In this document: one piece after another, positions 1-64,000 of the stretch | Layout: each line of letters opens with the position of its first letter | Position numbering within the stretch: position 1 is the first letter of the stretch | DNA from: an uncultured Gammaproteobacteria bacterium | Lineage (GTDB): Bacteria; Patescibacteriota; Microgenomatia; Levybacterales; GWA1-39-11 | Reading direction: 5' to 3' | Assembly: GCA_964427615.1 (NCBI GenBank) | Contig: CAYRUR010000005.1 | Coordinates: forward strand, 15,369-79,368 | Length of the DNA stretch: 64,000 nucleotides | The notes under the pieces: model-generated | Told to the model about the DNA's origin: nothing | The model's database searches: none | Seen by the model: the letters and a program-made list of their open reading frames with translations, nothing else | Position numbers and translations under genes: made by a program

Positions 1-142
1 ATGTTAATAAACCAACACTACCACAACGGTTTTTTCTTTTGGTAAAGAAAGTATATAAAAAGACATTTTTATATCATTTCTTTACCATTCTTACCTATGA
101 ACCTTGATGCTAGCATTTGAGAGAGGGGTAAGGGGGTGAAAT

Positions 143-445
143 ATGAGATATATGCATGACAAAAAGAAAGATTTTATAACTACAGCTGGAATTGGGCTTG
201 CCGGAATGGCGGTAGGAGCTATTATCGGCTCGGCACTCTCTAACAAAGATAATAGAGAAAAAGTCAAGGACGCAGGAGAAAAATTCATGAGAAAAATGGG
301 AGAAATGAAAAAAAATGGCGTGTTTGATGAAGTAAGACAAAAAGCCGAAGAAATGAAGGAAGAAGCCCGAAAAAAATATGAAGAGGAAAAGAGAAAGGCA
401 GACGAGTATGCCGAAAAAAAGAGCAAAGAATACGATCTAAAGTAA
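143..445 (+). CDS. YtxH-like small membrane protein (single N-terminal TM, Lys/Glu-rich coiled tail)
   Basis: 100-aa ORF. N-terminal hydrophobic segment GIGLAGMAVGAIIGSAL followed by a K/E-rich helix, resembling YtxH/DUF948-type stress proteins. Confidence 0.45.
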   Translation: MRYMHDKKKDFITTAGIGLAGMAVGAIIGSALSNKDNREKVKDAGEKFMRKMGEMKKNGVFDEVRQKAEEMKEEARKKYEEEKRKADEYAEKKSKEYDLK

Positions 446-540
446 AGGGCGGAAGAAGTTACCAGTTTTTAAACTCCGATTTGATCGGGGTGAAGTTTTC
501 TTTTGCAAATCGCACCCTAAAATTCTAAGCTATAAATTTT

Positions 541-598
541 GCCGTCATCGCGGAGGAAGGATAGTTCCTGTGGCGATCTCTTTTCGTAAGGGGATTGC
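541..598 (-). repeat. GC-rich intergenic repeat element, copy A (reverse complement of the copy at 9927-9985)
   Basis: The reverse complement of 541-598 (gcaatccccttacgaaaagagatcgccacaggaactatccttcctccgcgatgacggc) aligns over ~58 nt with 9927-9985. The copy is flanked by two similar hairpins, ccgatttgatcgggg (476-490) and ccccgagttgatcgggg (630-646). Confidence 0.6.
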
Positions 599-629
599 TT
601 TATAAACTTTACGAACTTTATAACTTTAC

Positions 630-660
630 CCCGAGTTGATCGGGGTTTATAAACTTGTTG
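630..660. terminator. Hairpin (ccccga-gttga-tcgggg) plus T-rich tract; possible bidirectional terminator between the convergent YtxH-like gene and mntH
   Basis: 6-bp GC stem, 5-nt loop, followed by tttataaacttgttg. Sits between convergent genes. Confidence 0.3.
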
Positions 661-730
661 TCTTCCAACTCGTTAATTCGTTAATAACTAATAAATAATA
701 ACCTAATCGCTAAACACTTTTCTTCCTGTC

Positions 731-2053
731 TTATACAAAAAAACTAATACACAAGAGAATAGAGGCAGTAAACATGACAATAGTAGTGGTCCATCCAATA
801 ATATTTACTCGTCTTGTGTTTTGATATCCTCTCATTATTTTCGGATCATTTGAAATGAACATAATAAGTGCTAAAAGTGGCGGAGCAATAATGCCATTGA
901 GTACTGCCGTGTAATACAGAATTTCAAAAGGTTTTATAGATAGAAAATTGACGGTAAGACCGATGAGAGTAGCTATGGTAATTACTCCATAAAATCCATG
1001 CGCCTGATTCAATTTTCTATAAAGACCAGCATTCCATCCAAAAGCTTCTGAAACGGCATACGATGCAGAACCAGCTAGCACAGGCACTGACAAAAGACCA
1101 GTACCAATAATGCCTAAAGCAAATAGAAATGCAGCAAAATCACCTGCAACAGGCCGTAGTGCTTGTGCTGCCTGATCTGCTGTTTCAATATGCGTAATGC
1201 CTTGCATGTGGATGGTAGAAGCAACAGTTGTGATAATAAAGAACATGATGAGATTGGAAAAAAGCATACCGATCATGGTATCTTTTTGCATGTGAGAGAG
1301 GTCCTTTTTAGTAATTTTGGGAATTCCTTTTCCCATCATGCGGAGTTTATGTGTTGCAATCTCTTCTTCTACAACTTCATTGGCTTCCCAGAAGAAAAGG
1401 TAAGGGGAGATGGTAGTTCCTAAAATTGCAACGATATTAAAGATATAGGCTTTATTTAGCTGAAAACTTGGAATAAGGGTTGATACAAATACTGTTTTCC
1501 AATCAATATTCACAACAAAAGCTACCAGAACATAGGCAAGGAGGGAAAAAGCAAGAAATTTAAGATACTTAGCATATACCTGGTATGAAACAAAGACTTC
1601 CAAAATAAGCGTAATGACAGTCATCACTATCAAAAGCAAGGCAAAAGGAAGGTCAATAAGTAATCGTGCAGAAGCAGCCATAGCTCCCAAATTAGCTCCA
1701 ATATTAATTGCATTTGCTATCAGTAATAAAAGAATAGTAGGGTAAAGAATTTTTTTAGAATAGTGTTTTCTAATCACCCCTGAAAGGCCGTTTCCGGTAA
1801 CCATCCCAATTCTGCCACATGTTTCTTGGATTACAGTCATGAAAGGAAAGGAAAAAAAGGCAAGCCACAGTTGAGAATAACCAAACATTGCCCCAGTCTG
1901 TGCATATGTGGCAACACCCGAAGGATCATCATCTGCTGCACCAGTAATAAAGCCTGGACCTAACCCTCTAAAAAATTGTTTTATTTTTTTCATTCCTTTA
2001 TGTATTGTGTAACAAAATGTTTCTTTTCTGCAATATGCAATTATTATTTGCAA
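731..2053 (-). CDS. mntH: NRAMP-family divalent metal (Mn2+/Fe2+) transporter
   Basis: 440 aa, multi-TM. Contains the Nramp signature GPGFITGAADDDPSGVATY. Confidence 0.9.
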   Translation of the reverse strand: MQIIIAYCRKETFCYTIHKGMKKIKQFFRGLGPGFITGAADDDPSGVATYAQTGAMFGYSQLWLAFFSFPFMTVIQETCGRIGMVTGNGLSGVIRKHYSKKILYPTILLLLIANAINIGANLGAMAASARLLIDLPFALLLIVMTVITLILEVFVSYQVYAKYLKFLAFSLLAYVLVAFVVNIDWKTVFVSTLIPSFQLNKAYIFNIVAILGTTISPYLFFWEANEVVEEEIATHKLRMMGKGIPKITKKDLSHMQKDTMIGMLFSNLIMFFIITTVASTIHMQGITHIETADQAAQALRPVAGDFAAFLFALGIIGTGLLSVPVLAGSASYAVSEAFGWNAGLYRKLNQAHGFYGVITIATLIGLTVNFLSIKPFEILYYTAVLNGIIAPPLLALIMFISNDPKIMRGYQNTRRVNIIGWTTTIVMFTASILLCISFFV

Positions 2054-2442
2054 ATATACTCACAAATAATATCTATTGTCTCTTTGTTCCCTTGCTGCAA
2101 TTTTTGTAAATCAGTAATAACTTTTTGAATTGCAGCAGTTGAAGAGGTGAAATTTTCCGAAGTAATATTGGCAAGCTGGCTTTGTGCATTCTGGATAATC
2201 TGCTCAACATCTTTTTTTGTCGGAATTTTTACGTTTTCCGGAGGCGTATACTCTTTGGGAATAGCATGAGAACTGGATTTTTCAAGAGAAGAAGTATCAG
2301 ATGGCCATAACAACATACCTGCAGCAATAAGCATCACTAAAATGATAAAGGCTATAAAAAGACGAGGTTTACTCCACTGTTGCTCTACCACCTCTTCTTT
2401 GAGTGTTTGTTTTTCCCCTACATTTTTTTCTATCTTTTTCAT
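2044..2442 (-). CDS. hypothetical membrane-anchored protein
   Basis: 132 aa with one N-proximal TM (LFIAFIILVMLIAAGMLLW). No recognisable domain. Confidence 0.4.
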   Translation of the reverse strand: MKKIEKNVGEKQTLKEEVVEQQWSKPRLFIAFIILVMLIAAGMLLWPSDTSSLEKSSSHAIPKEYTPPENVKIPTKKDVEQIIQNAQSQLANITSENFTSSTAAIQKVITDLQKLQQGNKETIDIICEYICK

Positions 2443-2544
2443 TTTTTACTTAAAGATACTTTTATTATGGGGAAAAATTACAGTATTCGTCAATGGAGGG
2501 GATTAGTGTATAGTGATTAGAAAATTAGTAAAAAGTTTGTAAAG

Positions 2545-2610
2545 AAATCAGAGAACGGAAAACAAGATTCAGGATTTAAGATTTAGGATTCAAGAATAAG
2601 TATAAAATAT
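2545..2610. repeat. Intergenic repeat modules (aaatcagagaacggaaaacaag plus degenerate ttaRgaWt heptamer-like run); same modules recur at 9822-9890 in swapped order
   Basis: aaatcagagaRcRgaaaacaag occurs at ~2545 and ~9867. gattcagga followed by taag/ttagga/taagaat repeats occurs at 2566-2606 and 9828-9862. Confidence 0.5.
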
Positions 2611-2698
2611 TGGACAAAAAGTCAAAGCTTAGAAATCAAAATTCAAAAATACATGTCAAAAGTAAAAAGTTTGAAATGAGATACTGGTTAGGATGAGC

Positions 2699-2940
2699 CC
2701 AAACTAGACATGTCATCCTGAACTTGATTCAGGATCCAGGAAAAAAAGATATAGATTCCAAATGCAGTTTGGAAAATTACAGGCTTTGTAAAGGCTTAAA
2801 GTAAAACGAAGCTTTTAACTTTTAAACTGTGCTTTGCTATACTCAGCATCCTGAGCTTGTCGAATGGATACTTTTGCCTTTTGACTTTTGAGTTTTTAGA
2901 TTTAACATTTAAGCTTCTTTATTTTACATCCTGAATCTGC
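2699..2940. repeat. Three copies of the atcctgaRcttgWYgaa motif in the prfB upstream gap; the first copy is a perfect hairpin (atcctgaa cttga ttcaggat)
   Basis: Copies at 2702-2725, 2836-2858 and 2917-2936. A fourth copy at 9903-9923 (aatcctgagcttgtcgaagga). Confidence 0.5.
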
Positions 2941-2967
2941 TCATGATACAATCATGAGGTATTTATT

Positions 2968-3981
2968 ATGGAGAACCTCAAAGAAAGAGCCGAAATTTTG
3001 TTAAACCGTATTAATCTTGAAGAACGGCAAACAAAGATAAGAGAGATAGAATCTCTTTCTATGGATCCTCTCTTTTGGCAAGACACTCAAAAAGCAACAG
3101 AACAAATGAAAACGTTAGCTGCTTTGCAAAAGGAAGTAGATGATGTTGAAAAAATAAGACAGCTGCTTGAACAGGAAAAATATGAAGAATTACAGTCCTT
3201 AGTAGAAGAGTTAGAGCTTTTTATTTACCTTTCAGGAGAATACGATAACCACAATGCAATTCTTTCCATTCATGCAGGGCAAGGTGGTGCAGATGCTATG
3301 GATTGGGCCTCTATTTTGTTTAGGATGTATTCTCGTTACTGTGAGCGCAAAGGCTGGAAGTATGAAATCATTGACTATAATGCAGGAGAGGAAGCAGGGA
3401 TAAAAAACGTGAGTCTTTTAATAGAAGGTGATCATGCTTTTGGATATCTAAAAGGAGAGCAGGGTGTGCACAGACTCGTTAGGCTTTCTCCTTTTAATGC
3501 TGACCATTTGCGTCATACCTCTTTTTCTTTAGTAGAAGTATTGCCCCAAATTGAGGAAGTAAAAGGAGTAGAGATAAAAGAAGATGATTTAGAATGGGAA
3601 TTTTATAGAGCCTCAGGGCACGGAGGACAAAATGTGCAAAAGGTTTCAAGTGCTGTAAGAGTAAAACACAAGCCGACAGGACTTGTAGTTACTGCCCAAA
3701 CAGAGCGGTATCAGGCACAAAATAGAGAATATGCCTTAAAGATACTGAAAGCAAAATTATGGGCACTTCAGGAGGAAAAAAGGAAAAAAGAGGAAAAAGA
3801 AATGAAAGGTGGCTATACGCCTCCCTCCTGGGGAAATCAAATTAGAAATTATGTCATGCATCCATATCAGATGGTAAAAGATACGCGCACAGGACAAGAA
3901 ACAGGAAATGTAGAAAAAGTTTTAGATGGAGATATAGATAGTTTTATAGAAGCAGAGTTAAAGATGGCAGATAAAATATAA
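2968..3981 (+). CDS. prfB: peptide chain release factor 2
   Basis: 337 aa with the SPF motif (RLSPFNADH) and the GGQ motif (GHGGQNVQK). Single uninterrupted ORF with no +1 frameshift site. Confidence 0.9.
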   Translation: MENLKERAEILLNRINLEERQTKIREIESLSMDPLFWQDTQKATEQMKTLAALQKEVDDVEKIRQLLEQEKYEELQSLVEELELFIYLSGEYDNHNAILSIHAGQGGADAMDWASILFRMYSRYCERKGWKYEIIDYNAGEEAGIKNVSLLIEGDHAFGYLKGEQGVHRLVRLSPFNADHLRHTSFSLVEVLPQIEEVKGVEIKEDDLEWEFYRASGHGGQNVQKVSSAVRVKHKPTGLVVTAQTERYQAQNREYALKILKAKLWALQEEKRKKEEKEMKGGYTPPSWGNQIRNYVMHPYQMVKDTRTGQETGNVEKVLDGDIDSFIEAELKMADKI

Positions 3982-4162
3982 AGGTTTCTTCCTTAATTTC
4001 ACCTCATTTATTTTTTTCTTACTATTTGGTCAGCATAAGGTCTTTTTCAAGTGAAAATAGCTACTTTTATTTGGCATTTGATCTACGCTTTTCTACTGAG
4101 AAGCATAGAGCAAATAGCTTGTAAATTATTTTAAAATGTGATTTACTATTAGAGAATTGTTT

Positions 4163-4621
4163 ATGGAAAAGAAACCTGCCGTTCTGCACAATTTTGAAGG
4201 CAAAGCTGCTTCAAATTCTTCTCGAAAAGTATTTATAGTGCTTCTTGTTTTTCTATTACTTGGTGGTCTTACTGGGTATGGTGTGGCTAGCTTTACAAGC
4301 AATGGATCTTCTCTCTCTTCGGACTCAGGTGAATCATCACAAAACAATACTAATATCAAAAAAGGAACAGTGGTAGGTGTGCAAGATGAAAAGACATTTA
4401 CTGATAACGCAGAAGGCGTACTTCGTGATGGAGGTATAGAGGGTGAAGGTACTCATCATCTTGAAAGACCAGGAGGAGAGTCTCAAAACGTATATCTTAC
4501 TTCATCTGTTTTAAATCTTTCAGACTTTGCAGGAAGGAAAATAAAGGTGTGGGGAAAGACATATGCAGGAGAGAAAGCAGGGTGGTTAATGGATGTGGGA
4601 AGAGTACAGGTATTGGACTAA
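4163..4621 (+). CDS. hypothetical membrane-anchored secreted protein
   Basis: The ORF opens at TTG 4157; ATG at 4163 is the likely start. One TM (VFIVLLVFLLLGGLTGYGV) followed by a Ser-rich region. Confidence 0.4.
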   Translation: MEKKPAVLHNFEGKAASNSSRKVFIVLLVFLLLGGLTGYGVASFTSNGSSLSSDSGESSQNNTNIKKGTVVGVQDEKTFTDNAEGVLRDGGIEGEGTHHLERPGGESQNVYLTSSVLNLSDFAGRKIKVWGKTYAGEKAGWLMDVGRVQVLD

Positions 4622-4652
4622 CAACTTAAATTAGACTGTTTGCTAAAAACAC

Positions 4653-5408
4653 ATGATTAAATTCCAGAATGTTTCAAAACAATATGGTAAGGAGACGCTT
4701 GTTCTTGACGACGTTTCTTTTGTGATAGATCCCGGAAATTTTGTATTTCTCGTTGGTCCTACTGGTGCGGGAAAGACCACTATTTTTCGCATGCTTATCA
4801 AAGACTTAGAGCCGTCTTCAGGTGATATTTACTTAGGAGATTGGCACTTGGCAAAGCTTTCAGGGAGTAAAATTCCGCATTTAAGAAGAAAAGTCGGAAC
4901 CATATTTCAAGACTTAAAACTACTTATGGACAGGACGGTTATTGAAAATGTGATGTTGCCGTTGATGGTTGCGGGAGTGGGGGAAAAAGAAGCAAAAGGA
5001 AAAGCAGAAGAGGCACTTTTTAACGTAGGGCTTGGTGGAAAAGAAATAAAATTCCCACTGCAGCTTTCAGGAGGAGAAAGACAACGAGTGGCAATTGCCA
5101 GAGCTTTGATTTTTGAACCTGAAGTGCTTTTGGCAGATGAGCCAACCGGAAATTTGGATCTACAAACATCTTTGCAAATCCTTGATCTGCTGGATAGCAT
5201 TAATAAAAAAGGTACAACGATTCTCATGGCAACGCACAACGACACGATTATTGAAAAAACTGATAAGCGAATTTTAATGATGGAGAAGGGAAAGCTTGTC
5301 AAGGATAAAGACGCAAAAAAGAAAGAAAAAGAAGCAGAGACTCCAAAAAAAGAGGAACAACCAGATGAAAAAGAAATGAAAGGAGAAAAGAAACATGAAA
5401 CATCTTAA
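4653..5408 (+). CDS. ftsE: cell division ATP-binding protein FtsE with Lys/Glu-rich C-terminal tail
   Basis: MIKFQNVSKQYG, Walker A GPTGAGKTT, ABC signature LSGGERQRVAIARAL. Directly followed by ftsX. Confidence 0.85.
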   Translation: MIKFQNVSKQYGKETLVLDDVSFVIDPGNFVFLVGPTGAGKTTIFRMLIKDLEPSSGDIYLGDWHLAKLSGSKIPHLRRKVGTIFQDLKLLMDRTVIENVMLPLMVAGVGEKEAKGKAEEALFNVGLGGKEIKFPLQLSGGERQRVAIARALIFEPEVLLADEPTGNLDLQTSLQILDLLDSINKKGTTILMATHNDTIIEKTDKRILMMEKGKLVKDKDAKKKEKEAETPKKEEQPDEKEMKGEKKHETS

Positions 5409-6264
5409 AACAGTTACCAAATATATGCGGCGTTCGCCATATCAGTCTGTTTCGGCAGCATTGATTATGACGCTTACTTTCTTTGCGGTAACCGTGTTTG
5501 CTCTTTTGACGATTACTTCACTGCGTTTCATGAACTATTTCGAATCTCGTCCCCAATTGACTATTTTCTTTACTGAATCAGCAACAGTTGAAGATATTGC
5601 TAACATGAAAGCTCAGTTAGAGGCAACAGGTAAGACATCATCTATACGTTACATTTCCAAAGAAGATGCTCTGAAAATTTACCAAAGATTGAATGCAAAT
5701 GACCCTTTGTTACTTGATTTAGTTACTGCTGAAACACTTCCTGCCTCACTTGAGGTACAGCCTACAAAAGCAGAGTACCTTTCAGACTTAGCACGGATGG
5801 TAAAAGATGCTCCTAATATAGAGCAGATTACATACCAAGAGGATATGGTAAAAACACTTATTGCTTGGATCAACGCATTCAAAGGAATTGGTATAGCAGT
5901 GATTGCAGTCTTGGCAATGGTATCTACTTTTGTCATTTTGACTATTATTGGCATTAAGATAACCGTTAGGAAAGAAGAAATTAATATCATGAAGCTGATG
6001 GGTGCATCTCATTGGTTCATTCGTATGCCATTTTTGGTAGAGGGAATGATTTATGGATTTATTGGTTCACTGCTCGGATGGATTGTGTCTGTCTCTCTTT
6101 TGCTCTATTTCACGCCGACACTGCAAACTTTCTTTAATAAGCTGCCAGTATTTCCTTTGCCTCCTGTAGTGTTGGTAGAGTTGCTGATACTAGAGGTGAT
6201 TTTCGCAAGTATATTAGGGATGTTTGCCAGTTTTATAGCTGTTCTTCGATATTTAAGAACATGA
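5395..6264 (+). CDS. ftsX: cell division permease-like protein FtsX
   Basis: 289 aa, N-terminal TM, large extracytoplasmic loop, then 3 C-terminal TMs. Overlaps the ftsE stop. Confidence 0.8.
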   Translation: MKHLKTVTKYMRRSPYQSVSAALIMTLTFFAVTVFALLTITSLRFMNYFESRPQLTIFFTESATVEDIANMKAQLEATGKTSSIRYISKEDALKIYQRLNANDPLLLDLVTAETLPASLEVQPTKAEYLSDLARMVKDAPNIEQITYQEDMVKTLIAWINAFKGIGIAVIAVLAMVSTFVILTIIGIKITVRKEEINIMKLMGASHWFIRMPFLVEGMIYGFIGSLLGWIVSVSLLLYFTPTLQTFFNKLPVFPLPPVVLVELLILEVIFASILGMFASFIAVLRYLRT

Positions 6265-7475
6265 GGAAGGTATATACATGGATCATCAGGATATTTTTAA
6301 TTGTTGCTGTACCTGTCTTTGTGTTTAAAACAGGGTTAGTCCTTGCGCAGACCACTACTCCTACTCCAACTCCTGATTCATCAAGTAAGGTAGCAGATCT
6401 CCAAAAAAAAATAGATGAGTTAGAAAAAGCGATTGCCCAAAAAAAAGAAGAGGGAAGAACGATTTCAAACCAGATTAGTGTTATGGATAATCAGATACGC
6501 GTAACAGAACTCAGGATTAATGCAACACAGGCAAAAATTAATGAACTGGAAAAAGACATTACCGTTACTAAAGATAAAATAGGAGGACTTGAAGATAACA
6601 TTCATACCTCTGTGTCCACCATGCTCGGAAGAATTACAGCTACTTACACTGTTGGAAGCATTAACCCTTTTGAGATCTTACTTACCTCGGACACGCTTGA
6701 GAATTTCATGAAGCGCTTGACGTATTTAAAAATTGTGCAAGCAGCAGATAAGAAGAACTTATATGCTGCAGAACAGGCAAAAGTAACATATGCACAAGAA
6801 AAAGAAAAGTTAGAGCAAAAACAGCAAGAGACAGAAGATCTGCGTAAAAAATTAGATGAATATACATCCCAAATTGAAGGTGAGAAAGCACAAAAAAAGA
6901 ATCTACTTGATGCAACAAAAAATGATGAAAAAAAATATCAGCAAATGTTGGCTCAAGCAAAAGCACAAATAAATTCCTTTAAGTCTTTTGCAAGTTTTAG
7001 TGGAGGATCTATTCTTCCTGCTCAAGCCAGTCCTGATGGATGGTATTACAACCAACGAGATGAGAGATGGGGAAAAAATACTATTGGTGCATCTTCTGAA
7101 AGAGTTTGGGAAGTAGGCTGTCTGGTAACAGCAACTGCAATGCTTCGTAAACAAAGGGGAGAGAATGTTACCCCTGCAGATGTTGCTGCAGAGCAAAGTT
7201 ACTTTTTTGCAGATACTGCTATGATGTCTATTCCTTGGAATGGTGGTAGATTTACATCTAGAAGTAAGGATATGGGGGCTATTGATAGTAAGCTTGCCAA
7301 TGGAACACCAGTTATAGTAGGTTTGAATGCAGGACCATATGGTACTCATTTTATCGTTCTTAAAAGTGGATCAGGTGGTAGTTATGTTATGAATGATCCA
7401 TGGAATGGGGCTAACCTTAATTTTTCAAGCTACTACTCAGTGGGCCAAATTTTCCAATATGGGTATTTAAATTAG
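6261..7475 (+). CDS. EnvC/PcsB-like coiled-coil protein with C-terminal C39-like (Peptidase_C39_2-type) cysteine peptidase domain
   Basis: Signal/TM segment, TPTPTP linker and long coiled coil (LENFMKRLTYLKIVQAADKKNL resembles EnvC/PcsB). C-terminal region has Cys in EVGCLVTATAML and His in GTHFIVLKSG...NDPWNG. Overlaps the ftsX stop by 4 bp. Confidence 0.7.
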   Translation: MRKVYTWIIRIFLIVAVPVFVFKTGLVLAQTTTPTPTPDSSSKVADLQKKIDELEKAIAQKKEEGRTISNQISVMDNQIRVTELRINATQAKINELEKDITVTKDKIGGLEDNIHTSVSTMLGRITATYTVGSINPFEILLTSDTLENFMKRLTYLKIVQAADKKNLYAAEQAKVTYAQEKEKLEQKQQETEDLRKKLDEYTSQIEGEKAQKKNLLDATKNDEKKYQQMLAQAKAQINSFKSFASFSGGSILPAQASPDGWYYNQRDERWGKNTIGASSERVWEVGCLVTATAMLRKQRGENVTPADVAAEQSYFFADTAMMSIPWNGGRFTSRSKDMGAIDSKLANGTPVIVGLNAGPYGTHFIVLKSGSGGSYVMNDPWNGANLNFSSYYSVGQIFQYGYLN

Positions 7476-7616
7476 TTTATTGCTCCAAAAGATTATTGAT
7501 CGCAACTTCCTGGTTTTGCATAGAAATAATCTAGCTTATCATTTCTGTTTTCTACTCATCTAACTAACTTTGAGATTTTTTGCTTCTTGTAAAGATAAGT
7601 TGTAGTATAAAAAGAG

Positions 7617-8474
7617 ATGCGTAAAAAGTTCTTTACACTTCTGGTTTTTACTCTTATTTTCTTTATTTTTCCTTCCTCTCTTTTTGCTGATGAAGGTAAT
7701 TTGGTGATTAATGAGTTTTCATCTTATGATTCGGATGATTGGGTAGAAATATATAACAATGGAGATAGCATTAAAAATCTTTCTGCTTATTTTTTGCAAG
7801 ATGATGCAGGGAACTCTAAGCCATTAACGGGAGAGATACAGCCACATGAATTTGCCGTGTTTGGATTTGGAAAGAGCCTTGATAAGCAGGGAGATATTAT
7901 TAGACTTTTAAGAGTAGATGACGAATCAAAAGATGTAGATAAAGTCGCATATGGAAATGAAAGTGGTGCTGTTGTTCCTGCACCTGAAAGTGGTCAATTG
8001 GCAGGGAGGAAAATAGATGGGAAAGGGGAGTGGGTTATTTTTACTTCTCCTACAAAAGGTAAAACGAATAATGGCGCTCAACTTTTCCCTACTCCCACTC
8101 CAACACCTACGTTGACTCCTACCCCAACAAAAGCAAAAAATACTCCTACCCCAAAAGAAGAAGCAACCCCTACTCAAGTGGCTACTCCAACTGAAACTGC
8201 AAAACAAGAAATTACTTCAAAAAAAGTGCCAAAAAGGCTTTATCAAGTACCAGATGCTATTACTCAAAATGGATCGTTATCTGCTAATCTAGAAGATGTT
8301 TTGTCAGCGAGTGATGATGCTTCACCTGAATCCACAGTATCAACTACTTCTGCAAGAGAAGAGGGAGATGCGTCAGGAAGTGGAAAATTTTTTATCTCAG
8401 CAGGAATTATCTTTTTTATTGCCTGTGCCATCGTGCTTTACCGCAGGTACATAAATGGTTCAGAAGATATATAA
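7617..8474 (+). CDS. surface protein with lamin-tail-domain (LTD)-like N-terminal domain, PT-rich linker and C-terminal TM anchor
   Basis: Signal peptide; LVINEFSSYDSDDWVEIYNNG is LTD-like; linker PTPTPTPTLTPTPT; C-terminal hydrophobic FFISAGIIFFIACAIVLY. Confidence 0.55.
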   Translation: MRKKFFTLLVFTLIFFIFPSSLFADEGNLVINEFSSYDSDDWVEIYNNGDSIKNLSAYFLQDDAGNSKPLTGEIQPHEFAVFGFGKSLDKQGDIIRLLRVDDESKDVDKVAYGNESGAVVPAPESGQLAGRKIDGKGEWVIFTSPTKGKTNNGAQLFPTPTPTPTLTPTPTKAKNTPTPKEEATPTQVATPTETAKQEITSKKVPKRLYQVPDAITQNGSLSANLEDVLSASDDASPESTVSTTSAREEGDASGSGKFFISAGIIFFIACAIVLYRRYINGSEDI

Positions 8475-8482
8475 TAAATAGC

Positions 8483-8917
8483 ATGGAAAAGGTTATTATT
8501 ACCAAAACAGAAGAAGAGACACAAAACGCAGCAGCAGAGTTTGCTCAAAGTCTGAAACCAGGAACAGTAATTTGTCTGTATGGAGAATTAGGAGCAGGGA
8601 AAACCACATTTTCCAAAGGTTTAGCTCGCGGTCTTGGTGTATCATCTCGGATTATTTCTCCCACGTTTACTTTAGTTAGACAGCATCAAATACAGGAGGG
8701 AAAAGGGACGTTATATCATCTTGATTTATATCGTCTAGAACGTGAAGAAGATGTACGGGGAATCGGTTTTGAGGAAATGGTGCAGGATAAAAATGGAATT
8801 ATGCTGATTGAATGGGCTGAAAAATTAGGGAAATTACTTCCCTCAAAAAGAATTGATATTCGACTTGAAGCGGTATCTGCTGCTGAGCGAAAAATAAGTA
8901 TTCAAGAAAGAATGTAG
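8483..8917 (+). CDS. tsaE: tRNA threonylcarbamoyladenosine biosynthesis protein TsaE (YjeE ATPase)
   Basis: 144 aa with P-loop GELGAGKTTFSKGLARGLGV, typical of YjeE/TsaE. Confidence 0.8.
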   Translation: MEKVIITKTEEETQNAAAEFAQSLKPGTVICLYGELGAGKTTFSKGLARGLGVSSRIISPTFTLVRQHQIQEGKGTLYHLDLYRLEREEDVRGIGFEEMVQDKNGIMLIEWAEKLGKLLPSKRIDIRLEAVSAAERKISIQERM

Positions 8918-9228
8918 CCTCTTTTCCCTCTACTTTTACCAAAGTCAGATTATTGTCAGGAATACGTTTTCTCTTCGTCAAGCACCCTATTCTCTTATCC
9001 GGTATCCTCTTAATCAGATAGAAACAAATGATGGAGGTGAAGGATTTATGTATTTAATAAGACATGATTACAAATATCTCAATAAGTACCTAAATTTCTA
9101 TTTTGGATATATGCAAAAGGAAAACGTCCTTTACAAGAAAGAGAAAAAGCAAGAAAAACAAAAACGTAAGTAAGCATTACCTATTATGAAAGCTTTTAAA
9201 TTCTCTCAATTCGTTTATAATATCCCTA

Positions 9229-9822
9229 ATGGAAAGAGAGGCCCTCCGGGCAATTGATATTTTAAAAAAAGGTGGCGTTATTGTTTTTCCCACAGATACT
9301 GCATTTGGAATTGGTTGCAGAGTTGATAATGAAAAAGCAGTAGAAAGAATTTTTGCGATAAAAGGAAGAGATGAGCGTAAAGCTACTCCAGTTCTGGTTT
9401 CCTCAATAGATATGGCTCAACAATATGTTGATGATATTCCCTCTGGAGCCTATCAACTGATGGAAAAATATTGGCCTGGTGCTTTGACTATTGTTTTACC
9501 CAGTACTCAAGCTCAAGTACCAACTCTGGTTACTGGTGGTAGTAATTCATTAGGGGTCAGGATGCCAGACTATTTTTTACTGTTACAAATAATTGAGGCA
9601 GTTGGTGTGCCCCTAATAGGCACTTCCGCAAATCTCTCAGGGGAAAATACACCCTTTACTGTTGAAGGACTTAATCCTTCTCTTGTAAGACAAGTAGATA
9701 TGGTTCTTTCCGGATCATGTAAAATAAAACAGCCGTCAACGGTTGTAGATTACACACAAACTCCTTATCGGATTTTGAGAGAAGGTGCGATACGGTTGGA
9801 GAAAGAGATTCAAGATTTATGA
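9229..9822 (+). CDS. tsaC: L-threonylcarbamoyladenylate synthase (YrdC/Sua5 family)
   Basis: 197 aa. VIVFPTDTAFGIGCRVDNEKAVERIFAIKGRDERKATPVLV matches the YrdC fold. Confidence 0.8.
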   Translation: MEREALRAIDILKKGGVIVFPTDTAFGIGCRVDNEKAVERIFAIKGRDERKATPVLVSSIDMAQQYVDDIPSGAYQLMEKYWPGALTIVLPSTQAQVPTLVTGGSNSLGVRMPDYFLLLQIIEAVGVPLIGTSANLSGENTPFTVEGLNPSLVRQVDMVLSGSCKIKQPSTVVDYTQTPYRILREGAIRLEKEIQDL

Positions 9823-9990
9823 TTCAGGAATAAGAATTACGAATTAGGAATTAAGAGAAGAAAACAGAAATCAGAGAGCAGAAAACAAGCGTCATTGCGA
9901 GTAATCCTGAGCTTGTCGAAGGAGAAGCAATCCCCTTACCTACAGGGATCGCCACAGGAACTAATCGTTCCTTCGCGATGACGAGGTAGT
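9822..9990. repeat. Composite intergenic repeat region between tsaC and tsaB, containing copy B of the GC-rich element with ~12-nt imperfect flanking inverted repeats
   Basis: 9827-9862 gattcaggaataag... module; ~9867 aaatcagagagcagaaaacaag; 9903-9923 atcctgagcttgtcgaagga; 9927-9985 matches the reverse complement of 541-598. cgtcattgcgag (9890-9901) and its partner cttcgcgatgacgag (9971-9985) form an imperfect inverted repeat. Confidence 0.55.
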
Positions 9991-10038
9991 TCACTCTTTA
10001 GAATTTCGAATTTAGTGCTTAGAATTGAACATTTAACC

Positions 10039-10359
10039 ATGAATATCCTATCTATTGATACATCAAATAATAAAGAAATAGTAGTAACGTTGACAGTGGG
10101 TGGTAAAGGCTTTGAAGAAAGGCTTGCTCAGCATAAATCAGGTGCAGAGGAAACCCTTATTTTAATAGAAAAACTGCTTAAAGAAAGTGCTATTACACTC
10201 AAAGATATAGAAATGATAACGGTACATACAGGGCCTGGTTCTTTTACAGGCCTTCGAGTAGGGGTAGCAATTGCCAACGCACTCTCTTTTTCTTTGGGTA
10301 TACCAGTCAATGACAAAAAGAATGGGGAAATTGAAATTCCTATCTATAATCCTCTATGA
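10039..10359 (+). CDS. tsaB: TsaB (YeaZ)-like t6A protein, N-terminal domain only (about half normal length)
   Basis: MNILSIDTSNN...TVHTGPGSFTGLRVGVAIANALSFSLGIPV matches the TsaB N-terminal actin-like subdomain. Ends after ~107 aa. The track ORF starts at 10015; the ATG at 10039 is the preferred start. Confidence 0.6.
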   Translation: MNILSIDTSNNKEIVVTLTVGGKGFEERLAQHKSGAEETLILIEKLLKESAITLKDIEMITVHTGPGSFTGLRVGVAIANALSFSLGIPVNDKKNGEIEIPIYNPL

Positions 10360-10368
10360 TAGTAAAGT

Positions 10369-11337
10369 ATGCGAAAGTTTTTCTATCAGCTCTTTGTTCC
10401 CCATTCACGCAATAACCATAGAGCCAAGGTCCTTCATCATACCAGTATCATAGTACTTACCTTTCTTGTTCTTGCTTTTAGCCTTTTTATTATTAAGGTA
10501 GAACATACTCACCCTAATATTTTAGGCGTTTCCTACTCCATAACTGCTCAAGAATTGTTGGATATCACGAATAAAGATAGAGCAGAAAAAGGTCTACACC
10601 CTCTTGTGTTGAGTGAGAAGCTTTCTAGTGCTGCACGGTGGAAAGCTGACAATATGTTCCAAAATAATTATTGGGCTCATTTTGCTCCAGACGGTACTTC
10701 TCCCTGGGATTTTATTAAAAATTCAGGATACGACTATGCCTATGCAGGAGAAAATTTAGCCAAAGGATTTACCCATTCTGAAGCAGTAGTCAAGGCGTGG
10801 ATGGAATCTGAAAGTCATAGGGAAAATATGTTGTCAGATAAATATAAAGAAGTAGGTTTTGCAATTGTGGAAGGACATTTATTGGGAGAAGAAACAGTAC
10901 TTATTGTAGAAATGTTTGGAGCAGAAGCTGGATCATCTGCTGTTGCTACTTCTCAAAACGCAGCTACTACTCAGCATGTTGCAGCTGCCTCTGTTCCTAC
11001 AAAAGCAGCTGCAGAACCTGTTGCTCCTGTTTCAGCACCGGTTATTACACCTATCGCAAAAGCAGAAGTTGAAAAAAAAGAGAATGTTTTTCGTATGCCT
11101 TCCATCACCTTACCAGCATTGAAAGTAGAATCATCTCCGCTGATTGATGTGGTCTCTATTACAAGGCTAGTAGGTATAGTCGTTTTCTTTATTCTCATAG
11201 CAACTTTTTTGGTGGATTTAGCGGTAGTGGAGAAAAGGAAAATTCCTAGAACAGTTGGTCATAACTTTGATCATATTTTAATTTTGTCTCTTGCTTTAAT
11301 TGTTTTTTTATTGCAAAAGACAGGAGGAATTATTTAA
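10369..11337 (+). CDS. CAP/SCP/PR-1 domain protein with N- and C-terminal TM segments
   Basis: YWAHFAPDGTSPWDFIKNSGYDYAYAGENLAKGF...AWMESESHRENML is CAP-domain-like. Ala/Pro-rich linker, then C-terminal TM. Confidence 0.7.
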   Translation: MRKFFYQLFVPHSRNNHRAKVLHHTSIIVLTFLVLAFSLFIIKVEHTHPNILGVSYSITAQELLDITNKDRAEKGLHPLVLSEKLSSAARWKADNMFQNNYWAHFAPDGTSPWDFIKNSGYDYAYAGENLAKGFTHSEAVVKAWMESESHRENMLSDKYKEVGFAIVEGHLLGEETVLIVEMFGAEAGSSAVATSQNAATTQHVAAASVPTKAAAEPVAPVSAPVITPIAKAEVEKKENVFRMPSITLPALKVESSPLIDVVSITRLVGIVVFFILIATFLVDLAVVEKRKIPRTVGHNFDHILILSLALIVFLLQKTGGII

Positions 11338-11350
11338 AAGTTTGTGGTTT

Positions 11351-11617
11351 ATGAAGAAATTTTTATTACATCATCATCGTTGGTATTTGCTTGAAGTGGT
11401 ATTTTTGTTATTTGGTTTTTTCCTGGTTTATTTATTCTCATATGATGTCTCGTTGCAATTTATGCTCTTAGTCTTTATACTATTGTCGTACATTACAACT
11501 GGCTTTATTCATCATTTTATACATCATGATTTAAAAGCAAAAGTTGTGTTAGAATACGTCTTAATTAGCTTATTGATATTAAGCGCATTCGTATTATTAA
11601 ATAGCTCACGATTATGA
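11351..11617 (+). CDS. small His-rich integral membrane protein (hypothetical)
   Basis: ~88 aa from the ATG at 11351, 2-3 TMs, HHH and HHFIHH clusters. Immediately precedes rmlA. Confidence 0.35.
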   Translation: MKKFLLHHHRWYLLEVVFLLFGFFLVYLFSYDVSLQFMLLVFILLSYITTGFIHHFIHHDLKAKVVLEYVLISLLILSAFVLLNSSRL

Positions 11618-12348
11618 AAGGAATTATATTAGCAGGGGGTAAGGCAACACGATTACGTCCTCTTACCAAAATTACCTCAAAACAATTGCTTCCAATTTAT
11701 AATAAACCTATGATTTTTTATCCAATTAATACGCTTGTAAAAGCAGGGATAAAAGATATCCTTATTATTGTTGCTCCTGATTATGCTGGACATTTTTTGA
11801 ATCTCCTTGGTTCTGGGTCAGAGTTTGGTGCAAAGTTTAGTTATGAAATTCAGGAAGAACCAGCAGGACTCGCTCAGGCATTTCTTATAGGAGAGAATTT
11901 TATCGGAAACGACAATGTTACCATGATTTTAGGAGATAATATTTTTGAGCATGACTTCACTGAAAGTATTGCAAATTTTGAACATGGAGGACGCATCTTT
12001 GCCAAAAAAGTCCCAGATCCTGAGCGATTTGGAGTTGTTGAATTTGATGGACAGAATAAGGTTATCTCAATTGTTGAGAAACCAGAAAAGCCTGCAAGTG
12101 ATTATGCAGTTGTTGGAATCTATATTTATGATAACAATGTTGTTAAATATGCAAAAAGCCTAAAACCATCAGTAAGAGGTGAAATAGAAATCACGGATTT
12201 AAATAATATTTACCTAAAAAATGGTGAGTTAAAAGTGGATATCATAGAAGGACTATGGGAAGATGCGGGAACATTTGATAGTCTTCTTCGTGCAAATAAC
12301 TTAATTGCAGACAAAATAAAAGCAGGTGAAAATTTCTTTAACCTATAG
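11614..12348 (+). CDS. rmlA: glucose-1-phosphate thymidylyltransferase (short form)
   Basis: MKGIILAGGKATRLRPLTKITSKQLLPIYNKPMIFYPI matches the RmlA/RfbA N-terminus. Confidence 0.85.
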   Translation: MKGIILAGGKATRLRPLTKITSKQLLPIYNKPMIFYPINTLVKAGIKDILIIVAPDYAGHFLNLLGSGSEFGAKFSYEIQEEPAGLAQAFLIGENFIGNDNVTMILGDNIFEHDFTESIANFEHGGRIFAKKVPDPERFGVVEFDGQNKVISIVEKPEKPASDYAVVGIYIYDNNVVKYAKSLKPSVRGEIEITDLNNIYLKNGELKVDIIEGLWEDAGTFDSLLRANNLIADKIKAGENFFNL

Positions 12349-12372
12349 AATATAATATTAGAGAAGATAATT

Positions 12373-12846
12373 ATGGAAGAGCAAAAACTTATACAAGGAG
12401 TAGAAATAAAAAAACTGGTAAGACACAGAGATGATAGAGGCTTTTTTGAAGAGCTTATTCGGGTAAGTGATCCTTTTTTTAAAGAAGGTTTTGGACAGTT
12501 ATCTCGGTCTTTAATGTTTCCGGGAGTTATTAAGGCCTGGCATGTACACAAAACACAGATTGATTGGTGGTACTGCGGAAAAGGGACATTAAAAGCAGTG
12601 TTATATGATAATCGTGAAGATTCTCCAACGTACAAAATGCTGCAAGAATTTGATTTGGGAGAAAATGGTGAGGATATGGTCTTAAAAATTCCACCAGGAG
12701 TAGCGCACGGCTGTAAAGTGATGGGTGATAGTGCAGAGCTTTACTATATAACCTCAAAAACGTATGATCCTGAAGAAGAAGGAAGAATTCCCCATGACGA
12801 TCCAAGCATTGGCTATGATTGGCTAAAACACTCGCCAATAAAATAG
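12373..12846 (+). CDS. rmlC: dTDP-4-dehydrorhamnose 3,5-epimerase (cupin)
   Basis: 157 aa with GVEIKKLVRHRDDRGFFEEL and the RmlC-like His/Tyr pattern (KAWHVHK...WWYC). Confidence 0.8.
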   Translation: MEEQKLIQGVEIKKLVRHRDDRGFFEELIRVSDPFFKEGFGQLSRSLMFPGVIKAWHVHKTQIDWWYCGKGTLKAVLYDNREDSPTYKMLQEFDLGENGEDMVLKIPPGVAHGCKVMGDSAELYYITSKTYDPEEEGRIPHDDPSIGYDWLKHSPIK

Positions 12847-12858
12847 TACTCTTTTGTA

Positions 12859-13401
12859 ATGAATACTACTAACATTCTTTCTCAGGAAGTTGTACTCCAG
12901 ACAAAGCTATTTAATGTAATTAAATCTATATTTAAATCTAAAGAGGGTAAAGTTAAAACACATTTTGATATTGAAAGAAGGCCTACGGTATCTATTTTCC
13001 CTATAACTGAAAATTACGAACTATTTCTTATATCTCAATACCGTCCCCTCTATGGAAAGAAAATATTTGAAGGAATCGCTGGGTTTGTGGAATCGGGGGA
13101 GGACATAGCAGATGCAGCAAAGAGAGAGTTACAAGAAGAAACTGGTATTGTTGCAAACAAATGGACTGATTTGGGAATAGTAGATATGTCAGCCAGTGTT
13201 ATAAAAGCTCAATCTCATATTTTCCTTGCGCAAGATTTGGAGTTTGGAGCGGATAATCCTGATGAAGGAGAAGAAATAGAGCTTATAAAAATTCCTTTAG
13301 ATGAGGCAATAGAGAAAGTTATGTCAGGAGAGATTACTGTATCCGTAAGCAAGCTGGGGATACTTATGGTGGATAGATTAAGACAGGAAGGAAAGCTATG
13401 A
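12859..13401 (+). CDS. NUDIX hydrolase
   Basis: Nudix box GFVESGEDIADAAKRELQEETGI. Confidence 0.75.
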   Translation: MNTTNILSQEVVLQTKLFNVIKSIFKSKEGKVKTHFDIERRPTVSIFPITENYELFLISQYRPLYGKKIFEGIAGFVESGEDIADAAKRELQEETGIVANKWTDLGIVDMSASVIKAQSHIFLAQDLEFGADNPDEGEEIELIKIPLDEAIEKVMSGEITVSVSKLGILMVDRLRQEGKL

Positions 13402-13937
13402 GCAAAGTATCTGCTAACTGGAAAAAAGTAAGTGAAAAAATCTTAGTTGATAATAAATACATTTCTATTTGGGAAGAGGATGTCCTGCAGCCAAATGGAA
13501 AAATTGCCACGTATTATGTAAATAGAAGAACGCCATATAGTGTGATTATTCCCATGAAAGGAGACACTCTCTACATGGTAAAGCAATTTAGATATCCGGT
13601 AAATACGATATCACTTGAATTTCCTATGGGGCATGTAGAGGGTAAATCGCCTCTGGAAACAGCACAAATAGAACTTTTAGAAGAGACTGGTATACAAGCA
13701 GGTGAGCTGGTTGAAATTGGCAAATTTTGGGTTGCTCCAGGAAGAAGCAGTCAATGGGCATATGTGTATGTAGCAAAAGATTTGAGTTTTCATGAAGCAC
13801 AGCCTGAGGAGGGAGAGTTTTTTGAACTTGAAAAGTATACTTTTGCCGAAATTAGAGACATGATTGCCAAAGGAAAAATCCTTGACGCTACCAGTATTGT
13901 AGCGTATCATTATCTGGAGAATTACTTAAAGCAATAA
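13398..13937 (+). CDS. NUDIX hydrolase (tandem paralog)
   Basis: Nudix box MGHVEGKSPLETAQIELLEETGI. Overlaps the previous stop by 4 bp. Confidence 0.75.
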   Translation: MSKVSANWKKVSEKILVDNKYISIWEEDVLQPNGKIATYYVNRRTPYSVIIPMKGDTLYMVKQFRYPVNTISLEFPMGHVEGKSPLETAQIELLEETGIQAGELVEIGKFWVAPGRSSQWAYVYVAKDLSFHEAQPEEGEFFELEKYTFAEIRDMIAKGKILDATSIVAYHYLENYLKQ

Positions 13938-13939
13938 TT

Positions 13940-14956
13940 ATGAAATTACTGGTTACCGGAGGAGCAGGTTTTATAGGCTCCAACTTTATTTTGTACTGGA
14001 TGAAGCAACATCCAGAGGATGAAGTGGTAAATCTTGATGCTCTTACCTATGCTGGTAATCTTGAGAACCTTAAAAGCGTAGAAGATAATCCTCACTACAC
14101 CTTTATTCATGCAGATATTACAGATCCAGAAGCAGTGGCAAAAGCAATGGAAGGAATAGATATTGTGGTCCATTTTGCTGCTGAAAGTCATGTGGATAGA
14201 TCTATCCTTGAGCCATTTCCTTTTGTAAAAACAAATGTCTTAGGTACACAAGTGCTGTTGGATGCAGCATTAAAGGCAAATGTAAAACGCTTTCACCATA
14301 TCTCAACTGATGAGGTGTTCGGAACTTTACAATTGGGAAGTCCTGAGCGATTTAGTGAGGCAACTCCCTATGATCCGCGCAGTCCATATGCTGCAAGCAA
14401 AGCAGGGTCAGATCATTTGGTGAGAGCCTATCACGAAACATACGGGTTGCCCATAAGTATCACCAATTGCTCCAATAATTTTGGACCCTATCATTTCCCT
14501 GAAAAATTGATTCCGCTTGCTATTACCAATCTGCTTGAAGGCAAAAAAGTACCGATATATGGAAACGGGATGCAGGTAAGAGATTGGTTGTATGTTGAAG
14601 ACCATGCGCGTGCAGTTGAAGCAGTGCTTTTGAAAGGAAAGATTGGAGAAACGTATGTTGTAGGGGGACAAACAGAGGATATTCCTAATATTGAGGTAGT
14701 AAGAAAGATTATCGCGCTTTTAGGAAAAGACGAAAGTGCTATTGAGCATGTAAAAGATAGACCAGGACATGATGTGCGCTATGCCATGAATTGGACCAAA
14801 ATAAAAACAGAACTTGGATGGGAACCACAGCATGATTTTGATACCTGGCTTGAAAAGACAGTTGAGTGGTATAAAAATAACCAAGACTGGTGGAAAAAAG
14901 TAAAATCAGGAGAATACCAAACATATTACGCAAAAAACTACGGACAGAACATATGA
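13940..14956 (+). CDS. rmlB: dTDP-glucose 4,6-dehydratase
   Basis: MKLLVTGGAGFIGSNF, catalytic YAASKAGSDHLVRAY, 338 aa. Confidence 0.9.
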   Translation: MKLLVTGGAGFIGSNFILYWMKQHPEDEVVNLDALTYAGNLENLKSVEDNPHYTFIHADITDPEAVAKAMEGIDIVVHFAAESHVDRSILEPFPFVKTNVLGTQVLLDAALKANVKRFHHISTDEVFGTLQLGSPERFSEATPYDPRSPYAASKAGSDHLVRAYHETYGLPISITNCSNNFGPYHFPEKLIPLAITNLLEGKKVPIYGNGMQVRDWLYVEDHARAVEAVLLKGKIGETYVVGGQTEDIPNIEVVRKIIALLGKDESAIEHVKDRPGHDVRYAMNWTKIKTELGWEPQHDFDTWLEKTVEWYKNNQDWWKKVKSGEYQTYYAKNYGQNI

Positions 14957-15810
14957 AAATCGCAGTAATTGGAGGAAATGGTCTTGTCGGATCTCGTGTT
15001 GTTGAACTGCTTGAAGATAAATATACCTTTGTTCAATTAAGTAGAACTACTGGTGTTGATATATTACAGCCGGAGACATTAAAAGTGCTAGATGATGCCT
15101 CAATTGATCTTGTGCTGCACATGGCAGCCTATACAAATGTAGATGGGGCAGAGGAGGATAAGGACTTAGGTGAGCAGAGTCAAGCGTGGAAGGTAAATGT
15201 TACCGGTACTAAAAACATTGTAGAAGCATGTTTGAAAGCCAATAAAAAGATAATCTATATCTCAACTGATTTTATTTTTGATGGAGAAAAAGGACGCTAT
15301 ACTGAGGAAGATACTCCAAATCCTGTAAATTGGTATGGTAAGACAAAGTATGAAGGTGAAAACATCGTAAAAGAGTCAGGTTTGAAGTATGTGATTGCCA
15401 GAATTGCATATCCTTACAGAACTGCTTTTGAGAAAAAAGATTTTATGCGAGCGATAAAATCGCGACTTGAGAGTGGACAGACGGTTAAAGCAGTTACGGA
15501 TCATATTTTTACTCCTACTTTTATTGATGATGTTGCCTACGCAATTGAAGCACTTATTATAGGAGAGAAAGAAGGAATATTTCATATAGTGGGAAGCCAA
15601 AGTCTTTCTCCTTATGAGGCTGCTTTAAGGATTGCAGATAGTTTTGGATTGGACAAAAAGTTAATATTTCCGACGACCAGAAAAGAGTATTTTGCCAGTG
15701 GTGCAAAACGTCCCTTTGATCTTTCTTTAGAAAATGGTAAAATAAGAAGTCTTGGAATCAAGATGTCTTCATTTGAAGAAGGACTGGTAGCAGCAAAAAG
15801 ACAATTATGA
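14953..15810 (+). CDS. rmlD: dTDP-4-dehydrorhamnose reductase
   Basis: MKIAVIGGNGLVGSRV Rossmann start at the ATG at 14953 (the track ORF opens at GTG 14890 inside rmlB). ~285 aa, typical of RmlD. Confidence 0.8.
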   Translation: MKIAVIGGNGLVGSRVVELLEDKYTFVQLSRTTGVDILQPETLKVLDDASIDLVLHMAAYTNVDGAEEDKDLGEQSQAWKVNVTGTKNIVEACLKANKKIIYISTDFIFDGEKGRYTEEDTPNPVNWYGKTKYEGENIVKESGLKYVIARIAYPYRTAFEKKDFMRAIKSRLESGQTVKAVTDHIFTPTFIDDVAYAIEALIIGEKEGIFHIVGSQSLSPYEAALRIADSFGLDKKLIFPTTRKEYFASGAKRPFDLSLENGKIRSLGIKMSSFEEGLVAAKRQL

Positions 15811-17099
15811 AAATAACATTTATTGGACATGGCTATGTAGGACTAGTAACTGCAGCTATTTTTGCAGACCTCGGTAACACCGTTTACGTTATTGGACGCA
15901 CCCCCTCAAAGATTGAGAATTTAAAAAAAGGCATTATTCCTATTTATGAGTCAGGATTGGCAGAGATTGTACAAAGAAATGTAGAGGCAGGTAGGCTTCA
16001 GTTTTCTCTTGATTACGAACCTTTTATTCAGGACTCAGAAATTGTATTTACTGCTGTAGGTACTCCTCCTAAAGAAAATGGTGAAGCAAATCTTTCTTTT
16101 GTCATGGAAGTTATTGAAAAGATAGCTAAGAATCTTTCTGGATACACCGTTATTGCTACTAAAAGTACAGTGCCAGTGGGAACTAACAAAGTAGTGCGTG
16201 AAATTATTGAAAAACACAAACCTGCTGATGCAACATATGATATTGCTTCAGTGCCGGAATTTTTACGAGAAGGATCAGCCATTTCTGATACTATGCATCC
16301 TGACAGAATTGTTATAGGAACCGACAGTCAAAAAGCCCAAGATTTATTAGTACAGCTGCACAAACCAATTGATGGAGAACTGGTTCTTACAAATCTTGAA
16401 ACAGCAGAGATGATTAAGTATGCTGCTAACTCTTTCCTGGCTACTAAAATTTCATTTGCCAATGCAATTGCAGAACTATCAGAACGGGTAGGTGCTGATG
16501 CATTAAAGGTTATGGAAGGCATTGGCGTTGATAAAAGAATCGGAAAATTATTCTTACAGCCTGGAGCAGGCTACGGTGGAAGCTGTTTTCCAAAAGATGT
16601 GAAAGCCCTGATTGCAATTGCAAAACAAAATGGCTATGACTTCAAGCTCCTTGAAGAAGTTGAAGAAATCAATGCTGCTGCACGAGAAAAAATTGTTAAA
16701 AAAATAGAATCAGCAGTAGGAGACCTGAAAGGAAAGAACATTGGTGTATTAGGTCTGGCTTTCAAACCTGACACTGATGACATGCGGGATGCTCCTTCAA
16801 TCACCATTATCCATGCACTGAAAGAAAAAGGTGCATATGTAAAAGCCTATGACCCTCAAGCTGCTGAGAATGCAAAGCTGGTAATCAATGGAGTTGATGA
16901 GTATGCTGAGAATATGTATGAAGCTGTACAGGATGCTGATGCCATGGTAGTAGTTACTGACTGGAATGAATTTAAGGAAATCGATTTTGAGAAAGTAAAG
17001 CACGCCATGCGCTCTCCTATTGTTATTGATGGAAGAAACATCTATGAACCTGAGCAAATGAAAGAACGAGGGTTTGCATACCAAGGTGTTGGCAGATAA
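15807..17099 (+). CDS. ugd: UDP-glucose 6-dehydrogenase
   Basis: MKITFIGHGYVGLVTAAIFADLGN; catalytic Cys region GGSCFPKDV; 430 aa. Confidence 0.85.
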   Translation: MKITFIGHGYVGLVTAAIFADLGNTVYVIGRTPSKIENLKKGIIPIYESGLAEIVQRNVEAGRLQFSLDYEPFIQDSEIVFTAVGTPPKENGEANLSFVMEVIEKIAKNLSGYTVIATKSTVPVGTNKVVREIIEKHKPADATYDIASVPEFLREGSAISDTMHPDRIVIGTDSQKAQDLLVQLHKPIDGELVLTNLETAEMIKYAANSFLATKISFANAIAELSERVGADALKVMEGIGVDKRIGKLFLQPGAGYGGSCFPKDVKALIAIAKQNGYDFKLLEEVEEINAAAREKIVKKIESAVGDLKGKNIGVLGLAFKPDTDDMRDAPSITIIHALKEKGAYVKAYDPQAAENAKLVINGVDEYAENMYEAVQDADAMVVVTDWNEFKEIDFEKVKHAMRSPIVIDGRNIYEPEQMKERGFAYQGVGR

Positions 17100-18050
17100 G
17101 TGAGTAAAAAAGTCTTTATTACCGGTATTACAGGATTTGCAGGGAGTTTCCTCTCAGAATATCTTTTAACCAAAGGATATACAGTTGCCGGAGTTGTTCG
17201 TCCTCACACTCAAGAAAATAAGCAGCTCAAAAATGTTACCTATTTTGAAGCAGATTTACTCGATTCTTCCTCGACTGCTGCTATTATCTCTGAATATAAG
17301 CCGGATTTTGTGTATCACTTAGCGGCACTTTCTTCTCCAGCAGAAAGTTTTCAGCACCCTGCCAGTACTCTGACAAATAATATAACTGCTGAAGTTAATG
17401 TGCTTGAGGCACTACGTAAAAACAATCTATTACAGACAAAAGTGCTCGTTGTATCATCAGGAGAAATATATGGAGCAGTTGCATCTCAGGACTTACCCGT
17501 GAATGAGCAAGTATCTTTAAAACCTATGAGTCCGTATGGTGTTTCAAAAATTACCCAAGATTTTCTGGGGTTACAATACTTTCTCTCTTACAAGATGCCA
17601 ATTGTACGTGTGAGGCCTTTTAATCATATTGGACCACGTCAAACTGCTCATTTTGTAGTGGCTGCTTTTGCCAAACAAATTGCAGAAATTGAAAAAGGGA
17701 AAAAAGAGGCGGTATTAAAAGTGGGTAATTTAGAGGCAAAACGGGATTTTACTGATGTACGAGATATTGTAAGAGCGTATGAGTTGGTACTAACAAAGGG
17801 AAAAGCAGGAGAAGTATATAATATCGGATCTGGCAAGTCATACAAGATTGCTGATATTTTAGAGGGTTTGCTCCAGTTATCAAAAGTTACTATCACTATT
17901 GAAAAAGATCAGAAATTACTGCGACCCAGTGATATTCCTGAAATTGTTTGTGATAACACAAAAATACAGCAGGAAACAGGATGGAAACCTGAAATAACAC
18001 TTGATGAATCGCTCAAAGATGTCCTAGACTATTGGAGAAATATTGTTTAA
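17100..18050 (+). CDS. NAD-dependent GDP-4-keto-6-deoxy-D-mannose reductase-like (Rmd/Gmd-like short-chain dehydrogenase)
   Basis: GTG start. VFITGITGFAGSFLSEYLL, YGVSK catalytic dyad, 316 aa, immediately upstream of gmd. Confidence 0.6.
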   Translation: MSKKVFITGITGFAGSFLSEYLLTKGYTVAGVVRPHTQENKQLKNVTYFEADLLDSSSTAAIISEYKPDFVYHLAALSSPAESFQHPASTLTNNITAEVNVLEALRKNNLLQTKVLVVSSGEIYGAVASQDLPVNEQVSLKPMSPYGVSKITQDFLGLQYFLSYKMPIVRVRPFNHIGPRQTAHFVVAAFAKQIAEIEKGKKEAVLKVGNLEAKRDFTDVRDIVRAYELVLTKGKAGEVYNIGSGKSYKIADILEGLLQLSKVTITIEKDQKLLRPSDIPEIVCDNTKIQQETGWKPEITLDESLKDVLDYWRNIV

Positions 18051-19034
<984 letters not shown>

Positions 19035-19098
19035 AGCTTGTATCATTTCTACACCAGACAGATATAGTACACATCATGCAAATGTTTAGATTTCTCCT

Positions 19099-20052
19099 AT
19101 GAGTAACATTATTATTACAGGCGGTGCAGGATTTATTGGGTCACATCTTTGTAAAAGATTATTATCTGAAGGTCATACCGTAGTGTGCGTTGATAATCTG
19201 TTGACTGGATCCAAAAAAAATATTGAAAATCTGCTTTCTGACAAGAATTTTTCTTTTCTCAATCACGATGTAACGCAGCCACTTCCTGATTCTTTGCAAG
19301 CTGATGCAATTTTTCATATGGCTTCTCCTGCTTCTCCAAATCATCATAGTAATATCAGTTACCATGCTCTTCCTATGGAAACCATGATGGTAAATACGCT
19401 TGGTACTTTGGAATTATTAAAATTTGCTCAAAAGAAGAATGCCAAATTTCTTTTTGCTTCTACCTCAGAAGTATATGGCGATCCTCAAGTACATCCGCAA
19501 CCTGAGGATTATAATGGGAATGTCTCCACCACCGGTCCTCGTTCTGTGTATGATGAAGCTAAACGATTTGGCGAAACGCTTGTCGCTCATTTTGTCCGAA
19601 ATGGTCTTGATGGACGTATTGTCCGCATTTTTAATACCTATGGGCCAAATATGCAAAAAGAGGATATGCGCATGATTGTACGTTTTATTATCCAATCATT
19701 ACACAATGAGCCTATCACTGTATTTGGAGATGGTACACAAACCCGTTCTTTATGCTTTGTGGATGACCTAATAGAAGGGTTGGTACGCTTGATGTTCTAT
19801 CCAAATACCAAAGGAGAAATTGTGAATTTGGGAAGCAGCAATGAACATACAGTACTAGAGTATGCTCAGATAGTTAAAAAATTGACCAATTCAGAAAGTG
19901 AGATTGTATTAAGTGAAGGACTTCCTCAGCATGATCCTCTGAAAAGAAGGCCTGATACCACAAAGGCTAAAAAACTGCTAGAATGGGAAGAGTCTACGCC
20001 TCTTGAGGAAGGATTACAGAAAACAATTGAGTATGTCAAAACAATAATATGA
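19099..20052 (+). CDS. uxs: UDP-glucuronate decarboxylase (UDP-xylose synthase)
   Basis: IIITGGAGFIGSHLCKRLLSEGHTVVCVDNLLTGSKKNIENL...NHDVTQPL is a UXS/ArnA-decarboxylase-type SDR. Lies downstream of ugd. Confidence 0.85.
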   Translation: MSNIIITGGAGFIGSHLCKRLLSEGHTVVCVDNLLTGSKKNIENLLSDKNFSFLNHDVTQPLPDSLQADAIFHMASPASPNHHSNISYHALPMETMMVNTLGTLELLKFAQKKNAKFLFASTSEVYGDPQVHPQPEDYNGNVSTTGPRSVYDEAKRFGETLVAHFVRNGLDGRIVRIFNTYGPNMQKEDMRMIVRFIIQSLHNEPITVFGDGTQTRSLCFVDDLIEGLVRLMFYPNTKGEIVNLGSSNEHTVLEYAQIVKKLTNSESEIVLSEGLPQHDPLKRRPDTTKAKKLLEWEESTPLEEGLQKTIEYVKTII

Positions 20053-21176
20053 AAGTCGTAGTTATTTCTCCTACTTATAATGAAAAAGTGAATATGGAAA
20101 GAATGATTCCGATATTGGAGGAAAAAGTGTTTCCAAAAATAAAAAATCATGACATGTTTTTGTTGGTTGCAGATGATAATTCTCCTGATGGGACAGCAGA
20201 TGTAGTGAAAAAATACAAAAAGCAATGGAAAAATATAGTCTTGCTAGAAGGAGAGAAAAAAGGATTGGGTGCAGCTTATGTAAAAGCAATGCGTTATGCT
20301 TCAAAAGAAATGAAAGCGGATGCGGTTATTGAATTTGATGCTGATTTTCAGCATGATCCTTATGATATTCCAAGATTGGTGGAGGCAATGGACAAGGGGT
20401 ATGATTATGTAATTGGTAGTCGGTATGTAAAAGGAGGCAAGATCCCAGCCGAGTGGGGAATTCATCGTAAATTTATGAGTTTTTTCGGTAGTTTATTTGC
20501 TCGTATTGTGTTATTTACTCCTTTTATTAATGACATGACCTCAGGATTTAAACTAACAAAAACAGCATTTTTGGATAGAGTGGATCTGGAAAATCTTTAC
20601 TCCAAATACTATGCGTACAAAATTCAGATTTTATACGAAGTAGTCAAAAAAGGAGCAAAAGTAAAAGAAGTACCTATTATCTTTTACGAAAGAAAAGAAG
20701 GATCTAGTAAGATAAGTCAAAAAGATTTATTTGATTCATTTTTAGTTGTTTTAAAGCTAAGAGTAAGAGACTCAAAAAAATTTGTCAAATTTCTGGTAGT
20801 TGGAGGGACAGGCTTTTTAATCAATACCGTTATTTATACTACACTTGCTCATCACACAGATATAAATTTGGTGCTTGCCAATACCATTGGTGCTGAGATG
20901 GCTATTTTTTCTAATTTTAACCTTAATAACGTCTGGACATTTGGTAAAAGGAAAGAGCATAAATTTAATGGTTATTTTAGAAAAATGGGTATGTTTTTTG
21001 CTACTTCAAATATTGGCGTGTGGTTATTTCAAAATGGTGCGATTGCTTTAGGAAGCGCATTATATGGAAGAACACACTACTTAATTTATTTTTTGATCGG
21101 GACTTCAATTTTACTTGTTTGGAATTTTACGATTTATAGCAAATTTATTTGGCGAGAGAAGGCTGCAATAATCTAA
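20049..21176 (+). CDS. polyprenyl-phosphate sugar synthase-like GT2 glycosyltransferase fused to a C-terminal GtrA-family membrane domain
   Basis: N-terminal GT-A (VISPTYNEKVNMERM...ADDNSPDGTADVV, DAD motif). C-terminal 4-TM GtrA signature (FLVVGGTGFLINTVIY; NFNLNNVWTF; WNFTIYSKFIW). Confidence 0.75.
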   Translation: MKVVVISPTYNEKVNMERMIPILEEKVFPKIKNHDMFLLVADDNSPDGTADVVKKYKKQWKNIVLLEGEKKGLGAAYVKAMRYASKEMKADAVIEFDADFQHDPYDIPRLVEAMDKGYDYVIGSRYVKGGKIPAEWGIHRKFMSFFGSLFARIVLFTPFINDMTSGFKLTKTAFLDRVDLENLYSKYYAYKIQILYEVVKKGAKVKEVPIIFYERKEGSSKISQKDLFDSFLVVLKLRVRDSKKFVKFLVVGGTGFLINTVIYTTLAHHTDINLVLANTIGAEMAIFSNFNLNNVWTFGKRKEHKFNGYFRKMGMFFATSNIGVWLFQNGAIALGSALYGRTHYLIYFLIGTSILLVWNFTIYSKFIWREKAAII

Positions 21177-21186
21177 AACCCTTCGT

Positions 21187-22761
21187 ATGCATACCGTATT
21201 ATCAGTAGTAAAAAAAAAGTACGAGATAATTCTCCTTGCTGTTATCCTCTTAGTTGCTTCTTTTTGGAGGCTTTACCGAATTGGTGATTATTTGACATTT
21301 TTGGGAGATGAGGGAAGAGATGTACTAGTTGTAAGAGGTATTCTACATGGAGACTTAACGCTTTTGGGACCCCGTGCTTCCGCTGGAGACTTTTTTACAG
21401 GCCCTATTTACTACTACATGATGACTCCTTTTTTGTGGTTATTTAACTATGATCCAGTTGGTCCGGCAGTAATGGTGGCATTACTGGGTATTGCAACTGT
21501 TTTCTTAGTTTATTACATCAGTAAAAAATTCTTTGGTACGAATGCAGGTTTGATAGCAGCTGCTTTATATGCCATTTCTCCTCTCATTGTGACTTATTCC
21601 CGTTCTTCTTGGAATCCAAATCCCATGCCGTTTTTTTCTCTTGTAATTATTTTACTACTGTACAAAGGGGTAAAGGAGGGTTCATGGAAAATAATGGGTA
21701 TAACAGGATTATTATTTGGAATTGCTTTTCAACTGCATTATATAGAACTCTTTTTTGCTGTATTTATGGCATTATTTTTCTTCATCGGATCGTATATTGT
21801 CGAGAAAAAAGGTCTTATAAAGCGGTTATTGGTACAGAGTATTGTGACAATGGGAGGTTTTTTAGTTGGGTTTTCTCCATTTTTAGCATTTGAAGTAAGG
21901 CATGGATTTCCTAATACAAGAACTATTTTTTCCTTTATTTTGTCCGGAACTTCCGATAATGAAAAAGCTCAGGTTGCGTCCTTTTTCCAAATAGTACCTG
22001 ATGTTTTTGTTAATTTTTTTGCCCGTACCTTACTTTATTTTCCGGGTGCTAATAATATGGCACATTTTCCTGAATGGCAGCTTACCGTATGGAAGGCAGC
22101 AGCAGTAGTAGTAGCTGTTGCCGGGATTATAGCTTTGTTTAAGACAAAAGATACATTAGTAAAACTATTGTTGTTTTTGTGGTTGGTAGTAGGTGTGGGG
22201 TTATTTGGCTTTTATAAAAAACCTATTTATGATTACTATTTTGCTTTTATGTTTCCATTACCATTTATATTAGTAGGCAATTTTTTTGCTCGGATTTTTG
22301 AAAATAAAACAGTTCCACTCATTATAAAAGCAGCGAGTATGGGTATTGTTTTGTTTTTGATTGGTTTAAATCTATCAGGATTTCCATTTCAACATGAACC
22401 GAATAAGCAAAAGGATCAAATGAAGCAGATTGCTGAGTTTGTGATGGACAAAGCTGGTGGAAAGCCATTTAACTTTGCCTTAATTACCGGAGGAAATTCT
22501 GATCATGCATATCGCTATTATTTTGAATTAAAGGATAGAACCCCGGTAACTATAGAGAACCCTGAAATAGATCCTGAAAGAAAAACGGTAACAGACCAGT
22601 TATTTGTGGTTTGTGAAAGTCTTCCTTGTGCACCCTTGGGTCATCCGTTATGGGAGATTGCTGGATTTGGTAGTGCAACTATCTCAGCCGAGTGGGATGT
22701 GTCAGTAGTAGAGATATACAAATTGACTCCCTATAAAAATGAAGGTGAAACTAATGAATAA
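21187..22761 (+). CDS. GT-C fold glycosyltransferase (ArnT/PMT-like, GT39/GT83-type), polyprenyl-phosphate-sugar dependent
   Basis: 524 aa, ~11 TMs. First extracytoplasmic loop has the DE motif (FLGDEGRDVLVVRG), as in ArnT and PMT families. Confidence 0.7.
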   Translation: MHTVLSVVKKKYEIILLAVILLVASFWRLYRIGDYLTFLGDEGRDVLVVRGILHGDLTLLGPRASAGDFFTGPIYYYMMTPFLWLFNYDPVGPAVMVALLGIATVFLVYYISKKFFGTNAGLIAAALYAISPLIVTYSRSSWNPNPMPFFSLVIILLLYKGVKEGSWKIMGITGLLFGIAFQLHYIELFFAVFMALFFFIGSYIVEKKGLIKRLLVQSIVTMGGFLVGFSPFLAFEVRHGFPNTRTIFSFILSGTSDNEKAQVASFFQIVPDVFVNFFARTLLYFPGANNMAHFPEWQLTVWKAAAVVVAVAGIIALFKTKDTLVKLLLFLWLVVGVGLFGFYKKPIYDYYFAFMFPLPFILVGNFFARIFENKTVPLIIKAASMGIVLFLIGLNLSGFPFQHEPNKQKDQMKQIAEFVMDKAGGKPFNFALITGGNSDHAYRYYFELKDRTPVTIENPEIDPERKTVTDQLFVVCESLPCAPLGHPLWEIAGFGSATISAEWDVSVVEIYKLTPYKNEGETNE

Positions 22762-23047
22762 AGAAAGCAAAGAGTTGATCGCGGAACAAGTAAATAATTG
22801 CGTTGAGTAGTAAGATAAATCCTGAAGCTACCAGCGTGTGTTTTATATCTTTTCTCACATAACGAATTGACTGTTCAACAGCAGCAGGGATAGAAGCGTT
22901 TGTAGAAACTTGCTCCACTTTTGGCACAACTTTTTTGGGAAGAGTATAGGTAGGGGTAACAAAGGGTTTTTCTTCTTGTGTCTTCTCAATTTCTCGTTTT
23001 AAGTCTGTGTGTATCTTTTGTTTCTTCGTTTTCTTCTTTTTACTCAT
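22751..23047 (-). CDS. hypothetical Lys-rich tail-anchored membrane protein
   Basis: 98 aa, K-rich N-terminus, C-terminal TM. Overlaps the 3' end of the GT-C gene by 11 bp. Could be spurious. Confidence 0.3.
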   Translation of the reverse strand: MSKKKKTKKQKIHTDLKREIEKTQEEKPFVTPTYTLPKKVVPKVEQVSTNASIPAAVEQSIRYVRKDIKHTLVASGFILLLNAIIYLFRDQLFAFFIH

Positions 23048-23103
23048 GTACCCAAAGTATCATATTGACAGTAACCAAGTCAAGAGAATACAATTATCAA
23101 TAT

Positions 23104-23577
23104 ATGAATCTGGATCCCCAATTTTTTCTATTAATTATCTCCTTAGTGTGGTCTTTGGTTCTTACTGTGTTGTTTGTAAAGTTCTATTTTTATTATTCCC
23201 GACTTACGAAAGAAGGAAAAAAAGAATCCCTGATTCAAGTTATTGATACAGTACTGGCAAAAGAAGATGTATTGGAGAAAAAAATAGACGAGTTAGTAAA
23301 GCAGTGTACTAAATTAGAAGAAGAAGGAAAGTTATATGTACAAAAAATTGGGTTGATCCGGTTTAATCCTTTTCAGGACACAGGAGGAGACCAAAGTTTT
23401 ATTTTAGCACTGGTTGATGCAAATGATACTGGCGTAGTTATTTCAAGTCTTCATACCAGAAGTGGTACACGCTGGTATGCCAAGAAAGTGACAGGCGGAA
23501 AAGGGATAGAGCATAATTTATCTGAAGAAGAAAAGAAAGCAATTAAAGAAGCTTTATCTTTGAAGAATACTGCATAA
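23104..23577 (+). CDS. DUF4446-like membrane protein
   Basis: Start at MNLDPQFF (ATG 23104). N-terminal TM, then LIRFNPFQDTGGDQSFILALVDANDTGVVISSLHTRSGTRWYAKKV. Confidence 0.55.
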   Translation: MNLDPQFFLLIISLVWSLVLTVLFVKFYFYYSRLTKEGKKESLIQVIDTVLAKEDVLEKKIDELVKQCTKLEEEGKLYVQKIGLIRFNPFQDTGGDQSFILALVDANDTGVVISSLHTRSGTRWYAKKVTGGKGIEHNLSEEEKKAIKEALSLKNTA

Positions 23578-23600
23578 TCATTTATAATAGGGAAGCGTTT

Positions 23601-24770
23601 ATGAAGAATAAAAATCTTTTTATAACTGGTATCGTTGTTTACTTGGTTAGTGCTTTGGTTGCTTATTTTCTGTTCTCTAACTTGTTTTCTTCCGGAACCC
23701 TCATGACTTCTCCTGTTCCTCCTCCCAAAGTCGGCAGTGATGGAAAACTTGTTTTTGATGATTCTTTACCTAAGACAGAAAGTTGTCCGCTAAATGGAGC
23801 TATGTATTCCAAACAACAGCGTCAATGGTGGGAACAGCACAGACCTTTAGGAGTAATGATTGAAAACCATGAAGAATCACGTCCACAGTCAGGTTTATCA
23901 GCCACTGATATTGTTTTTGAAACAGTAGCAGAAGGCGGTATCACTCGATTTTTGGCAGTATTTTATTGTCAGGACGCTCCTATTGTAGGACCAGTACGCT
24001 CTGCACGCACCTACTTTCTTGACTTTATCTCAGGGTTTGGCAGTAGTCCACTCTACGCTCACGTAGGAGGAGCGAATACGCCTGGTCCAGCTGATGCTTT
24101 GGGACAAATCGATTCCTATGGATGGGCAGGCTACAATGACATGAATCAATTCTCTATAGGTTTTCCGATTTTTTGGAGAGACTATGATAGACTAGGCAGA
24201 ACAGTTGCTACAGAACATACTATGTATTCGTCTACCTCTAAACTATGGGAGCTGGCAAAAAAAAGAGGTTTAACAGATACAGATAAAAAAGGTAATAAAT
24301 GGGATGAAGATTTTACTCCTTACACCTTTAAAGAGGATGCAGAAGCCTCAAAAAGACCTGCTTCTCAGATAATAAATCTTAGCTTCTGGAGCGGATATGG
24401 AGACTACGCGGTAAAATGGGAGTACAAAAAAGATACAAATAATTACGTACGTTCAAATGGTGGAGTGTCTCACACAGATAAAAATAATAATAGCCAGTTG
24501 TCTGCCAAGAATATTGTGATATTATACATGGAAGAAAGCAGAGCAAATGACGGGTATCCAGGAAATGTACACTTACTGTATGATACAAAAGGAAGTGGAG
24601 ATGCTGTAGTATTTATGGATGGGAAAAGAGTACGGGCAACCTGGTCAAAGCCAAAGAGGACTTCAAAATTGGTGATAAAGGATACAGCAGGAAAAGAGAT
24701 AGCCTTTAATAAGGGAAGAATTTGGTTTACAATTCTGGATACAGCAAATGATTCCTTAACTGTAAAATAA
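23601..24770 (+). CDS. DUF3048 (YerB-like) secreted/membrane-anchored protein
   Basis: RPQSGLSATDIVFETVAEGGITRFLAVFYCQ...VGPVRSARTYFLDF matches the DUF3048 N-terminal domain. 389 aa. Confidence 0.6.
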   Translation: MKNKNLFITGIVVYLVSALVAYFLFSNLFSSGTLMTSPVPPPKVGSDGKLVFDDSLPKTESCPLNGAMYSKQQRQWWEQHRPLGVMIENHEESRPQSGLSATDIVFETVAEGGITRFLAVFYCQDAPIVGPVRSARTYFLDFISGFGSSPLYAHVGGANTPGPADALGQIDSYGWAGYNDMNQFSIGFPIFWRDYDRLGRTVATEHTMYSSTSKLWELAKKRGLTDTDKKGNKWDEDFTPYTFKEDAEASKRPASQIINLSFWSGYGDYAVKWEYKKDTNNYVRSNGGVSHTDKNNNSQLSAKNIVILYMEESRANDGYPGNVHLLYDTKGSGDAVVFMDGKRVRATWSKPKRTSKLVIKDTAGKEIAFNKGRIWFTILDTANDSLTVK

Positions 24771-24818
24771 ACTTCTCTTGCTTGCCAAGAGGCAGGTGAG
24801 CATGGCAGGATAAGTTAT

Positions 24819-25397
24819 ATGTTAGAAGATCTTATTACATCAAAAACAAGAGTAAAAGTATTGTACACTTTTTTAGAAAATCCTTCTGAAATGTACCATG
24901 TTCGGGAGATAGTCAGAAGAGTGGATGAAGAAATCAATGCGGTAAGGCGTGAATTGATCTTCCTTGAAAAAAAAGGAGTTTTACAAAAAGAACCTCGGGC
25001 AAATAGAGTCTATTATTCCTTCGATAAAAGCTATCCTTTTTTACATGACTTACTACGAATTTACCTCAAATCAAAGGGATTAGCAGCTGATATCTTAAAA
25101 AACAAAGTTAAACTCGGTAAAATAAAATTTGCTATGTTAGCGGGAAAGTATGTGAGGGGATTTGAAAATGCAAAAGCTGAAGAAGTTGATTTATTAGTAG
25201 TTGGGAAAGTAGTGCTTCCCGAATTGGCGGTACTAGTCAGAAAAGAAGAAGCAAAAAGAGGAGTTGAAATTAATTACACGGTAATGCAGGAGGATGAGTT
25301 TGATTTTAGGAAAAAAAGACTTGATCCTTTTATTTCCTCCATTATTTATGGTCCTCGAATTATGGTCATGGGAGAGGAGACTGCGTTACTAGCGTAA
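24819..25397 (+). CDS. winged-helix DNA-binding domain fused to a minimal nucleotidyltransferase (Pol-beta superfamily)-like domain
   Basis: N-terminal wHTH (LYTFLENPSEMYHVREIVRRV). Central AGKYVRGFENAKAEEVDLLVVG resembles the GS-x9-13-D(I/V)DLLV MNT nucleotidyltransferase motif. Confidence 0.45.
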   Translation: MLEDLITSKTRVKVLYTFLENPSEMYHVREIVRRVDEEINAVRRELIFLEKKGVLQKEPRANRVYYSFDKSYPFLHDLLRIYLKSKGLAADILKNKVKLGKIKFAMLAGKYVRGFENAKAEEVDLLVVGKVVLPELAVLVRKEEAKRGVEINYTVMQEDEFDFRKKRLDPFISSIIYGPRIMVMGEETALLA

Positions 25398-25409
25398 GGA
25401 GGGATAGTT

Positions 25410-26777
25410 GTGAAAAAGCCTACTATTTTTGTTGGAATTATTTTTTTTGTTTCAATACTCTTATTTTTTGCTGTTTTACCACAGGGTCTAAAATTGCCAG
25501 GTTTTAAACTTCCTTTTTTGAATCAAGAGGTAAACCTTAATTTCTCACAAATTGATATTAACGCAGGGCCTTTACATATTCAAAAAAACTTTGATTACCG
25601 TTTGGGTTTGGATTTACAGGGTGGGACACGACTCACCTATGACGTAGACATGTCAGAGGTGGAATCAGATAAAAGAGATGCAGCTTTTGAGTCTGTCAGA
25701 AACGTAATTGAGCGGCGGGTTAATTTTTTTGGCGTAACAGAGCCTACTATCCAAACAGTAAAGGTATCTGATGATTATCGAGTGGTTGTGGAACTCCCAG
25801 GAACAACAAATGTAGAAGAAGCAATTAGTCTCATTGGAAAAACGGCACAGTTATCATTTTGGGAGTCAAATCCTGCAGCAACAGAAGCTGCTGAGCAAGC
25901 AACTCCTTCCTCCTTACTGGATTTCCAATTAGCTCAAGTGTTAGGCGCAAATCCTCAAAAAACAAAGTTAACAGGACGAGATCTAAAACAGGCACAAGTA
26001 ACGTTTAATCAACAGACAGGAGAGCCACAAGTATTGCTTACTTTCACTCCTGAAGGAACAAAGCTCTTTGCAGATATAACCAAAAGAAATGTTGGTAAGC
26101 CCGTGGCAATTGCACTTGATGAACAAGTAATTCAGGCACCAGTGGTGAATGAGCCAATCTTAAATGGAAGTGCGGTTATTTCAGGTGGGTATGATACTAC
26201 TGCTGCAAAAAATGTAGTAATTCAGTTAAATGCTGGAGCATTACCTGCTCCCTTACATATTATTGCACAAAGCACAGAAGGACCAAGTCTGGGGTTGGAA
26301 GCTTTGAAGAAAAGTGCTTTTGCTGGAGCGATAGGATTTATAACCATTCTTTTGTTTATGAGTTATTTGTATAAAAAAGAAGGGCTACTTGCTTCTGTGG
26401 CTTTGATTATTTATGTGTTAATCAATTTGTTTGTTTTTAAGTTTTTCTCTATTACTCTGACATTGGCAGGTATTGCCGGATTTATTCTTTCAGTAGGTAT
26501 GGCAGTGGATGCAAATATTTTGATATTTGAAAGAATGAAAGAGGAACTACGTGCTGGAAAATCCTTAGATGTAGCCAGAAAAATCGGGTTTAAACGAGCT
26601 TGGACTTCTATCAGGGATTCAAATGTTACCAGTATTATTGTCTCTTTGATTTTATTTTACTTTGGTACCGGTATTGTGAGAGGCTTTGCTATTGTGCTAT
26701 TAATTGGTATTGTAGTCTCTATGTTCTCAGCCATTGTGGTAACGCGTAATTTGTTGGCAGTATTTGATAATAAATAG
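25410..26777 (+). CDS. secD: protein translocase subunit SecD
   Basis: LGLDLQGGTRLTYDV; large periplasmic domain plus 6 C-terminal TMs. Confidence 0.9.
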   Translation: MKKPTIFVGIIFFVSILLFFAVLPQGLKLPGFKLPFLNQEVNLNFSQIDINAGPLHIQKNFDYRLGLDLQGGTRLTYDVDMSEVESDKRDAAFESVRNVIERRVNFFGVTEPTIQTVKVSDDYRVVVELPGTTNVEEAISLIGKTAQLSFWESNPAATEAAEQATPSSLLDFQLAQVLGANPQKTKLTGRDLKQAQVTFNQQTGEPQVLLTFTPEGTKLFADITKRNVGKPVAIALDEQVIQAPVVNEPILNGSAVISGGYDTTAAKNVVIQLNAGALPAPLHIIAQSTEGPSLGLEALKKSAFAGAIGFITILLFMSYLYKKEGLLASVALIIYVLINLFVFKFFSITLTLAGIAGFILSVGMAVDANILIFERMKEELRAGKSLDVARKIGFKRAWTSIRDSNVTSIIVSLILFYFGTGIVRGFAIVLLIGIVVSMFSAIVVTRNLLAVFDNK

Positions 26778-27681
26778 TATGGATATTATTGGTAAAAAAA
26801 CAATTTATTTTCTTATCTCAGGAATACTGACTGTAGTAAGTATCATCTCTCTTGTGTTTTTTGGACTTAATTTAGCTATTGAGTTCACAGGCGGTTCACG
26901 ACTGGCATTAGATCATAAAAGTAATACCAAAATAACGCAAGAAAAGGTAGAGCAAATAGCTCAAAAGTACAACGCGAGTGTTTATAAAATAAGAGAGGTA
27001 GATGCAGATACAGTACTTATCAGAACTACTCCTATAGATCAGAAGACAAAAAACAACATAGTTGCTGACCTTAAAAAATCATATCCTGAAGTTGCCGAAG
27101 CAAGTTTTGAAACAGTAGGTCCAACAATTGGAGAGGAAACAGAAAGAAATGCTCTAAAAGCCATTCTTATCGCATCTTTGGCAATTCTTGTATATATTGC
27201 GTTTGTATTCAGACAAGTATCTCGCCCTGTTGCTTCTTGGAAATTCGGGGTAGCAGCAATTATTGCGTTATTACATGACGTGGTCGTAATAGTTGGAGTG
27301 TTCTCTTTGTTAGGTAAATTTTTGGATGTTGAAATAGACCCTCTTTTTATTACTGCTGTGTTAACTATCATGGGTTTTTCAGTCCATGATACTATTGTGG
27401 TTTTTGATAGAATCAGAGAAAACATTAAAAAAACAACAGGAGTACCATTTGATAGAGTGGTAAATAACGCCGTAATTGAGACACTATCAAGGTCTCTTAA
27501 TACCTCTTTAACCGTTTTGTTTGTTCTTTTGGCCTTAATTCTTTTTGGAGGAGAAAGTATTAAATGGTTTGTAGTTGCCTTGTTTATTGGTGTAGCTGTT
27601 GGAACATATTCTTCCATTTTTACTGCTTCTCCTCTTTTAGTTTTGTGGCACGAGTGGGATAAAAGAAAAGGAAAGAAATAA
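26764..27681 (+). CDS. secF: protein translocase subunit SecF
   Basis: IEFTGGSRLAL motif, 305 aa, adjacent to and overlapping secD. Confidence 0.9.
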   Translation: MIINSMDIIGKKTIYFLISGILTVVSIISLVFFGLNLAIEFTGGSRLALDHKSNTKITQEKVEQIAQKYNASVYKIREVDADTVLIRTTPIDQKTKNNIVADLKKSYPEVAEASFETVGPTIGEETERNALKAILIASLAILVYIAFVFRQVSRPVASWKFGVAAIIALLHDVVVIVGVFSLLGKFLDVEIDPLFITAVLTIMGFSVHDTIVVFDRIRENIKKTTGVPFDRVVNNAVIETLSRSLNTSLTVLFVLLALILFGGESIKWFVVALFIGVAVGTYSSIFTASPLLVLWHEWDKRKGKK

Positions 27682-27750
27682 TTAATTTCTTTTGATCTCG
27701 AAATTGCTGCAAAAGAAGAAGTAACGGAGAGATCTTTATGAGAAAAATAA

Positions 27751-28311
27751 CTAATAGAGTTGCTTTTTTATTTCTTCTTTATACCACTGAGCAAATTCTT
27801 CCCAAATAGTGTATGTTTCTACAGATGTGACGTTGGTCTCCAGTTTTTTTGCTATGGATTGTCTATCGGAAGAAAGGGTAGTGACAGTTGTTGCAGCAAG
27901 CCCTTTACCTTGTACTTCATGTAATACTTCTCCTTTGTGTTGGATGGAAAAAGTTTTTAAATTGTGACCATCTATATAGCATATGACTTCTGTTAATATA
28001 GCTTCTCTATTTTCTTTCCCTTGCATAAGATGTAAAAAGTCCTCTGGTGTAAACCATTCATTCATATATTTCATATATGCACCAGGGAAGCCATTTAAAG
28101 CAGTAAATGACCATCCATGATCATTTACAAAAAGTGGTTTTTGTAAAATACCAAAAGCATGCTTTGCTTTGTGTATTGCTATTTGTTCTATATCATGGGA
28201 CTGTATTTCTTCAAGTTCTAAAGCCTGAGGAGTAATGGATATGCCTAAGGGTGAAAGGTATCTTTGGGCAATAGCGATTTTATTTTTATTGCCAGTAACG
28301 TAGTAGAGCAT
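27751..28311 (-). CDS. rdgB: non-canonical purine NTP pyrophosphatase (Ham1/RdgB ITPase)
   Basis: MLYYVTGNKNKIAIAQ...FVNDHGWSFTALNGFPGAY matches the Ham1 family. Confidence 0.8.
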   Translation of the reverse strand: MLYYVTGNKNKIAIAQRYLSPLGISITPQALELEEIQSHDIEQIAIHKAKHAFGILQKPLFVNDHGWSFTALNGFPGAYMKYMNEWFTPEDFLHLMQGKENREAILTEVICYIDGHNLKTFSIQHKGEVLHEVQGKGLAATTVTTLSSDRQSIAKKLETNVTSVETYTIWEEFAQWYKEEIKKQLY

Positions 28312-28320
28312 ATCAGGAAA

Positions 28321-28788
28321 TTAGGATGAGAGTTTTTCTCTGACGAGTGCACTTACAAGGCTGTTATCTGCTTTACCTTTTATTTGTGGCATAAGCGCTC
28401 CCATAACTTTTCCCATGTCTTTGAGTTCTGAGGCACCCGTCTTGGTAATTGCATCATCGATAAGGTCTTTAATTGCATCTTCTGAGAGCTGCTCTGGGAG
28501 GAAAGATTGTAAAATTTCTACTTCTTTTTCTTCTTTTTCAGCCATTTCTTCTCTGCCTGCATTTTTATACATCTCAATTGATTCTTTTCTTTTTTTTATT
28601 TCTTTTCCAGCTACCTCAATAATATCCTCATCAGTTGCCTCATACCCTGCTCCTCCTTTTTGGATTTCATAGTATTGCAGCGCACTTTTCAACATTCGCA
28701 GTACAGAAAGTCTGAATTCGTCTTTTGCAAGCATAGCTTGTTTTAATTCTTGTTGAATTTTTTCTTTTAACATAGTTCTATTATACAA
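28321..28788 (-). CDS. GatB/YqeY domain protein
   Basis: 155 aa. LRMLKSALQYYEIQKG...ALMPQIKGKADNSLVSALVREKL is YqeY-like. Confidence 0.8.
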   Translation of the reverse strand: MYNRTMLKEKIQQELKQAMLAKDEFRLSVLRMLKSALQYYEIQKGGAGYEATDEDIIEVAGKEIKKRKESIEMYKNAGREEMAEKEEKEVEILQSFLPEQLSEDAIKDLIDDAITKTGASELKDMGKVMGALMPQIKGKADNSLVSALVREKLSS

Positions 28789-30175
28789 CAGGCTTCATCT
28801 GTTTTCCTAATTCTTTTACACGATCTTCTAAATACTCTCGGTTGTTTTTTGATAAATCTTCATCTACTTCCTCAAAAAGAATCTTGAGGATTTTTCCTAC
28901 CTGTGGACCGGGAGAGATATTAAGAATGTTCATTACATCATTACCGTCTATGGCAAGATCATTAATAGAAAAAGGAGGATGGAGTTCTTTTTCCAGCCGT
29001 TCTTTAAATAACTTTAATCTCCAGCTTTCAGCTGTTTGTGTACCGCCTCCGAGTCTGTCTCCAATACGCAGATCCATCATATCAGAGACATTCTCAACAC
29101 CCACTCTTCTAATAAACCGTCTAATAGCACTGTCTGATAAATGTTCATGCACAGGGAACATATGCCACCTAATAAGTGTTACCAGCTTTTCTTTTTGTTT
29201 TTTGGAAAGGCGTAGATCATCAGCAATTTTGGCTGCAATACGTGCACCTGCTACTTCATGGTTGTAAAAGATAACATATCCGTTTTCATCATATGAGACA
29301 ACCTCTGATTTACCTACATCATGCAAGAGTGTTGCAAGACGCACTAAAGGATCTGTTGAAGGGCATTCTTTTAAAGAAAGGATGTTATGCGTAAATACAT
29401 CAGTAGTATGATGTCTACCCGGTCTTACTTGTGAAATACCTTTTCCCTTCACCAAGTCAGGAAGAATAATGGCTAGTATCCCTGCTTCATCCAAGAGGCG
29501 GATACCGATATAAGGATGATGACTTGAAAGAATTTTAAAAAGCTCATCTCTAATTCTTTCTTTTGATACGTGTTTGATAAGCTCAGCATTGTTAACAATA
29601 GCATCCCACGTTGTTTCATCTATCGTAAAATGCAGCTGAGTGGCAAAACGAATGGCCCGCATCAGACGTAGTGCATCTTCTTGAAATCGTTTGGAAGGAT
29701 CACCTACTGCTTTGATAACTTTCTTTTCTATATCTTTTCTTCCTTCAAAAGGGTCTACAAAATCAAAGTGAGTGGGGTGAGTGTAGTCGGGAATTGCAGC
29801 AGCAATGGCATTTACCGTAAAATCTCTTCTTTCAAGATCATCAGTTAAGGAAGTTCCCCATTCTACTGATTCTGGATGACGAAAATCTTTGTATTCTCGA
29901 TCTTTTCTGTACGTAGTTATCTCAACATAGTGTTTCGAGTCAGATAACTCTACACCAACCGTACCAAATGTGTTTTCATAAAAAGAGTCAGGGAAAAGTG
30001 ACTGGATTTGCTCAGGAGTGGCATTGGTAGTTAAGTCCCAATCAGTAATAGGTCTTCCCATAATAAGGTCTCTGACACATCCACCAACCAGATATACTTC
30101 AAATCCTGCATCTCTTACTTTTTTGTAAATCGGGACAATTTCTTTTTTTAACTCTTCCTCATTTTCTTTTTTCAT
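28781..30175 (-). CDS. cca: CCA-adding tRNA nucleotidyltransferase with HD domain
   Basis: VYLVGGCVRDLIMGRPITDWDLTT polymerase head; HD motif LLHDVGK. Confidence 0.8.
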   Translation of the reverse strand: MKKENEEELKKEIVPIYKKVRDAGFEVYLVGGCVRDLIMGRPITDWDLTTNATPEQIQSLFPDSFYENTFGTVGVELSDSKHYVEITTYRKDREYKDFRHPESVEWGTSLTDDLERRDFTVNAIAAAIPDYTHPTHFDFVDPFEGRKDIEKKVIKAVGDPSKRFQEDALRLMRAIRFATQLHFTIDETTWDAIVNNAELIKHVSKERIRDELFKILSSHHPYIGIRLLDEAGILAIILPDLVKGKGISQVRPGRHHTTDVFTHNILSLKECPSTDPLVRLATLLHDVGKSEVVSYDENGYVIFYNHEVAGARIAAKIADDLRLSKKQKEKLVTLIRWHMFPVHEHLSDSAIRRFIRRVGVENVSDMMDLRIGDRLGGGTQTAESWRLKLFKERLEKELHPPFSINDLAIDGNDVMNILNISPGPQVGKILKILFEEVDEDLSKNNREYLEDRVKELGKQMKPVV

Positions 30176-30212
30176 ATGATATTATAGATACGCACGTTTT
30201 CTACAGTATATC

Positions 30213-31880
30213 ATGAAAAAGTGGAAAGTATTAAGCACAAAAAACGATTTTTCTTCCCCCCAAGACATAATCAGCCAACTTCTTTTGCTGCGAGGAATTA
30301 CCACGAAAGAAGAAATTGAAGATTTTTTGCATCCTGATCTAAGTAAAATCTCACTCTCTTTTGTAGGGCTTGATAAAAAAGCTGTAGAAAAAGCTCTTAA
30401 AAGAATTGAGAAGGCCATAGAAAAGAACGAGAAAATTATTGTGTATGGAGACTATGATGTTGACGGTATATCTGGGACTGCAATTTTATGGGAAACGCTC
30501 TATCAAGCATACAAAAATGTTATTCCTTATATTCCTGATAGATTTGAAGAAGGGTACGGATTATCCAAAAAAGGAATTGAAAATATTCTCAGGACATATG
30601 ATGATGTGGGACTGATTATCACAGTTGATAACGGTATTGTAGCAAGCAAGGCAGTGGACTTTGCCAATGAGAAAGGAATAGATGTGATAGTTACCGATCA
30701 TCACACAAGAGGGAAAAAAGATCCTGATGCTTTTGCCATAGTACATACTACTAAGCTGTGCGGGGCAGGAGTTGCTTATATGCTTTCCAGAAGTTTTGAC
30801 CAGGTAGATATCATCAAAAATAAAAAACACTTAGAGTTGGTAGCACTTGCAACTATTGCAGATCTTGTTCCTTTAACCTATGCCAACAGAATACTAGCCA
30901 TATTTGGTATCAAAGAATTATCCAGGACAAAACGGCCAGGACTGCTGGAATTATTTAGAGCTTCGGGTATACAAAAAGAAAAAATAGGAGCCTATGAAAT
31001 AGGCTTTATTATTGGACCGCGGATAAATGCTATGGGAAGAATTGCCTCAGGCCTTGATAGCCTTCGTTTTTTATGTACCAGTAGCGCACAAAGAGCTGTT
31101 GGATTAGCATCTGCTCTGGAGGTAGTTAATAAGGACAGACAATCACTTACGCAACTGGCAGCACTGCATGCAAAAGAAATTTTTAGTAGAGAGAAGAGTA
31201 GTGTCTCAAAAATTGTATTCGTATCTCACACTGATTATAACCAGGGAGTTATAGGACTTGTTGCGTCAAAATTGGTAGAGGCTTACTATCGTCCTTCTTT
31301 TGTATTATCAGTCGGTGAAAAATATGCAAAAGGTTCTGCACGCTCTATAACAGGGGTAAATATTATAGAAATGATTCGTTCTGCATCTACTTATTTAGTA
31401 GAAGCAGGAGGGCATCCGATGGCAGCAGGATTTACGGTAGAGACAGAAAAAATTGAGTATTTTAAAAAAGAATTAGAAGAAGCTGCTGAAAAAGTAGTAA
31501 CTGAGGAGCATCTGCAGAGAACTCTTTTAGTAGATATGCCTCTTGCTTTTTCAGCTATTTCTTTTGATTTATGCAAACACATCCAAAAGCTAGCTCCTTT
31601 TGGAGTAGGGAATGATGAACCTATTTTTGTGACACCAGAAGTATATATTTCTGACTTAAAGTATATGGGAAAAGAAAAAAATCATCTCAAATTGTGGGTT
31701 GAAAAAGATGGTTTTTCCTTTGAAGCAGTACTTTTTGGATTTAAGGAAAAATTAGGAGAAAATATTGATCTGCGAGTTAACGACAAAATTGATATTGCCT
31801 ATACAGTTGGTATAAATGAATGGAATGGGAGTAGGAAAATAAATTTGATGGTGAAGGATATTAAAATTATTGAGAAATAG
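30213..31880 (+). CDS. recJ: single-stranded-DNA-specific exonuclease RecJ
   Basis: DHH motifs VYGDYDVDGISGTAIL and VTDHH; DHHA1 region GGHPMAAG. Confidence 0.85.
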   Translation: MKKWKVLSTKNDFSSPQDIISQLLLLRGITTKEEIEDFLHPDLSKISLSFVGLDKKAVEKALKRIEKAIEKNEKIIVYGDYDVDGISGTAILWETLYQAYKNVIPYIPDRFEEGYGLSKKGIENILRTYDDVGLIITVDNGIVASKAVDFANEKGIDVIVTDHHTRGKKDPDAFAIVHTTKLCGAGVAYMLSRSFDQVDIIKNKKHLELVALATIADLVPLTYANRILAIFGIKELSRTKRPGLLELFRASGIQKEKIGAYEIGFIIGPRINAMGRIASGLDSLRFLCTSSAQRAVGLASALEVVNKDRQSLTQLAALHAKEIFSREKSSVSKIVFVSHTDYNQGVIGLVASKLVEAYYRPSFVLSVGEKYAKGSARSITGVNIIEMIRSASTYLVEAGGHPMAAGFTVETEKIEYFKKELEEAAEKVVTEEHLQRTLLVDMPLAFSAISFDLCKHIQKLAPFGVGNDEPIFVTPEVYISDLKYMGKEKNHLKLWVEKDGFSFEAVLFGFKEKLGENIDLRVNDKIDIAYTVGINEWNGSRKINLMVKDIKIIEK

Positions 31881-32535
31881 GTTGAGAAAGTGGAGAAAGT
31901 CCCAAGCGCTTTCTTACGGTATTATCTGTAATATCTGGAGAATCCGGCACTGTTTTCCCTGCTATTCTAAGCATTTCATTCATAGTATTGATTTTATGTA
32001 TCATTCTGTTAAATTGAGTATATGCTTCCTCAAATAATAATAAGCGGGTATAGTCTCCATTCATATACCTCTTTTTAACAAAAGGGTAGCGAATAGGATC
32101 TTTGTGATGTTTAAGGGAGTCTATTGTTTCTTCAAATTCTAGAATGCACCTTTCTGTAAGAGGGGGAAGAATAGATTGGTCAATTGGAACGAGAGTAGCT
32201 GCTTGTTTGATCGTTGTTGTAGCAGATACCCTTAGTGCTTCTGTTGTTTCTTCGTCGTCTAGTAAGTTGTCTATCCATGTGTTTTTTTCAGGAGAATCAG
32301 TTTGTTCTTTTGCAAACAAGAGTACTTCTCCTGCTTCTGTTTTTTCTGATTGTATTCGTACGTCTCCTATAATGTAGCTAGCTATATTACTCATCTTAGC
32401 GGTGGACAATATATCCTCAATTCTTTCTCGTGGCATTAATGGAAAAGCATTAGCATATCCATTTCTTGGCTGCCCAGGAAAGAGATCTTCCAATCTTTGT
32501 ACATTTTGATGTTGCGAAAGCATTTCTACTGCCAT
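31867..32535 (-). CDS. hypothetical protein
   Basis: The 232-aa track ORF (to 32565) has its first ATG inside a terminator-like hairpin loop. The internal Met at 32535 is the more plausible start. No recognisable domain. Confidence 0.4.
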   Translation of the reverse strand: MAVEMLSQHQNVQRLEDLFPGQPRNGYANAFPLMPRERIEDILSTAKMSNIASYIIGDVRIQSEKTEAGEVLLFAKEQTDSPEKNTWIDNLLDDEETTEALRVSATTTIKQAATLVPIDQSILPPLTERCILEFEETIDSLKHHKDPIRYPFVKKRYMNGDYTRLLLFEEAYTQFNRMIHKINTMNEMLRIAGKTVPDSPDITDNTVRKRLGLSPLSQPISQ

Positions 32536-32553
32536 ATATTTTTTTCCATAAAA

Positions 32554-32592
32554 AAACTCCCTCATCTTTTGGGGAGTTTTTGTTTTGTTTAC
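32554..32592. terminator. 8-bp hairpin (aaactccc ... gggagttt) flanked by an A-run upstream and a T-run downstream; possible bidirectional intrinsic terminator
   Basis: Arms at 32554-32561 and 32572-32579, then tttgttttgttt. The mirror A-tract upstream gives the same architecture on the minus strand. Confidence 0.4.
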
Positions 32593-32721
32593 TGAAATTA
32601 TGTTTACTTTATTTCTTCTTTATACAAAAACTCCACCCATTTCTCATAGGGATGACGTGTTTATTTGTGAGTTTTGCAGAAAGGTACATAAAACACCAAA
32701 ACTATAGCAAGAAAAAAACAG

Positions 32722-32750
32722 CTTGTCAATAACAGCATTTACTAGTATGA
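32722..32750 (+). promoter_or_regulatory. sigma70-like promoter for the Asp/Asn-tRNA ligase gene (TTGTCA-N17-TATGAT)
   Basis: ttgtca at 32722-32727, 17-nt spacer, tatgat at 32745-32750. First in-frame ATG at 32774. Confidence 0.35.
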
Positions 32751-32773
32751 TATAGAAGTTGAAAAAAGAGCTT

Positions 32774-34147
32774 ATGAAAGAAGATTTAAAAAGAACACTA
32801 ATTAGTAAAACTCCCCAAGCAGTAGATCAGGAAGTCTTGATCAAAGGATGGGTCCAAAGGGTGAGAACACACGGGAAATTGGTCTTCATGGATGTGAGGG
32901 ATAGAACGGGGGCAGTACAGGTGATCGTAAATGCAAAAACAGCGCCTGAAGCATTCGAGACAGCACAAGATTTGCGTGCAGAGTTTGCTATCCAGATGAT
33001 TGGAAAAGTAAACAAAAGACCAGAAAATGCTATTAATAAAGATCTTATTACCGGTACTATAGAAGTTGAGGCTCTTGCTCTTACGGTACTTGCTGCAGCA
33101 GAGGTCACTCCTTTTGATACAACGAAAAAAACATTACATTTAGAATTACCTACATTACTGGATCATAGATCACTTACGTTAAAACATCCTTCTGTGCAAG
33201 ACATTTTTATGGTACAGGCAACACTTGCTGAAGAATTTCGAAATGCGGCAAAAGAGTTAGATTGTGTAGAAGTCTTTGTTCCGACGATTGCAGCTGGTGC
33301 AACTGAAGGAGGAGCGGAGGTATTTCCTATAGGATACTATGGTCATAAAGCTTTTTTGACGCAAAGTCCTCAATTGTACAAACAAATCATGGTAGGAGTA
33401 TTGGAAAGAGTCTTTACGATTGCTAAAGCATATCGGGCAGAACCATCTGTTACGACAATGCATCTTGCAGAGTCTACACAGATGGATATTGAAATGGGAT
33501 TTATAGACTCTTTTGGAGATTTACTTGATGCGTTAGAATTTGTTGGAACTACAGTTGTTAAAAACACTGCTGAAAAACATACTGTAGTTTTTGAGAGATT
33601 TGGAATAGAAAAACCACTTGTTGCTGCAAAAGTCCCCCGCTTAAAACTGCGTGAAGCACAGGAGATTATAAAAGAGAGGACTGGACGTGACCTTTCAAAA
33701 GAAATGGATTTAAATAGAGAAGATGAAGTTGAGATTTGGAAGTGGGCAAGAGAAACACATAACTCAGATTTTGTGACTATTACTCATTTTCCTACCAAAA
33801 AAAGAGCGTTTTATACTTATCCAGATCCTGAGAATCCAGAGTATAGTCTTTCCTATGATCTTATTTTCAAAGGCCTTGAGATTTTAAGTGGAAGTCAGAG
33901 AATCCATGATTATAACCAGCTCATAGAAGCTATGGAGAAAAAGGGAGTAAATCCAAAGAATTTTGGCATGTACTTACAGGCATTTCGTTATGGAGTACCT
34001 CCAGAGGGTGGATTTTCCTTTGGTTTGGAACGACTGACTATGAAACTACTGGATCTTGCAAATGTACGAGAAGCCTCGCTATTCCCAAGAGATATGGAAC
34101 GAGTGGATGAAAGATTTTCAGTTACAGAAGAAGTTAACAAAGAATAA
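32774..34147 (+). CDS. class IIb aminoacyl-tRNA synthetase: aspartyl- (archaeal/non-discriminating type) or asparaginyl-tRNA ligase
   Basis: N-terminal OB anticodon-binding domain (VLIKGWVQRVRTHGKLVFMDVRDRTG); motif 2 YRAEPSVTTMHLAES; motif 3 FSFGLERL. The track ORF opens at a non-start TGG (32759); ATG at 32774 is used. Confidence 0.75.
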   Translation: MKEDLKRTLISKTPQAVDQEVLIKGWVQRVRTHGKLVFMDVRDRTGAVQVIVNAKTAPEAFETAQDLRAEFAIQMIGKVNKRPENAINKDLITGTIEVEALALTVLAAAEVTPFDTTKKTLHLELPTLLDHRSLTLKHPSVQDIFMVQATLAEEFRNAAKELDCVEVFVPTIAAGATEGGAEVFPIGYYGHKAFLTQSPQLYKQIMVGVLERVFTIAKAYRAEPSVTTMHLAESTQMDIEMGFIDSFGDLLDALEFVGTTVVKNTAEKHTVVFERFGIEKPLVAAKVPRLKLREAQEIIKERTGRDLSKEMDLNREDEVEIWKWARETHNSDFVTITHFPTKKRAFYTYPDPENPEYSLSYDLIFKGLEILSGSQRIHDYNQLIEAMEKKGVNPKNFGMYLQAFRYGVPPEGGFSFGLERLTMKLLDLANVREASLFPRDMERVDERFSVTEEVNKE

Positions 34148-34160
34148 CGTTTATATCTTT

Positions 34161-35078
34161 TTGAAAAATACCTTCTCATCTTTTCGGGTGTTTCATGTGG
34201 CGCTTGTTTTGGTAAGTGTTAATATCTTATTTCTTTCTCTTGCAGTATATTTTCATAAAAAAATACAAAGTATCTCTTTTACTCCAGTAAGTGCCCAGGT
34301 AGTCTATAAAAATTCCCCTCTTCCTTTTGTTGCTAAAAATATTGATGTTAAAACATCTGCCAGAGCACTAGTAGTCTACGATCCTGAAACACGGACAGTG
34401 GTATATGGCAAGAATCAAAACTTTCGGTTTGCACCTGCTTCAACTACAAAAATAATGACTGCTTTAATAGCTCTTGAAAACTACAACTTAAATAAAGTTA
34501 TGACTGCTAATGGAGTATGGACTGTACAGGGATCTAAGATGAATTTAGTAGAAGGAGAGAGAATAACAGTACATAGTCTTTTGTATGGGCTCATGCTGCC
34601 TTCAGGCAATGACGCAGCTTATGTATTAGCACATAACTATCCTGGAGGATATACAGATTTTATGCAAAAAATGAATGAGAAAGCAAAAAAGCTGTATTTG
34701 CAGAATACCTTTTTTGTGGATCCTGCAGGTCTAGAGGACGCAAACTACACAACTGCCTCTGACTTGGCTCGTCTGGCAGCTTATGCTATGCAAAATGATG
34801 TTTTCAGAACAGTTGTAGGGACAAAGACAAAAACAGTTCTTGATGCATCAGGTATGATACCGCATGAGTTGGTAAACTTAAATAAACTCTTGGACTTACC
34901 AGGAGTGATAGGTGTAAAGACAGGTTTTACTGAAGAGGCAGGACAAGTATTGGCTACTGCTTATCAGTATCAGGGGAAAACATACATTATTGTGGTCTTA
35001 CAAAGTACTGATAGGTTTTCTGATACTGCTACTATTATAAAAGAGGTAGTTGATAAAATTAAGTTAATTTCCTATTGA
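34161..35078 (+). CDS. D-alanyl-D-alanine carboxypeptidase (peptidase S11, low-molecular-weight PBP)
   Basis: SxxK motif FAPASTTKIMTAL, SGN motif LPSGNDAA, KTG motif VKTGFT. True start uncertain (TTG 34161 or GTG 34188); the track ORF start at 34056 lies inside the upstream gene. Confidence 0.75.
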   Translation: MKNTFSSFRVFHVALVLVSVNILFLSLAVYFHKKIQSISFTPVSAQVVYKNSPLPFVAKNIDVKTSARALVVYDPETRTVVYGKNQNFRFAPASTTKIMTALIALENYNLNKVMTANGVWTVQGSKMNLVEGERITVHSLLYGLMLPSGNDAAYVLAHNYPGGYTDFMQKMNEKAKKLYLQNTFFVDPAGLEDANYTTASDLARLAAYAMQNDVFRTVVGTKTKTVLDASGMIPHELVNLNKLLDLPGVIGVKTGFTEEAGQVLATAYQYQGKTYIIVVLQSTDRFSDTATIIKEVVDKIKLISY

Positions 35079-36194
35079 ATTATCAGCTAAAGCAAGTACG
35101 TAAGCGGTAAAATTGGTGCCTTTAAATATGACAATTGGTACGAGATACGGATACTCATCTTCTCCGCTGTAGTAACCCAAAGATACTTCAGTAATCTGGA
35201 CTTCTTGTAAGTTATTGGGATTTACAATATACGCATTTCCTTTTTGTAAATCTTCATATGCTTGTTTGATGCTTTTGATAGGGTAAGTGCCTGCTAGCTC
35301 TGGATTGGTAAAATCGAGAGGTTTGTGAAAAAATTTGCCTTGCGCAATCTCAAGATCAAATCTGCTGGTTGTTTTAACATAAAAATACATGGATGATTCA
35401 TCAGGTGTGGGGTAATAAATGGGAAGACTTTCCACTGTTTCTTTATTCAGCAAAAACGGTTTATGAACCGGAGCATTTTGTTGATAGAGGTCAACCCTGG
35501 CTACTTGTGCTTGTGCAGGATTTTGAGTCGGAATGAGGCTATTACCGATTACTGTGTAATAAGTGGTTTTGGTTTGTCCTTTATCTAAGTCAACTGTGCT
35601 TTGAGGATCAAGAGCATCCAAAAAATTAAGGACAAAAGTGTTAATTTCAGTTGCTTCAGGAAGTGGAAATGCAGCAGTGCTGGCAATAGTTGGGATAAAA
35701 TCAAAATCAATCGTAAAATTATGTGTAATAATATCATAATTGATAACTGCCCCATCTGTTCGTGCCCATTGGTAGATATTATTACCTGTTTTTATCTCAC
35801 GGAGAGAAAAGTTCCTTAGAGCTACGTTACTTCGTGCTGTTTGTAGAGCAAATAAATTGGGTTCTCGTGTCTGAAATTTAAATACCTTCATACGAGATGG
35901 AATAGGCGGGAGCGTGCCAGTCACGGTATTAATCTGATACGTTATATCCTGTTGTCCGGCGACAGGCAATGATACTGGAGGTAATTTTTCAAAACGAGCC
36001 CAGTCTTCAGGAAGCGGTTCTGGAGGGGGAAAGTAAGTGTTGCGAATAACACCAAATAGTTGGATACCGATAAAAATAACAATTCCGGCAGCAATAGCTC
36101 CAGCAGCAATTTTAAGTATCAGACGTGTTTCACTGGTTATTTCTGAAAGAGAGGCCATGTCTTGAGTATAGGCAATGCTTTGTGTAAAATGCAA
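35064..36194 (-). CDS. hypothetical membrane-anchored extracytoplasmic protein
   Basis: 376 aa, single N-terminal TM (ILKIAAGAIAAGIVIFIGIQLFGVI). No recognisable domain. Confidence 0.4.
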   Translation of the reverse strand: MHFTQSIAYTQDMASLSEITSETRLILKIAAGAIAAGIVIFIGIQLFGVIRNTYFPPPEPLPEDWARFEKLPPVSLPVAGQQDITYQINTVTGTLPPIPSRMKVFKFQTREPNLFALQTARSNVALRNFSLREIKTGNNIYQWARTDGAVINYDIITHNFTIDFDFIPTIASTAAFPLPEATEINTFVLNFLDALDPQSTVDLDKGQTKTTYYTVIGNSLIPTQNPAQAQVARVDLYQQNAPVHKPFLLNKETVESLPIYYPTPDESSMYFYVKTTSRFDLEIAQGKFFHKPLDFTNPELAGTYPIKSIKQAYEDLQKGNAYIVNPNNLQEVQITEVSLGYYSGEDEYPYLVPIVIFKGTNFTAYVLALADNSIGN

Positions 36195-37604
36195 GATATG
36201 AATGTAAAAAATGCTGATAATACGGTCCGTGTGAGAATAGCTCCTTCACCTACTGGATATCCTCATATTGGTACTATTTACCAAGCTTTATTTAACTATG
36301 CCTTTGCCAAAAAACATCACGGTAGTTTTATAGTACGTATTGAAGATACTGACCAGACACGATTTGTAGCAGATGCAGAAGAGGCAATTTTTAACGCGCT
36401 TGATTGGTTTGGTTTGATTGAGGATGAAAGTTCACGAAAGGGAGGCAATTTTGGTCCTTATCGCCAGTCAGAACGATTAGAACTGTATCATCAGTATGCC
36501 CAAGAATTGATTGACAAAGGATATGCTGAGTTTGCATACTATCCCAAAAAAGAAGCAGTTGGTAAAAAAGAATATGGGCAGCAAAATGCTCAGGAAAAAG
36601 TGTCAGTAGAGCCTCAGACACCTCCTGCACCTACTTCTATAAAAGAAATGCTTGCTGATAAAGAACAATTTGTAGATTGGGTAGTAAGAATGAGAGTCCC
36701 AAAGGATGAAAAAATTGTGGTGGATGATGCAATTCGCGGTAACATTGAGTTTGATACAAATCAAGTAAGTGCACAGGTTCTTCTTAAATCAGATGGGTTT
36801 CCAACGTACCATTTAGGAGCAGTTGTCGATGACCATTTGATGCAGATTACCCATATTGTGAGAGCTGAAGAATGGCTTTCTTCTTTTCCAAAACACTGGC
36901 TTTTGTATCGCTATTTTCAGTGGCCAATGCCACCTGTTTTTCATACTGCAACCTTGAGAAATCCTGATAAGTCAAAGCTTTCCAAGCGACAAGGGCATAC
37001 GAATGTAAATTGGTATAAAGAACAAGGATTTTTGCCTGAGACAATTTTAAATTATTTAGCGCTTTTAGGATGGAGTCATCCTGAGGAAAAAGAAATTTTT
37101 TCCCTTGATGAATTTATCAGTTTGTTTGATTTAAAAGATATTAAGCCAATACCCCCTATCTTTGACCTTACAAAATTAGAGTGGATGAATGGCGTATACA
37201 TAAGGGATATGGAGAATAGTAAACTTCTTGAAAAACTGATGGCATATGATCAGACAATCAAAGAAATAGATAAAACACTTCTTGATCAATTTATAGAACT
37301 AGCGAAAACACGCATGAAGACATTAAAAGATTTTTCTTCGCTTGTTATGCCATTTGTAAAACCAAATGCAGTTGTGCTTGCAGAAGAGCAAAAGAGAATA
37401 CAAGAAGCAGTGAGACAGTCACTGGAAAGCACAGAACACTGGGATAAAGAGCAGATTGTTCAAACACTAAAAGAAGTTACCAAACAAAACAATGTTAATT
37501 TTAAGTTTTTATATAAAATAACTATTGGTGCAGAATTTGGTTTGCCTTTAGCAGATGTATTTGAGATACTAGGAAAAGAGAAAACACTTGTCTTTTTCTC
37601 GTAG
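36189..37604 (+). CDS. gltX: glutamyl-tRNA synthetase
   Basis: RIAPSPTGYPHIGTIYQALFNYAFAK (HIGH region) and KLSKRQ (KMSKS). Start ambiguous (ATG at 36162, 36189 or 36198). Confidence 0.85.
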   Translation: MQDMNVKNADNTVRVRIAPSPTGYPHIGTIYQALFNYAFAKKHHGSFIVRIEDTDQTRFVADAEEAIFNALDWFGLIEDESSRKGGNFGPYRQSERLELYHQYAQELIDKGYAEFAYYPKKEAVGKKEYGQQNAQEKVSVEPQTPPAPTSIKEMLADKEQFVDWVVRMRVPKDEKIVVDDAIRGNIEFDTNQVSAQVLLKSDGFPTYHLGAVVDDHLMQITHIVRAEEWLSSFPKHWLLYRYFQWPMPPVFHTATLRNPDKSKLSKRQGHTNVNWYKEQGFLPETILNYLALLGWSHPEEKEIFSLDEFISLFDLKDIKPIPPIFDLTKLEWMNGVYIRDMENSKLLEKLMAYDQTIKEIDKTLLDQFIELAKTRMKTLKDFSSLVMPFVKPNAVVLAEEQKRIQEAVRQSLESTEHWDKEQIVQTLKEVTKQNNVNFKFLYKITIGAEFGLPLADVFEILGKEKTLVFFS

Positions 37605-37608
37605 AACT

Positions 37609-37965
37609 ATGGAAATCAAACGATTTATACGCTCTTTTCGTTACTCTTTAGAAGGATTTGTACATATTTTCAAATATCATCAAAACATCCGTTTTCACTC
37701 ATTTGCAGCTCTGGCAGTCATCATGTTAGCTTTGCTTTTACAGCTTAGCAGAATAGAATTTCTTTTTATTTTACTTGCGATATTTATTGTTTTTGTAGCT
37801 GAGATGATTAATACAGCAATCGAGGAAATGACGAATTTGATAACTACAGAACACAGAAAAGAAGCAAAAATTGCAAAAGACGTAGCTTCTGCAGCAGTAT
37901 TACTGTCAAGTATTCTTGCTTTTATCATTGGGATGATTATTTTTATTCCCAAAATAATATCCTAA
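37609..37965 (+). CDS. dgkA: diacylglycerol/undecaprenol kinase (DgkA family)
   Basis: FRYSLEGFVHIFKYHQNIRFH...AEMINTAIEEM matches DgkA. 3 TMs. Confidence 0.75.
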   Translation: MEIKRFIRSFRYSLEGFVHIFKYHQNIRFHSFAALAVIMLALLLQLSRIEFLFILLAIFIVFVAEMINTAIEEMTNLITTEHRKEAKIAKDVASAAVLLSSILAFIIGMIIFIPKIIS

Positions 37966-38231
37966 TTTTTTTCTCCTGTTTGTCCTCTGGCGGTTGTAAG
38001 TGCAAGAATTTCTGAGAGTTTTTGTACAAATTTTTGAGCATGGTCTCTGCTCATACCGACTCGTGCAACTACTTGTAACTGAGAAGATGTACCGATTCTT
38101 TGACATACATCAAACGTAACACCATCTTCATTTACATTCATAAAAACAGTATCAGTATACAAAATAGGAGTTGCGTTAGGATTTACACTGACATTGAGGT
38201 TGGAGCTTTCATCGTTAACTGGCTTTTTCAA
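37962..38231 (-). CDS. hypothetical small protein (possibly DUF3467-like)
   Basis: 89 aa. Weak resemblance only. Confidence 0.3.
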   Translation of the reverse strand: MKKPVNDESSNLNVSVNPNATPILYTDTVFMNVNEDGVTFDVCQRIGTSSQLQVVARVGMSRDHAQKFVQKLSEILALTTARGQTGEKN

Positions 38232-38249
38232 TTATTTATAACACCTCCT

Positions 38250-38813
38250 TTATCTGTGGTTTTCTTTTAGTATTTTAGTAAGATCAATGGTTTTTTCAAC
38301 CAATTCTGTGAGTTTTTCTTTTGCTTTTTCATCTGTGAGATTGCCTGATGTATCAAATATTTTAGGAGCAAAGCGTACCATTAGTTGCGGTTGTGGTAAG
38401 AGCAATACATTAAAAGAAGCCATGACTTGACGTAGATGCTGTTGCATTCTCACTGTTCCGAACATGCCATCACTTGCTCCAAAAATAGCTCCTGTTTTGC
38501 CAGTCATGGGATTGCCCTGACGAGAGATCCAATCAAGCGCATTTTTTAACACTCCTGGAATAGAATGATTGTATTCAGGTGAGCAGATTAAAAACATATC
38601 AGCCCATTCGGCTTGTTCTCTGATCTGCTTTACTGACTCTGGAAATCCTTGCACTTCAACATCTGCGTTATACAGCGGAATATCTATTAAATCTGCTACC
38701 TTTACTTCTGCACCATACTGTTGAGCAATCTTTACTGCTTCTTGTAAAAGCATTTTGTTGTATGACTGTGCTCGTAAACTACCGGGAATTGCGAGGACAT
38801 GAATGGGTTTCAT
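38250..38813 (-). CDS. NAD(P)H-dependent FMN reductase (flavodoxin-like fold)
   Basis: MKPIHVLAIPGSLRAQSYNKMLL...FLICSPEYNHSIPGVLKNALDW matches the NADPH-dependent FMN reductase family. Confidence 0.75.
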   Translation of the reverse strand: MKPIHVLAIPGSLRAQSYNKMLLQEAVKIAQQYGAEVKVADLIDIPLYNADVEVQGFPESVKQIREQAEWADMFLICSPEYNHSIPGVLKNALDWISRQGNPMTGKTGAIFGASDGMFGTVRMQQHLRQVMASFNVLLLPQPQLMVRFAPKIFDTSGNLTDEKAKEKLTELVEKTIDLTKILKENHR

Positions 38814-38918
38814 ATTGTTTTATTATATCACCAACTGAAAGTAAGAGGATAAGTAAATGCTTATGTAATAGTAAGAAAAGCTATTATTTTTTTTATACTA
38901 TAATAGGGATATATAGAT

Positions 38919-40217
38919 ATGAGAACAACGGGAAGATTAGGGTGGTATGTTACTATTATTTATGCGACAATTCCTGCTGTTTTACTAAGTGTTACTTCTT
39001 CATTTGTTTTTGATTTTTCTTCTGTTGCAGGAACGTTAAATACTCTGGGAAGAGTGTCTGCTCTTACAGGACTTGCGTTATTTTCACTTGCTTTTGTATT
39101 AAATACACGTGTTTCTTTTTTAGAAAACCTGTTTGGAGGTTTGAATAAAGTATTTATTGCTCATCATATTGTTGGTAGTTTTGCTTTTGTTTTTCTGCTT
39201 TTTCACCCTCTTTTTCTTGTCTTGAGCCTTGCCTCTTTTTCTGTTGATGCTGCTGTACAGCTTATTATTCCTGGGGTAAACATTGTAACACTTGGTATTG
39301 TTGGACTTTCTTTACTGACCTTTTTTTTAGTAACCACTCTGTTTTTTAAGCCTCCCTATCATATTTGGAGATTTATCCATCAATTTATAGGCATTGCCTT
39401 TTTCTTTGGTGCTGCCCACGCGCTCTTTATACCAAGTGATATTGCTTCAAACCTGATTGTTAGATACTACATGCTTTTTCTGGTAGGGTTGGGAGTAGTT
39501 TCTTACTTTTACAAAACTGTTTTTGGTAGGATTACCATGCAGCAAAAAGATTTTGTTGTAAAAGAGATTAATTGGTTAGATAAAAAGGTGGTTGAGATAA
39601 CGCTTGCTCCTGTGAAAGAAACCTTGCGCTATAAGCCAGGCCAGTTTGTGTTTCTCTCCTTTATGAATAGCTCTCTGAGTAAAGAAGCACATCCTTTTTC
39701 AATTACTTCTTCTCCAAAAGAATCTTTACTAACAGTAGTGATTAAAAAATCAGGTGATTTTACTAGGAAACTTGATATGTTAAAAGTAGGAGATGGGGTA
39801 AAGGTGGAAGGTCCTTATGGCAAATTTACCTATGCTGATTTTCCTAATAGAAAACAGGTATGGATTGCTGGAGGCATTGGTATTACTCCATTTATCAGTA
39901 TGATAAAGGATGTGAAGAACAACAGGTACGACATTGATTTGTTTTATGTAACATCTACCAAAAGTGATGCTGTTTATTTGAAAAAAATGAAACGTTTAAC
40001 ACAAGAGAAAAAAGGAGTAAAAGTATACCCTTTATTTACCGCTACTCAGGGTAGACTGACGGTTGAAAAAATAAAAAAATTAAGTGGAGTGGATATCAAA
40101 GACAGAGAAATATTACTCTGTGGGCCTTTACCCATGATGCAGCATATTAAAAAACAGCTACAGCTGCACGGAGTAAAGACATACCGTATTCATTCAGAAG
40201 AATTTGAATTAGCATGA
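38919..40217 (+). CDS. NOX/ferric-reductase family membrane flavocytochrome (ferric reductase TM domain plus FAD- and NAD(P)H-binding domains)
   Basis: Two bis-His pairs spaced 13 residues apart (AHHIVGSFAFVFLLFH; IHQFIGIAFFFGAAH). FAD motif HPFSITSSP; NAD motif WIAGGIGITP. Confidence 0.75.
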   Translation: MRTTGRLGWYVTIIYATIPAVLLSVTSSFVFDFSSVAGTLNTLGRVSALTGLALFSLAFVLNTRVSFLENLFGGLNKVFIAHHIVGSFAFVFLLFHPLFLVLSLASFSVDAAVQLIIPGVNIVTLGIVGLSLLTFFLVTTLFFKPPYHIWRFIHQFIGIAFFFGAAHALFIPSDIASNLIVRYYMLFLVGLGVVSYFYKTVFGRITMQQKDFVVKEINWLDKKVVEITLAPVKETLRYKPGQFVFLSFMNSSLSKEAHPFSITSSPKESLLTVVIKKSGDFTRKLDMLKVGDGVKVEGPYGKFTYADFPNRKQVWIAGGIGITPFISMIKDVKNNRYDIDLFYVTSTKSDAVYLKKMKRLTQEKKGVKVYPLFTATQGRLTVEKIKKLSGVDIKDREILLCGPLPMMQHIKKQLQLHGVKTYRIHSEEFELA

Positions 40218-40337
40218 GCAAACGATTTATAAAAACAATTGTGGCCATTACACTATTTCTTTTTATAGCTACTATTGCAGGAGTGATATTAGCAAGTTTT
40301 CTGCAATAGAGGTGGCAATAGTGTACAATAGGGCAAT

Positions 40338-41333
40338 ATGTTAGTGGACGATGTAACAATAACAATAAAAGCAGGGGATGGAGGAAAAGGAGGAATGGCT
40401 TTTCGTCATACTGCAGGAACTATCAAAACGCCTCCTGATGGAGGTAATGGGGGCAGAGGAGGAGACATCTATTTTGAGGCATCTCATGATGTTTCTGATT
40501 TGAGTGAGTTTCGATTTAAAAAGAAAATAGAAGCAGAGGATGGTGAATCAGGAAGGCGCAATAATCAGTATGGAAAAGCAGGAGAGGATATAACAGTAAA
40601 AGTACCTATAGGTACTACAATAGAGGATATCCATACGGGTGATGTTGCAGAATTGGATAAGCAAGGGGATAGATTTTTGGTAGCCAGAGGAGGCAGAGGT
40701 GGTTTGGGTAATAGGGAGGTCAATAAACGAGGACGTAGTAACCCTGAAGTTTTACGTTTGGAAGAGGGAGAGCCGGGAGAGGAGAAAGAAATACATCTGG
40801 TTTTAAAGCTTATCGCTGAAGTAGGTTTGGTAGGGTTTCCCAATGCTGGAAAAAGTACACTTATTAATGCATTGACCAGATCAAAATCAAAAATAGGGGC
40901 GTATCCTTTTACCACTCTTGAGCCTCAATTGGGTGTGATGGATAGTATTGTTTTGGCTGATATTCCAGGACTTATTGAAGGAGCATCAAGTGGAAAAGGT
41001 TTAGGAATTCAATTTCTAAAACATATTGAGAAAACAAAATTGTTGGTGCATTTGATAGATGTAACGAGTGAAAACCCTTTTGATGCTTATATGCTTATTA
41101 GAAATGAGTTTAAAGAATATGGGGGAGTATTACTGGAAAAACCAGAAATTGTTGTTCTTACCAAAACGGACTTAGTAAATGAGAACGAGCTTTCAGAAAA
41201 AAAAGAACAGTTACAAAAAACAGGAAAAGAGATTACTACTTTGTCTGTGTATGATGAGAAGAGTTTGGAAAAAATAAGAACTTTGATACAAGAAAAAGTT
41301 AATGTGCTTCGACTGGAAGAACCTACCGTATAG
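40338..41333 (+). CDS. obg: GTPase Obg/CgtA
   Basis: MLVDDVTITIKAGDGGKGGMAFRH (Gly-rich Obg fold), then G domain GFPNAGKSTL. Confidence 0.9.
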   Translation: MLVDDVTITIKAGDGGKGGMAFRHTAGTIKTPPDGGNGGRGGDIYFEASHDVSDLSEFRFKKKIEAEDGESGRRNNQYGKAGEDITVKVPIGTTIEDIHTGDVAELDKQGDRFLVARGGRGGLGNREVNKRGRSNPEVLRLEEGEPGEEKEIHLVLKLIAEVGLVGFPNAGKSTLINALTRSKSKIGAYPFTTLEPQLGVMDSIVLADIPGLIEGASSGKGLGIQFLKHIEKTKLLVHLIDVTSENPFDAYMLIRNEFKEYGGVLLEKPEIVVLTKTDLVNENELSEKKEQLQKTGKEITTLSVYDEKSLEKIRTLIQEKVNVLRLEEPTV

Positions 41334-41359
41334 CTTATCTCATATTTCCTCAATACTTT

Positions 41360-42091
41360 ATGACAGAAAAAAATGCACAGAATACCATTAGACTTGATAA
41401 ATACCTAGCAAGTCTGGGTGCTGCTTCGCGTAGAGGTATTGCTGTTTTCTTGAAAAAAAAGAGGGTAACCATAAATGGGCAGCGAGTTTTGGAGCCTGGT
41501 ATACGTCTTGATCTTGCAAAAGACAGAGTTAGTATCAATGGGCAAGAGGTAAAACAACCCAAGTACGTATATATTATGCTTAACAAACCCAAAGGCGTTA
41601 TTTCAACTGCCTCTGATGAATATGGTAGAGAAAATGTTACGCAGATGGTAGAGGTAAAAGAAAGAGTTTTTCCAGTTGGTAGATTAGATAAAGATACCAC
41701 AGGGCTTATATTACTTACCAATGATGGAGAAATAGCAAATAAAATTACACATCCCCGGTACCATATGCCAAAAACATATCAACTGCTTATTGCAGGGAGT
41801 GTTGCAAAAGAAAAGATTCGGATATTACGAGAAGGAGTAGATTTAGAAGATGGAAAAACAGCTCCAGCAAAAGTATCAGTAGTGAAAGAGTTAGATGGAA
41901 AGACAGTTTTGCGAATGGTATTGTATGAGGGAAGAAAAAGGCAAATCAGAAGAATGTGTGAAGCATTGCATATTCCTTTACTGGAGTTGAAACGTATTAG
42001 CATAGGTCCTGTACTGTTAAAAAATCTGAAAGTAGGCAAGTGGCGATATTTATCTGAGAAAGAAACTGCTGATTTAAAGAAATCTTTATAA
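41360..42091 (+). CDS. rluB: 23S rRNA pseudouridine synthase (RluB/RsuA family)
   Basis: S4 domain IRLDKYLASLGAASRRG; catalytic GRLDKDTTGLILLTNDG. Confidence 0.8.
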   Translation: MTEKNAQNTIRLDKYLASLGAASRRGIAVFLKKKRVTINGQRVLEPGIRLDLAKDRVSINGQEVKQPKYVYIMLNKPKGVISTASDEYGRENVTQMVEVKERVFPVGRLDKDTTGLILLTNDGEIANKITHPRYHMPKTYQLLIAGSVAKEKIRILREGVDLEDGKTAPAKVSVVKELDGKTVLRMVLYEGRKRQIRRMCEALHIPLLELKRISIGPVLLKNLKVGKWRYLSEKETADLKKSL

Positions 42092-42130
42092 TACTATTTT
42101 AGAGTTATTGAATACAATTTATTTACGTAT

Positions 42131-42790
42131 TTATGGAGCATGTAAAGCAGTAACAACTACTCTTTTTGTATAATCTTTTTGAACGGTATCATATATGCCC
42201 CCACAGGTAATGAGGAAAAGTTTTGAACTTATTTCATTTGATCCAAAAATATACTCGAGTGGCACTTCATTTGTGTTATAGGAAGTGGTATCGGTTACGA
42301 CAAATTTGTACATTTTGTTATTTTTATCCTTGATATAGATCAAGTCTCCAGTCTTTAACATTTTTATTCCATAAAATACAGAGGGTTTTCCGGTGGGGGT
42401 ATCAACATGTCCATTGATAACTGCATTTCCTATTGCTCCTGGAATACTGCCTGGCTGATACCAGGCAACATTGTAAACATTTTTAGGTACATCCATAGCT
42501 CCTTTTTTATCAATTCCAACCTGCTCTACAGATGCCTGTATTCTCAGACTAGGAATAATAAGTTGCGAAGGAGTACCTGGAGTTGCTTCTGAGGAAACGG
42601 TAATAGGACTTATTAACGTGTAAGCTTCTGTAGGAAACTGAGTAAGAAGGGTACCAAAAAGGAGCCCTGTGATAGAAAAAATAATAACAGTGAGGGCGTA
42701 GACACATTTTTTCATAGTACTGTTGTAAGCAGAATACAATGCACTTGCAAGCAGTGCACTGTATTCTCTATGTTCATAGTCTAGAGACAT
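42131..42790 (-). CDS. sortase-family transpeptidase
   Basis: N-terminal TM, conserved His (INGHVDT) and TLxTC-like active site (LFLITCGG). The first ATG abuts the stop of the upstream small ORF (TAG-ATG); an alternative start is MKKCVY at 42715. Confidence 0.65.
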   Translation of the reverse strand: MSLDYEHREYSALLASALYSAYNSTMKKCVYALTVIIFSITGLLFGTLLTQFPTEAYTLISPITVSSEATPGTPSQLIIPSLRIQASVEQVGIDKKGAMDVPKNVYNVAWYQPGSIPGAIGNAVINGHVDTPTGKPSVFYGIKMLKTGDLIYIKDKNNKMYKFVVTDTTSYNTNEVPLEYIFGSNEISSKLFLITCGGIYDTVQKDYTKRVVVTALHAP

Positions 42791-43003
42791 CTATCCTTGC
42801 CCAAAACCAGTAGTAGGTGGTCTTACAGGCCTCTCAGTTGGTGTTGGAGTAGTATCTCGGTCTCGATCTTGGGTGGGTGTTGGAGAAACTCGTCTTGTAT
42901 CTTCTGTTGGTGTCGGTGTTTGTGTTTGAGCGTTTACGATCACAGTTGCTGCAAAAAAAGATACTACTAAAGACAAAACTGATATTGCTAAAATCTTTCG
43001 CAT
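42791..43003 (-). CDS. small secreted Pro/Thr-rich protein (70 aa) encoded immediately upstream of the sortase
   Basis: Strong SD (AAGGGGGTGA) 4 nt before ATG 43003. Signal peptide MRKILAISVLSLVVSFFAATVIVNA, then a TPTPT-rich mature region ending TTGFGQG. No LPXTG. Confidence 0.5.
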   Translation of the reverse strand: MRKILAISVLSLVVSFFAATVIVNAQTQTPTPTEDTRRVSPTPTQDRDRDTTPTPTERPVRPPTTGFGQG

Positions 43004-43156
43004 AAAATCACCCCCTTTCATACATGTATTGAGTAATATAGAGTCTTTCTATAAAAGCAGAGTTAAATACGCGTAAGAATAAAATAATAAATGTAGAGTG
43101 TTAACTGCTCTGTGATGTAAAATACTTCTTTAAAAGAAAGAGGTAAAAAGGTGCAT

Positions 43157-43399
43157 TTATTTTCTTTCCACTGTAATAGTGCATTCAGTAACGAGTGCAG
43201 CAATTGCTCCGATAGCTGCTAGGAAGGGTGCAAACACAGCTCCTACCATGCCAATAGTCAATGGAAATTCCGCGATTGTTTTTCCTTCTTTATCACTAAT
43301 AATTATCCTTCTAACGTTCCCTTCCCTAATAATCTCCTTTACTTTTTGGATAAGTTCCTCTCCTTTTACGGTAAATGTTTCTTTTTTACTTTGGTTCAT
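43157..43399 (-). CDS. DUF4342-like protein
   Basis: VKGEELIQKVKEIIREGNVRRIIISDKEGKTIAEFPLTIGMVGAVFAPFLAAIGAIAALVTECTITVER. Start taken at MNQSKK. Confidence 0.55.
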   Translation of the reverse strand: MNQSKKETFTVKGEELIQKVKEIIREGNVRRIIISDKEGKTIAEFPLTIGMVGAVFAPFLAAIGAIAALVTECTITVERK

Positions 43400-43480
43400 A
43401 TTGCTACTTTTATCTTCCTTTGAAGAGGCATTATAAATGAAAAAATAAGTTATACAGTAAGAAAGGTGCAAGTATTTTTA

Positions 43481-43819
43481 TTATAGAAGTTCTTGTAAAA
43501 CTACCGCATTGTTATGTTCTTCATCTTTGGCAGCATACACTAGTGTTACTTTTTTATTCTCAGCTACTATTTTTTTTATTTCCGCAAAGGCTTCTTTATT
43601 ATGTTGTATTTCTTCTTGGTACTTTTTTTTGAATGCATCCCATTTTTTGGGGTCATGGGAGAACCATGTTCTTAACTCATTACTGGGAGCAATATCTTTG
43701 AGCCAAAAGTCTATATGTGCTTCTTCTTTTGATACTCCTCGGGGCCAGAGTCTATCAACTAATACCCGTACCTCATCATTTGGTGTGTAGGCTTCGTATA
43801 TTCTTTTTATCTGAATCAT
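43481..43819 (-). CDS. DUF488 family protein
   Basis: [53 protein letters not shown]. Confidence 0.7.
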
Positions 43820-43882
43820 AGGTAAATGAGAAGGAAATAGCTTATTTTATTTAGTATAGCATGAATTTTGGCCTGTGTGATT

Positions 43883-44716
43883 TTAATGTCGTACACTACT
43901 TTTAACTGTTTCTAAATCTTCTAAATTTACTTTTAGTAATTCTTTATTTATTTCTTTCCCTAAAAATAATTGCACAGTATTAACTGTTTTTTCAGATAAG
44001 TCAGTCACATAGAAATAACGTTCTGGATTAATTGTTGTGTTATTGAGTAAGCGTTTTTCTGTTAATATGTTTTTTAATTTTTGTGCAGTCGGTATTGCTG
44101 AGTCAATGATAGTTACTTTTTCTCCTATTACTTTTTGAATAGTTTGTTTTAGCAAAGGATAGTGAGTACATCCTAGATGAAGGGTATCTATGGTATGAGG
44201 TAAATCAGATAAGTAGTGTTGTGCTGTTATATATGCAATTTCACTTTCACCCAAGCCTTCCTCTGCAATGGGAACAAAAAGAGGACATGCTTTAGCATAA
44301 ACGGTTATGTCAGGGTTCCTTTTTTTGATCTCTATTTCATATGTTTGGCTATTAATAGTAGCAGGGGTGCCGAGGATGGCTATCTGGTTAGTTTTTGTAG
44401 TTTGCACAATTTTTTCTGCTGCCGGAGTTATGACTCCTAAAACAGGTACAGGGGATAATGCTTGAAGAGCTTCAAGACATGTTGCCGAAACAGTGTTACA
44501 TGCGACCACAATAATTTTAATGTCTTTGGTTAATAAATAATGAGTGAGTTGAGTGGCAAAGTTGGTAATTATCTCTTTTCCTCGAGTGCCATAAGGGACT
44601 CTGGCAGTATCACCCAGATAGACGATATTTTCGTTGGGAAGAAGCTGCATAATTTCCTTTACTACAGTCAATCCCCCAATACCTGAATCAAAAATACCGA
44701 TTGCTTTGTTTTGCAT
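43883..44716 (-). CDS. murI: glutamate racemase
   Basis: IGIFDSGIGGLTVV...VVACNTVSA...LGCTHYPLL shows the two catalytic Cys motifs. Confidence 0.9.
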   Translation of the reverse strand: MQNKAIGIFDSGIGGLTVVKEIMQLLPNENIVYLGDTARVPYGTRGKEIITNFATQLTHYLLTKDIKIIVVACNTVSATCLEALQALSPVPVLGVITPAAEKIVQTTKTNQIAILGTPATINSQTYEIEIKKRNPDITVYAKACPLFVPIAEEGLGESEIAYITAQHYLSDLPHTIDTLHLGCTHYPLLKQTIQKVIGEKVTIIDSAIPTAQKLKNILTEKRLLNNTTINPERYFYVTDLSEKTVNTVQLFLGKEINKELLKVNLEDLETVKSSVRH

Positions 44717-44763
44717 AATAGCAGTATATCAGATGGTTCTATTTGGGATTATAATAATAAAAC

Positions 44764-45456
44764 ATGACAGTGTTTCATATAAAAATTATTGCTATATTTT
44801 CCATGCTCATTGACCATATTGGGCTTTTTCTTTTTCCAGAAGTTTTTTTCTTGAGAATTATTGGAAGACTTGCTTTTCCGCTTTTTGCCTGGCTCATTGC
44901 AAACGGTGCATTGCACACGTCAAATATAAAAGCCTATCTTGCTCGTCTTTTTGGATTTGCTCTCATATCTCAAATTCCTTATGTACTTATTAGTAGAACT
45001 AATGATCCTTTTTTTTCAGGACTTAATATTTTCTTTACGCTTTTTCTCGGATTGATGGCAATTACCTTGATACGAGATGAAAAAAATACTTTGATTCGTT
45101 TTGCGATAATCATTGTTGCAGCTGTGGTAGCAGAGTTAATTGGGGCTGATTATGGAGCCGCAGGGGTACTTTCAATTATTGCTTTTTATCTTACTTTCAA
45201 AGATATAAAAAAGATGGTGTTTGTACAGACATGTATTTTTAGCCTTTTTTATGTTTTACCAGCAACTATGACTATGATGTATACTTCCTCATCTTCTTTT
45301 ATCCCTCCTCTTGGTCTTTTTCAGATCTTTGCGGTTGTTTCACTTTTGTTTATAGGATTTTATAACAACCAGCAAGGTCCAAAACTAAAATACCTTTTTT
45401 ATTTTTTTTATCCACTCCATTTGCTGGTATTGTATCTTATAAAAGTATTGTATTGA
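44764..45456 (+). CDS. TraX-family membrane protein
   Basis: HIKIIAIFSMLIDHIGLFLF...RLAFPLFAWLIANG matches the TraX family. ~6 TMs. Confidence 0.6.
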   Translation: MTVFHIKIIAIFSMLIDHIGLFLFPEVFFLRIIGRLAFPLFAWLIANGALHTSNIKAYLARLFGFALISQIPYVLISRTNDPFFSGLNIFFTLFLGLMAITLIRDEKNTLIRFAIIIVAAVVAELIGADYGAAGVLSIIAFYLTFKDIKKMVFVQTCIFSLFYVLPATMTMMYTSSSSFIPPLGLFQIFAVVSLLFIGFYNNQQGPKLKYLFYFFYPLHLLVLYLIKVLY

Positions 45457-45487
45457 ATATCTGAAAGAAAGAATTTTAGAGGGATAA

Positions 45488-47797
45488 TTAGTCTCTGGTA
45501 AAAGGAGGAACTAGTCTTCCTGTAGGACTTGCAGTTACATCAGGTAACTCATTCACGGTAGGGGTTGGTGCTTTGGTAGGAGTTGGTATATTGGTGGGGG
45601 TAGGAGTGGGATTTTCTTTTTCATCCTTGTTATCTTCATTTTTGTCTTTATCCTCATCTTTTTTCTCTTCGTCTGGAGTGGGGGTAGGAGTTGGTAGGTT
45701 ACAATCCTTAGTAGGTGCTGTGCCTCTCAGGAAAAATTCAGGGTAGGCAGAAGAGGTTGCGTATTCTGCTTTTAGTCCATTCTCAGAACAGATAAGTTCT
45801 TCAATAACATTTGAGGGACGGGCAAATGTTAAGATAGGTTTTCTTACTAAATAGCTTTCCATGATCTGTCTCCAAATTGGTGCCGCTCCCAGGCTTCCTG
45901 CAACCGAGTCCATTGGCGTATTATCACTATTACCCACCCATGCGCCAACTACAATTTGAGGAGTATAACCAATGGTGAGAGCATCTCGATAATTTTCTGT
46001 TGTTCCTGTTTTTACTGCTGCCTGTCTTGAAAGGGTAAGTGATGAGCCAAACGTATCTTGTCTTACTTTATCATCAGACAAAATAGATGAAATAAGAAAA
46101 GCAATTGATTCAGGCAGTACAATACGTGGATCTTGTTCATGCTGGAAAATAATTTGTCCATTTTTGTTTCTTACTTCGGTAAAAAGCGTATATTCATTTA
46201 AAATTCCCCTGTTAGCAAAGGCAGCATATGCATTGGTCATTTCAATAAGCGGTACTTCTGCAGCTCCTAAGACCAAAGGAAGACCGTAATCAGCGTTATC
46301 TTGTAAGGTAGTAATGCCCAATTCTTGAGCCATATTGATACCATCTCTTACTCCTACCATATTCATTACGTGTACTGCTGGAATATTTAAAGAGTTGGCA
46401 AGTGCATAACGGACAGTTACTTCTCCTCTAAATTTATTGTCGTAGTTGCGAGGTGTATATCCACCAAAACTTACTTTCTCATCTTTGAGCATAGTTGCGG
46501 GAGTTATGAGATGTTCTTCAAGTGCTTTGGCATAGATAATGGGTTTGAAAGAAGAGCCTGGTTGGCGAGGTTTGATAGCCATATTTATTTTTCCGTTTTC
46601 TGTATCCTGCCAGTCATGACTGCCAACCAGTGCTAATACTTCACCTGTTGTTGGGTCTATTGCCACGGCAGCCCCATTTGAAACATCATTTCCGCTTAGT
46701 CTCTGTACTTGGTTTGCTACTACTTGTTGAGCTCTTCTTTGCAAACTCCTATCAAGGGTAGTTTTAACTACAAATCCGGATTGAGCTACTCTTTGCTCAC
46801 CGTATTTTTTAATAAGCTGGTCTTGTACCATGAGAGCAAAATGGACTGCTTCATCATTGATATCTTGCTTTTGTGGATTAAAAACAATTTCAGTTTCTTT
46901 AGCATTTTCTGCTTGTTCTTTCGTGATATATCCTTGTTCTTGCATGAGGTCCAGTATCAATTGCTGCCTTTCAAATGCCCGTTCTTTATCTCCTGAAAGA
47001 GGTGATAGAGCAGAGGGCGCACGGATAATACCAGCAAGTAAAGCGCTTTCTGCAACAGTTAGGTTACTAGTACTTTTTGAAAAGTATCGACGCGAAGCAT
47101 CTTCAATACCAAAAGCTCCTTCACCAAAATACGTAGTATTCAGATACATTTCCAAGATATCATCTTTTGAGTAGCGTCTTTCAAGTTCTATGGCAAGCAC
47201 TAATTCTTGGTATTTTCGCAATAGATTTTTATTTTGTGAAAGAAGCGTATTTTTCATAAGCTGTTGAGAGATAGTAGAGCCTCCTGCTGCAAATCCTTCT
47301 TTTTGGATGTTGGTTTTGATAGCTCTTAGAATACCGTTGATTGAAAATCCGGGATGCTTATAAAAATCTTTATCCTCGACTGCTATGAATGCTTGTTGCG
47401 TATGTATTGGAATAGAGGAAAGGGGAACAGTATTTTTGGTATGCGCCTCAAAGAGAGTAAAAAAAGGAGTCCCTTCTCTATCCAAAAGTACTACTCCTTC
47501 ATTTTTTCTATTCATAATCCTTTCTTTACTAGAGAGATCGCGGACAAAATAAAGGTAAGTAAGAATTGGGGTTATGATAAGGATGGCAATCCCTGCAAGG
47601 ATGGCATAGGTAATAGGTTTGCGACTTTTTTTTATAAACTGCTTGATATCATTTCTATTCATATTCTTGAGACGTTTTATATAAATAGGCAATGCTTCTT
47701 TGAAGTTTTTAGCCTTTTGCCAGTAGGCTTTGAAAAAGGGCACCCCGTTTTTCATAGGTATAGTATATATAATAGTTATTGTGCGACTAAAATGCAA
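45488..47797 (-). CDS. class A penicillin-binding protein (PBP1A; glycosyltransferase GT51 plus transpeptidase) with PT-rich and Lys/Asp-rich C-terminal tail
   Basis: GT51 motifs (AFIAVEDKDFYKHPG; GGSTISQQLMKN). Transpeptidase SxxK (PGSSFKP), SxN and KTGT. C-terminal TPTPTPDEEKKDEDKDKNEDN. Confidence 0.85.
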   Translation of the reverse strand: MHFSRTITIIYTIPMKNGVPFFKAYWQKAKNFKEALPIYIKRLKNMNRNDIKQFIKKSRKPITYAILAGIAILIITPILTYLYFVRDLSSKERIMNRKNEGVVLLDREGTPFFTLFEAHTKNTVPLSSIPIHTQQAFIAVEDKDFYKHPGFSINGILRAIKTNIQKEGFAAGGSTISQQLMKNTLLSQNKNLLRKYQELVLAIELERRYSKDDILEMYLNTTYFGEGAFGIEDASRRYFSKSTSNLTVAESALLAGIIRAPSALSPLSGDKERAFERQQLILDLMQEQGYITKEQAENAKETEIVFNPQKQDINDEAVHFALMVQDQLIKKYGEQRVAQSGFVVKTTLDRSLQRRAQQVVANQVQRLSGNDVSNGAAVAIDPTTGEVLALVGSHDWQDTENGKINMAIKPRQPGSSFKPIIYAKALEEHLITPATMLKDEKVSFGGYTPRNYDNKFRGEVTVRYALANSLNIPAVHVMNMVGVRDGINMAQELGITTLQDNADYGLPLVLGAAEVPLIEMTNAYAAFANRGILNEYTLFTEVRNKNGQIIFQHEQDPRIVLPESIAFLISSILSDDKVRQDTFGSSLTLSRQAAVKTGTTENYRDALTIGYTPQIVVGAWVGNSDNTPMDSVAGSLGAAPIWRQIMESYLVRKPILTFARPSNVIEELICSENGLKAEYATSSAYPEFFLRGTAPTKDCNLPTPTPTPDEEKKDEDKDKNEDNKDEKENPTPTPTNIPTPTKAPTPTVNELPDVTASPTGRLVPPFTRD

Positions 47798-47886
47798 AAA
47801 GTGAGGGTAGAATTAGTGTAAGAGACTTAAGTTAAATAATTAATTATTTCTTTTGTCAGTAACATGTAGCGTTTTGAGCTTTTAGA

Positions 47887-48522
47887 TTACCATGTTATAT
47901 CTTGTTCTTGTTGAGATGGGTAGCTGGAAATCCCTTTATTGGTAACAGTGAAAACTTCTCCATTATCAAGTGTCGCTGAAAGTGAATAATTGAGTAGGTC
48001 TTGAGAAGCGGCATAGGTATAACGCTTACCAGATACAGGATCTGTAGGAGGTTGTGAAAGAAGATTTCCTTTTTCATCCTCAATAGCAAAATCAGGAAAA
48101 AGAGAGTCTAATACTTGAGGAAATCTTTTATGCACAGCGTAATACTTTTCAAGGCTTAATTGTAAAGCAGAAACAGTAAGCATTCTTCTTGCATCATTGG
48201 TAAGTTTTCCATCCGGAGTAAAAGCAGGATCATTGGTACTTTCTCTGAAAGGAGAGCATGGAGCTTGCGTAGGAATTTGTGTAATCACGGTTGGTGTAGG
48301 ACCATCAGGTCGGAATAGTATCCCTTGTGGTCTGCTTGGTTCACAAGTTGGTAGAGGTGGGGTAGGCGTATTGGTAGGTTCTTGAGTGGGAGAAATAAGC
48401 GCAGTTGCAGTATCTTTCTTTTCGTTTGATTTTTCTTTGTTTTTATTTAATAGGAAATATCCTCCAGTGATGCTCAAACCAATAACTATTAGGATTGCTA
48501 ATCCTAGTATCATCCATTTCAT
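47887..48522 (-). CDS. membrane-anchored protein with pseudopilin/GspG-like C-terminal region (no prepilin cleavage motif)
   Basis: TM, PT-rich linker, then LQLSLEKYYAVHKRFPQVLDSLFPDF...PTDPVSGKRYTYAAS reminiscent of the type IV pilin/GspG globular domain (DP.G..Y.Y). Confidence 0.4.
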   Translation of the reverse strand: MKWMILGLAILIVIGLSITGGYFLLNKNKEKSNEKKDTATALISPTQEPTNTPTPPLPTCEPSRPQGILFRPDGPTPTVITQIPTQAPCSPFRESTNDPAFTPDGKLTNDARRMLTVSALQLSLEKYYAVHKRFPQVLDSLFPDFAIEDEKGNLLSQPPTDPVSGKRYTYAASQDLLNYSLSATLDNGEVFTVTNKGISSYPSQQEQDITW

Positions 48523-48695
48523 TTTTTGTGATGGTAGCGGTGTGGGAGGTTGTGAAAGAACATTTTGGGGTTGAGGAATATTTTGCTGTTGGAAAACTGG
48601 AGTACTTTCCTGAGAAGGGCTAGAGAAGGAAGATCCATATGATTTTATTATGAAGCTTTGAGCATTATGGTGTCAATTACTATACGAGGATCAAA

Positions 48696-50186
48696 ATGTA
48701 CTACTCTGGAAAAAGCAACGGGATAGCAAATACTACAGGTAGGGAGTATACTAGTGGCATGGTAAAGGCAGTTTGGGACAGTAAATCGGGAGGAGATTTT
48801 AGTGCCTCTTTTGATTGTTATATTGCAGAAGCATTGCTATCAGAAGGCTGGGCAGTTGGGACATGCGAAGAAGTAATGGATAGATACAAGGTCTCAACGC
48901 TTGAAGAGCTTGCTCAAAAACAGCAAGAAAAACTACAAACATTTCCTCGTCTAGAAAAACTTTTTTATGAAGTAGAAATGCCTATGGCCAAGATACTATG
49001 GCAAATGGAGCAGAAAGGTATTTTGCTTGATACAAAAAAGCTGCAAGCAGTTGGGAGTGAGATAGATAGTTTAGTGAAGTCAGCACAAGAACAGATAAGA
49101 AAAGAAATAGGAGATGAAATTAATATCAACTCTCCAACACAATTAGGTGCTTTTTTAGCGGAGAAATTGGGTATTCCATTAGGACGTACCAAGACTGGAA
49201 AGTATGCAACAAATGAAAGGGAACTATCTAAATTTAGAGAGCAATTTCCTATCATTGACAATTTGTTACTTTTTCGAGAATTGATGAAATTGCGTTCTAC
49301 TTATGTGGAAAGCCTTATTCAAAAAGTAGATAAAGACAGCCGAATTCATACCACTTATCACCAAGTATATGTCAGTACAGGAAGACTTGCGTCTTCCAAT
49401 CCCAATTTACAAAATATTCCTGTTTCATCTCCTATTGGACTCAAGATAAAATCATGTTTTGTGGCTTCTCCTGGATTCACGCTTGTTTCTTTTGATTACT
49501 CTCAACAAGAACTTCGTATTCTTGCACATCTCACAGGAGAAAAGGCATTGATACAGGCGTTTGAAGAAAACGTGGATGTGCATAGTTTGACTGCAAGCAA
49601 ACTTTTTGATGTAGTTCCTTCAGAGGTTTCCAAACAGCAAAGAACTATTGGAAAAACAATTAATTTTGGCATTATTTATGGCATGAGTAGTTTTGGCATG
49701 AGTGAAGGATTACGGATTCCTCAAGCGGATGCAGAGAAATTTATCCAACAATTTTATGCTTCTTATCAACAGATAAAAGGGTATTACGATACGTATCTAA
49801 AAAATGCCCGTATTCATGGTTTTGTTGAAACACTTTTAGGACGAAGACGATATGTTTTTGATGATCCTGGCAAGCATTTTATTGACAATGGTATGAAGCG
49901 GGTACTGATGAATTATCCGATTCAAGGGAGTGCTGCTGATTTAATGAAAAAAGCTATGGTAGATGTACAAAAAACAGTTCTTGCAAAATACCCTGATATT
50001 TCGCTACTTCTACAGATTCATGACGAACTTATATTTGAAGTACCTGATACGGATAAAAAGAAACTTATGAAAATTATTAGTGAAATAAAAACAGTATTAT
50101 GCTCTGTGTATCCACTACAAGTGCCTCTAGCAGTGGATGTAAAGATAGGAAAACAGTGGGGAGACATGCAGAGATTTGATAAGTAA
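48696..50186 (+). CDS. polA: DNA polymerase I, polymerase (palm/fingers/thumb) domain only; no 5'-3' exonuclease or 3'-5' exonuclease domain
   Basis: Family A motifs RRRYVFDD..., motif A DYSQQELRILAH, motif B RTIGKTINFGIIYG, motif C LQIHDELIFEV. ORF is 496 aa and the upstream 170 bp is non-coding on this strand. Confidence 0.8.
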   Translation: MYYSGKSNGIANTTGREYTSGMVKAVWDSKSGGDFSASFDCYIAEALLSEGWAVGTCEEVMDRYKVSTLEELAQKQQEKLQTFPRLEKLFYEVEMPMAKILWQMEQKGILLDTKKLQAVGSEIDSLVKSAQEQIRKEIGDEININSPTQLGAFLAEKLGIPLGRTKTGKYATNERELSKFREQFPIIDNLLLFRELMKLRSTYVESLIQKVDKDSRIHTTYHQVYVSTGRLASSNPNLQNIPVSSPIGLKIKSCFVASPGFTLVSFDYSQQELRILAHLTGEKALIQAFEENVDVHSLTASKLFDVVPSEVSKQQRTIGKTINFGIIYGMSSFGMSEGLRIPQADAEKFIQQFYASYQQIKGYYDTYLKNARIHGFVETLLGRRRYVFDDPGKHFIDNGMKRVLMNYPIQGSAADLMKKAMVDVQKTVLAKYPDISLLLQIHDELIFEVPDTDKKKLMKIISEIKTVLCSVYPLQVPLAVDVKIGKQWGDMQRFDK

Positions 50187-50205
50187 GAGGTAAAACTAAA
50201 AATAT

Positions 50206-50733
50206 CTACCTAATATCTATCCAGTATCTTAATTTTTTAGGTCTTCCTTCAGTTGTTGTAACTGCATTTTCAAAAATTCCCCCATTTGCTTCGATAATCT
50301 TTTTGGATCCAATATTTGTCTCATCACACGTAACTAATACTTTGTCTAGCCCGATTTCTTTTGCTTTTGGTAAAGCTAACTCCAGTATCTTTTTGCCATA
50401 ACCCATTTTTCGTTTTGATGGACGGATATCATATCCAATGTGACCACCTTCTTTTAATAAAAATTCTGTTAAGACATGTCGAATAGATACTCTTCCAATA
50501 AATTCACCATTATCAACAAGCCAGTATGTTGTCTGAGGAACATATCCTTCAGGTAAGTCTTTGCCGTCAGATTCTGATAGCAATTTTGAAATATATGAAG
50601 GAAAATCATTTTCTAACTCTTCAATGTTAAGAGAGTAAATGTTTCTTCTGTCAGCTACTTTTACAGCATGATACTCCTTTACTGCCTTAAGAAAACTGTC
50701 TTTGTATGTAATGGTAGGTAGGATTAACTGCAT
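50206..50733 (-). CDS. GNAT family N-acetyltransferase
   Basis: RKMGYGKKILELALPKAKEIGLDKVLVTCDETNIGS matches the acetyl-CoA binding motifs. Confidence 0.75.
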   Translation of the reverse strand: MQLILPTITYKDSFLKAVKEYHAVKVADRRNIYSLNIEELENDFPSYISKLLSESDGKDLPEGYVPQTTYWLVDNGEFIGRVSIRHVLTEFLLKEGGHIGYDIRPSKRKMGYGKKILELALPKAKEIGLDKVLVTCDETNIGSKKIIEANGGIFENAVTTTEGRPKKLRYWIDIR

Positions 50734-50802
50734 GTCCTCAATATATCAGAGTAGAGGCTAGAAATAAATAATTCATCATAAAGGTGGAGTATATACCAGT
50801 TT

Positions 50803-51675
50803 TTATGAAACACTTTTTAGAAAGTCTTTTACTGTTTTTATATAGTTTTCTTTTTCTTCTAAGTAGGCTGCGTGAGCGCTTTTTTTAAATACTTTTATTT
50901 GAGCATGAGGAAAAAGGCTAGCATAATACTGTGTTGTCTCAGGTGTTGCTTCATCGTACTTACCACAGAGTAACAAAACAGGAACTGTAATGTTGTGCAG
51001 CTTACTAGTAAGATCAAATCCTTTTAAATTTCCAGTACAATGAAATTCTGTAGGTCCCCACATGGTAAGGTAGACATCTAATCCTGCACCTTGAGCTGTT
51101 TTTTGCATTGGTTGTGGGAAAGGATCCATTCTGCAAAGATGTTTTTTGTAGAATGCTAGCGTTGCCTTTTTATACTCTTCAGAATCAGTGGTACCACTTG
51201 TTTCGTGTTGATTCAGAATGTTTTGAATCTTTAAAGGTAGCTTTTGTTTTAGTTTGTTGGCATCATCTATCCATTGTTTGACACTTAAGAAGGGGCCTGA
51301 GAGAATAAGACTTTTTACCCGTTTTGGATACTGCAATGCGTACATGACTGCTAGCATACTACCCCAAGAATGTCCAAGAAGATGCATATGATCAATGTTA
51401 AGTGTTTGTCTTATGGTCTCTAATTCATCAACAAACCTCTCTTTTTTCCATAAAGACTTGTCTTGTGGTCTATCAGATCTGCCACAACCAAGTTGATCAT
51501 AAAAGATAAGTTGGTTGTTTTTAGAAAGAGCATCAAGAGTCTGTAGTGCGTCTGAGGGAAAACCAGGGCCGCCATGCAGCATTACTAGAGGAGTCCCCTT
51601 TTTATTACCAACAATCTTGTACCAGACATTTCCACCCGTTACTTTGATATATCCTTCTTCAGTAGATTTAACCAT
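50803..51675 (-). CDS. pip: proline iminopeptidase (alpha/beta hydrolase, S33)
   Basis: LVMLHGGPGFPSD and nucleophile elbow GHSWGSMLA. Confidence 0.8.
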   Translation of the reverse strand: MVKSTEEGYIKVTGGNVWYKIVGNKKGTPLVMLHGGPGFPSDALQTLDALSKNNQLIFYDQLGCGRSDRPQDKSLWKKERFVDELETIRQTLNIDHMHLLGHSWGSMLAVMYALQYPKRVKSLILSGPFLSVKQWIDDANKLKQKLPLKIQNILNQHETSGTTDSEEYKKATLAFYKKHLCRMDPFPQPMQKTAQGAGLDVYLTMWGPTEFHCTGNLKGFDLTSKLHNITVPVLLLCGKYDEATPETTQYYASLFPHAQIKVFKKSAHAAYLEEKENYIKTVKDFLKSVS

Positions 51676-51766
51676 TATCTGATTATATCACTCGTTAAAA
51701 ATATTCTGACACTATGAAAGCGGTGAACTAGATTTTAAATTTTGTCAGTTTTATTAGATTATAGCT

Positions 51767-51810
51767 GTTGACAGTATTAGTTTATGTGCTAAACTATTTA
51801 TTAGTTAAAC
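51767..51810 (+). promoter_or_regulatory. candidate marR promoter/operator: TTGACA -35, inverted repeat AGTTTA-N5-TAAACT and TATAAT overlapping the marR start
   Basis: ttgaca at ~51767; agtttatgtgctaaact inverted repeat at 51778-51794; tgtataat at ~51794-51801 immediately before or within the first codons of marR. Confidence 0.3.
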
Positions 51811-52260
51811 TTGTATAATATGCATAACACACCCGATATAGAACGTCTTTTTAATACTATGCTGCAGCTTGGTAAGCTTGTCTCGCAGCAAGCTCAAGAG
51901 AGTCACATGCAGAGAACGGCAACCATGCTGCAATTTTCAGCGCTTCATTTTTTGAAAGAACAGCCAAATGTGACCGTAAGTGATCTGGCTCAATTCCTAC
52001 AGCTTTCAAGATCATCAGCTACTCAACTGATAGAGAGACTAGTAAAATCAGGTTTTGTACAACGGGTTAATGACAAAAAGGACAGACGTATCACAAGACT
52101 GGTTATAACAAAACTTGGTGAAAAAGAATTTATTATGCTCAAAGGAAAATTAATGAAAAAAATGCAAAAGGTCTTTTCAAAAATCCCTGAAAAAGACATA
52201 AAGGAGCTTATCAGGATTCACACAAATTTGGTGGAGACATTGAAAAAAGAACAACCATAA
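51811..52260 (+). CDS. MarR family transcriptional regulator
   Basis: wHTH VSDLAQFLQLSRSSATQLIERLVKSGFVQRVNDKKDRRITRLVIT. Confidence 0.8.
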   Translation: MYNMHNTPDIERLFNTMLQLGKLVSQQAQESHMQRTATMLQFSALHFLKEQPNVTVSDLAQFLQLSRSSATQLIERLVKSGFVQRVNDKKDRRITRLVITKLGEKEFIMLKGKLMKKMQKVFSKIPEKDIKELIRIHTNLVETLKKEQP

Positions 52261-52266
52261 CCATAT

Positions 52267-53583
52267 ATGAATAAATTAAAAAATAGTTTTACGTTTACTA
52301 AAATATCTATTAAAAAGTTTCGCAAAACAAGAACTCGCAATAAAGTACTTATTGTTGCGGGTTTGATTATGTTTGCTTTTGTAAGTATAAGGCAGATTAA
52401 AAATGCAAACGCTCAACCCTTGTATACAACAGTACCGGTGGAGAGAGGAAGTATTGTCCAAATTGTTTCAGAAACTGGCAATGTCGATACTGCAGGAAGG
52501 GCAGATGTGTACTCTGCTGCAACAGGAGTGATTGAGGAATTATATGTAAAAAATAACGATCATGTTGTTGTAAATCAAAATCTTTTCAAAGTTCGTAGTA
52601 CTGCAACGGATCAGGAAAAAGCGACTGCATACGCCAACTACATGAATGCTATGAGTGCACAAAAAACAGCAGAGCAGAACAAACAGAATCTGGATGCAGC
52701 TATGTGGGCAAAGCATCAGGCGCTTCTAGATGCAAGGAATACAAAAAACTATAAAGATGATAACAAGCAGAATCCCGCAACAAAGGAAGATTATACAGAT
52801 CTTGAAAAGCAAAGCATTGATACTGCCTTAATCCAGGCAGAAAAAAACTTTGCCGCTTCAGAGCAGCAATATAAAGAAGCAGATTTGGCTGTAACTGCGG
52901 CAGCAGCACAGGTAAGTGCAGCCTGGTTTGCGTACCAGGCAACACAAGATATTATTGTAAAAGCTCCTACTGCTGGTACTGTGGCTAATTTATCATTTAC
53001 CCTAGGTGACACTGTATCTGCAGCTGGCATGTTATCAGGGGGCGCTTCTACAGCACAGCAAGGGGTTGCAGAATCAAGACCTGTTCTTACTATAGCAAAT
53101 CTTTCAAATTATTCTGTAAAAGTCGCCTTAAATGAATTTGATGTGCCAAAGGTGAGAGAAGGACAAACGGCAGTTGTAACCCTTGATGCATTTCCGGGAG
53201 AAAGATTCCAGGGAAGAGTAACTCACGTTGATGCTTTAGGGACGAATAACTCAGGAGTTATTACGTATGTGGTAATGGTTCAAATATTAGATCCTGAGGA
53301 ATCAATTCGTCCTGAAATGACAGCAAATGTAGATATAGAAGTGGATAATAAAGAAGGAGTATTAACAGTCCCCAATAATGCTATAAAACCTTATCAAGGA
53401 AGCAAAGCAGTACAAGTTATTGATCCACACGGTAAAAAGCCGAAATACATTCCTGTTTCAGTAGGTATTAAAAGTCCTGAATATACAGAGATTACGAATG
53501 GAGTGTCAGAAGGAATGCAAGTGATAACGGGTATAAAAAATAATGCGCCAACAGTATCTAGTGGAGGACCTTTTGGGAGGTAG
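52267..53583 (+). CDS. HlyD/MacA-type membrane fusion (periplasmic adaptor) protein
   Basis: N-terminal TM, long coiled coil, beta-barrel and MPD regions (VKAPTAGTVANL...). Confidence 0.75.
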   Translation: MNKLKNSFTFTKISIKKFRKTRTRNKVLIVAGLIMFAFVSIRQIKNANAQPLYTTVPVERGSIVQIVSETGNVDTAGRADVYSAATGVIEELYVKNNDHVVVNQNLFKVRSTATDQEKATAYANYMNAMSAQKTAEQNKQNLDAAMWAKHQALLDARNTKNYKDDNKQNPATKEDYTDLEKQSIDTALIQAEKNFAASEQQYKEADLAVTAAAAQVSAAWFAYQATQDIIVKAPTAGTVANLSFTLGDTVSAAGMLSGGASTAQQGVAESRPVLTIANLSNYSVKVALNEFDVPKVREGQTAVVTLDAFPGERFQGRVTHVDALGTNNSGVITYVVMVQILDPEESIRPEMTANVDIEVDNKEGVLTVPNNAIKPYQGSKAVQVIDPHGKKPKYIPVSVGIKSPEYTEITNGVSEGMQVITGIKNNAPTVSSGGPFGR

Positions 53584-53590
53584 TCCTGGT

Positions 53591-54289
53591 ATGAAAAAGA
53601 GGTTTCCTCTAATTTCAATCCAGCAGGTAGTTAAAGTTTATGGGAGTGGCGATGACGCTTATCAAGCTCTAAAAGGAGTATCTCTTGATATTTACACAGG
53701 AGAATTTGTTGCAATTATGGGTCCTTCTGGAAGTGGTAAGTCTACCATGATGAATATTTTAGGAGCTCTTGATACGGTTACCAGTGGCCATTATTTTTTT
53801 AAGGGCAAGGATATCAGCTCTTACAGTAGTGATGAATTAGCGCACATTAGAAATCGTGAGATAGGTTTTATTTTTCAGTCTTTTAATTTACTTCCTCGTA
53901 CAACCGTGCTTAAGAATGTTGAACGACCTATGATGTATGCTGGTGTACCTGCAAAGGAACGTGAAGAACGAGCATTAGTCTGTCTTGATTTGGTTCATAT
54001 TAAATCAAAGGCATATAACATGTCCAATCATATTTCAGGAGGACAAATTCAGAGAGTGGCTATTGCGCGAGCACTGGTAATGCATCCTTCTATTATTCTG
54101 GCTGATGAGCCAACAGGTAATTTAGACAGTAAAACAGCCCATGAAATTATGGCATTTTTTCAGCAGTTGAATAGGGAGGGTCATACGATTGTGCTGATTA
54201 CACATGAAGATGATATTGCAGCATTTGCAAAACGGGTTATTCGCATAAAAGACGGAGAAATTGTTTCTGATACAGAAAATAAATCATGA
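53591..54289 (+). CDS. MacB-type ABC transporter ATP-binding protein
   Basis: GPSGSGKSTMMNILGALD, LSGGQIQRVAIARAL, ILADEPTGNLD. Start at MKKRFPL, ATG 53591. Confidence 0.85.
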   Translation: MKKRFPLISIQQVVKVYGSGDDAYQALKGVSLDIYTGEFVAIMGPSGSGKSTMMNILGALDTVTSGHYFFKGKDISSYSSDELAHIRNREIGFIFQSFNLLPRTTVLKNVERPMMYAGVPAKEREERALVCLDLVHIKSKAYNMSNHISGGQIQRVAIARALVMHPSIILADEPTGNLDSKTAHEIMAFFQQLNREGHTIVLITHEDDIAAFAKRVIRIKDGEIVSDTENKS

Positions 54290-55506
54290 ATTATAAAGAG
54301 TTAATTACATCTGCAATTGCTGCTTTGAGAAGCAACATCTTCAGGACGCTGTTGACGATGTTAGGTATTATTATCGGTATTTCTTCAGTAATCTTGATTA
54401 TTTCTTTAGGTCAAGGTGCTACCCAAAGTATTATGGGGCAGCTTGCTTTGTTTGGTACAAATACGATTTTTATAGCGCCAGGATCAAGTGAGGGAACGGC
54501 AGGACCTCCGCAGGGTCAGTTAGAATCATTGACTTATGAAGATGCACAGGCTATTACGGATGAAGGACAAATACAAAATGTTCAGGAAGCTTCAGCAATT
54601 GTCTCAAGGCCACTGCAAGTGAATGCTAATGGACAGACGGTTAATACTACGCTTCAGGGAGTAGAACCTGGCTATGCAGTCATTCAGTCATTGGAGGTAT
54701 CGCAGGGAGAGTTTTTAACAAAAGAAGATGCAGATAGCTTGTCTCGTGTTGTTGTTTTGGGGTCTAAGGTTGCTACTGATTTGTTTGGAGAAGGAGCTGA
54801 ACCGGTAGGTGAATCAGTAAAAATAGACAGCCGATCATTTAGAATTGTTGGGGTACTTCAACAGAAAGATAGTAGTGTTTTTTCTGATCCAAATAGTGCG
54901 GTTTATATTCCTGTGACTACTGCAATGAAAGTTGTCCTCGGACAGAATTACGTTTCCTCAATTTTAGTACAAGCAGAAAATGCAGACCTTATTAATCAAA
55001 CAGTGGATGATATTACTGCTTTGCTTGTTCAGCGTCATAGTATTTTTGAAGGAAAAGTGAAGGATTTTTCAATAGAAAGTTCCAAACAAGCATTACAAAT
55101 AGTTGACACAGTAACAGGACTTCTTACCTTACTGCTTGCTGGCATTGCTGGTATTTCTTTAGTTGTTGGAGGCATTGGTATTATGAATATAATGCTTGTC
55201 ACCGTAACTGAACGCACAAAAGAAATAGGGTTATTGAAAGCAATTGGAGCAAGAGATCGGGATGTATTAAGACAGTTCCTTATTGAAGCTGTTGTACTTA
55301 CTCTTTCTGGAGGAGTAATAGGTATAGTGCTGGGTATTCTGCTTTCATTTCTTATTTCAAGTGTTATTCATATTCCTTTTGTTATTTCATTTTCAGCTAT
55401 TTTTCTTGCAGTAGGAGTTTCATCTGCGGTGGGTATTTTATTTGGGTATTATCCAGCACAAAGAGCGGCAAAACTATCTCCAATTGATGCTTTACGCTAC
55501 GAGTAA
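54286..55506 (+). CDS. MacB/FtsX-family ABC transporter permease
   Basis: N-terminal TM, large extracytoplasmic domain, 3 C-terminal TMs. 406 aa. Confidence 0.8.
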   Translation: MNYKELITSAIAALRSNIFRTLLTMLGIIIGISSVILIISLGQGATQSIMGQLALFGTNTIFIAPGSSEGTAGPPQGQLESLTYEDAQAITDEGQIQNVQEASAIVSRPLQVNANGQTVNTTLQGVEPGYAVIQSLEVSQGEFLTKEDADSLSRVVVLGSKVATDLFGEGAEPVGESVKIDSRSFRIVGVLQQKDSSVFSDPNSAVYIPVTTAMKVVLGQNYVSSILVQAENADLINQTVDDITALLVQRHSIFEGKVKDFSIESSKQALQIVDTVTGLLTLLLAGIAGISLVVGGIGIMNIMLVTVTERTKEIGLLKAIGARDRDVLRQFLIEAVVLTLSGGVIGIVLGILLSFLISSVIHIPFVISFSAIFLAVGVSSAVGILFGYYPAQRAAKLSPIDALRYE

Positions 55507-55525
55507 TAGTACATGTGAGTTGCGG

Positions 55526-55792
55526 TTATATGTTTGGAGTTAAAGATGCTGTTACGAGTTCTTCTTTTTTGGCTTTTGTTAACTTCTTTAACTGGCTTTC
55601 TCTTCGCATTGCCTCCGATCGTGAATCATGTATTTCTGTATAAACTAGTTGGAAAGAAGAAAAGGATCTGACGTATTTTGATGATTTTTTATTTTTTCCC
55701 TGATGTTCTCTTATTCTTCTTATTACATTATTTGTCTGTCCAATATAGAGCGTGTTGGAAGAAGTACGTAAAATGTAGACAAAATAGAGCAT
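55526..55792 (-). CDS. GIY-YIG nuclease superfamily small protein (UPF0213-like)
   Basis: LYFVYILRTSSNTLYIGQTNNVIRRIREHQ. Start at MLYFVY (55792). Confidence 0.7.
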   Translation of the reverse strand: MLYFVYILRTSSNTLYIGQTNNVIRRIREHQGKNKKSSKYVRSFSSFQLVYTEIHDSRSEAMRRESQLKKLTKAKKEELVTASLTPNI

Positions 55793-55793
55793 A

Positions 55794-56333
55794 TTAGCGG
55801 TGATAGTAACTTTTTTGAGGTGAGAATATTTGTACAAAAGCATTGCGCACTGCTTCCTCAAGACTCACATCTCTAATAATCATTTTTTCAGAATATGTTC
55901 CCCATGTATCATCATTGTTAATCCTTCCCTCTTCCTTATCCAGTATGTTCATTACTTTAAAATGAGGGAGGTTTGTCTCATGCATTTTTCTAAGAATAAA
56001 ATCAGGCAGTTTTAGTCCACTAGAGTAACCATAATATTCTTTTCCGTCTTTATTGATAGCACACGCCCACGCTTCTTCAAAAATATGCCCACATCTTTCT
56101 ACTAATCCACTTTCAAGTCCCACAAAATATTCGGCCTCTGGTATTTTTGCTTTACATTCCAAAGCTCTATTTTTGGCACCTATACACGTTTCTTCGTTCC
56201 AGGGTGTTTCAGATACGAGAGATTTTGAGGGATGGGGGATAATTTCTATTTCTTTTTCTTCTAAAAAAAATGAAAGGGCTGATTTTACAACAGAAGCTTT
56301 TCTTTTGCTCATTGTTCCGAGGGCTATGTTCAT
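55794..56333 (-). CDS. YjjX-like inosine/xanthosine triphosphatase (Maf/Ham1 superfamily)
   Basis: SETPWNEETCIGAKNRALECKAKIPEAEYFVGLESGL...WACAINKDGKEYYG resembles YjjX. Confidence 0.6.
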   Translation of the reverse strand: MNIALGTMSKRKASVVKSALSFFLEEKEIEIIPHPSKSLVSETPWNEETCIGAKNRALECKAKIPEAEYFVGLESGLVERCGHIFEEAWACAINKDGKEYYGYSSGLKLPDFILRKMHETNLPHFKVMNILDKEEGRINNDDTWGTYSEKMIIRDVSLEEAVRNAFVQIFSPQKSYYHR

Positions 56334-56375
56334 AAAATGATTATATTACATTGCTATGAGCTTTACTATTTGGAC

Positions 56376-57137
56376 TTAAGCAGTCATTTTTTTAAGTGAT
56401 TTGATGGCTAGCCATACGCTGAAAAAGGCAAAAATACCCATGATCAAAAATCCTTCAATAACTGTTCTATCACCAAAGTTTCCTAAAAAGAGTGAGCGAG
56501 CTGCTTCTACTGCATAGTAGAAAGGATTGAAGTGAGCAGCAGTTTTTAACCATTCAGGAGCAAGAGAAATAGGAAGCATGATGCCTGATAAGAGCATAAT
56601 GGGAAGAAAGAGCGTATTAACCAAAGACGCAAGTCCAGTCTCATCTCTGGTAGCAATAGAAATGGTATAGGAAAAAGAGGACATACTTATTCCAATTAAC
56701 ATAACCAGAACCAACGAAAGAATTACTGCCATAAAAGAGACTTTTAATCCCAAAAGAAGCGCGATGACAAGTAAAAGAGTTGATTGTAAAAAGAGAGCCA
56801 CTATTTGGTTGAGTACAAGACCTAATAGAACAGCAGCTCGGCTTGTTGGAGTAACTAGAATTCTTGTAATAAAACCTTCGCGTATTTCAGGAATAAAGCC
56901 AAATCCGGCAAAAAGGGTGGAGATAGCGATGATAACAAGCATTCCTGGGACAAAAATCTGAGCGATCTGCCCTAGTGGTAATGCAGATGGACCGCCTAAA
57001 TTTTTAAGAAGCGGCATATAGAGAAGCAGATAGAGTACTGGTTGTAGCATACCTAAAAAGAGCCACACAGGAGATCTGAGTGTCTTTTTAAGGTTTCTCA
57101 TGAAGAGTAATTGTGTATCTTGGATCATTTTTATCAT
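56376..57137 (-). CDS. ABC-2 type exporter permease
   Basis: 253 aa, 6 TMs. Overlaps the ATPase gene start. Confidence 0.7.
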   Translation of the reverse strand: MIKMIQDTQLLFMRNLKKTLRSPVWLFLGMLQPVLYLLLYMPLLKNLGGPSALPLGQIAQIFVPGMLVIIAISTLFAGFGFIPEIREGFITRILVTPTSRAAVLLGLVLNQIVALFLQSTLLLVIALLLGLKVSFMAVILSLVLVMLIGISMSSFSYTISIATRDETGLASLVNTLFLPIMLLSGIMLPISLAPEWLKTAAHFNPFYYAVEAARSLFLGNFGDRTVIEGFLIMGIFAFFSVWLAIKSLKKMTA

Positions 57138-58117
57138 TACGCATTGCCTCCTTCTCTGAGTGATCTTCCGGTATGTTGTAAGAAAACATCATCAAGAGAT
57201 GGTTTTGATAATTCAATTGTTTGGATAGAGATATTATTTTTGTCTAAAAAGCGGAGTACATCGGCAAGTAACTTTTCTCCTTCTTTAACATACAAATGGA
57301 GATTATTTTCATGGTCGTACAATTTACTCACGTATTTTTCTTTTTCCATAAGCTTTTTGGCTTTTTGGAGATCTTTTGTATTATTTATTCCTACCACAAT
57401 GCTTTCCCCGCCAGTTTGACGTTTTAGTTCATTTGGTGATCCTTCAGCAACTATGGTGCCATGATCAACGATAGCTAGATAATCACACAAGTTATCCGCC
57501 TCATCCAGGTAATGAGTGGTTAAAAAAATAGTTGTTCCATCTTTTTTTATATCTCTAATTTCATTCCAAAAATGGGCACGGCTTTGAGGGTCAAGACCAG
57601 TAGTTGGTTCATCAAGAAAGATAATTGCTGGTTTATGAATAAGTCCAAGTGCCAGGTCTAGGCGTCTTCTTTGTCCACCAGAATAAGAGGTCACTTTACG
57701 GTCAGCAAATTCTGATAATTCAAATCTCTTCAAAAGATCTTTTGTTCTTTTTTCGGCTGTTGATTGGCTGAGCCCATACAGTCGTGCTTGTAAAATAAGA
57801 TTTTCAATTGCATTGGTACTAGTATCTGATCCTCCTGCCTGAGAAACGTATCCTATGTGTTTGCGGATTTCCTGAGGTTGTTTAAGCAGATCAAAACCTA
57901 CTACTTCTGCTTCACCACTGGTAGGAGTAAGAAGGGTAGTCAGCATTTGAAGTGATGTTGTTTTACCTGCTCCGTTGGGACCTAAAAACCCAAAGATCTT
58001 ACCCTTTTTGACAGTCAGATCAATGCCTTTCACTGCTTCGACAACGTCTTTCCCTTTTTTGGTAATAAACGTTTTACGCAGTCCTTTTGTAGTGAGAATA
58101 ATGTCGTCTTTTGGCAT
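57137..58117 (-). CDS. ABC transporter ATP-binding protein (DrrA-like)
   Basis: GFLGPNGAGKTTSLQML, YSGGQRRRLDLALGL, IFLDEPTTGLD. Confidence 0.85.
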   Translation of the reverse strand: MPKDDIILTTKGLRKTFITKKGKDVVEAVKGIDLTVKKGKIFGFLGPNGAGKTTSLQMLTTLLTPTSGEAEVVGFDLLKQPQEIRKHIGYVSQAGGSDTSTNAIENLILQARLYGLSQSTAEKRTKDLLKRFELSEFADRKVTSYSGGQRRRLDLALGLIHKPAIIFLDEPTTGLDPQSRAHFWNEIRDIKKDGTTIFLTTHYLDEADNLCDYLAIVDHGTIVAEGSPNELKRQTGGESIVVGINNTKDLQKAKKLMEKEKYVSKLYDHENNLHLYVKEGEKLLADVLRFLDKNNISIQTIELSKPSLDDVFLQHTGRSLREGGNA

Positions 58118-58139
58118 GGTTGGCTGTATATTATACTCA

Positions 58140-59570
58140 TTATCTTTCCATTTTTTGCAAGGTTAACAACTTTGCAAATTGTTCTTCAAGATAAGCAAAG
58201 TCTTCTTTATGCAAAGATCCAAAGTAGTATTTTTCAAGTGCCTCATATCCTGATTTGCGCAAGGCAAACCATGATTCCATTACTTCTCCATTAAAAATTT
58301 CATACCGTTGTCCGTCAACTTCAATTTTTTTAATTTTTTTATCCTTAAAATGAGCGTTTATGGTTTCAGCAAGGGTAGTGATGTCATCTGCTTTCTTATC
58401 AGCAAGTGGAAAGGAGCCCTGTGTTCTTTGTCCATCTGGATATTTTTTCGTTAGTTTTGAAAGAGAACCATTCATACTCATCCAATACAAAATGAGTGCA
58501 ATGGAGAAAACACCCGAGTCAGTCATAAAAAAGTCCTTAAAGTAAAAATGGCCTACATTTTCAACACCAATATCAATTTTTCCTTCCTTTACTAGTTGAC
58601 GTACTAAAGATCTACCAACAGGAATAGGGGTGATTTTTATTTTTTCATGTGTCATCCTGTTAATTTCTGTTACTGCGTTATACAGAGATGGTCCTGTCTC
58701 AACGGCATAGCCTATGGTGCGTGTTGAAAGTCCTAGCATCACACTGCTTTGAGTGAGTGCAGTAGCAAGCACTGATCCGTTCAGATACTGCCCCTTCTCA
58801 TCTACTGCTAACACTCTGTCAGCATCACTATCAAAAGCAAATCCTGCATCATATCTGCCTTCCTGCATTTTTTCAATCAACTGCTGCATGTTTTTTACTT
58901 CTGAAGGATCAGTAGTGTGGGCAGTGTCTTGGTTATAGAGGCCTCTATCATTAAGGCGTGTTATTGTTATTTGAGGCAAGAGAGTCTCCAAAATGTTTAA
59001 GGCTTTTGTTCCTGAGCCGTCTCCTAAATCTACCACTATTTTTGCTGGCTTTATTTCATGTAATGGGATAAGTGTCTGTATTTTTTTCCTATACAGTTGT
59101 TCTATCTCAGGTAAAAAGTCTTTGTAATCTGTAAGTGAAATAGCAGGTTGTAAGTAAGGAGTATTTTTTACTTGGTGATATGCTGCTACAATTTTTTCAA
59201 CCTTCTTTCCTTGTAGTGAAACTCCTTTTTTTGTGTGTACTAATAGCCCTGTCCATTCCCAAGTATTGTGTGACCCAGTAAACATAACCGAAAGATCAAA
59301 ATTAAATGAAAAGGCACCAGCAGTTACGTAATCAATTGAGACTTTGTCTAAAAAATAGATTTCAATATTAGTGTCTTTGAGGGCATTTATAAAATTAAGG
59401 GCAAGACTTTTACTGGATTCTCTTGTATCCCAGCCTAAGAGGATTTTTTTTAAAGGTAGAACTTTTTGAAATGCCTTTGCCAGATAATAGGCATCCTGGT
59501 CGGTGAGGTCTTTACCATAGACTCCTCGAAAATCAAACTTTTTAACAAATGGAGGGTTGGGCAGATCCAT
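58140..59570 (-). CDS. phosphohexomutase (phosphoglucomutase/phosphomannomutase family)
   Basis: Active-site loop FTGSHNTWEW (TASHNP-like) and metal-binding FDSDADR. Confidence 0.8.
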   Translation of the reverse strand: MDLPNPPFVKKFDFRGVYGKDLTDQDAYYLAKAFQKVLPLKKILLGWDTRESSKSLALNFINALKDTNIEIYFLDKVSIDYVTAGAFSFNFDLSVMFTGSHNTWEWTGLLVHTKKGVSLQGKKVEKIVAAYHQVKNTPYLQPAISLTDYKDFLPEIEQLYRKKIQTLIPLHEIKPAKIVVDLGDGSGTKALNILETLLPQITITRLNDRGLYNQDTAHTTDPSEVKNMQQLIEKMQEGRYDAGFAFDSDADRVLAVDEKGQYLNGSVLATALTQSSVMLGLSTRTIGYAVETGPSLYNAVTEINRMTHEKIKITPIPVGRSLVRQLVKEGKIDIGVENVGHFYFKDFFMTDSGVFSIALILYWMSMNGSLSKLTKKYPDGQRTQGSFPLADKKADDITTLAETINAHFKDKKIKKIEVDGQRYEIFNGEVMESWFALRKSGYEALEKYYFGSLHKEDFAYLEEQFAKLLTLQKMER

Positions 59571-59630
59571 AATTATTTTTATCGTTCTTATAGCATTATA
59601 AAGGGAGGGGAGGTAAAAAGCTATTGTTTC

Positions 59631-60287
59631 TTAGCTTAAATACGTTTGTAACTTTTGAGGAGAGTGGATAAGAGCATCTGCGTTGCTTGTTTTTAGTCTA
59701 TCAGCAGAATGAAATCCCCATGTTACTGCAATAGTATGTATGGGAAGCTCCTCAACTTCTTTAATGTCTCCGATTGTATCAGTAACAAAATACACATCTT
59801 GCCACTTAAGATTATGCTGAGCGACATACTTTTGTATTTTGTCTTTTTTATTACCAGGAGTTTCTGCGCCAATAATATCTTCAAATGCAGCATGTATGTC
59901 TTCTAGTTCTAAGAGGTGCTTTACCAAATCTGCATGGCTTGAGGTAATAATAACAAGGTTATTTTTTTTTGAAAGAGACTGGATACATTCCTTTATCCCT
60001 TCAAAAAATGACATTTCTTCATTTCGCGTTATTAATTCTTCTTTCAGTACAGATAAAAAGAGCTCCTTTGTTTTACCTTTTACCCCTAGTTCTTCATATC
60101 TTTCCCAGACATTTCCTTCAAATAAATCTTGGAATTTTTCTCTAGTAATCTGAGGAATACTATGCTCTCTATGCAATTTCTGGATAATATTCAGAGCAAT
60201 ATCAAATGAATCAAGAATTACACCATCAAAATCAAAAATAATTGTTTTCATAATATTATTATCAAAAGCTTTCTTTTGTACCTTCAA
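59631..60287 (-). CDS. HAD-superfamily hydrolase
   Basis: Motif I IIFDFDGVILDS; motif III/IV K...GDIKE. Confidence 0.75.
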   Translation of the reverse strand: MKVQKKAFDNNIMKTIIFDFDGVILDSFDIALNIIQKLHREHSIPQITREKFQDLFEGNVWERYEELGVKGKTKELFLSVLKEELITRNEEMSFFEGIKECIQSLSKKNNLVIITSSHADLVKHLLELEDIHAAFEDIIGAETPGNKKDKIQKYVAQHNLKWQDVYFVTDTIGDIKEVEELPIHTIAVTWGFHSADRLKTSNADALIHSPQKLQTYLS

Positions 60288-60293
60288 TAAGTG

Positions 60294-60554
60294 TCAGAGA
60301 GCCTTAGCTTTCTTTTCTCTTTCTTTCATTTTCGCAAGGGTAGTGGTAATGTATTTGTTATAGCCTTCAGGGCTCATCCAGCCTTTTGGACAGGCGACGA
60401 CTTGTAAGTCAGAGCTTGAAAAAATGAGAAATTGATGAGTCTTGCTTATTTTGCGTCTTACTCTAACTTTATATTTATTTCCTTGTACATCTCGCACTCG
60501 TCCAATTCTTCCGTCCGGGATGGTTACACAGTCTCCTTTATGAATACTACCCAT
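60294..60554 (-). CDS. hypothetical small basic protein
   Basis: 86 aa. GDCVTIPDGRIGRVRDVQGNKYKVRVRRK has a KOW/SH3-like flavour. No firm assignment. Confidence 0.35.
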   Translation of the reverse strand: MGSIHKGDCVTIPDGRIGRVRDVQGNKYKVRVRRKISKTHQFLIFSSSDLQVVACPKGWMSPEGYNKYITTTLAKMKEREKKAKAL

Positions 60555-60561
60555 ATTTATA

Positions 60562-61476
60562 TTATAACCATTGTTTTTGTTGTAATTTGCTCAGTAATAA
60601 GTGGAAATACACGAGTCCTGCATATGAATTCCATTTTTTGGTAAGCTTTTTAATTTGTTCATAATCCGGACGTTTATCAAGACGCATAAGTAACATGATA
60701 TTTTTTTGTGCTCCCACATCATCTCCTGGAAAGGTGTCTATTCTTCCAAACCCACGCAAGAGTACGTATTCTGCACTCCAGCGACCAATACCGCGAATGT
60801 TCGTAAGACGGTTTACTATTTCCTCATTTGGTAGTTTTTCCATATCTTCAAATGAGAGTCTTTTTTCTACTAGGGCTTGGGATATGTTGATGATGGTTCG
60901 AGCTTTCTGGTAACTAAAACCTAATTTTTTTATTTCCTCCTCAGAAACAGAGGCAAAATCCTCAGGTGTTGGAAAAGCATATTGAACTCCTGTTGTATCT
61001 TCAAACTTTTTTCCATAATTTTGGGCTAATCTATTCAATAGTAAAATTCCTAGATCAAGTGTTATTTGTTGGCAAGCAATAGCATTGAGTAGTGCTTCAA
61101 AAATAGTGGGGAAGCGAGGAGGTTTTACTCCTTTAAATGTTTTGGTAAGTGGTAGTAAGTATTCGTCCTGTTGAGTGAGTTGATAAAATGTTTCTAATTT
61201 TCTATCAATGCCCAACATATATCGCAATTTTTCAGCAATTATTGGCTGTATTGCTTCTATCTCATTGTTGCTTTTTATAACGACTGTAAGTTCTGTTGCT
61301 GTTTTTTGTGTGACGATCACTTGAAACACTTTATTTTGAAGAACAAATACGCGATTATACTGCTTTCCATCCCACTGATCTACACTATTTGTGTGTCTTC
61401 TTCTTAATGTCCAAACGGTAAGATCAAGTCTGAAGGGTGGAGTAACAGGAAGAACAAATGTTTCTTCGTAGGTCAT
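60562..61476 (-). CDS. alkA: DNA-3-methyladenine glycosylase II (AlkA; HhH-GPD superfamily)
   Basis: AlkA-like N-terminal domain plus HhH-GPD GIGRWSAEYVLLRGFGRIDTFPGDD with the catalytic Asp. Confidence 0.75.
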   Translation of the reverse strand: MTYEETFVLPVTPPFRLDLTVWTLRRRHTNSVDQWDGKQYNRVFVLQNKVFQVIVTQKTATELTVVIKSNNEIEAIQPIIAEKLRYMLGIDRKLETFYQLTQQDEYLLPLTKTFKGVKPPRFPTIFEALLNAIACQQITLDLGILLLNRLAQNYGKKFEDTTGVQYAFPTPEDFASVSEEEIKKLGFSYQKARTIINISQALVEKRLSFEDMEKLPNEEIVNRLTNIRGIGRWSAEYVLLRGFGRIDTFPGDDVGAQKNIMLLMRLDKRPDYEQIKKLTKKWNSYAGLVYFHLLLSKLQQKQWL

Positions 61477-61512
61477 ATGCTTATGCTTCTTTTCCGAGGG
61501 TTTTCTGTCTTT

Positions 61513-62229
61513 TTAGTATCCTGAGAATTCTTCGGTTCTGATATTGTCCTCATTTACCTGAGCATCGGTTAATATCTGTCTCATCACAGCTACCATAGCA
61601 GCAGGGCCTGAGAGGTAGTAAATAGGGGTTGTTAAATCATTTACATACTTTGTAAGCATTTCTTTTGTAATGTGTCCGCTCTCGCCTTGCCACTGCTCAG
61701 GAGTGGTTCTTGTCATGACAGGAACAAAAGTAAAGTGAGGATTTTCTTTCGCAAGGCTTTCTAATTCATTTAAAAATGCAGTATCTTGTGGTGTCTTATT
61801 AGAGTAGAAGAGAATTATTTTATGAGGAAGTTTATCTTTTGTTGCCTGAGCAATAATACTTTTGACTGGTGTAATGCCAATTCCGCCTGTTAAAAATACA
61901 GCAGGGGTGGTCTCTGTTTTGTGCAACACAAAACTACCATAGGGAGCATCAAGCTTTACCTCAGTTCCAATTGGCATATCTTTAAGTACTCTTTTAAAAG
62001 CGGTGTCACGCATGCGGGTTGCAATCATTAAGTCTTTTTCATATGGTGCGTGCGCCAATGAGAAGGCGTGTACGTTGCCTCCCTCATCTATTTCAGGAGG
62101 ATTGATGAGAGTAAAATCACCAAATTGTCCAGCTCGGAATTCAAATCCTTCAGGCTTTTGAAAATAAAAAGCCATGGTTCCATTGGCAATATCTTCTTTT
62201 TTTAGTAGTTTGATGGTAAATACTGGCAT
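61513..62229 (-). CDS. ferredoxin-NADP reductase-like FAD/NAD(P)-binding oxidoreductase
   Basis: FAD motif RAGQFGDFTL...HAFSLAHAP; NAD motif LTGGIGITPV. Confidence 0.7.
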   Translation of the reverse strand: MPVFTIKLLKKEDIANGTMAFYFQKPEGFEFRAGQFGDFTLINPPEIDEGGNVHAFSLAHAPYEKDLMIATRMRDTAFKRVLKDMPIGTEVKLDAPYGSFVLHKTETTPAVFLTGGIGITPVKSIIAQATKDKLPHKIILFYSNKTPQDTAFLNELESLAKENPHFTFVPVMTRTTPEQWQGESGHITKEMLTKYVNDLTTPIYYLSGPAAMVAVMRQILTDAQVNEDNIRTEEFSGY

Positions 62230-62401
62230 ATCTTTTTCTTATTTCCAACAATTACACTTTTTAGCATAATACATTTTTGATTTTCATTGTATTAACAATA
62301 ATACAAAGTTTTATGCTTATGTATTAAGTATAGCAAATTATAACGCATATGTGTTATAGAAAATTAACACTTGACTTATTTTTTCTGTATATGTCTAAAT
62401 A

Positions 62402-63724
62402 ATGCTAGATATGAAAAAGAAGAAGAGCATTAAAAGCTCCAAAAAGATTGCCAAAAATAGACGTTCTCTCCCTTTGAGTAACTACATAATAGCAGTAATT
62501 GGATTGTTAGCAGTAATACTAGTTGGTAAGGCTCTATTGCATGTTCAGAACCATAGTGTGTTGGGAACTCAGACGTTATTAGCAAGTAAAGGGAGTGGAT
62601 CAGATTCATCAGGAAGTGGTTCTTCAGGAAGTGATAGTTCGGACTCAGATGATTCATCAAAGAGTGGATCCTCAGGTTCAGATTCTTCTGATGACTCTTC
62701 CAGTTCTTCTGATTCAGGGTCATCCGGAAGTGGCAGTTCGGGTTCTAGTACCAGTGGTAGTTCTGGAAGTGGATCAGGAAGTAGTTCAGGAAGTTATGAT
62801 ACTGCAGTTTCTGGAGGTACCACTGTTAACTGTACTGGTCCTGATGGAAAGCAATTTGAGACTACATACTCCAACTGCGAAAATCTTAATAAGTCCTGGG
62901 GTAATACTAACTTTTCTTTTACCATCATTTCTAATCCAACTCACAAAAGTGAGACTCGTACACGAATACGACCAACGAGTACACCAGAAATCTCTCATGT
63001 TCCTGAAGTAGAAAATGAAGATGATGATGCAGGACTTCGTACTCGTACAGAGTCAAAACAAAATGAGACAAGAACAGAAGTAAGGTTTTCTGAAACAGAA
63101 CGGATTAGAACAAGAACAAAAGATGGAAGAACCCGGATAGATATTACCTCAGGTGGTATAAAGACACGGCTTGAATATAGAGATGGAAGAGTGATTGTTA
63201 AGGCAGAACAGGAGGATGGAACGGAAGTAGAACTTGCGGATGATACTATCTTTAAGATTGATCAGCGGTTGGGGACAAGTGGTATAAAGGTTGCAACAAC
63301 TGGGGCAGAGCATTTTGTTCTTGAGCGGGGAAGTGCCGGAGCAATAACTAATTTCCCACTATCTATTGATTTGGCTACCAATACCCTTATGGTGAATACC
63401 CCTGCCGGACAAAAAACAGTTACAGTGCTTCCAGACCAGGCAATACAAAACCTTATTGCAGCAAATGTAGTGAATAGGCTTGGAGGTCAAGCAATCATTG
63501 ATGAAGAGTTAAATAAGAATCTAACCTCTGTAAGTCAGCTGATTACATTGGGAGAGCGGAATGGTGTTCCAATATATGAAATAAATGGAATATCAGATCA
63601 AAAACTGCTTGGATTTATTCCAATTACTATTGAAAAAGAGATAGAAGTATCTGCTATAACTGGCGAAGTGGTGTCTTCCCAAACTTCCTTGAGTGATAAA
63701 ATACTCGACTTCTTATCTTTCTAA
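62402..63724 (+). CDS. secreted/membrane-anchored protein with long Ser/Gly/Asp low-complexity tract and Thr/Arg/Glu-rich repeats
   Basis: N-terminal TM, GSGSDSSGSGSSGSDSSDSDDS... (~80 aa), then TRTRIRPTST / RTRTESKQNETRTEVRF repeats, then a C-terminal globular region. Confidence 0.5.
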   Translation: MLDMKKKKSIKSSKKIAKNRRSLPLSNYIIAVIGLLAVILVGKALLHVQNHSVLGTQTLLASKGSGSDSSGSGSSGSDSSDSDDSSKSGSSGSDSSDDSSSSSDSGSSGSGSSGSSTSGSSGSGSGSSSGSYDTAVSGGTTVNCTGPDGKQFETTYSNCENLNKSWGNTNFSFTIISNPTHKSETRTRIRPTSTPEISHVPEVENEDDDAGLRTRTESKQNETRTEVRFSETERIRTRTKDGRTRIDITSGGIKTRLEYRDGRVIVKAEQEDGTEVELADDTIFKIDQRLGTSGIKVATTGAEHFVLERGSAGAITNFPLSIDLATNTLMVNTPAGQKTVTVLPDQAIQNLIAANVVNRLGGQAIIDEELNKNLTSVSQLITLGERNGVPIYEINGISDQKLLGFIPITIEKEIEVSAITGEVVSSQTSLSDKILDFLSF

Positions 63725-63852
63725 TCTTTTTGTAGGTATCCCTATTTTTTAAAATTGGTGAATATCAATTTATCTTTTTTAGAATAGGGGGTCATTGTTT
63801 CTTTATACTATTGCGATAACCAGTGAGATATAGAAAAAGAGCACACAGGGAA

Positions 63853-63960
63853 GAGATAGGATAGAGGTTGGGAAGTATTCCCGCTGTTAACAGTGGGAAA
63901 CTTCCCATGTCCTCCTATCAAGCTATGGATTGTTTCGTTTACGTGTATGTCTCCATAGCC
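63853..63960. other. Highly structured non-coding region: ~65-nt three-segment near-perfect hairpin (63855-63919) followed by a second 8-bp hairpin (63921-63959)
   Basis: Outer stem gatagga/tcctatc, middle tgggaagt/acttccca, inner ttcccgctg/cagtgggaa with ttaa loop. Second hairpin gctatgga...tccatagc. No T-run follows. Confidence 0.4.
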
Positions 63961-64000
63961 ATAATCTCCACCAAAGGTTGTCGACTTTCTGACTTAGGTA

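Follow-up and report, generated by a model that had tools for sequence, protein, structure and literature searches.

Neisseria NIMEs and Escherichia coli BIMEs consist of hairpin repeats interleaved with short modules in variable order within enlarged spacers; NIMEs are composed with RS units and BIMEs with A/B/L/S motifs. GTAG-tagged REPs and REPINs, which are moved by RAYTs, are small palindromes bearing a tag; they occur in spacers as inverted doublets and are suspected of being non-autonomous mobile DNA. The superfamily of CGTC-tagged REPs (Di Nocera, De Gregorio & Rocco 2013, BMC Genomics 14:522; PMC3733652) includes Rickettsia RPE-4 and RPE-6 and also Neisseria dRS3/NTS, the single-stranded DNA (ssDNA) target of the GIY-YIG nuclease SsnA (Chenal et al. 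2025, Nat Commun 16:2388; PMC11893778). According to Di Nocera et al., the Neisseria CGTC-1 units are clustered in mosaic intergenic regions (PMC3733652).

Here we analyse a 64-kb stretch of DNA (the window) from a Microgenomates-type CPR bacterium, a host outside the five phyla listed for CGTC-tagged REPs (PMC3733652). We estimate a probability of about 0.68 that three of its gene spacers, regions A, B and C (Table 1), are intergenic mosaics of REP-type tagged hairpin repeats of the CGTC-tagged/NTS-like superfamily. The modules reported in an initial annotation of these spacers are confirmed as real and as a type of short DNA hairpin repeat that is already known and very widespread; two GC-rich modules are pan-bacterial sequences previously described as CGTC-tagged REPs or NTS-like motifs. 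Because the spacer repeats are of the same type as the hairpin cut as ssDNA in Neisseria, the locus adds a further example to a known class.

Tagged hairpins in three gene spacers

The modules are confined to regions A, B and C, with no further copy in the window or in the adjoining 6.9 kb on the left and 6.8 kb on the right. Their cores reach a GC content of 0.43–0.49 in surroundings of roughly 0.26–0.45, mostly below 0.40, and are four tagged hairpins of one architecture: YGTC / AT-stem / loop or inner hairpin / stem-AT / C. The pattern YGTC-AT(xyz)...(z'y'x')AT-C yields 4 hairpins against 0.8 expected, a count reached by 1 of 200 dinucleotide shuffles, and all are found outside open reading frames (ORFs), in DNA that makes up 8.4% of the window. 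In this plan a unit comprises an unpaired 5′ YGTC tag, an AT-starting stem, a 5-nt loop or inner hairpin, an AT-ending closing stem and an unpaired C(Y) tail. The YGTC-AT...AT-C architecture shared by the GC-rich modules had been overlooked in the initial annotation, as had the pan-bacterial nature of two of them.

Table 1. Features of the window discussed in the text. TRF, detected with TRF.
Position	Strand	Feature	Remarks
446..730	.	Region A	spacer between convergent genes
473..491	+	terminator-like hairpin ACTCCGATTTGATCGGGGT, then T-rich tail	first of near-identical pair
543..580	+	tagged hairpin, window-private type, copy 1: CGTC-ATCGC-GGA[GGAAggatagTTCC]TGTG-GCGAT-C	inverted copy of 9945-9983
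581..600	+	spacer and GGGGATTGCTT	reverse complement of region C left-arm hairpin 3′ end (AAGCAATCCCC)
598..629	.	degenerate period-8/9 array (CTTTATAA)	TRF
628..646	+	second near-identical hairpin ACCCCGAGTTGATCGGGGT	
682..707	.	degenerate period-7 array (TAATAAC)	TRF
731..2442	-	two-gene block (Nramp and 132-aa gene)	orientation opposite to that in syntenic relatives; A and B at its ends
2443..2967	.	Region B	525-nt spacer upstream of prfB
2516..2549	+	33-nt segment	resembles reverse complement of 593-625 (region A)
2545..2566	+	module AAATCAGAGAACGGAAAACAAG, copy 1	
2563..2595	.	period-7 array CAAGATT x4.7	TRF; gattcagga/ttaRgaat module of the initial annotation
2711..2738	+	canonical tagged hairpin TGTC-ATCCTGAA-CTTGA-TTCAGGAT-CCA	8-bp stem, 5-nt loop, CCA tail
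2845..2870	+	degenerate copy aGC-ATCCTGAGCTTGTCGAATGGAT	tag gone, 3′ half mutated, fold lost
2870..2896	.	period-7 array ACTTTTG x3.9	TRF
2926..2947	+	degenerate 5′ half tAC-ATCCTGAATCTG	overlaps predicted prfB promoter
9823..10014	.	Region C	192-nt spacer between tsaC and tsaB
9834..9887	.	two period-7 arrays, GAATTAC x2.9 and AGAAAAC x4.1	TRF (9834-9853, 9859-9887)
9890..9934	+	dimer left arm CGTC-ATTGC-GAG[..]GAA-GCAAT-CC	pan-bacterial GTCATTGCGA..GAAGCAATC family
9904..9923	+	second-family hairpin ATCCTGAGCTTGTCGAAGGA	nested in left-arm loop
9935..9944	.	short spacer	separates the two arms
9945..9983	-	dimer right arm, window-private, copy 2: CGTC-ATCGC-GAA[GGAACgattaGTTCC]TGTG-GCGAT-CC	
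9997..10026	.	period-7 array TTTAGAA x4.3	TRF
55526..55791	-	gene for 88-aa single-domain GIY-YIG nuclease	45 kb from repeats

The inventory comprises the canonical unit 2711–2738, a tails-facing dimer (9890–9983) whose left-arm loop carries a second hairpin, a solo dimer right arm with a left-arm stump (543–600) and two decayed copies (2845–2870 and 2926–2947). All hairpin units are embedded among degenerate AT-rich period-7 arrays, which bears out the heptamers noted earlier; TRF finds no such arrays in the other 15 window spacers of at least 100 nt. Region A combines a solo tagged hairpin, a partner remnant (581–600, left by a former dimer partner), AT-rich short-period arrays and two terminator-like hairpins, the near-identical pair already recognized as flanking this copy, of which the window holds no third. 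In region B, one perfect hairpin and two degenerate copies form a mosaic with AT-rich arrays.

The 2711–2738 hairpin, correctly singled out in the initial annotation as a perfect one, has every feature of a published CGTC REP, namely a CGTC/TGTC tag, an AT-starting stem of 8–9 bp, a loop of 4–5 nt and a CCA tail (PMC3733652), and its flanks TGTCAT...ATCCAG fit the NTS flanks CGTCAT...ATCYRG (PMC11893778). The other three of the four units fall outside the published definition (8–9-bp stem, 4–5-nt loop), because their outer stem is only 5 bp long and their inner parts are interrupted by G.A mismatches or an extra hairpin. A search of the window with the published SRM string gives no match, and a loose tagged-hairpin definition gives about 20 chance matches per Mb in unrelated Lachnospiraceae DNA. 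As ssDNA, the right arm 9945–9983 folds at −8.9 kcal/mol (z = −3.5); the fold drawn for the left arm is not obtained under nearest-neighbour DNA parameters.

Regions A and C are linked by an inverted copy. Positions 562–600 match the reverse complement of 9925–9963 over 39 nt at 90%, and with gaps allowed the alignment lengthens to 59 nt (6 mismatches, 1 gap) and scores 81, where shuffles reach at most 30, in agreement with the reverse-complement relation proposed for 541–598 and 9927–9985; the core GATCGCCACAGGAACTA occurs exactly twice. The reported aaatcagagaRcRgaaaacaag module is likewise present, as AAATCAGAGARCRGAAAACAAG at 2545 and 9868 with 0 copies expected, and the AGAAAAC array runs into its second copy, AAATCAGAGAGCAGAAAACAAG (9868–9889). 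The motif ATCCTGARCTTG..AGGA lies at 2715, 2848 and 9904 with 0–2 mismatches (7 matches in total against 1.06 expected), with a weaker copy at 2927, so that the atcctgaRcttgWYgaa copies listed earlier exist and exceed chance, although they had been placed about 10 nt too low. The similarity of region B to the reverse complement of region A is marginal, its score of 30 barely topping the best shuffle (29), and 2516–2549 is a candidate inversion substrate or scar.

Spread across phyla and changes among relatives

Two of the hairpin families are spread across phyla. Both are represented in the left arm of the region C dimer, and they occur in contigs of 30–72% GC. The GTCATTGCGA..GAAGCAATC family is present in at least 120 IMG/VR contigs (30–72% GC), in which Y precedes GTC in 175 of 183 copies and follows ATC in 180 of 183; its inner region forms a hairpin of at least 3 bp in 36% of cases, against 3% in shuffles, and adjacent inverted pairs among the 183 copies have tails facing in 19 instances and tags facing in 0. 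The exact 20-mer of 9904–9923 recurs in 38 IMG/VR contigs (31–72% GC), and the same nesting is seen again (L029). Named hosts of the wide families are Novosphingobium, Methylobacterium, Methylosinus, Legionella, Aulosira, Hymenobacter, Microvirga and Gloeothece; a plasmid of N. aromaticivorans, a CGTC-2 species (PMC3733652), carries the left-arm family. The 2711–2738 type has 82 matches in IMG/VR. The right-arm type (9945–9983) has no copy in IMG/VR or JGI metagenomes, and the right arm and its copy in region A are private to this genome.

In addition to the tag, AT-starting stem, 5-nt loop and CCA tail, the window repeats share with CGTC-tagged REPs the mostly inverted dimers, the intergenic position and the lack of a linked transposase. 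The CTTGA loop of 2711–2738 also appears in the Ssn-flanking hairpins compared here and can be deduced, by back-translation, from VIAGLDPAIH and VIPWLDHGI, peptides given for CGTC-3 and CGTC-4 repeats. They differ from CGTC-tagged REPs in an AT-rich inner stem, the interruption of three of the four stems, the nesting of one unit in another, the accompanying period-7 AT-rich arrays and a low local copy number (4 units within about 78 kb of genome). The mosaics resemble NIMEs and BIMEs in their interleaving, variable module order and enlarged spacers, but their companions are degenerate heptamer arrays and one 22-nt module, and the regions are much smaller.

Comparison with syntenic relatives shows that the DNA of regions B and C is absent from the same spacers: the tsaC–tsaB spacer measures 192 nt here against 55 and 26 nt, and the spacer upstream of prfB 525 nt against 45 and 100 nt. 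The two-gene inversion relative to these genomes is bounded by regions A and B. One relative (L265) carries a dimer of its own at a spacer closed in the window, and a Levybacteria contig (L254) has a dimer containing a near-identical copy of the 2711–2738 hairpin; hairpin pairs of this kind sit in different spacers in related genomes. The extra DNA, the differing spacers and the inversion make the earlier suggestion of a mobile or recombining element family broadly right, although these are not strict MITEs.

Weighing other explanations

The hairpins might instead act mainly at the RNA level, as intrinsic terminators or as mRNA-protecting 3′-end stabilizers like those proposed for E. coli REPs. 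Regions A and C do lie downstream of genes, hairpin 473–491 scores as a terminator, the full C element can fold as a long stem (−18.4 kcal/mol, z = −3.5), and many REPs are downstream of ORFs and plausibly transcribed, according to Di Nocera et al. (PMC3733652). We nevertheless consider this rather unlikely, since region B separates divergently transcribed genes, a setting that calls for no terminator, none of the tagged hairpins is followed by a T-run, and the YGTC tag and C tail, conserved and unpaired, serve no purpose in termination. Moreover, the tagged strand in IMG/VR contigs is more often antisense (20) than sense (7) to both flanking ORFs, and SsnA does not bind the RNA form (PMC11893778). 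It is very improbable that the modules encode small structured non-coding or cis-regulatory RNAs, as had also been proposed: they are GC-rich islands with hairpin potential in AT-rich spacers and region B sits in the prfB leader, but an Rfam scan at gathering and E<=10 thresholds came back empty, these hairpins turn up beside unrelated genes in different phyla, and the copies are truncated, nested, inverted and reordered in ways that a functional RNA would not tolerate. The sole characterized partner of this hairpin class binds ssDNA, not RNA (PMC11893778).

Quite improbable, too, is an origin as MITEs, that is, internally deleted insertion sequences (ISs) with terminal inverted repeats (TIRs) moved in trans by a transposase encoded elsewhere. 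The C element (9890–9985) is about 96 nt long and is bounded by the imperfect inverted repeat described in the initial annotation, the relatives' spacers are without it, and assembly graphs break at the repeats. Yet its 'TIRs' are two different self-contained REP-type units that are also found singly, with no more than the 19 tails-facing pairs among the 183 left-arm copies counted above; no direct duplication flanks the C element or the L254 and L265 dimers; and CGTC repeats had no associated transposase in the work of Di Nocera et al. (PMC3733652). The window itself holds no IS or transposase. Nor does it hold a RAYT or IS200-like gene, and its tag is YGTC rather than the GTAG of REPINs. That low-complexity intergenic DNA produced these similarities by chance is scarcely credible: the resemblance of reverse-complemented A to B is marginal and the loose hairpin definition has a real background, but the 59-nt A/C score, the expectation of about 0 matches for the 22-mer and 17-mer and the exact 20-mer in 38 viral contigs refute a chance origin of the core modules.

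A GIY-YIG gene and a possible ssDNA mechanism

If the spacers are mosaics of NTS-like repeats, the units probably act as DNA. By analogy with Neisseria NTS and SsnA, the tagged strand would form its hairpin when it becomes single-stranded as DNA is taken up, replicated or repaired; a small sequence-specific GIY-YIG nuclease would bind it, recognizing the C that follows the stem and the GTC that precedes it, and cut a few nucleotides upstream, so that incoming ssDNA might be shortened or its recombination limited. As double-stranded DNA, the repeats may also supply short homologies for rearrangement. The GTC before the palindrome (cleavage) and the C after it (binding) are kept in all four units, and the nested and inner-hairpin units fit NTS, whose loop is reported to accept inserted DNA (PMC11893778).

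The window encodes a small single-domain GIY-YIG protein of 88 aa that is 35% identical to N. gonorrhoeae SsnA and 32–38% identical to hairpin-flanked Ssn-type proteins, and equally close to UPF0213 proteins (1zg2, 50.6 bits) and SsnA (46 bits). The C-terminal NPxWxDLY tail that these Ssn-type proteins carry is missing from it. No hairpins lie beside its gene and its clade is rarely repeat-flanked, with an SRM within 5 kb at 6 of 79 loci and adjacent at 1, whereas 71% of Ssn homologues were repeat-associated in a published survey (PMC11893778). This gene is the sole candidate for a trans-acting partner in the window, an inferred role unsupported by the association test.

Hairpins adjoining Ssn-type GIY-YIG genes in Shinella and Sinorhizobium read CGTC-ATCCTCGGG-CTTGA-CCCGAGGAT-CCA and have the tag, first five stem bases, loop and tail in common with 2711–2738; Rhizobium has a close variant, ATCCCAGGG. 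The published NTS flanks are present at the N. gonorrhoeae ssnA locus. A 70%-identical CPR homologue of the window protein (L311) is preceded, at the canonical position about 30 nt upstream, by an NTS-like hairpin.

Tagged hairpin units in three spacers

The window is AT-rich and densely packed (non-ORF DNA, 8.4%), and three of its spacers carry repeat modules: regions A (446-730), B (2443-2967) and C (9823-10014). The modules that the initial annotation had described there from the sequence alone are borne out. An inverted copy shared by A and C is recovered as 562-600, the reverse complement of 9925-9963 (39 nt, 90%); with one gap the match grows to 59 nt and scores 81, against a shuffle maximum of 30. 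A 22-mer, AAATCAGAGARCRGAAAACAAG, occurs at 2545 and 9868, with 0 expected, and the motif ATCCTGARCTTG..AGGA at 2715, 2848 and 9904, with a weaker copy at 2927. The two near-identical hairpins said to flank the copy in A exist (473-491 and 628-646) and are the sole two of that kind in the window. What had been read as heptamer modules are degenerate period-7 arrays, present in A, B and C. All six such arrays of the window lie inside these regions and none in the 15 other spacers of at least 100 nt, and they are therefore part of the same mosaics; the 22-mer and the heptamers thus amount to degenerate arrays plus one 22-nt module. The string CGTCATYGCGA is found at 543, 9890 and 9973(-). Nothing similar to the modules was found in the remaining 54 kb of the window, in the 6.9 kb to its left (contig L242) or in the 6.8 kb to its right (contig L485). 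The repeat family is real. A full-text literature search with the sequences themselves returned only unrelated PCR primers.

Four units share one architecture, in which YGTC is followed by AT and three bases, then by a centre, then by the complement of these bases with AT, and finally by C. Dinucleotide shuffles of the window contain 0.8 such units on average and reached four in 1 of 200 cases; all four lie in spacers, and they are the only ones in about 78 kb of this genome (window plus flanks). GTC stands directly 5′ and C directly 3′ of the palindrome in every unit. As single-stranded DNA, the unit at 2711 forms a perfect 8-bp stem with a 5-nt loop. The stems of the other three also start with AT and have five perfect pairs; beyond these come G.A mismatches or an inner hairpin, and the centres are 13-23 nt long. 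Tails are CCA in the 2711 unit, CCC in both arms of region C and CTC in region A.

Positions of the tagged units, the period-7 arrays and the candidate nuclease gene
Feature	Position	Strand	Sequence or match
Unit in region A (copy A)	543-580	+	CGTC-ATCGC...GCGAT-C
2711 unit, region B	2711-2738	+	TGTC-ATCCTGAA-CTTGA-TTCAGGAT-CCA
Left arm, region C	9890-9934	+	CGTC-ATTGC-GAG...GAA-GCAAT-CC
Right arm, region C	9945-9983	-	CGTC-ATCGC...GCGAT-CC
Degenerate period-7 (to 9) AT-rich arrays	598-707, 2563-2595, 2870-2896, 9834-9887, 9997-10026		
88-aa single-domain GIY-YIG gene	55526-55791	-	PF01541, E = 2e-18

Folded as single-stranded DNA, the right arm of region C reaches -8.9 kcal/mol (z = -3.5) and the whole element -18.4 kcal/mol (z = -3.5); the left arm fails to adopt the fold drawn here, because the energy model gives G.A pairs no credit. 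Region C is thus a dimer of two unlike units whose tails face each other; copy A consists of a right-arm unit with a left-arm stump (AAGCAATCCCC), and decayed copies lie at 2845-2870 and 2926-2947. The GAGG ribosome-binding site of prfB is covered by an 8-bp hairpin at 2940-2958; prfB itself is a single uninterrupted ORF (2968-3981) without a +1 frameshift site.

Placement among known repeats

CGTC-tagged REPs, as defined by Di Nocera et al. 2013 (PMC3733652), carry the tag CGTC, TGTC or CCTC, stems of 8-9 bp starting with AT, loops of 4-5 nt and a CCA-like tail; they occur mostly as inverted dimers, in five phyla, have no associated transposase and include dRS3 of Neisseria and RPE-4/6 of Rickettsia. 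Their copies number tens to thousands per genome. The 2711 unit agrees with this definition in every respect (tag, 8-bp AT stem, 5-nt loop and CCA). More broadly, CGTC or TGTC opens all four window units, their tails are short and unpaired, and inverted dimers occur in region C and in two relatives, the Levybacteria contig L254 and the locus L265; the 4-5-nt loop, in contrast, is not matched by 543-580, 9890-9934 or 9945-9983. The repeats differ from GTAG REPs of the REPIN-RAYT kind in their tag, YGTC rather than GTAG, and Pfam searches gave no Y1 transposase among 27 ORFs (21-50 kb) and three small ORFs, nor did precomputed Pfam calls elsewhere in the window. The family is best filed as a member, hosted by the candidate phyla radiation (CPR) and arranged in small mosaic regions, of the CGTC-tagged REPs and hairpins like NTS, the Neisseria target of the GIY-YIG single-strand DNA nuclease SsnA. 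Hairpin repeats of the CGTC/NTS type are thereby extended to a CPR genome.

Three other readings are less well supported and rank below this filing. The hairpins might be transcription terminators. The initial annotation had favoured either a small mobile or recombining element family or a family of small structured RNAs. A MITE should have terminal inverted repeats, a target-site duplication and a related autonomous IS. Inverted ends are limited here to the two hairpin units that make up region C; no consistent target duplication surrounds any of the three dimers (region C, L254 and L265), and the window contains no IS or transposase, which leaves the mobile-element proposal poorly supported in its MITE form. 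The structured-RNA proposal fares no better in an Rfam scan, in which nothing in the 64 kb reached the gathering threshold; at E ≤ 10 there were three unrelated sub-threshold matches in the 64 kb, none of them in spacers A, B or C, and a tRNA and tmRNA scan found nothing in the spacers.

Distribution and rearrangement

Two of the hairpin types recur far outside this genome. The 20-mer ATCCTGAGCTTGTCGAAGGA, which sits within the left-arm loop at 9904-9923, has exact copies in 38 IMG/VR contigs of 31-72% GC. One of the viral contigs (L029, 31% GC) repeats at 7140-7210 the nesting of window 9890-9934, with the ATCCTGAGCTTGTCGAAGGA hairpin inside a GTCATTGCGA...GAAGCAATC loop; the inner unit of this composite retains its own TGTC tag. 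The outer pattern, GTCATTGCGA...GAAGCAATC, occurs in at least 120 viral contigs of IMG/VR. Among the IMG/VR matches listed for the left-arm family, a pyrimidine precedes GTC in 175 of 183 and follows ATC in 180 of 183, the inner region forms a hairpin far more often than in shuffles, and adjacent inverted pairs have their tails facing in 19 cases and their tags facing in 0. The 2711 type, GTCATCCTGAA-loop-TTCAGGATC, gave 82 matches in 54 stretches of 28-71% GC. Some phage contigs (L450/L439, from IMGVR_UViG_3300028845_000195; L447/L457; L465) hold 4-9 copies of it on a single strand, and among intergenic copies 20 have the tagged strand antisense to the ORFs on either side, whereas 7 have it in the sense direction of both ORFs. 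Plasmid records name Novosphingobium (at least 40 places within one replicon), Methylobacterium, Methylosinus, Legionella, Aulosira, Hymenobacter, Microvirga and Gloeothece as hosts, and none of these records annotates the hairpin sequence. The type shared by the right arm and copy A had 0 matches in JGI metagenomes, and its 17-mer core had only two chance matches in IMG/VR, both in coding DNA. On these matches, two of the types are pan-bacterial and the right-arm type is private to this genome.

We also considered one continuous covarying stem, GTCATNNNGAG..CGAANNNATC, and rejected it: the complementary triplets were TGC/GCA in 172 of 176 complementary matches, and at loci new to that scan only 2 of 89 matches were complementary. 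The hairpin families are therefore discrete and not one covarying structure. In control loci from Lachnospiraceae, a loose hairpin definition yields a background of weak 5-bp matches.

Homologue names place the window in a CPR lineage of Microgenomates type (Levybacteria, Woesebacteria, Patescibacteria group). A scan of genome contigs with FtsX as the query found Lachnospiraceae only, at 24-36% identity, and no orthologous loci; the window species is therefore absent from the GTDB representatives. Synteny was instead established through TsaC homologues and exact-protein look-ups, the closest relative being 61% identical in TsaC. Two of the relatives' loci (L264 and L265) retain the order Nramp-prfB-...-ftsE-ftsX-...-tsaE-tsaC-tsaB, with spacers much shorter than those of the window: 55 and 26 nt versus 192 nt between tsaC and tsaB, and 45 and 100 nt versus 525 nt between Nramp and prfB. 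L265 has a dimer of its own (TGTCATCCTGAGCCTACAGGCGAAGGATC / TGTCATTCTGAACGTAGTGAAGAATC) in a spacer whose counterpart in the window is closed, and the dimer of the Levybacteria contig includes the 2711 hairpin with 27 of 28 bases identical. The block 731-2442, comprising Nramp and a 132-aa gene, has the opposite orientation to its counterparts in L264 and L265; its breakpoints coincide with regions A and B, which have a 33-nt segment in common in inverted orientation (marginal significance). Independent Logan short-read contigs of this organism (ends of L001 and L242) stop exactly within repeats, at window positions 2848, 9924 and 627, and the repeats therefore fragment assemblies. The organism is present in runs SRR7082966, SRR7082968 and SRR7082976, and an NCBI contig of 92.5 kb encodes identical proteins. 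For annotation, the repeats account for enlarged spacers in otherwise compact CPR genomes, for a local inversion and for breaks in short-read assemblies.

TsaC of the window has about seven extra C-terminal codons (9799-9822) which, together with the stop codon, lie within the start of the AT-rich array; in relatives the protein stops 0-4 residues past the conserved REGAxxL, apart from one whose tail has 10 residues. A Woesebacteria relative (L244, 15619-18074) has two LAGLIDADG endonuclease ORFs, probably rRNA introns, in an otherwise ORF-poor stretch. Neither an ORF of at least 110 aa nor an Rfam match is listed for window 42791-43480 (690 nt) or for the stretch of about 946 nt from window 63725-64000 into L485 1387-2333; on its minus strand, the latter seems to contain an uncalled ORF for a membrane protein.

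Relation to Ssn targets and a candidate GIY-YIG partner

In Neisseria, NTS (CGTCATTCCCGCGMAVGCGGGAATCYRG) is bound and cut by the 94-aa GIY-YIG protein SsnA as single-stranded DNA only and on the tagged strand only; binding depends critically on the C after the palindrome and cleavage on the three bases before it, whereas insertions in the loop are tolerated (Chenal et al. 2025, PMC11893778). SsnA reduces the integration of transforming DNA, and Ssn genes are typically flanked by the motif (PMC11893778). The published string for the Ssn-related motif (SRM), HGTCWYN(0-2)YYVSBRHN(0-5)WNVSBRGN(0-2)RNCYNB, matched the NTS and NTSvar controls and had 0 matches in the window, because the inner stems there are AT-rich or the centres long. 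In its current form it overlooks whole hairpin families, namely those with AT-rich stems, with G.A-interrupted stems or with nested units. These families are nevertheless conserved across phyla and on phage contigs, so that counts from surveys of Ssn targets are probably too low.

For comparison, Ssn-type loci were recovered from a plasmid collection that includes a misfiled N. gonorrhoeae chromosome; PLSDB files two complete chromosomes of this species, each of about 2.17 Mb, as plasmids (NZ_CP119140.1, our L486, and NZ_CP119142.1). The N. gonorrhoeae SsnA orthologue has Y6, Y17 and E64 as in PMC11893778, and seven NTS copies surround its gene within 1.7 kb. Ssn-type genes of Shinella, Rhizobium, Sinorhizobium and Azospirillum are likewise flanked by hairpins, of the form CGTC-ATCCTCGGG-CTTGA-CCCGAGGAT-CCA in Shinella and Sinorhizobium and a variant, ATCCCAGGG, in Rhizobium. 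The comparison covers the 2711 unit: the Shinella and Sinorhizobium hairpins have the same tag, first five stem bases, loop and tail, and the inner stem alone differs. This likeness is the strongest evidence for grouping the 2711 hairpin with Ssn-flanking motifs. By analogy, the repeats may be targets of a single-strand DNA nuclease.

A candidate for such a nuclease is the 88-aa GIY-YIG protein encoded in the window. Its sequence identity is 35% with SsnA of N. gonorrhoeae and 32-38% with other Ssn-type proteins; UPF0213 proteins are equally close, and the C-terminal NPxWxDLY tail of Ssn-type proteins is missing. No hairpins lie beside its gene, nor beside the second small GIY-YIG gene, which is located 6.5 kb outside the window (L485, 8107-8510). 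Across the clade (643 kb of metagenome), an SRM lies within 5 kb in 6 of 79 loci, against a published counterpart of 71% for Ssn homologues (PMC11893778), and is adjacent to the gene in 1 of 79; L311 alone is arranged canonically, CGTCATTCCCGCGAAAGCGGGAATCTAT lying about 30 nt upstream of the GIY-YIG gene.

In a further reading, CPR bacteria, which depend on the uptake of foreign DNA, would have a single-strand restriction system of the Ssn/NTS kind of their own, in which the targets would be AT-rich-stem and nested YGTC hairpins, invisible to the published SRM string, and the nuclease would be the abundant CPR clade of about 88-aa GIY-YIG proteins, as distant from SsnA as from UPF0213. Conservation of the hairpins would then reflect the spread of specificities between phyla: matched nuclease and hairpin specificities would have spread, leaving hairpins of 20-26 nt exact in hosts of 30-72% GC. 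We consider this reading unlikely, with a probability of a little under one in five. If a CPR GIY-YIG protein does cut these hairpins as single-stranded DNA, it would bring new specificities to a young enzyme toolbox and tie CPR DNA scavenging to the control of recombination. As a separate observation on the GIY-YIG genes of this clade (window 55526-55791 and loci L266-L344), 11 of 79 loci have a tRNA gene, mostly tRNA-Gln, no more than 400 nt upstream, and the second small GIY-YIG gene adjoins a tRNA-like sequence.

Follow-up and report, generated by a model that had tools for sequence, protein, structure and literature searches.

A secreted coiled-coil protein with a Peptidase_C39_2-type head, encoded directly downstream of ftsX in Microgenomates, as a candidate FtsEX partner

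The window analysed here, a stretch of DNA of 64,000 nucleotides, carries on its + strand a compact group of genes built around ftsE and ftsX. The gene ftsE (4653..5408, +) encodes the ABC ATPase of FtsEX, and its product matched TIGR02673 (FtsE) with an E-value of 4.8e-78 (261.7 bits, the cut-off being 264.85) and the Pfam family ABC_tran with an E-value of 1.1e-32. The gene ftsX (5395..6264, +; alternative start at 5425) encodes the permease-like subunit with its extracellular domain and was identified by both Pfam and NCBIfam. The FtsX_ECD domain is intact and covers residues 54–145 (E 5.4e-15), the FtsX C-terminal domain covers residues 168–288 (E 1.1e-13), and the NCBIfam models FtsX_Gneg and FtsX_Gpos were matched with E-values of 3.6e-52 and 5.8e-50, respectively. 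The third gene (6261..7475, +) encodes a secreted coiled-coil protein of 404 amino acids with a C39_2 peptidase head.

An earlier note on this DNA had described the three genes as overlapping, and the sequence bears this out, with 14 nt shared by ftsE and ftsX and 4 nt shared by ftsX and the 404-aa gene. The ftsX ATG at 5395, with an AGGAG 9 nt 5' of it, lies inside ftsE, the TAA of which is at 5406–5408. The second overlap is an ATGA, formed by the ATG of the 404-aa gene (6261) and the TGA of ftsX. The ftsE/ftsX overlap hinges on the choice of start codon, because the public gene call for an identical contig begins ftsX 30 nt later, at window position 5425; the overlap between ftsX and the 404-aa gene is unaffected by that choice.

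Upstream of ftsE are prfB (release factor 2; 2968..3981, +), recognized by the Pfam domains PCRF and RF-1 on the identical contig, and the gene for a small single-pass membrane protein of 152–154 aa (4157..4621, +), which stands out by its positional conservation. While prfB is found 5' of ftsE in most related loci, the small membrane protein occupies the same position in 35 further loci (39–59% identity). Searches of Pfam and the PDB with the latter returned no match and NCBIfam no meaningful one; the NCBIfam name LytA lipoprotein was rejected, as that match reached 23.9 bits against a cut-off of 110 and covered only the transmembrane/low-complexity part. From its position alone, it is possible that this protein is an accessory component. 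On the other side, after a gap of 141 nt, lies the gene for a lamin-tail-domain protein, secreted or anchored (7617..8474, +; Pfam LTD, E 1.1e-8), which follows the group in many related loci, though not in every one. It is probably a separate transcription unit, and its tie to the FtsEX system is not supported beyond synteny. A promoter/terminator scan of positions 2400–9300 performed no better than on shuffled sequences and was uninformative on transcription units. The organism makes peptidoglycan: genes for a class A PBP, for MurI and for a sortase are present in the window, as are those for several further secreted proteins.

The N-terminal part of the 404-aa protein has all three elements that the earlier note had listed, namely a signal segment, a PT linker and an EnvC/PcsB-type coiled coil. 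The translation begins with a signal peptide (residues 1–29, ending in VLA before QT) followed by a PT-rich linker with the sequence QTTTPTPTPD (residues 30–39), the two together spanning 6261..6377 (+). This stretch has a pLDDT of 24–39 in the model; the hydrophobic N-terminus, an A-Q-T/E motif and TP repeats recur across the family alignment. Next comes an antiparallel coiled-coil hairpin (residues 40–246, turn near 132–145; 6378..6998, +), supported by NCBIfam, by alignment with EnvC and by the AF2 model. It matched the NCBIfam EnvC model over model positions 2–197 (E 5e-12) and aligned without gaps over 205 residues with the solved EnvC structure 8hd0_E, residues 34–238 (E 5e-7). In the AF2 model the helices comprise residues 41–63, 68–131, 136–142 and 146–246, forming a simple two-helix hairpin, and the Pfam family CC_PcsB (PF24568) was found on relatives of the protein.

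When the full-length model was compared with known FtsEX partners by Foldseek, PcsB, RipC and EnvC came out at the top. The best PDB matches were PcsB (4cgk, ranked first), RipC in the FtsEX/RipC complex (8idc_E, ranked third), EnvC in FtsEX (8tzl_E) and EnvC 6tpi_A. The hairpin segment that corresponds to the FtsX-binding region of EnvC (residues 118–164) shows no higher conservation than other parts of the coiled coil do (0.62 vs 0.61–0.71), and an argument from special conservation of the FtsX-contact segment was therefore dropped. The coiled coil is joined to the catalytic domain by a linker with the pattern SILPxQxSPDG (residues 247–258; 6999..7034, +), recognized by its conservation: its mean top-residue frequency of 0.76 equals that of the catalytic domain, and P253, Q255 and S257 are invariant or nearly so.

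The C-terminal domain (residues 259–404; 7035..7472, +) was assigned to the papain-like cysteine peptidases of the Peptidase_C39_2 type by Pfam (PF13529), AF2 and Foldseek. The motifs quoted in the earlier note lie within it, YYNQRDERWG at residues 262–271, GCLVTATAML at 286–295, GTHFIVLKSG at 361–370 and NDPWNG at 378–383. The full-length protein scored 23.0 bits for PF13529, slightly below the gathering threshold of 24, and the isolated domain scored 27.4. With a score above the threshold in isolation, and with Gln, Cys, His and Asp set in a papain-like fold, the domain belongs to C39_2, as the note had read it. C39_2 was matched in all 28 family members scanned (best E 1.3e-9), and more distant members reached E-values of 1e-13 to 1e-14 (45–55 bits). 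Peptidase_C39 (PF03412) was additionally matched in 18 of the 28, as weak HMM matches, and was not reached by the query domain itself at E ≤ 0.1.

These searches also bear on whether the protein could be an ordinary PcsB, CwlO or RipC orthologue, with a CHAP or NlpC/P60 head diverged past recognition. Such a reading is invited by the JGI label "peptidoglycan hydrolase CwlO-like protein" carried by several members, and by the papain fold that CHAP, NlpC/P60 and C39_2 share. The label, however, comes from the coiled-coil part, and neither CHAP nor NLPC_P60 nor Peptidase_M23 was matched at E ≤ 0.1 in any of the 28 members, in agreement with the note's statement that the C-terminus is not LytM, CHAP or NlpC/P60. 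The NCBIfam PcsB model gave 14.6 bits against a cut-off of 450, the DIP1281 model matched on the coiled coil only, and the NlpC/P60 structures Tse1 and Tae1 aligned less well with the domain model (TMq about 0.35) than C39-type structures did (about 0.5). The domain data thus already contradict this reading, to which we give almost no credence. The note's phrase "distinct hydrolase class" holds at the level of the family, C39_2, and does not hold at the level of the fold, all three families being papain-like. Within the papain-like superfamily, C39_2 falls in cluster I, and CHAP and NlpC/P60 in cluster II (PMC10318531).

Four residues make up a candidate active site, and each is without a single substitution among the family representatives clustered at 50% identity (149 representatives). 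By analogy with papain-like enzymes, Gln265 (codon 7053..7055, +; Q in 146/146 aligned representatives) is a candidate for the oxyanion hole. Cys287 (7119..7121, +; C in 147/147 aligned representatives), the candidate nucleophile, is placed by the model at the N-terminus of a helix (domain residues 43–54), which is the papain-fold position. The candidate general base, His363 (7347..7349, +; H in 151/151), is at the start of a strand (domain residues 118–125). Asp379 (7395..7397, +; D in 151/151), the candidate third residue of the triad, closes the strand that follows (domain residues 131–135), in a DP motif whose Pro is likewise present in 151/151. The catalytic dyad on which the earlier note had staked its proposal is therefore conserved in homologues, together with the Gln and the Asp.

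Because these four residues are never substituted among diverse representatives, the head bears the signature of an active enzyme, and it is apparently competent for catalysis. This matters for a second reading, in which the C-terminal domain would bind and activate a separate hydrolase without cutting anything itself. EnvC, the best sequence match of the coiled coil, acts as such an adaptor through a degenerate LytM domain (PMC11627006); the LytM domain of EnvC, however, is without catalytic residues, whereas Gln, Cys, His and Asp are all retained here, and an adaptor role of this kind is very unlikely.

The AF2 model of the isolated domain (pLDDT 86.6, pTM 0.86) found as its top PDB match 3erv, a C39-like peptidase, followed by PeiR (8z4h), and among the best were also the C39 domains of PCAT1 and ComA. 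The similarity to solved proteins is modest throughout (TM about 0.5, 12–19% identity). A profile search with the domain drew no PDB sequence at E ≤ 10, so that the kinship to solved structures is visible at the level of the fold only. Among viral models (BFVD), the best matches (TMq 0.62–0.71) were to large proteins of phages with annotations as wall hydrolase or tape measure. A direct relationship to phage lysins in sequence is unsupported, since 50,697 phage records searched by tblastn with the domain returned nothing and the PHROGs matches were weak (a family of unknown function at E 2.8e-4, and part of an endolysin family at E 1.4e-3).

What the head would cut is the point on which a third reading differs. 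The domain could be a protease acting under FtsEX control on a protein substrate, for example by maturing or shedding a pilus, S-layer or wall-anchored protein where the cell divides. Characterised C39 relatives, such as those cleaving double-glycine leaders, do act on polypeptides; PCAT1 and ComA are among the best structural matches; one relative (P0268) has the domain fused to a T4SS pilin-like segment; and the window has genes for a sortase and several secreted proteins. On the other hand, the FtsEX partners characterised to date all either attack peptidoglycan or switch on enzymes that attack it (PMC11627006). PeiR, which matches the structure equally well, cuts a peptide of the wall, and the domain also turns up in phage proteins that carry an annotation as wall hydrolases. 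Its subtype is joined to wall-binding repeats as well: in a surface protein of Streptococcus it stands C-terminal to six ChW repeats and one Bsp-like repeat. A protein substrate is therefore unlikely in our view. A cell-wall substrate for the C39_2 head is plausible by analogy, because the subtype occurs with ChW repeats and resembles phage proteins annotated as wall hydrolases, and because a C39-like domain has been predicted in mycobacteriophage LysA endolysins (PMC3314691).

In all, 468 homologues of the 404-aa protein were found at E ≤ 1e-3, nearly all of about 400 aa. In every one of the 41 Microgenomates loci examined, which span Levy-, Woese- and Shapirobacteria, a homologue lies immediately 3' of ftsX, and in 33 of 40 the two ORFs overlap or are separated by at most 30 nt; an arrangement kept to this extent is not due to chance. 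The order recurs in a high-GC locus, L057, as prfB-ftsE-ftsX-[CC-C39_2]-ctpA, and the coiled-coil/C39_2 gene likewise follows ftsX at L052. At L053, from another genome, the slot after ftsE-ftsX holds a coiled-coil protein with an M23 head. The linkage to ftsEX is nevertheless lineage-specific, since Parcubacteria-type members (26–29% identity) lie downstream of gltX and not of ftsEX, and one high-GC member is also unlinked. In this respect it parallels pcsB and envC.

The conserved position speaks to a further possibility, that the protein is a weapon, a lysin secreted by an epibiotic CPR cell against the wall of its host and lying beside ftsEX by accident. CPR bacteria are often episymbionts, and the domain resembles the lysin modules associated with phage virions. 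An offensive lysin would not, however, be expected to keep its place after ftsX in 41 of 41 loci of three lineages, to recur there beside ctpA in a high-GC lineage, or to carry at its N-terminus a predicted FtsX-docking coiled coil, and we regard it as extremely unlikely.

The reading that we prefer, at a probability of roughly 0.6, is that in this small-genome bacterium of the Microgenomates type (Patescibacteria/CPR) the 404-aa protein is the extracytoplasmic partner of FtsEX, acting like PcsB, CwlO or RipC as a controlled septal peptidoglycan hydrolase, with a head from another part of the papain clan. The Sec signal peptide seen in the sequence would direct export. The two-helix hairpin would then dock on the FtsX dimer at its extracellular domains, as suggested by the homology of the coiled coil to EnvC and PcsB and by the operon linkage. 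If the solved EnvC and RipC complexes are a guide, FtsE at the divisome would bind and hydrolyse ATP and thereby change the conformation of the hairpin, and the C-terminal domain would be released or activated. The C39_2 head would then act as a cysteine peptidase through Gln265, Cys287, His363 and Asp379, presumably cleaving peptide stems or cross-links of the septal peptidoglycan and so separating the daughter cells. We know of no characterised C39_2 protein that serves as a division hydrolase. More tentatively, and less probably than not, the C39_2-headed protein could be the principal or only FtsEX-controlled septum splitter of Microgenomates and some other lineages, cutting another bond than the known partners do. 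A cross-bridge of small residues (Gly/Ala) or an isopeptide link may serve as examples, which would echo that C39 peptidases are specific for double-glycine sites and that PeiR is an isopeptidase.

The activation of wall hydrolases by FtsEX is conserved in bacterial division and in part essential, and the partners understood so far have three kinds of head: degenerate LytM, CHAP and NlpC/P60. A literature search (FtsEX or FtsX with Peptidase_C39_2 and with Patescibacteria or CPR; C39-like with peptidoglycan; COG3883; PcsB with C39), from whose coverage most subscription journals fell out, returned no description of the present architecture. What is already known is that the family is large and that members bear the JGI CwlO-like label; the mechanism expected is the known one, and no new principle. 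It is plausible, though, that a C39_2 head on an FtsEX partner makes a variant of the septum-cutting machine unlike those of the bacteria studied. If so, it would be a fourth head, from another branch of the papain superfamily, and would widen the picture of one handle with many blades, the FtsX-docking coiled coil being a universal handle on which unrelated wall-cutting heads, M23, CHAP, NlpC/P60 and C39_2, are swapped in one operon slot; other genomes indeed have an M23 head of the EnvC type in that slot. Such a fourth head would also offer a clue to septum splitting in the very large, uncultivated Patescibacteria, and a first physiological role for Peptidase_C39_2, a widespread and functionally orphan family with almost no characterised members. 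The compact module of three or four genes would then lend itself to biochemical reconstitution.

Among known proteins, the head is closest to Peptidase_C39_2 as represented by 3erv, a putative C39-like peptidase of Bacillus anthracis, with which it shares the HMM family and the Q/C/H/D pattern. The members of this family described so far are all single-domain peptidases of unknown or transporter-associated role, with genes close to those of transporters (PMC10318531), unlike the present protein with its coiled coil, and the YYNQRD-x-RWG insert between Gln and Cys further distinguishes it from other Peptidase_C39_2. Peptidase_C39 (PF03412; ComA, PCAT1) has a related fold and is also partnered with an ABC-type machine. 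In bacteriocin ABC exporters, however, that domain is cytoplasmic, N-terminal on the transporter, and cleaves the double-glycine leader of exported peptides, whereas the head described here is predicted to be extracellular and is C-terminal on a separate protein; FtsEX itself is a mechanotransmitter and not an exporter (PMC11627006). The pseudomurein endoisopeptidase PeiR is the second-best PDB match to the domain, and the N5 domain of mycobacteriophage LysA is predicted to be C39-like, with an HHpred match to the same B. anthracis peptidase (PMC3314691). Both are phage or prophage lysins acting externally or at lysis, with neither a coiled coil nor control by FtsEX.

PcsB of Streptococcus pneumoniae is alike in being secreted and about 400 aa long, and in its layout, which runs from a signal peptide through a long coiled coil and a short linker to a papain-like Cys/His hydrolase at the C-terminus. 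Its head is CHAP (cluster II) and not C39_2 (cluster I), the PcsB model touches the coiled-coil part of the 404-aa protein only, and the simple two-helix hairpin of the latter is of the EnvC type, unlike that of PcsB. Moreover, pcsB is unlinked to ftsEX, whereas the 404-aa gene lies within the ftsEX operon. CwlO of B. subtilis and RipC of M. tuberculosis and Corynebacterium likewise have an N-terminal coiled coil on a direct hydrolase partner of FtsX. Their head is NlpC/P60, absent from the 28 scanned members of this family, and the DIP1281 NlpC/P60 model matches residues 27–243 of the 404-aa protein, that is, its coiled coil. Cofactors of the SweCD or SteAB type are not evident here, though the small membrane protein is conserved 5' of ftsE. 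EnvC of E. coli and Vibrio comes closest to the coiled coil in sequence and has one of the same length; its NCBIfam model covers that part only (45.5 bits against a threshold of 270), and no Peptidase_M23 match accompanies it. The head of EnvC is a degenerate LytM domain, whereas that of the 404-aa protein is a cysteine peptidase with an intact predicted active site, so that it would be expected to cut directly and not to activate amidases.

In the window, where the GC content is about 37%, the genes ftsE (4653–5408) and ftsX (5395–6264) are followed on the plus strand by an ORF of 404 aa (6261–7475). FtsE was identified by TIGR02673 (E = 4.8e-78), and both the FtsX_ECD and the FtsX permease domains were matched in FtsX. 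The ATG of ftsX (5395) gives a 14-nt overlap with ftsE and has an AGGAG 9 nt 5' of it; since the public gene call for the identical contig places the ftsX start at an ATG 30 nt further downstream, this overlap depends on the choice of start. The ftsX stop overlaps the ATG of the third gene as ATGA. The overlaps claimed for the three genes in the earlier note were found at both junctions, the first being start-dependent.

The 404-aa protein has a Sec-type signal peptide (residues 1–29, ending in VLA before QT), a Thr/Pro linker (30–39) and a coiled coil (40–246) homologous to the coil by which EnvC and PcsB dock on FtsX. The coil matched the EnvC model (positions 2–197, E = 5e-12) and, without gaps over 205 residues, the solved E. 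coli EnvC (8hd0_E, residues 34–238; E = 5e-7). An AlphaFold2 model of the full-length protein, built from an alignment of 38 sequences (mean pLDDT 79), has helices at 41–63, 68–131 and 146–246 and a short turn helix at 136–142, forming a two-helix hairpin as in EnvC. When this model was compared with the PDB by Foldseek, PcsB (4cgk) ranked first, followed by the RipC chain of the FtsEX/RipC structure (8idc_E) and by EnvC bound to FtsEX (8tzl_E, 6tpi_A). The EnvC/PcsB-type coil read from the sequence was thereby supported, and PcsB, with which a model was to be compared, was the best PDB match of the full-length model. Conservation in residues 219–258, where the second helix ends and the linker follows, equals that of the catalytic domain, which makes this stretch a candidate for autoinhibition.

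The C-terminal head belongs to Peptidase_C39_2 (PF13529; Pfam cut-off 24 bits) and not to the CHAP, NlpC/P60 or EnvC families. The full-length protein scored 23.0 bits, slightly below the cut-off, and the isolated domain (window 6993–7472) 27.4 bits, above it. All 28 family members scanned matched Peptidase_C39_2 (best E = 1.3e-9) and 18 matched Peptidase_C39, while none matched CHAP, NLPC_P60 or Peptidase_M23 at E ≤ 0.1. Remoter members reached 45–55 bits, which places the group securely in PF13529. The motifs quoted in the earlier note were all present (residues 262–271, 286–295, 361–370 and 378–383), and its reading of the C-terminus as C39_2-like, outside LytM, CHAP and NlpC/P60, agrees with these scores. 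Its description of a distinct class held in that the family is different, but not at a higher level, as the domain falls in the same papain-like clan as the CHAP and NlpC/P60 heads. A classification of the papain superfamily assigns C39 and C39_2, like papain and staphopain, to cluster I, and NlpC/P60 and CHAP to cluster II (PMC10318531).

The domain model (pLDDT 86.6, pTM 0.86) has the papain layout, with the Cys at the N-terminus of a helix and the His and Asp on neighbouring strands. Its top PDB matches, at TM of about 0.5, were 3erv (a putative C39-like peptidase of B. anthracis), the pseudomurein endoisopeptidase PeiR and the C39 domains of PCAT1/ComA; the NlpC/P60 effectors Tse1 and Tae1 matched more poorly (TM about 0.35). 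Both the HMM and the fold results contradict a reading of the protein as a CHAP or NlpC/P60 orthologue that has diverged. In a viral structure library, the top matches (TMq 0.62–0.71) were large proteins of phages, whose annotations read phi29-type morphogenesis/wall hydrolase, tape measure or lysozyme, and a C39-like domain has been predicted in mycobacteriophage endolysins (PMC3314691). Since characterised C39 relatives cut polypeptides, it is possible that the head is a protease directed at proteins.

The residues Q265, C287, H363 and D379 are invariant in the 38-sequence alignment (48–58% identity to the query). When 1.84 billion representatives (clusters at 50% identity) were searched with a profile, 2987 proteins reached E ≤ 1e-3, of which 394 reached E ≤ 1e-10; in the best 149 of them, none of the four residues was ever replaced where the position was present (Q 146, C 147, H 151, D 151), the remaining rows being gaps from fragments. 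The conservation of these putative catalytic residues, on which the earlier claim also turned, is thus strict. While the LytM domain of EnvC has lost its catalytic residues (PMC11627006), the site of the 404-aa protein is invariant, so that a non-catalytic adaptor of the EnvC kind is unlikely.

This large family already has an automatic "CwlO-like" label. A word-indexed search returned 468 homologues, nearly all of about 400 aa and from sources named Patescibacteria or Levybacteria, several being labelled "peptidoglycan hydrolase CwlO-like protein" by JGI; the coiled coil was also present in 122 of the 149 closest domain representatives. A scan with one genome per species returned 49 loci. In all 41 loci with 35–58% identity (Levy-, Woese- and Shapirobacteria and unnamed Microgenomates), the gene was directly 3' of ftsX, with ftsE before ftsX wherever the contig permits and prfB usually upstream. 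The third gene, taken from its longest-ORF start, overlapped the ftsX stop or lay within 30 nt of it in 33 of 40 loci, as did ftsX relative to ftsE in 37 of 40. An offensive lysin is unlikely given this conserved coupling to ftsX. Many of the MAG records with this Microgenomates-type operon (L002, L004, L005, L008, L013–L017, L026–L028 and others) are titled "uncultured Gammaproteobacteria" or "Pseudomonadales", and one homologue (L043) comes from a contig in a "Bathyarchaeia archaeon" bin; such names seem to be placeholders, errors of labelling or the result of mis-binning.

Parcubacteria-type members (26–29% identity) have the same architecture but follow gltX (glutamyl-tRNA synthetase), directly in L048 (2242–5158) and L051 (1359–4207) and with an overlap in L051; NifU and NifS genes are downstream on the opposite strand. 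Ala-rich members were found in high-GC genomes. In one of these (L057) the order is prfB-ftsE-ftsX-[coiled coil-C39_2]-ctpA, and in another (L053, GCA_964383855.1; 5001–10595) the C39_2-headed gene lies two genes 5' of an ftsE-ftsX operon whose third protein has a coiled coil and a Peptidase_M23 head. A C39_2-headed protein can therefore take the operon slot that is filled in other genomes by an EnvC-type M23 protein, and in L053, which also has a gene for a CHAP-domain protein close by, one FtsEX may serve two coiled-coil partners that differ in their heads. In a third high-GC genome (L055) the member is unlinked to ftsEX. The same domain subtype, YYNQRD-x-RWG included, occurs in a Streptococcus surface protein with six ChW repeats and a Bsp-like repeat, and in a Dormibacterota protein it is joined to an N-terminus rich in repeats. 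Uses beyond division are hinted at by a 343-aa protein (P0268), in which the subtype is joined to a T4SS pilin-like segment, and by a giant of 5244 aa (P0264) with four stretches matched by the profile.

Other genes of the window deserve mention. The gene prfB (2968–3981, +; RF2, SPF motif) is one unbroken ORF with no CTTTGAC-type +1 frameshift site in or near it (closest matches at 2621, minus strand, and 9482), and the gene thus seems to lack the autoregulatory frameshift that is usual for prfB. Between prfB and ftsE (4157–4621, +) is a single-pass membrane protein of 152–154 aa, for which no family was found in Pfam, PDB or NCBIfam; it keeps this position in 35 other loci (39–59% identity), and judging by position it could be an FtsEX accessory factor with a role like SweCD/SteAB. 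The putative hydrolase gene is followed after 141 nt by that of a secreted lamin-tail-domain protein (7617–8474, +) with a Thr/Pro-rich linker and a hydrophobic C-terminal anchor, found downstream, and followed by tsaE, in many Levybacteria-type loci. Here tsaE (8483–8917, +) is grouped with a Sua5/TsaC-family gene (9229–9822) and a short ORF (10015–10359) that looks TsaB-like from its N-terminal sequence; together (8483–10359, +) they would form a t6A-modification cluster beside the division operon. A family A DNA polymerase ORF (48696–50186, +) has only 496 aa, with DNA_pol_A filling residues 114–490, so that, compared with a complete PolA, the exonuclease domains are absent or encoded elsewhere.

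Genes for a class A PBP, a glutamate racemase and a sortase also lie in the window, indicating that the organism builds peptidoglycan. By analogy with the solved EnvC and RipC systems (PMC11627006), the hairpin would bind the extracellular domains of FtsX, the ATPase cycle of FtsE would alter its conformation, and the head, thereby freed or activated, would cleave septal peptidoglycan peptides. The 404-aa protein would act like PcsB, CwlO or RipC. With every functional step inferred, and with "distinct class" read as a different family, both the observation and the interpretation of the earlier note are upheld.

No FtsEX partner that combines a coiled coil with C39_2 is described in the literature searched, whose coverage is incomplete. 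In the papain-superfamily classification, C39_2 proteins appear as single-domain peptidases encoded close to transporter genes, and division is not brought up (PMC10318531). The significance would be greater if these lineages had no other septal hydrolase or if the enzyme cut a new bond. The FtsEX partners covered in a review carry only LytM (EnvC), CHAP (PcsB) or NlpC/P60 (RipC, CwlO) heads (PMC11627006), and a partner with a C39_2 head is a variation on this known arrangement rather than a new principle.

Follow-up and report, generated by a model that had tools for sequence, protein, structure and literature searches.

A putative polyprenyl-phosphate-mannose synthase fused to a GtrA-like domain, and a neighbouring GT-C, at the end of a nucleotide-sugar operon in a Levybacteria-type Patescibacterium

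Polyprenyl-phosphate glycosyltransferases of the GT2 family carry a donor motif that reads DADLQD in GtrB, DADLQN in ArnC and DADLQH in the DPMS of Pyrococcus furiosus (PfDPMS) (PMC12690121). In PfDPMS, mannose is contacted by His94 (O3), Asp89 (O2) and Lys178 with Arg117 (O4/O6), and guanine is bound by Asp39 (PMC5526996). Arg117, Arg131 and Arg202 (PfDPMS numbering) are common to all polyprenyl-phosphate glycosyltransferases, whatever their donor. Fusion of a GT2 with a GtrA-like domain is already known as the type-III DPMS architecture, and a 2026 survey found type-III DPMS only in hyperthermophilic archaea. In GT-C transferases, which use lipid-linked sugars, an Asp-Glu in loop 1 is the hallmark of the GT-C/PMT group (PMC8698208). 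Here, we report a computational analysis of a 64-kb stretch of DNA (the window), in which a gene cluster ends in a GT2–GtrA fusion and a GT-C. With moderate confidence, we read the cluster as a surface-glycan operon that ends in a DPMS-type, mannose-lipid GT2 and GT-C pair and whose sugar genes probably feed other transferases.

The source genome is that of a Levybacteria-type Patescibacterium (CPR). All close homologs affiliate with Patescibacteria, and this affiliation and a sortase gene in the window (42131–42790) fit the monoderm envelope proposed in a preliminary description of the locus. That description placed six genes in a row, from ugd to the GT-C; an ORF check recovered all six at exactly these positions, and Pfam, TIGR and solved-structure matches bear out the family of each. 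The row stands, but not the extent of the unit: the six are the last of a 12-gene cluster on one strand (11614–22761), preceded by rmlA, rmlC, two NUDIX genes, rmlB and rmlD, with gaps of at most 65 nt between the rmlA–rmlD genes and ugd:

11614–12348, plus strand: rmlA-like glucose-1-phosphate thymidylyltransferase, the first gene, a short form of 244 aa (PF00483, E 7e-64; TIGR01207 rmlA, 310 bits, below the 360-bit cut-off)
12373–12846, plus strand: rmlC-like dTDP-4-dehydrorhamnose 3,5-epimerase (PF00908, E 1e-23; TIGR01221, 64 bits, below the cut-off)
12859–13937, plus strand: two tandem NUDIX hydrolase genes, 12859–13401 and 13398–13937 (PF00293, E 5e-15 and 2e-11; NudE-like matches weak)
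13940–14956, plus strand: rmlB, dTDP-glucose 4,6-dehydratase (TIGR01181, 485 bits, above the 365-bit cut-off)
14953–15810, plus strand: rmlD, dTDP-4-dehydrorhamnose reductase (PF04321, E 3e-63, match from residue 22)
15807–17099, plus strand: ugd, UDP-glucose 6-dehydrogenase (three UDPG_MGDP_dh domains, E 2e-59 to 1e-35; TIGR03026, 465 bits, above the 190-bit cut-off; TuaD/NDP-sugar dehydrogenase models also match)
17100–18050, plus strand: rmd-like GDP-6-deoxy-D-lyxo-4-hexulose reductase (Rmd; GDP-D-rhamnose synthesis), an SDR protein (closest solved structure 2pk3, 270 bits; 197 bits to 6x3b, a GDP-6-deoxy-D-mannose reductase)
18063–19034, plus strand: gmd, GDP-mannose 4,6-dehydratase (TIGR01472 equivalog, 449 bits, above the 415-bit cut-off)
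19099–20052, plus strand: uxs, UDP-glucuronate decarboxylase (UDP-xylose synthase; human UXS1 4gll/2b69, 327 bits)
20049–21176, plus strand: GT2 and GtrA-like polyprenyl-phosphate glycosyltransferase of DPMS type-III architecture (PF00535, E 1e-24; PF04138, E 7e-16)
21187–22761, plus strand: GT-C glycosyltransferase of the PMT_2 family, 524 aa (PF13231 PMT_2, 56 bits, above the 26-bit cut-off)

The true start of rmlD is probably the ATG at 14953, not the listed GTG at 14890, because the PF04321 match begins at residue 22 and codon 22 encodes Met. The NUDIX pair, found again at the same place in many Levybacteria loci, possibly hydrolyses nucleotide sugars. The last two genes, described earlier as overlapping or abutting, are spaced by 10 nt without overlap; it is the end of uxs that overlaps the start of the GT2 gene, by 4 nt (ATGA, 20049–20052). 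The top promoter-like site of the region (23065–23094, 11/12) lies just downstream of the GT-C gene, and overall numbers of promoters and terminators are at chance level.

The GT2 protein consists of a catalytic domain (roughly residues 1–235) and a four-helix GtrA-like membrane domain (residues 247–368), the fusion noted previously, with PF04138 (GtrA/DPMS_TM) matched over profile positions 1–117 of 117. It matches PfDPMS (5mlz) from end to end, including the membrane domain (132 bits, E 3e-37, 32% identity over 351 aa), against scores of 35 bits for ArnC and 26 bits for GtrB. An AF2 model (pLDDT 88) places it among polyprenyl-phosphate glycosyltransferases, not processive synthases, in agreement with the preliminary description: Foldseek ranks 1–25 are PfDPMS, ArnC and GtrB, with 5mlz at the top (E 3e-22) and ArnC and GtrB at 5e-15 and 2e-12. 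The key residues are D43, D97-A-D99-F-Q101-H102, S124-R125-Y126, R140, S144, K191, R215, K221, N259, N289 and N359. By residue mapping, all the mannose and guanine contacts of PfDPMS are kept (D97, H102, K191, R125 and D43); the donor motif is DADxQH, with His102 at the donor-varying last position as in PfDPMS, and Lys191 is the equivalent of the mannose-contacting Lys178. The base-binding loop, KKGLG, resembles that of PfDPMS (KEKGLS) and not that of ArnC (RNYGQH). Asn248 and Asn277 of PfDPMS, in a polar pocket and proposed to hold the flipped mannose, correspond to N259 and N289, and Asn occupies position 341, a feature of type-III DPMS from outside the Thermococcales. The protein departs from the strict published type-III definition at two positions, with Asp for P95 and Leu for F338. 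These residues suggest that the product is most likely polyprenyl-phosphate-mannose rather than a pentose-linked lipid; several of the kept residues, however, are the arginines found whatever the donor, at 32% identity to PfDPMS donor specificity has no certain reading, and the mannose assignment, although the most likely, is putative. A GDP-mannose pool is expected in the cell because the operon encodes a Gmd equivalog; no mannose-1-phosphate guanylyltransferase was found within the window.

The preliminary description had instead proposed that Ugd and UXS make the GT2 donor, UDP-xylose or an epimer, and that the GtrA-like domain flips the lipid-linked xylose for transfer by the GT-C. The enzyme it invoked is genuine: UXS scores 327 bits (E 8e-97) to human UXS1 and at most 132 bits to the next best family, with 84 bits to the ArnA model and at most 99 bits to dTDP-glucose dehydratases, and contains the motifs ASTSEVYGDP and YDEAKR. 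Its possible identity as a UDP-GlcA 4-epimerase is ruled out by the score to 6zl6 (126 bits). Ugd, in the same operon, makes the UXS substrate, and other chemistries offer examples of GT-C transferases that use lipid-linked pentose donors (PMC11127046). The 4-nt overlap with uxs, and the fact that UXS directly precedes the GT2 in about 45 of the 48 Levybacteria loci, form a donor-supply-like pattern that speaks against the mannose reading. This pattern, however, is inseparable from general synteny, as the whole 16-gene order from a CAP-domain gene to SecF is syntenic in Levybacteria loci, including unrelated housekeeping genes, SecDF and DUF3048. UXS adjacency to the pair is confined to Levybacteria; three Levybacteria loci (L013, L018 and L044) keep the GT2 and GT-C without UXS beside them, and UXS is likewise lacking there in every non-Levybacteria locus, including 10 whose GT2s have the same DADxQH and Lys signature. 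With housekeeping divergence controlled, GT2 and UXS distances do not correlate (r 0.13, p 0.11). His102 and Lys191 are the DPMS forms, not those of ArnC or GtrB, and the three-component systems known for pentoses rely on PRPP-type synthases with MATE flippases rather than on GT2/GtrA (PMC11127046). The uxs–GT2–GT-C order is conserved in most Levybacteria loci, but a xylose donor appears decidedly unlikely.

The operon also encodes Gmd and Rmd, whose product GDP-D-rhamnose (6-deoxy-mannose) could be the donor, with polyprenyl-phosphate-D-rhamnose passing to the GT-C. A GDP-binding, mannose-configured pocket would accept the 6-deoxy analogue, and gmd directly precedes the GT2 in loci that lack UXS (L013, L018, L044, L048, L054, L050 and L071). 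Yet in Curtissbacteria, the GT2s encoded after gmd carry Ser in place of Asp39, the guanine-binding residue, and therefore a gmd neighbour does not track a GDP-type pocket; the gene order here is, moreover, mostly inherited synteny, and we know of no lipid-linked D-rhamnose donor. We regard this route as very improbable and retain mannose as the most likely sugar.

The GT-C is confidently predicted to adopt an ArnT/OST/PMT-like fold, with ArnT as the best Foldseek match. After the first membrane helix it carries an invariant G40-D41-E42-G43-R44-D45, which places an Asp-Glu in the first external loop, and it ends in an α/β domain (about 100 aa) in which C476 and C481 are invariant. PF13231 matches, PF02366 does not, and no sequence similarity to any solved PMT structure is detectable. 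Fold and loop motif, with the full-length PfDPMS likeness of the GT2, uphold the lipid-carrier logic of the preliminary description. Whether the two proteins are partners is a separate matter, as they may be neighbours by inherited order, the GT2 supplying a general lipid-sugar pool for several GT-C paralogs and this GT-C using the donor of another synthase. In Collierbacteria and Woesebacteria, the related GT-C is translationally coupled to another, short GT2 (238 aa), and the GT2–GtrA gene lies 2 kb off across an opposite-strand gene, beside further GT2/GT-C arrays; no column of the GT-C alignment was found to vary with the GT2 active-site subtype. Against this, the two genes lie side by side on one strand, about 10–160 nt apart, in all of the at least 40 Levybacteria loci and in Curtissbacteria (L054), the GT2 and GT-C distances correlate weakly yet significantly with housekeeping divergence controlled (partial Mantel r 0.24, p 0.001), and no other GT2 or GT-C gene was found in the window. 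Direct evidence for partnership is limited, consisting of this adjacency and weak correlation; we nevertheless consider independence of the two unlikely.

In the favoured reading, the first ten genes would yield the soluble activated sugars dTDP-L-rhamnose, UDP-glucuronate, GDP-D-rhamnose and UDP-xylose, and RmlABCD, Ugd, Gmd/Rmd and UXS probably supply not the GT2 but Leloir transferases whose genes lie in other parts of the genome. The last two genes would form a lipid-carrier-dependent extracytoplasmic glycosylation pair. Judging by the conserved donor and acceptor contacts, the GT2 most likely moves mannose from GDP-mannose to polyprenyl phosphate at the cytoplasmic face; the GtrA-like domain may aid flipping of the product, a role so far merely suggested for the archaeal enzyme; and the GT-C, from its fold and its presumed catalytic Asp-Glu, would pass a single sugar to an outside acceptor. 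One of the two best candidate acceptors is a wall polysaccharide that contains rhamnose and is assembled from the operon's own sugars. The other is the Pro/Thr-rich linkers of secreted proteins, such as those encoded in the window at 7617–8474, 6261–7475 and 47887–48522; with these acceptors the pair would be a counterpart of Ppm1/Pmt O-mannosylation in actinobacteria and of GtrB/PgtC2 in streptococci (PMC5882110, PMC12041528).

The end of the operon thus appears to be an ordinary case of a known lipid-linked-sugar mechanism, in bacteria that have received little study. The earlier label 'Arn-like' is only a loose analogy. The Arn pathway (Ugd, ArnA, ArnB, ArnC, ArnD, ArnE/F and ArnT) shares with the cluster Ugd, a UDP-GlcA decarboxylase of the ArnA C-terminal SDR family, a polyprenyl-phosphate GT2 and an ArnT-like GT-C. 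In contrast to it, the window has no ArnE/F, no evidence of lipid A and, as described before, no formyltransferase, aminotransferase or deformylase among ORFs of at least 120 aa; its UXS is of the eukaryote-like UXS1 type, and its GT2 is closer to DPMS than to ArnC, with His for Asn in the donor motif. The GtrB/GtrA/GT-C systems (also CsbB/GtcA/YfhO, GacI/GacL, GtrB/PgtC2 and PgfS/PgfM1) share three functions with the window pair, namely a GT2 lipid-sugar synthase, a GtrA-family module and an outside-acting GT-C. Here, however, synthase and GtrA module form a single protein, the synthase belongs to the DPMS clade and not to the UDP-sugar-using GtrB/CsbB clade, and the GT-C is PMT_2/ArnT-like in shape, not YfhO or Gtr*. 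Actinobacterial Ppm1/Pmt (Streptomyces, Mycobacterium and Corynebacterium) likewise combines a polyprenyl-phosphate-mannose synthase with a GT-C bearing the loop-1 Asp-Glu in a monoderm-type envelope, and acts on Ser/Thr/Pro-rich regions of secreted proteins, such as the window encodes; Ppm1 lacks the GtrA-like domain, and Pmt differs from the window GT-C in sequence and Pfam family. Type-III DPMS of P. furiosus (5mlz, 5mm0, 5mm1 and 9ep0) is, like the GT2 protein, a single polypeptide of GT2, two interface helices and a four-helix GtrA-like domain. The two differ in the motif (DADxQHPP in DPMS, DADFQHDP here), in the gating Phe338 (Leu here), in the carrier, which is dolichyl phosphate in DPMS and would be a bacterial polyprenyl phosphate here, and in the host, here bacterial (CPR) and presumably mesophilic; DADxQH, SRY, R131, S135, K178, R202, K208, N248 and N277 are kept.

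The glycosylation genes of the window sit in a unit larger than first described. Six co-directional ORFs had been reported between 15807 and 22761, with family assignments; an ORF listing recovered all of them at exactly these coordinates, and profile searches upheld the assignments. Five extra functions lie upstream of ugd.

11614-12348, same strand as ugd, upstream: rmlA
12373-12846, same strand as ugd, upstream: rmlC
12859-13401 and 13398-13937, same strand, between rmlC and rmlB: two tandem NUDIX hydrolase genes
13940-14956, same strand as ugd, upstream: rmlB
Likely start 14953, same strand, directly upstream of ugd: rmlD
15807-17099: ugd, UDP-glucose 6-dehydrogenase; three UDPG_MGDP_dh domains, TIGR03026 465 bits
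17100-18050: rmd, an SDR, GDP-6-deoxy-D-lyxo-4-hexulose reductase; nearest solved relatives 2pk3 (270 bits) and 6x3b (197 bits)
18063-19034: gmd; 449 bits, above the Gmd equivalog cut-off of 415 bits
19099-20052: uxs, UDP-glucuronate decarboxylase; 327 bits, E 8e-97 to human UXS1
20049-21176: GT2; PF00535 and a complete PF04138 GtrA/DPMS_TM domain
21187-22761: GT-C; PF13231 (PMT_2)

From rmlA to rmlD the gaps are at most 65 nt, with several ATGA overlaps; uxs and GT2 overlap by 4 nt, and the spacing between GT2 and GT-C is 10 nt. Given these short gaps and overlaps, the 277-nt gap 5′ of rmlA and the position downstream of GT-C of the strongest promoter-like site of the region (23065-23094, in a region whose overall counts are at chance), the operon most likely spans 11614-22761. 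Scans of 9800-25500 found no excess of promoters (57, against 48±7 expected from shuffles) or terminators (10, against 9.9±3.7), so that these counts speak neither for nor against co-transcription beyond gene spacing. The operon encodes four activated-sugar routes (dTDP-L-Rha, UDP-GlcA, GDP-D-Rha and UDP-Xyl) and only two transferases. Among the other window ORFs of at least 120 aa, Pfam scans returned housekeeping genes, a class A PBP, a sortase, SecDF and similar, and no further glycosyltransferase. The 64 kb contain no Leloir glycosyltransferase, initiating phosphoglycosyl transferase, polymerase or glycan exporter; the enzymes that use UDP-Xyl, UDP-GlcA, dTDP-Rha and GDP-D-Rha must have their genes elsewhere. 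Rfam and tRNA scans of the window gave no matches. The NUDIX pair (12859-13937) has weak NudE-like matches only and may encode nucleotide-sugar hydrolases; many Levybacteria loci carry one or more copies at the same spot.

The gene directly upstream of GT2 encodes a genuine UDP-glucuronate decarboxylase. Its product scores 327 bits against human UXS1, compared with 126 bits against the UDP-GlcA 4-epimerase 6zl6 and at most 99 bits against dTDP-glucose dehydratases. Two segments, ASTSEVYGDP and YDEAKR, line up with human UXS1 column by column and retain the catalytic Thr/Ser-Glu and Tyr-x-x-x-Lys (T-S-E-V-Y-G and Y-D-E-x-K-R in the human enzyme). With a UXS1 score far above that of the 4-epimerase and with aligned motifs, the gene is not a 4-epimerase in disguise, an outcome against which the preliminary description had staked its own assignment.

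GT2 aligns with Pyrococcus furiosus dolichyl-phosphate-mannose synthase (PfDPMS), a type-III DPMS, starting at residue 1 and extending into the final membrane helix (132 bits, E 3e-37; BLASTP identity 32% over 351 residues); its scores to two other polyprenyl-phosphate glycosyltransferases, ArnC and GtrB, are 35 and 26 bits. The AlphaFold model (pLDDT 88) has four long C-terminal helices, and Foldseek places PfDPMS at the top (E 3e-22), followed by ArnC (5e-15) and GtrB (2e-12). The best matches by sequence and fold are exclusively these three, and Foldseek matches 1-25 are all polyprenyl-phosphate glycosyltransferases, in agreement with the initial view of GT2 as such an enzyme and not a processive synthase. 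The fused GtrA-family module covers the full PF04138 profile (residues 247-368; 58.8 bits, cut-off 26.1). The near full-length alignment with PfDPMS rules out GT2-GtrA as a novel fusion.

In PfDPMS, Asp39 contacts guanine, Asp89 mannose O2, Asp91 and Gln93 the metal and His94 mannose O3; Arg117 and Lys178 contact O6/O4, Arg117, Arg131 and Ser135 contact the acceptor phosphate, and Arg202 and Lys208 lie in the gating loop (PMC5526996). GT2 keeps every contact residue (D43, D97, D99, Q101, H102, R125, K191, R140, S144, R215 and K221), including those for the acceptor phosphate (R125, R140 and S144). Arg117, Arg131 and Arg202 are shared throughout this enzyme class, and the sixth residue of the DXD motif varies with the donor: DADLQD in GtrB (UDP-Glc), DADLQN in ArnC (UDP-Ara4FN) and DADLQH in PfDPMS (GDP-Man) (PMC12690121). 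The GT2 motif is DADFQH.

GT2 has some of the features that define type-III DPMS. The SRY motif (Arg117), Arg131, Ser135 and Lys178 correspond to S124-R125-Y126, R140, S144 and K191. Asn248 and Asn277, in the polar pocket of the PfDPMS membrane domain and proposed to hold the flipped mannose (PMC12992685), correspond to N259 and N289, and the Asn277 equivalent is invariant in 70 of 70 aligned CPR sequences. At PfDPMS position 341 GT2 has Asn, as in non-Thermococcales archaeal enzymes. The defining DADxQHPP motif (x = L, F or Y; PMC12992685) reads D97-A-D-F-Q-H-D-P104, with Asp at Pro95, and the gating Phe338, where Tyr is allowed, aligns with Leu356; DADFQHPP is present in some CPR relatives (L061 and L070). 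On these residues GT2 is predicted to function like a type-III DPMS, yet, because of the Pro95-to-Asp and Phe338-to-Leu changes, it falls outside the strictly defined set. A 2026 survey stated that type-III DPMS occurs only in hyperthermophilic archaea (PMC12992685). Over 6,500 database proteins are related to GT2 at E ≤ 1e-10, and those listed all combine PF00535 with PF04138; with thousands of CPR proteins sharing it, the architecture, at least, is not restricted to hyperthermophilic archaea. A DPMS architecture with a fused GtrA-like domain is thus common in mesophilic bacteria, which is relevant to the proposed flipping of the lipid-linked sugar by the membrane domain.

GT-C gave no match to any solved structure even at E 10, either as a single sequence or as a 47-sequence profile, and is placeable by fold comparison only. 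The top Foldseek match over the whole protein was ArnT (E 2e-8, TM 0.62/0.60), with no robust assignment to a single family. A G-D-E-G-R-D segment right after the first membrane helix and two Cys of the C-terminal domain are invariant among 47 GT-C homologs, and this conserved motif fits an extracytoplasmic active site. DE in loop 1 is a hallmark of GT-C/PMT enzymes (PMC8698208); the invariant D41-E42 of GT-C agrees with that feature of GT39 PMTs, a motif that is common to other GT-C families too. By sequence, GT-C matched PF13231 (PMT_2) only and no solved PMT, whether alone or as a profile; a few homologs have a precomputed PF02366 match. As in three-component glycosylation systems, it is a GT-C-fold transferase whose first external loop carries an acidic motif.

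We propose that GT2 transfers mannose from GDP-mannose to polyprenyl phosphate, as D43, D97, H102 and K191 suggest; since the operon encodes Gmd, the cell must contain GDP-mannose. The fused GtrA-like domain may help to flip the lipid-linked sugar, a role suggested crystallographically only, for PfDPMS (PMC12992685), and GT-C would move the sugar onto an acceptor outside the membrane. Since rhamnose genes lie in the operon, that acceptor could be a rhamnose-type wall polysaccharide, much as side chains are decorated in streptococci and lactococci. Alternatively, the sugar could go to the Pro/Thr-rich linkers of secreted proteins whose genes lie nearby, putative substrates that have a parallel in actinobacterial Ppm1/Pmt (PMC5882110) and a further one in streptococcal GtrB/PgtC2 and PgfS/PgfM1 (PMC12041528). 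The following proteins, secreted or membrane-anchored, are candidate O-glycosylation substrates.

6261-7475 and 47887-48522: two Pro/Thr-rich proteins
7617-8474: Lamin-tail-domain protein with TPTPTPTP repeats
62402-63724: 440-aa protein with long Ser/Gly runs

A literature search on CPR together with mannosyltransferase returned annotation-level mentions only.

GT2 and GT-C have thousands of homologs each, the named ones being from Patescibacteria, mainly Levybacteria. A genome scan yielded 80 loci, nearly all from Levybacteria or other Microgenomates and spanning 10 kb on each side, onto which the window proteins were mapped by tblastn. The Levybacteria order is kept entire: CAP-domain gene, rmlA, (NUDIX), rmlB, rmlD, ugd, rmd, gmd, uxs, GT2, GT-C, DUF4446, DUF3048, a 192-aa ORF, secD and secF. 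As this order takes in non-glycosylation genes, it reflects general synteny and provides no evidence for a specific link between uxs and GT2. Within the locus, uxs is missing from three Levybacteria loci that keep gmd-GT2-GT-C (L013, L018 and L044) and from every non-Levybacteria locus. Two Curtissbacteria loci (L048 and L054) read rmlABCD-ugd-rmd-gmd-GT2-GT-C. In Collierbacteria/Woesebacteria the GT2-GtrA gene is close to arrays that contain short GT2 genes and several GT-C genes. In three such arrays of lipid-linked glycosylation genes (L062, 5707-14199; L064, 6956-15997; L070, 2623-13077) the order is GT2-GtrA, a 371-aa opposite-strand gene, a 238-aa GT2 coupled to two GT-C, a 253-aa GT2 and two more PMT_2 GT-C.

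These distributions bear on the donor. The preliminary description had GT2 use UDP-xylose or an epimer, and the translational overlap of uxs and GT2 points that way; however, uxs is absent beside GT2 and GT-C in L013, L018 and L044, and the window-type GT2 signature (DADxQH with Lys), found in 13 other Levybacteria loci, also occurs in 10 non-Levybacteria loci without uxs. We regard UDP-xylose as an improbable donor and the minority reading. It is similarly doubtful that a DPMS-type GT2 was recruited to UDP-xylose in Levybacteria, in which case it would make polyprenyl-phosphate-xylopyranose, to be flipped by the GtrA-like domain and used by the ArnT-shaped GT-C to xylosylate a wall polymer or Pro/Thr-rich surface proteins. 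If true, these bacteria would have a lipid-linked pentose route separate from the Arn pathway and from PRPP-based pentofuranose systems; no paper on a polyprenyl-phosphate-xylose donor turned up in a literature search. After control for housekeeping divergence, GT2 and GT-C distances are correlated (partial Mantel r 0.24, p 0.001), and GT2 and UXS distances show no significant correlation (r 0.13, p 0.11). Adjacency and this weak distance correlation suggest GT2, the GtrA-like module and GT-C as candidates for shared action on one lipid-linked sugar and acceptor, with mannose as the favoured sugar.

At least four GT2 active-site subtypes occupy the syntenic position in L001-L080: DADFQH with Lys (the window type), DADLQH with Gln, DADFQF and DADFFH. 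Curtissbacteria-type GT2s have lost the base-binding Asp39. Human DPM1 has Ser and Gln at the positions of Gln93 and Lys178, so Gln for Lys178 or Ser for Gln93 need not alter specificity. The subtypes mostly track housekeeping phylogeny. GT-C columns that track GT2 subtype (0.8%) are fewer than in the controls SecD, DUF3048 and SecF (2-4%), and hence give no sign of co-specialisation with GT2. With subtypes mostly following phylogeny and no GT-C co-specialisation, the idea of a rapidly swapping 'serotype' determinant was dropped.

Several neighbouring features were recorded. In about one-third of Levybacteria loci (L002, L004, L007, L026, L028-L030, L033-L035, L039, L040, L042 and L059; about 6.5-7.8 kb in the locus) the plus-strand gmd, 73-81% identical to that of the window, is swapped for a divergent opposite-strand gmd (47-53%), a local gene replacement in an otherwise syntenic operon. 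UXS, RmlA and RmlD identities across Levybacteria loci are also bimodal. Many MAG records with a Levybacteria-type locus carry the titles 'uncultured Gammaproteobacteria bacterium' or 'uncultured Pseudomonadales bacterium' (L001, L007, L010, L012, L016, L017, L020, L025, L028, L030 and others), 'Candidatus Limnocylindrales' (L006) and 'Candidatus Eisenbacteria' (L023); these titles look wrong. Between GT-C and secDF, nearly all Levybacteria loci have DUF4446, DUF3048 (N- and C-terminal domains) and a 192-aa family-less ORF (22978-25397). A 98-aa minus-strand ORF without a Pfam match (22751-23047) lies between GT-C and DUF4446; an independent Logan contig with an identical locus (L081) has a gene call for it as well. 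The Logan gene call for DUF4446 is 143 aa long, which makes a start downstream of the listed GTG probable. Elsewhere, 38919-40217 encodes a NOX-like protein in which FAD and NAD domains are fused to a ferric-reductase-like membrane domain, and 48696-50186 a 496-aa family-A DNA polymerase with the polymerase domain only.

Patescibacteria combine very small genomes with a life attached to other cells. That such a lineage has kept an 11-kb operon devoted to four activated sugars and a lipid-linked glycosylation pair suggests that its surface glycans probably matter for the integrity of the envelope or for contact with the host. The value of the locus lies in its correct annotation and in a donor-specificity question open to test.

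The lipid-carrier mechanism first proposed for this module, with GT2, GtrA-like and GT-C components, is right as a class; the pentose and the Arn-like framing are not supported. As already noted in the preliminary description, the ArnA formyltransferase domain, the ArnB aminotransferase and the ArnD deformylase are absent from window ORFs of at least 120 aa (Pfam). ArnC has DADLQN and two membrane helices, whereas GT2 has DADFQH and four; GT2 scores 35 bits to ArnC against 132 to DPMS, and 43 bits against the NCBIfam ArnC model, whose cut-off is 529. The likeness to the Arn pathway is a loose analogy. A known lipid-linked pentose system combines a PRPP-dependent synthase with a MATE flippase (PMC11127046); pentose routes of this kind or through Arn enzymes are the known ones, and the window, in contrast, has neither. 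The locus is a DPMS-type synthase and a GT-C in a CPR surface-glycan operon, and it leaves known mechanisms unchanged.
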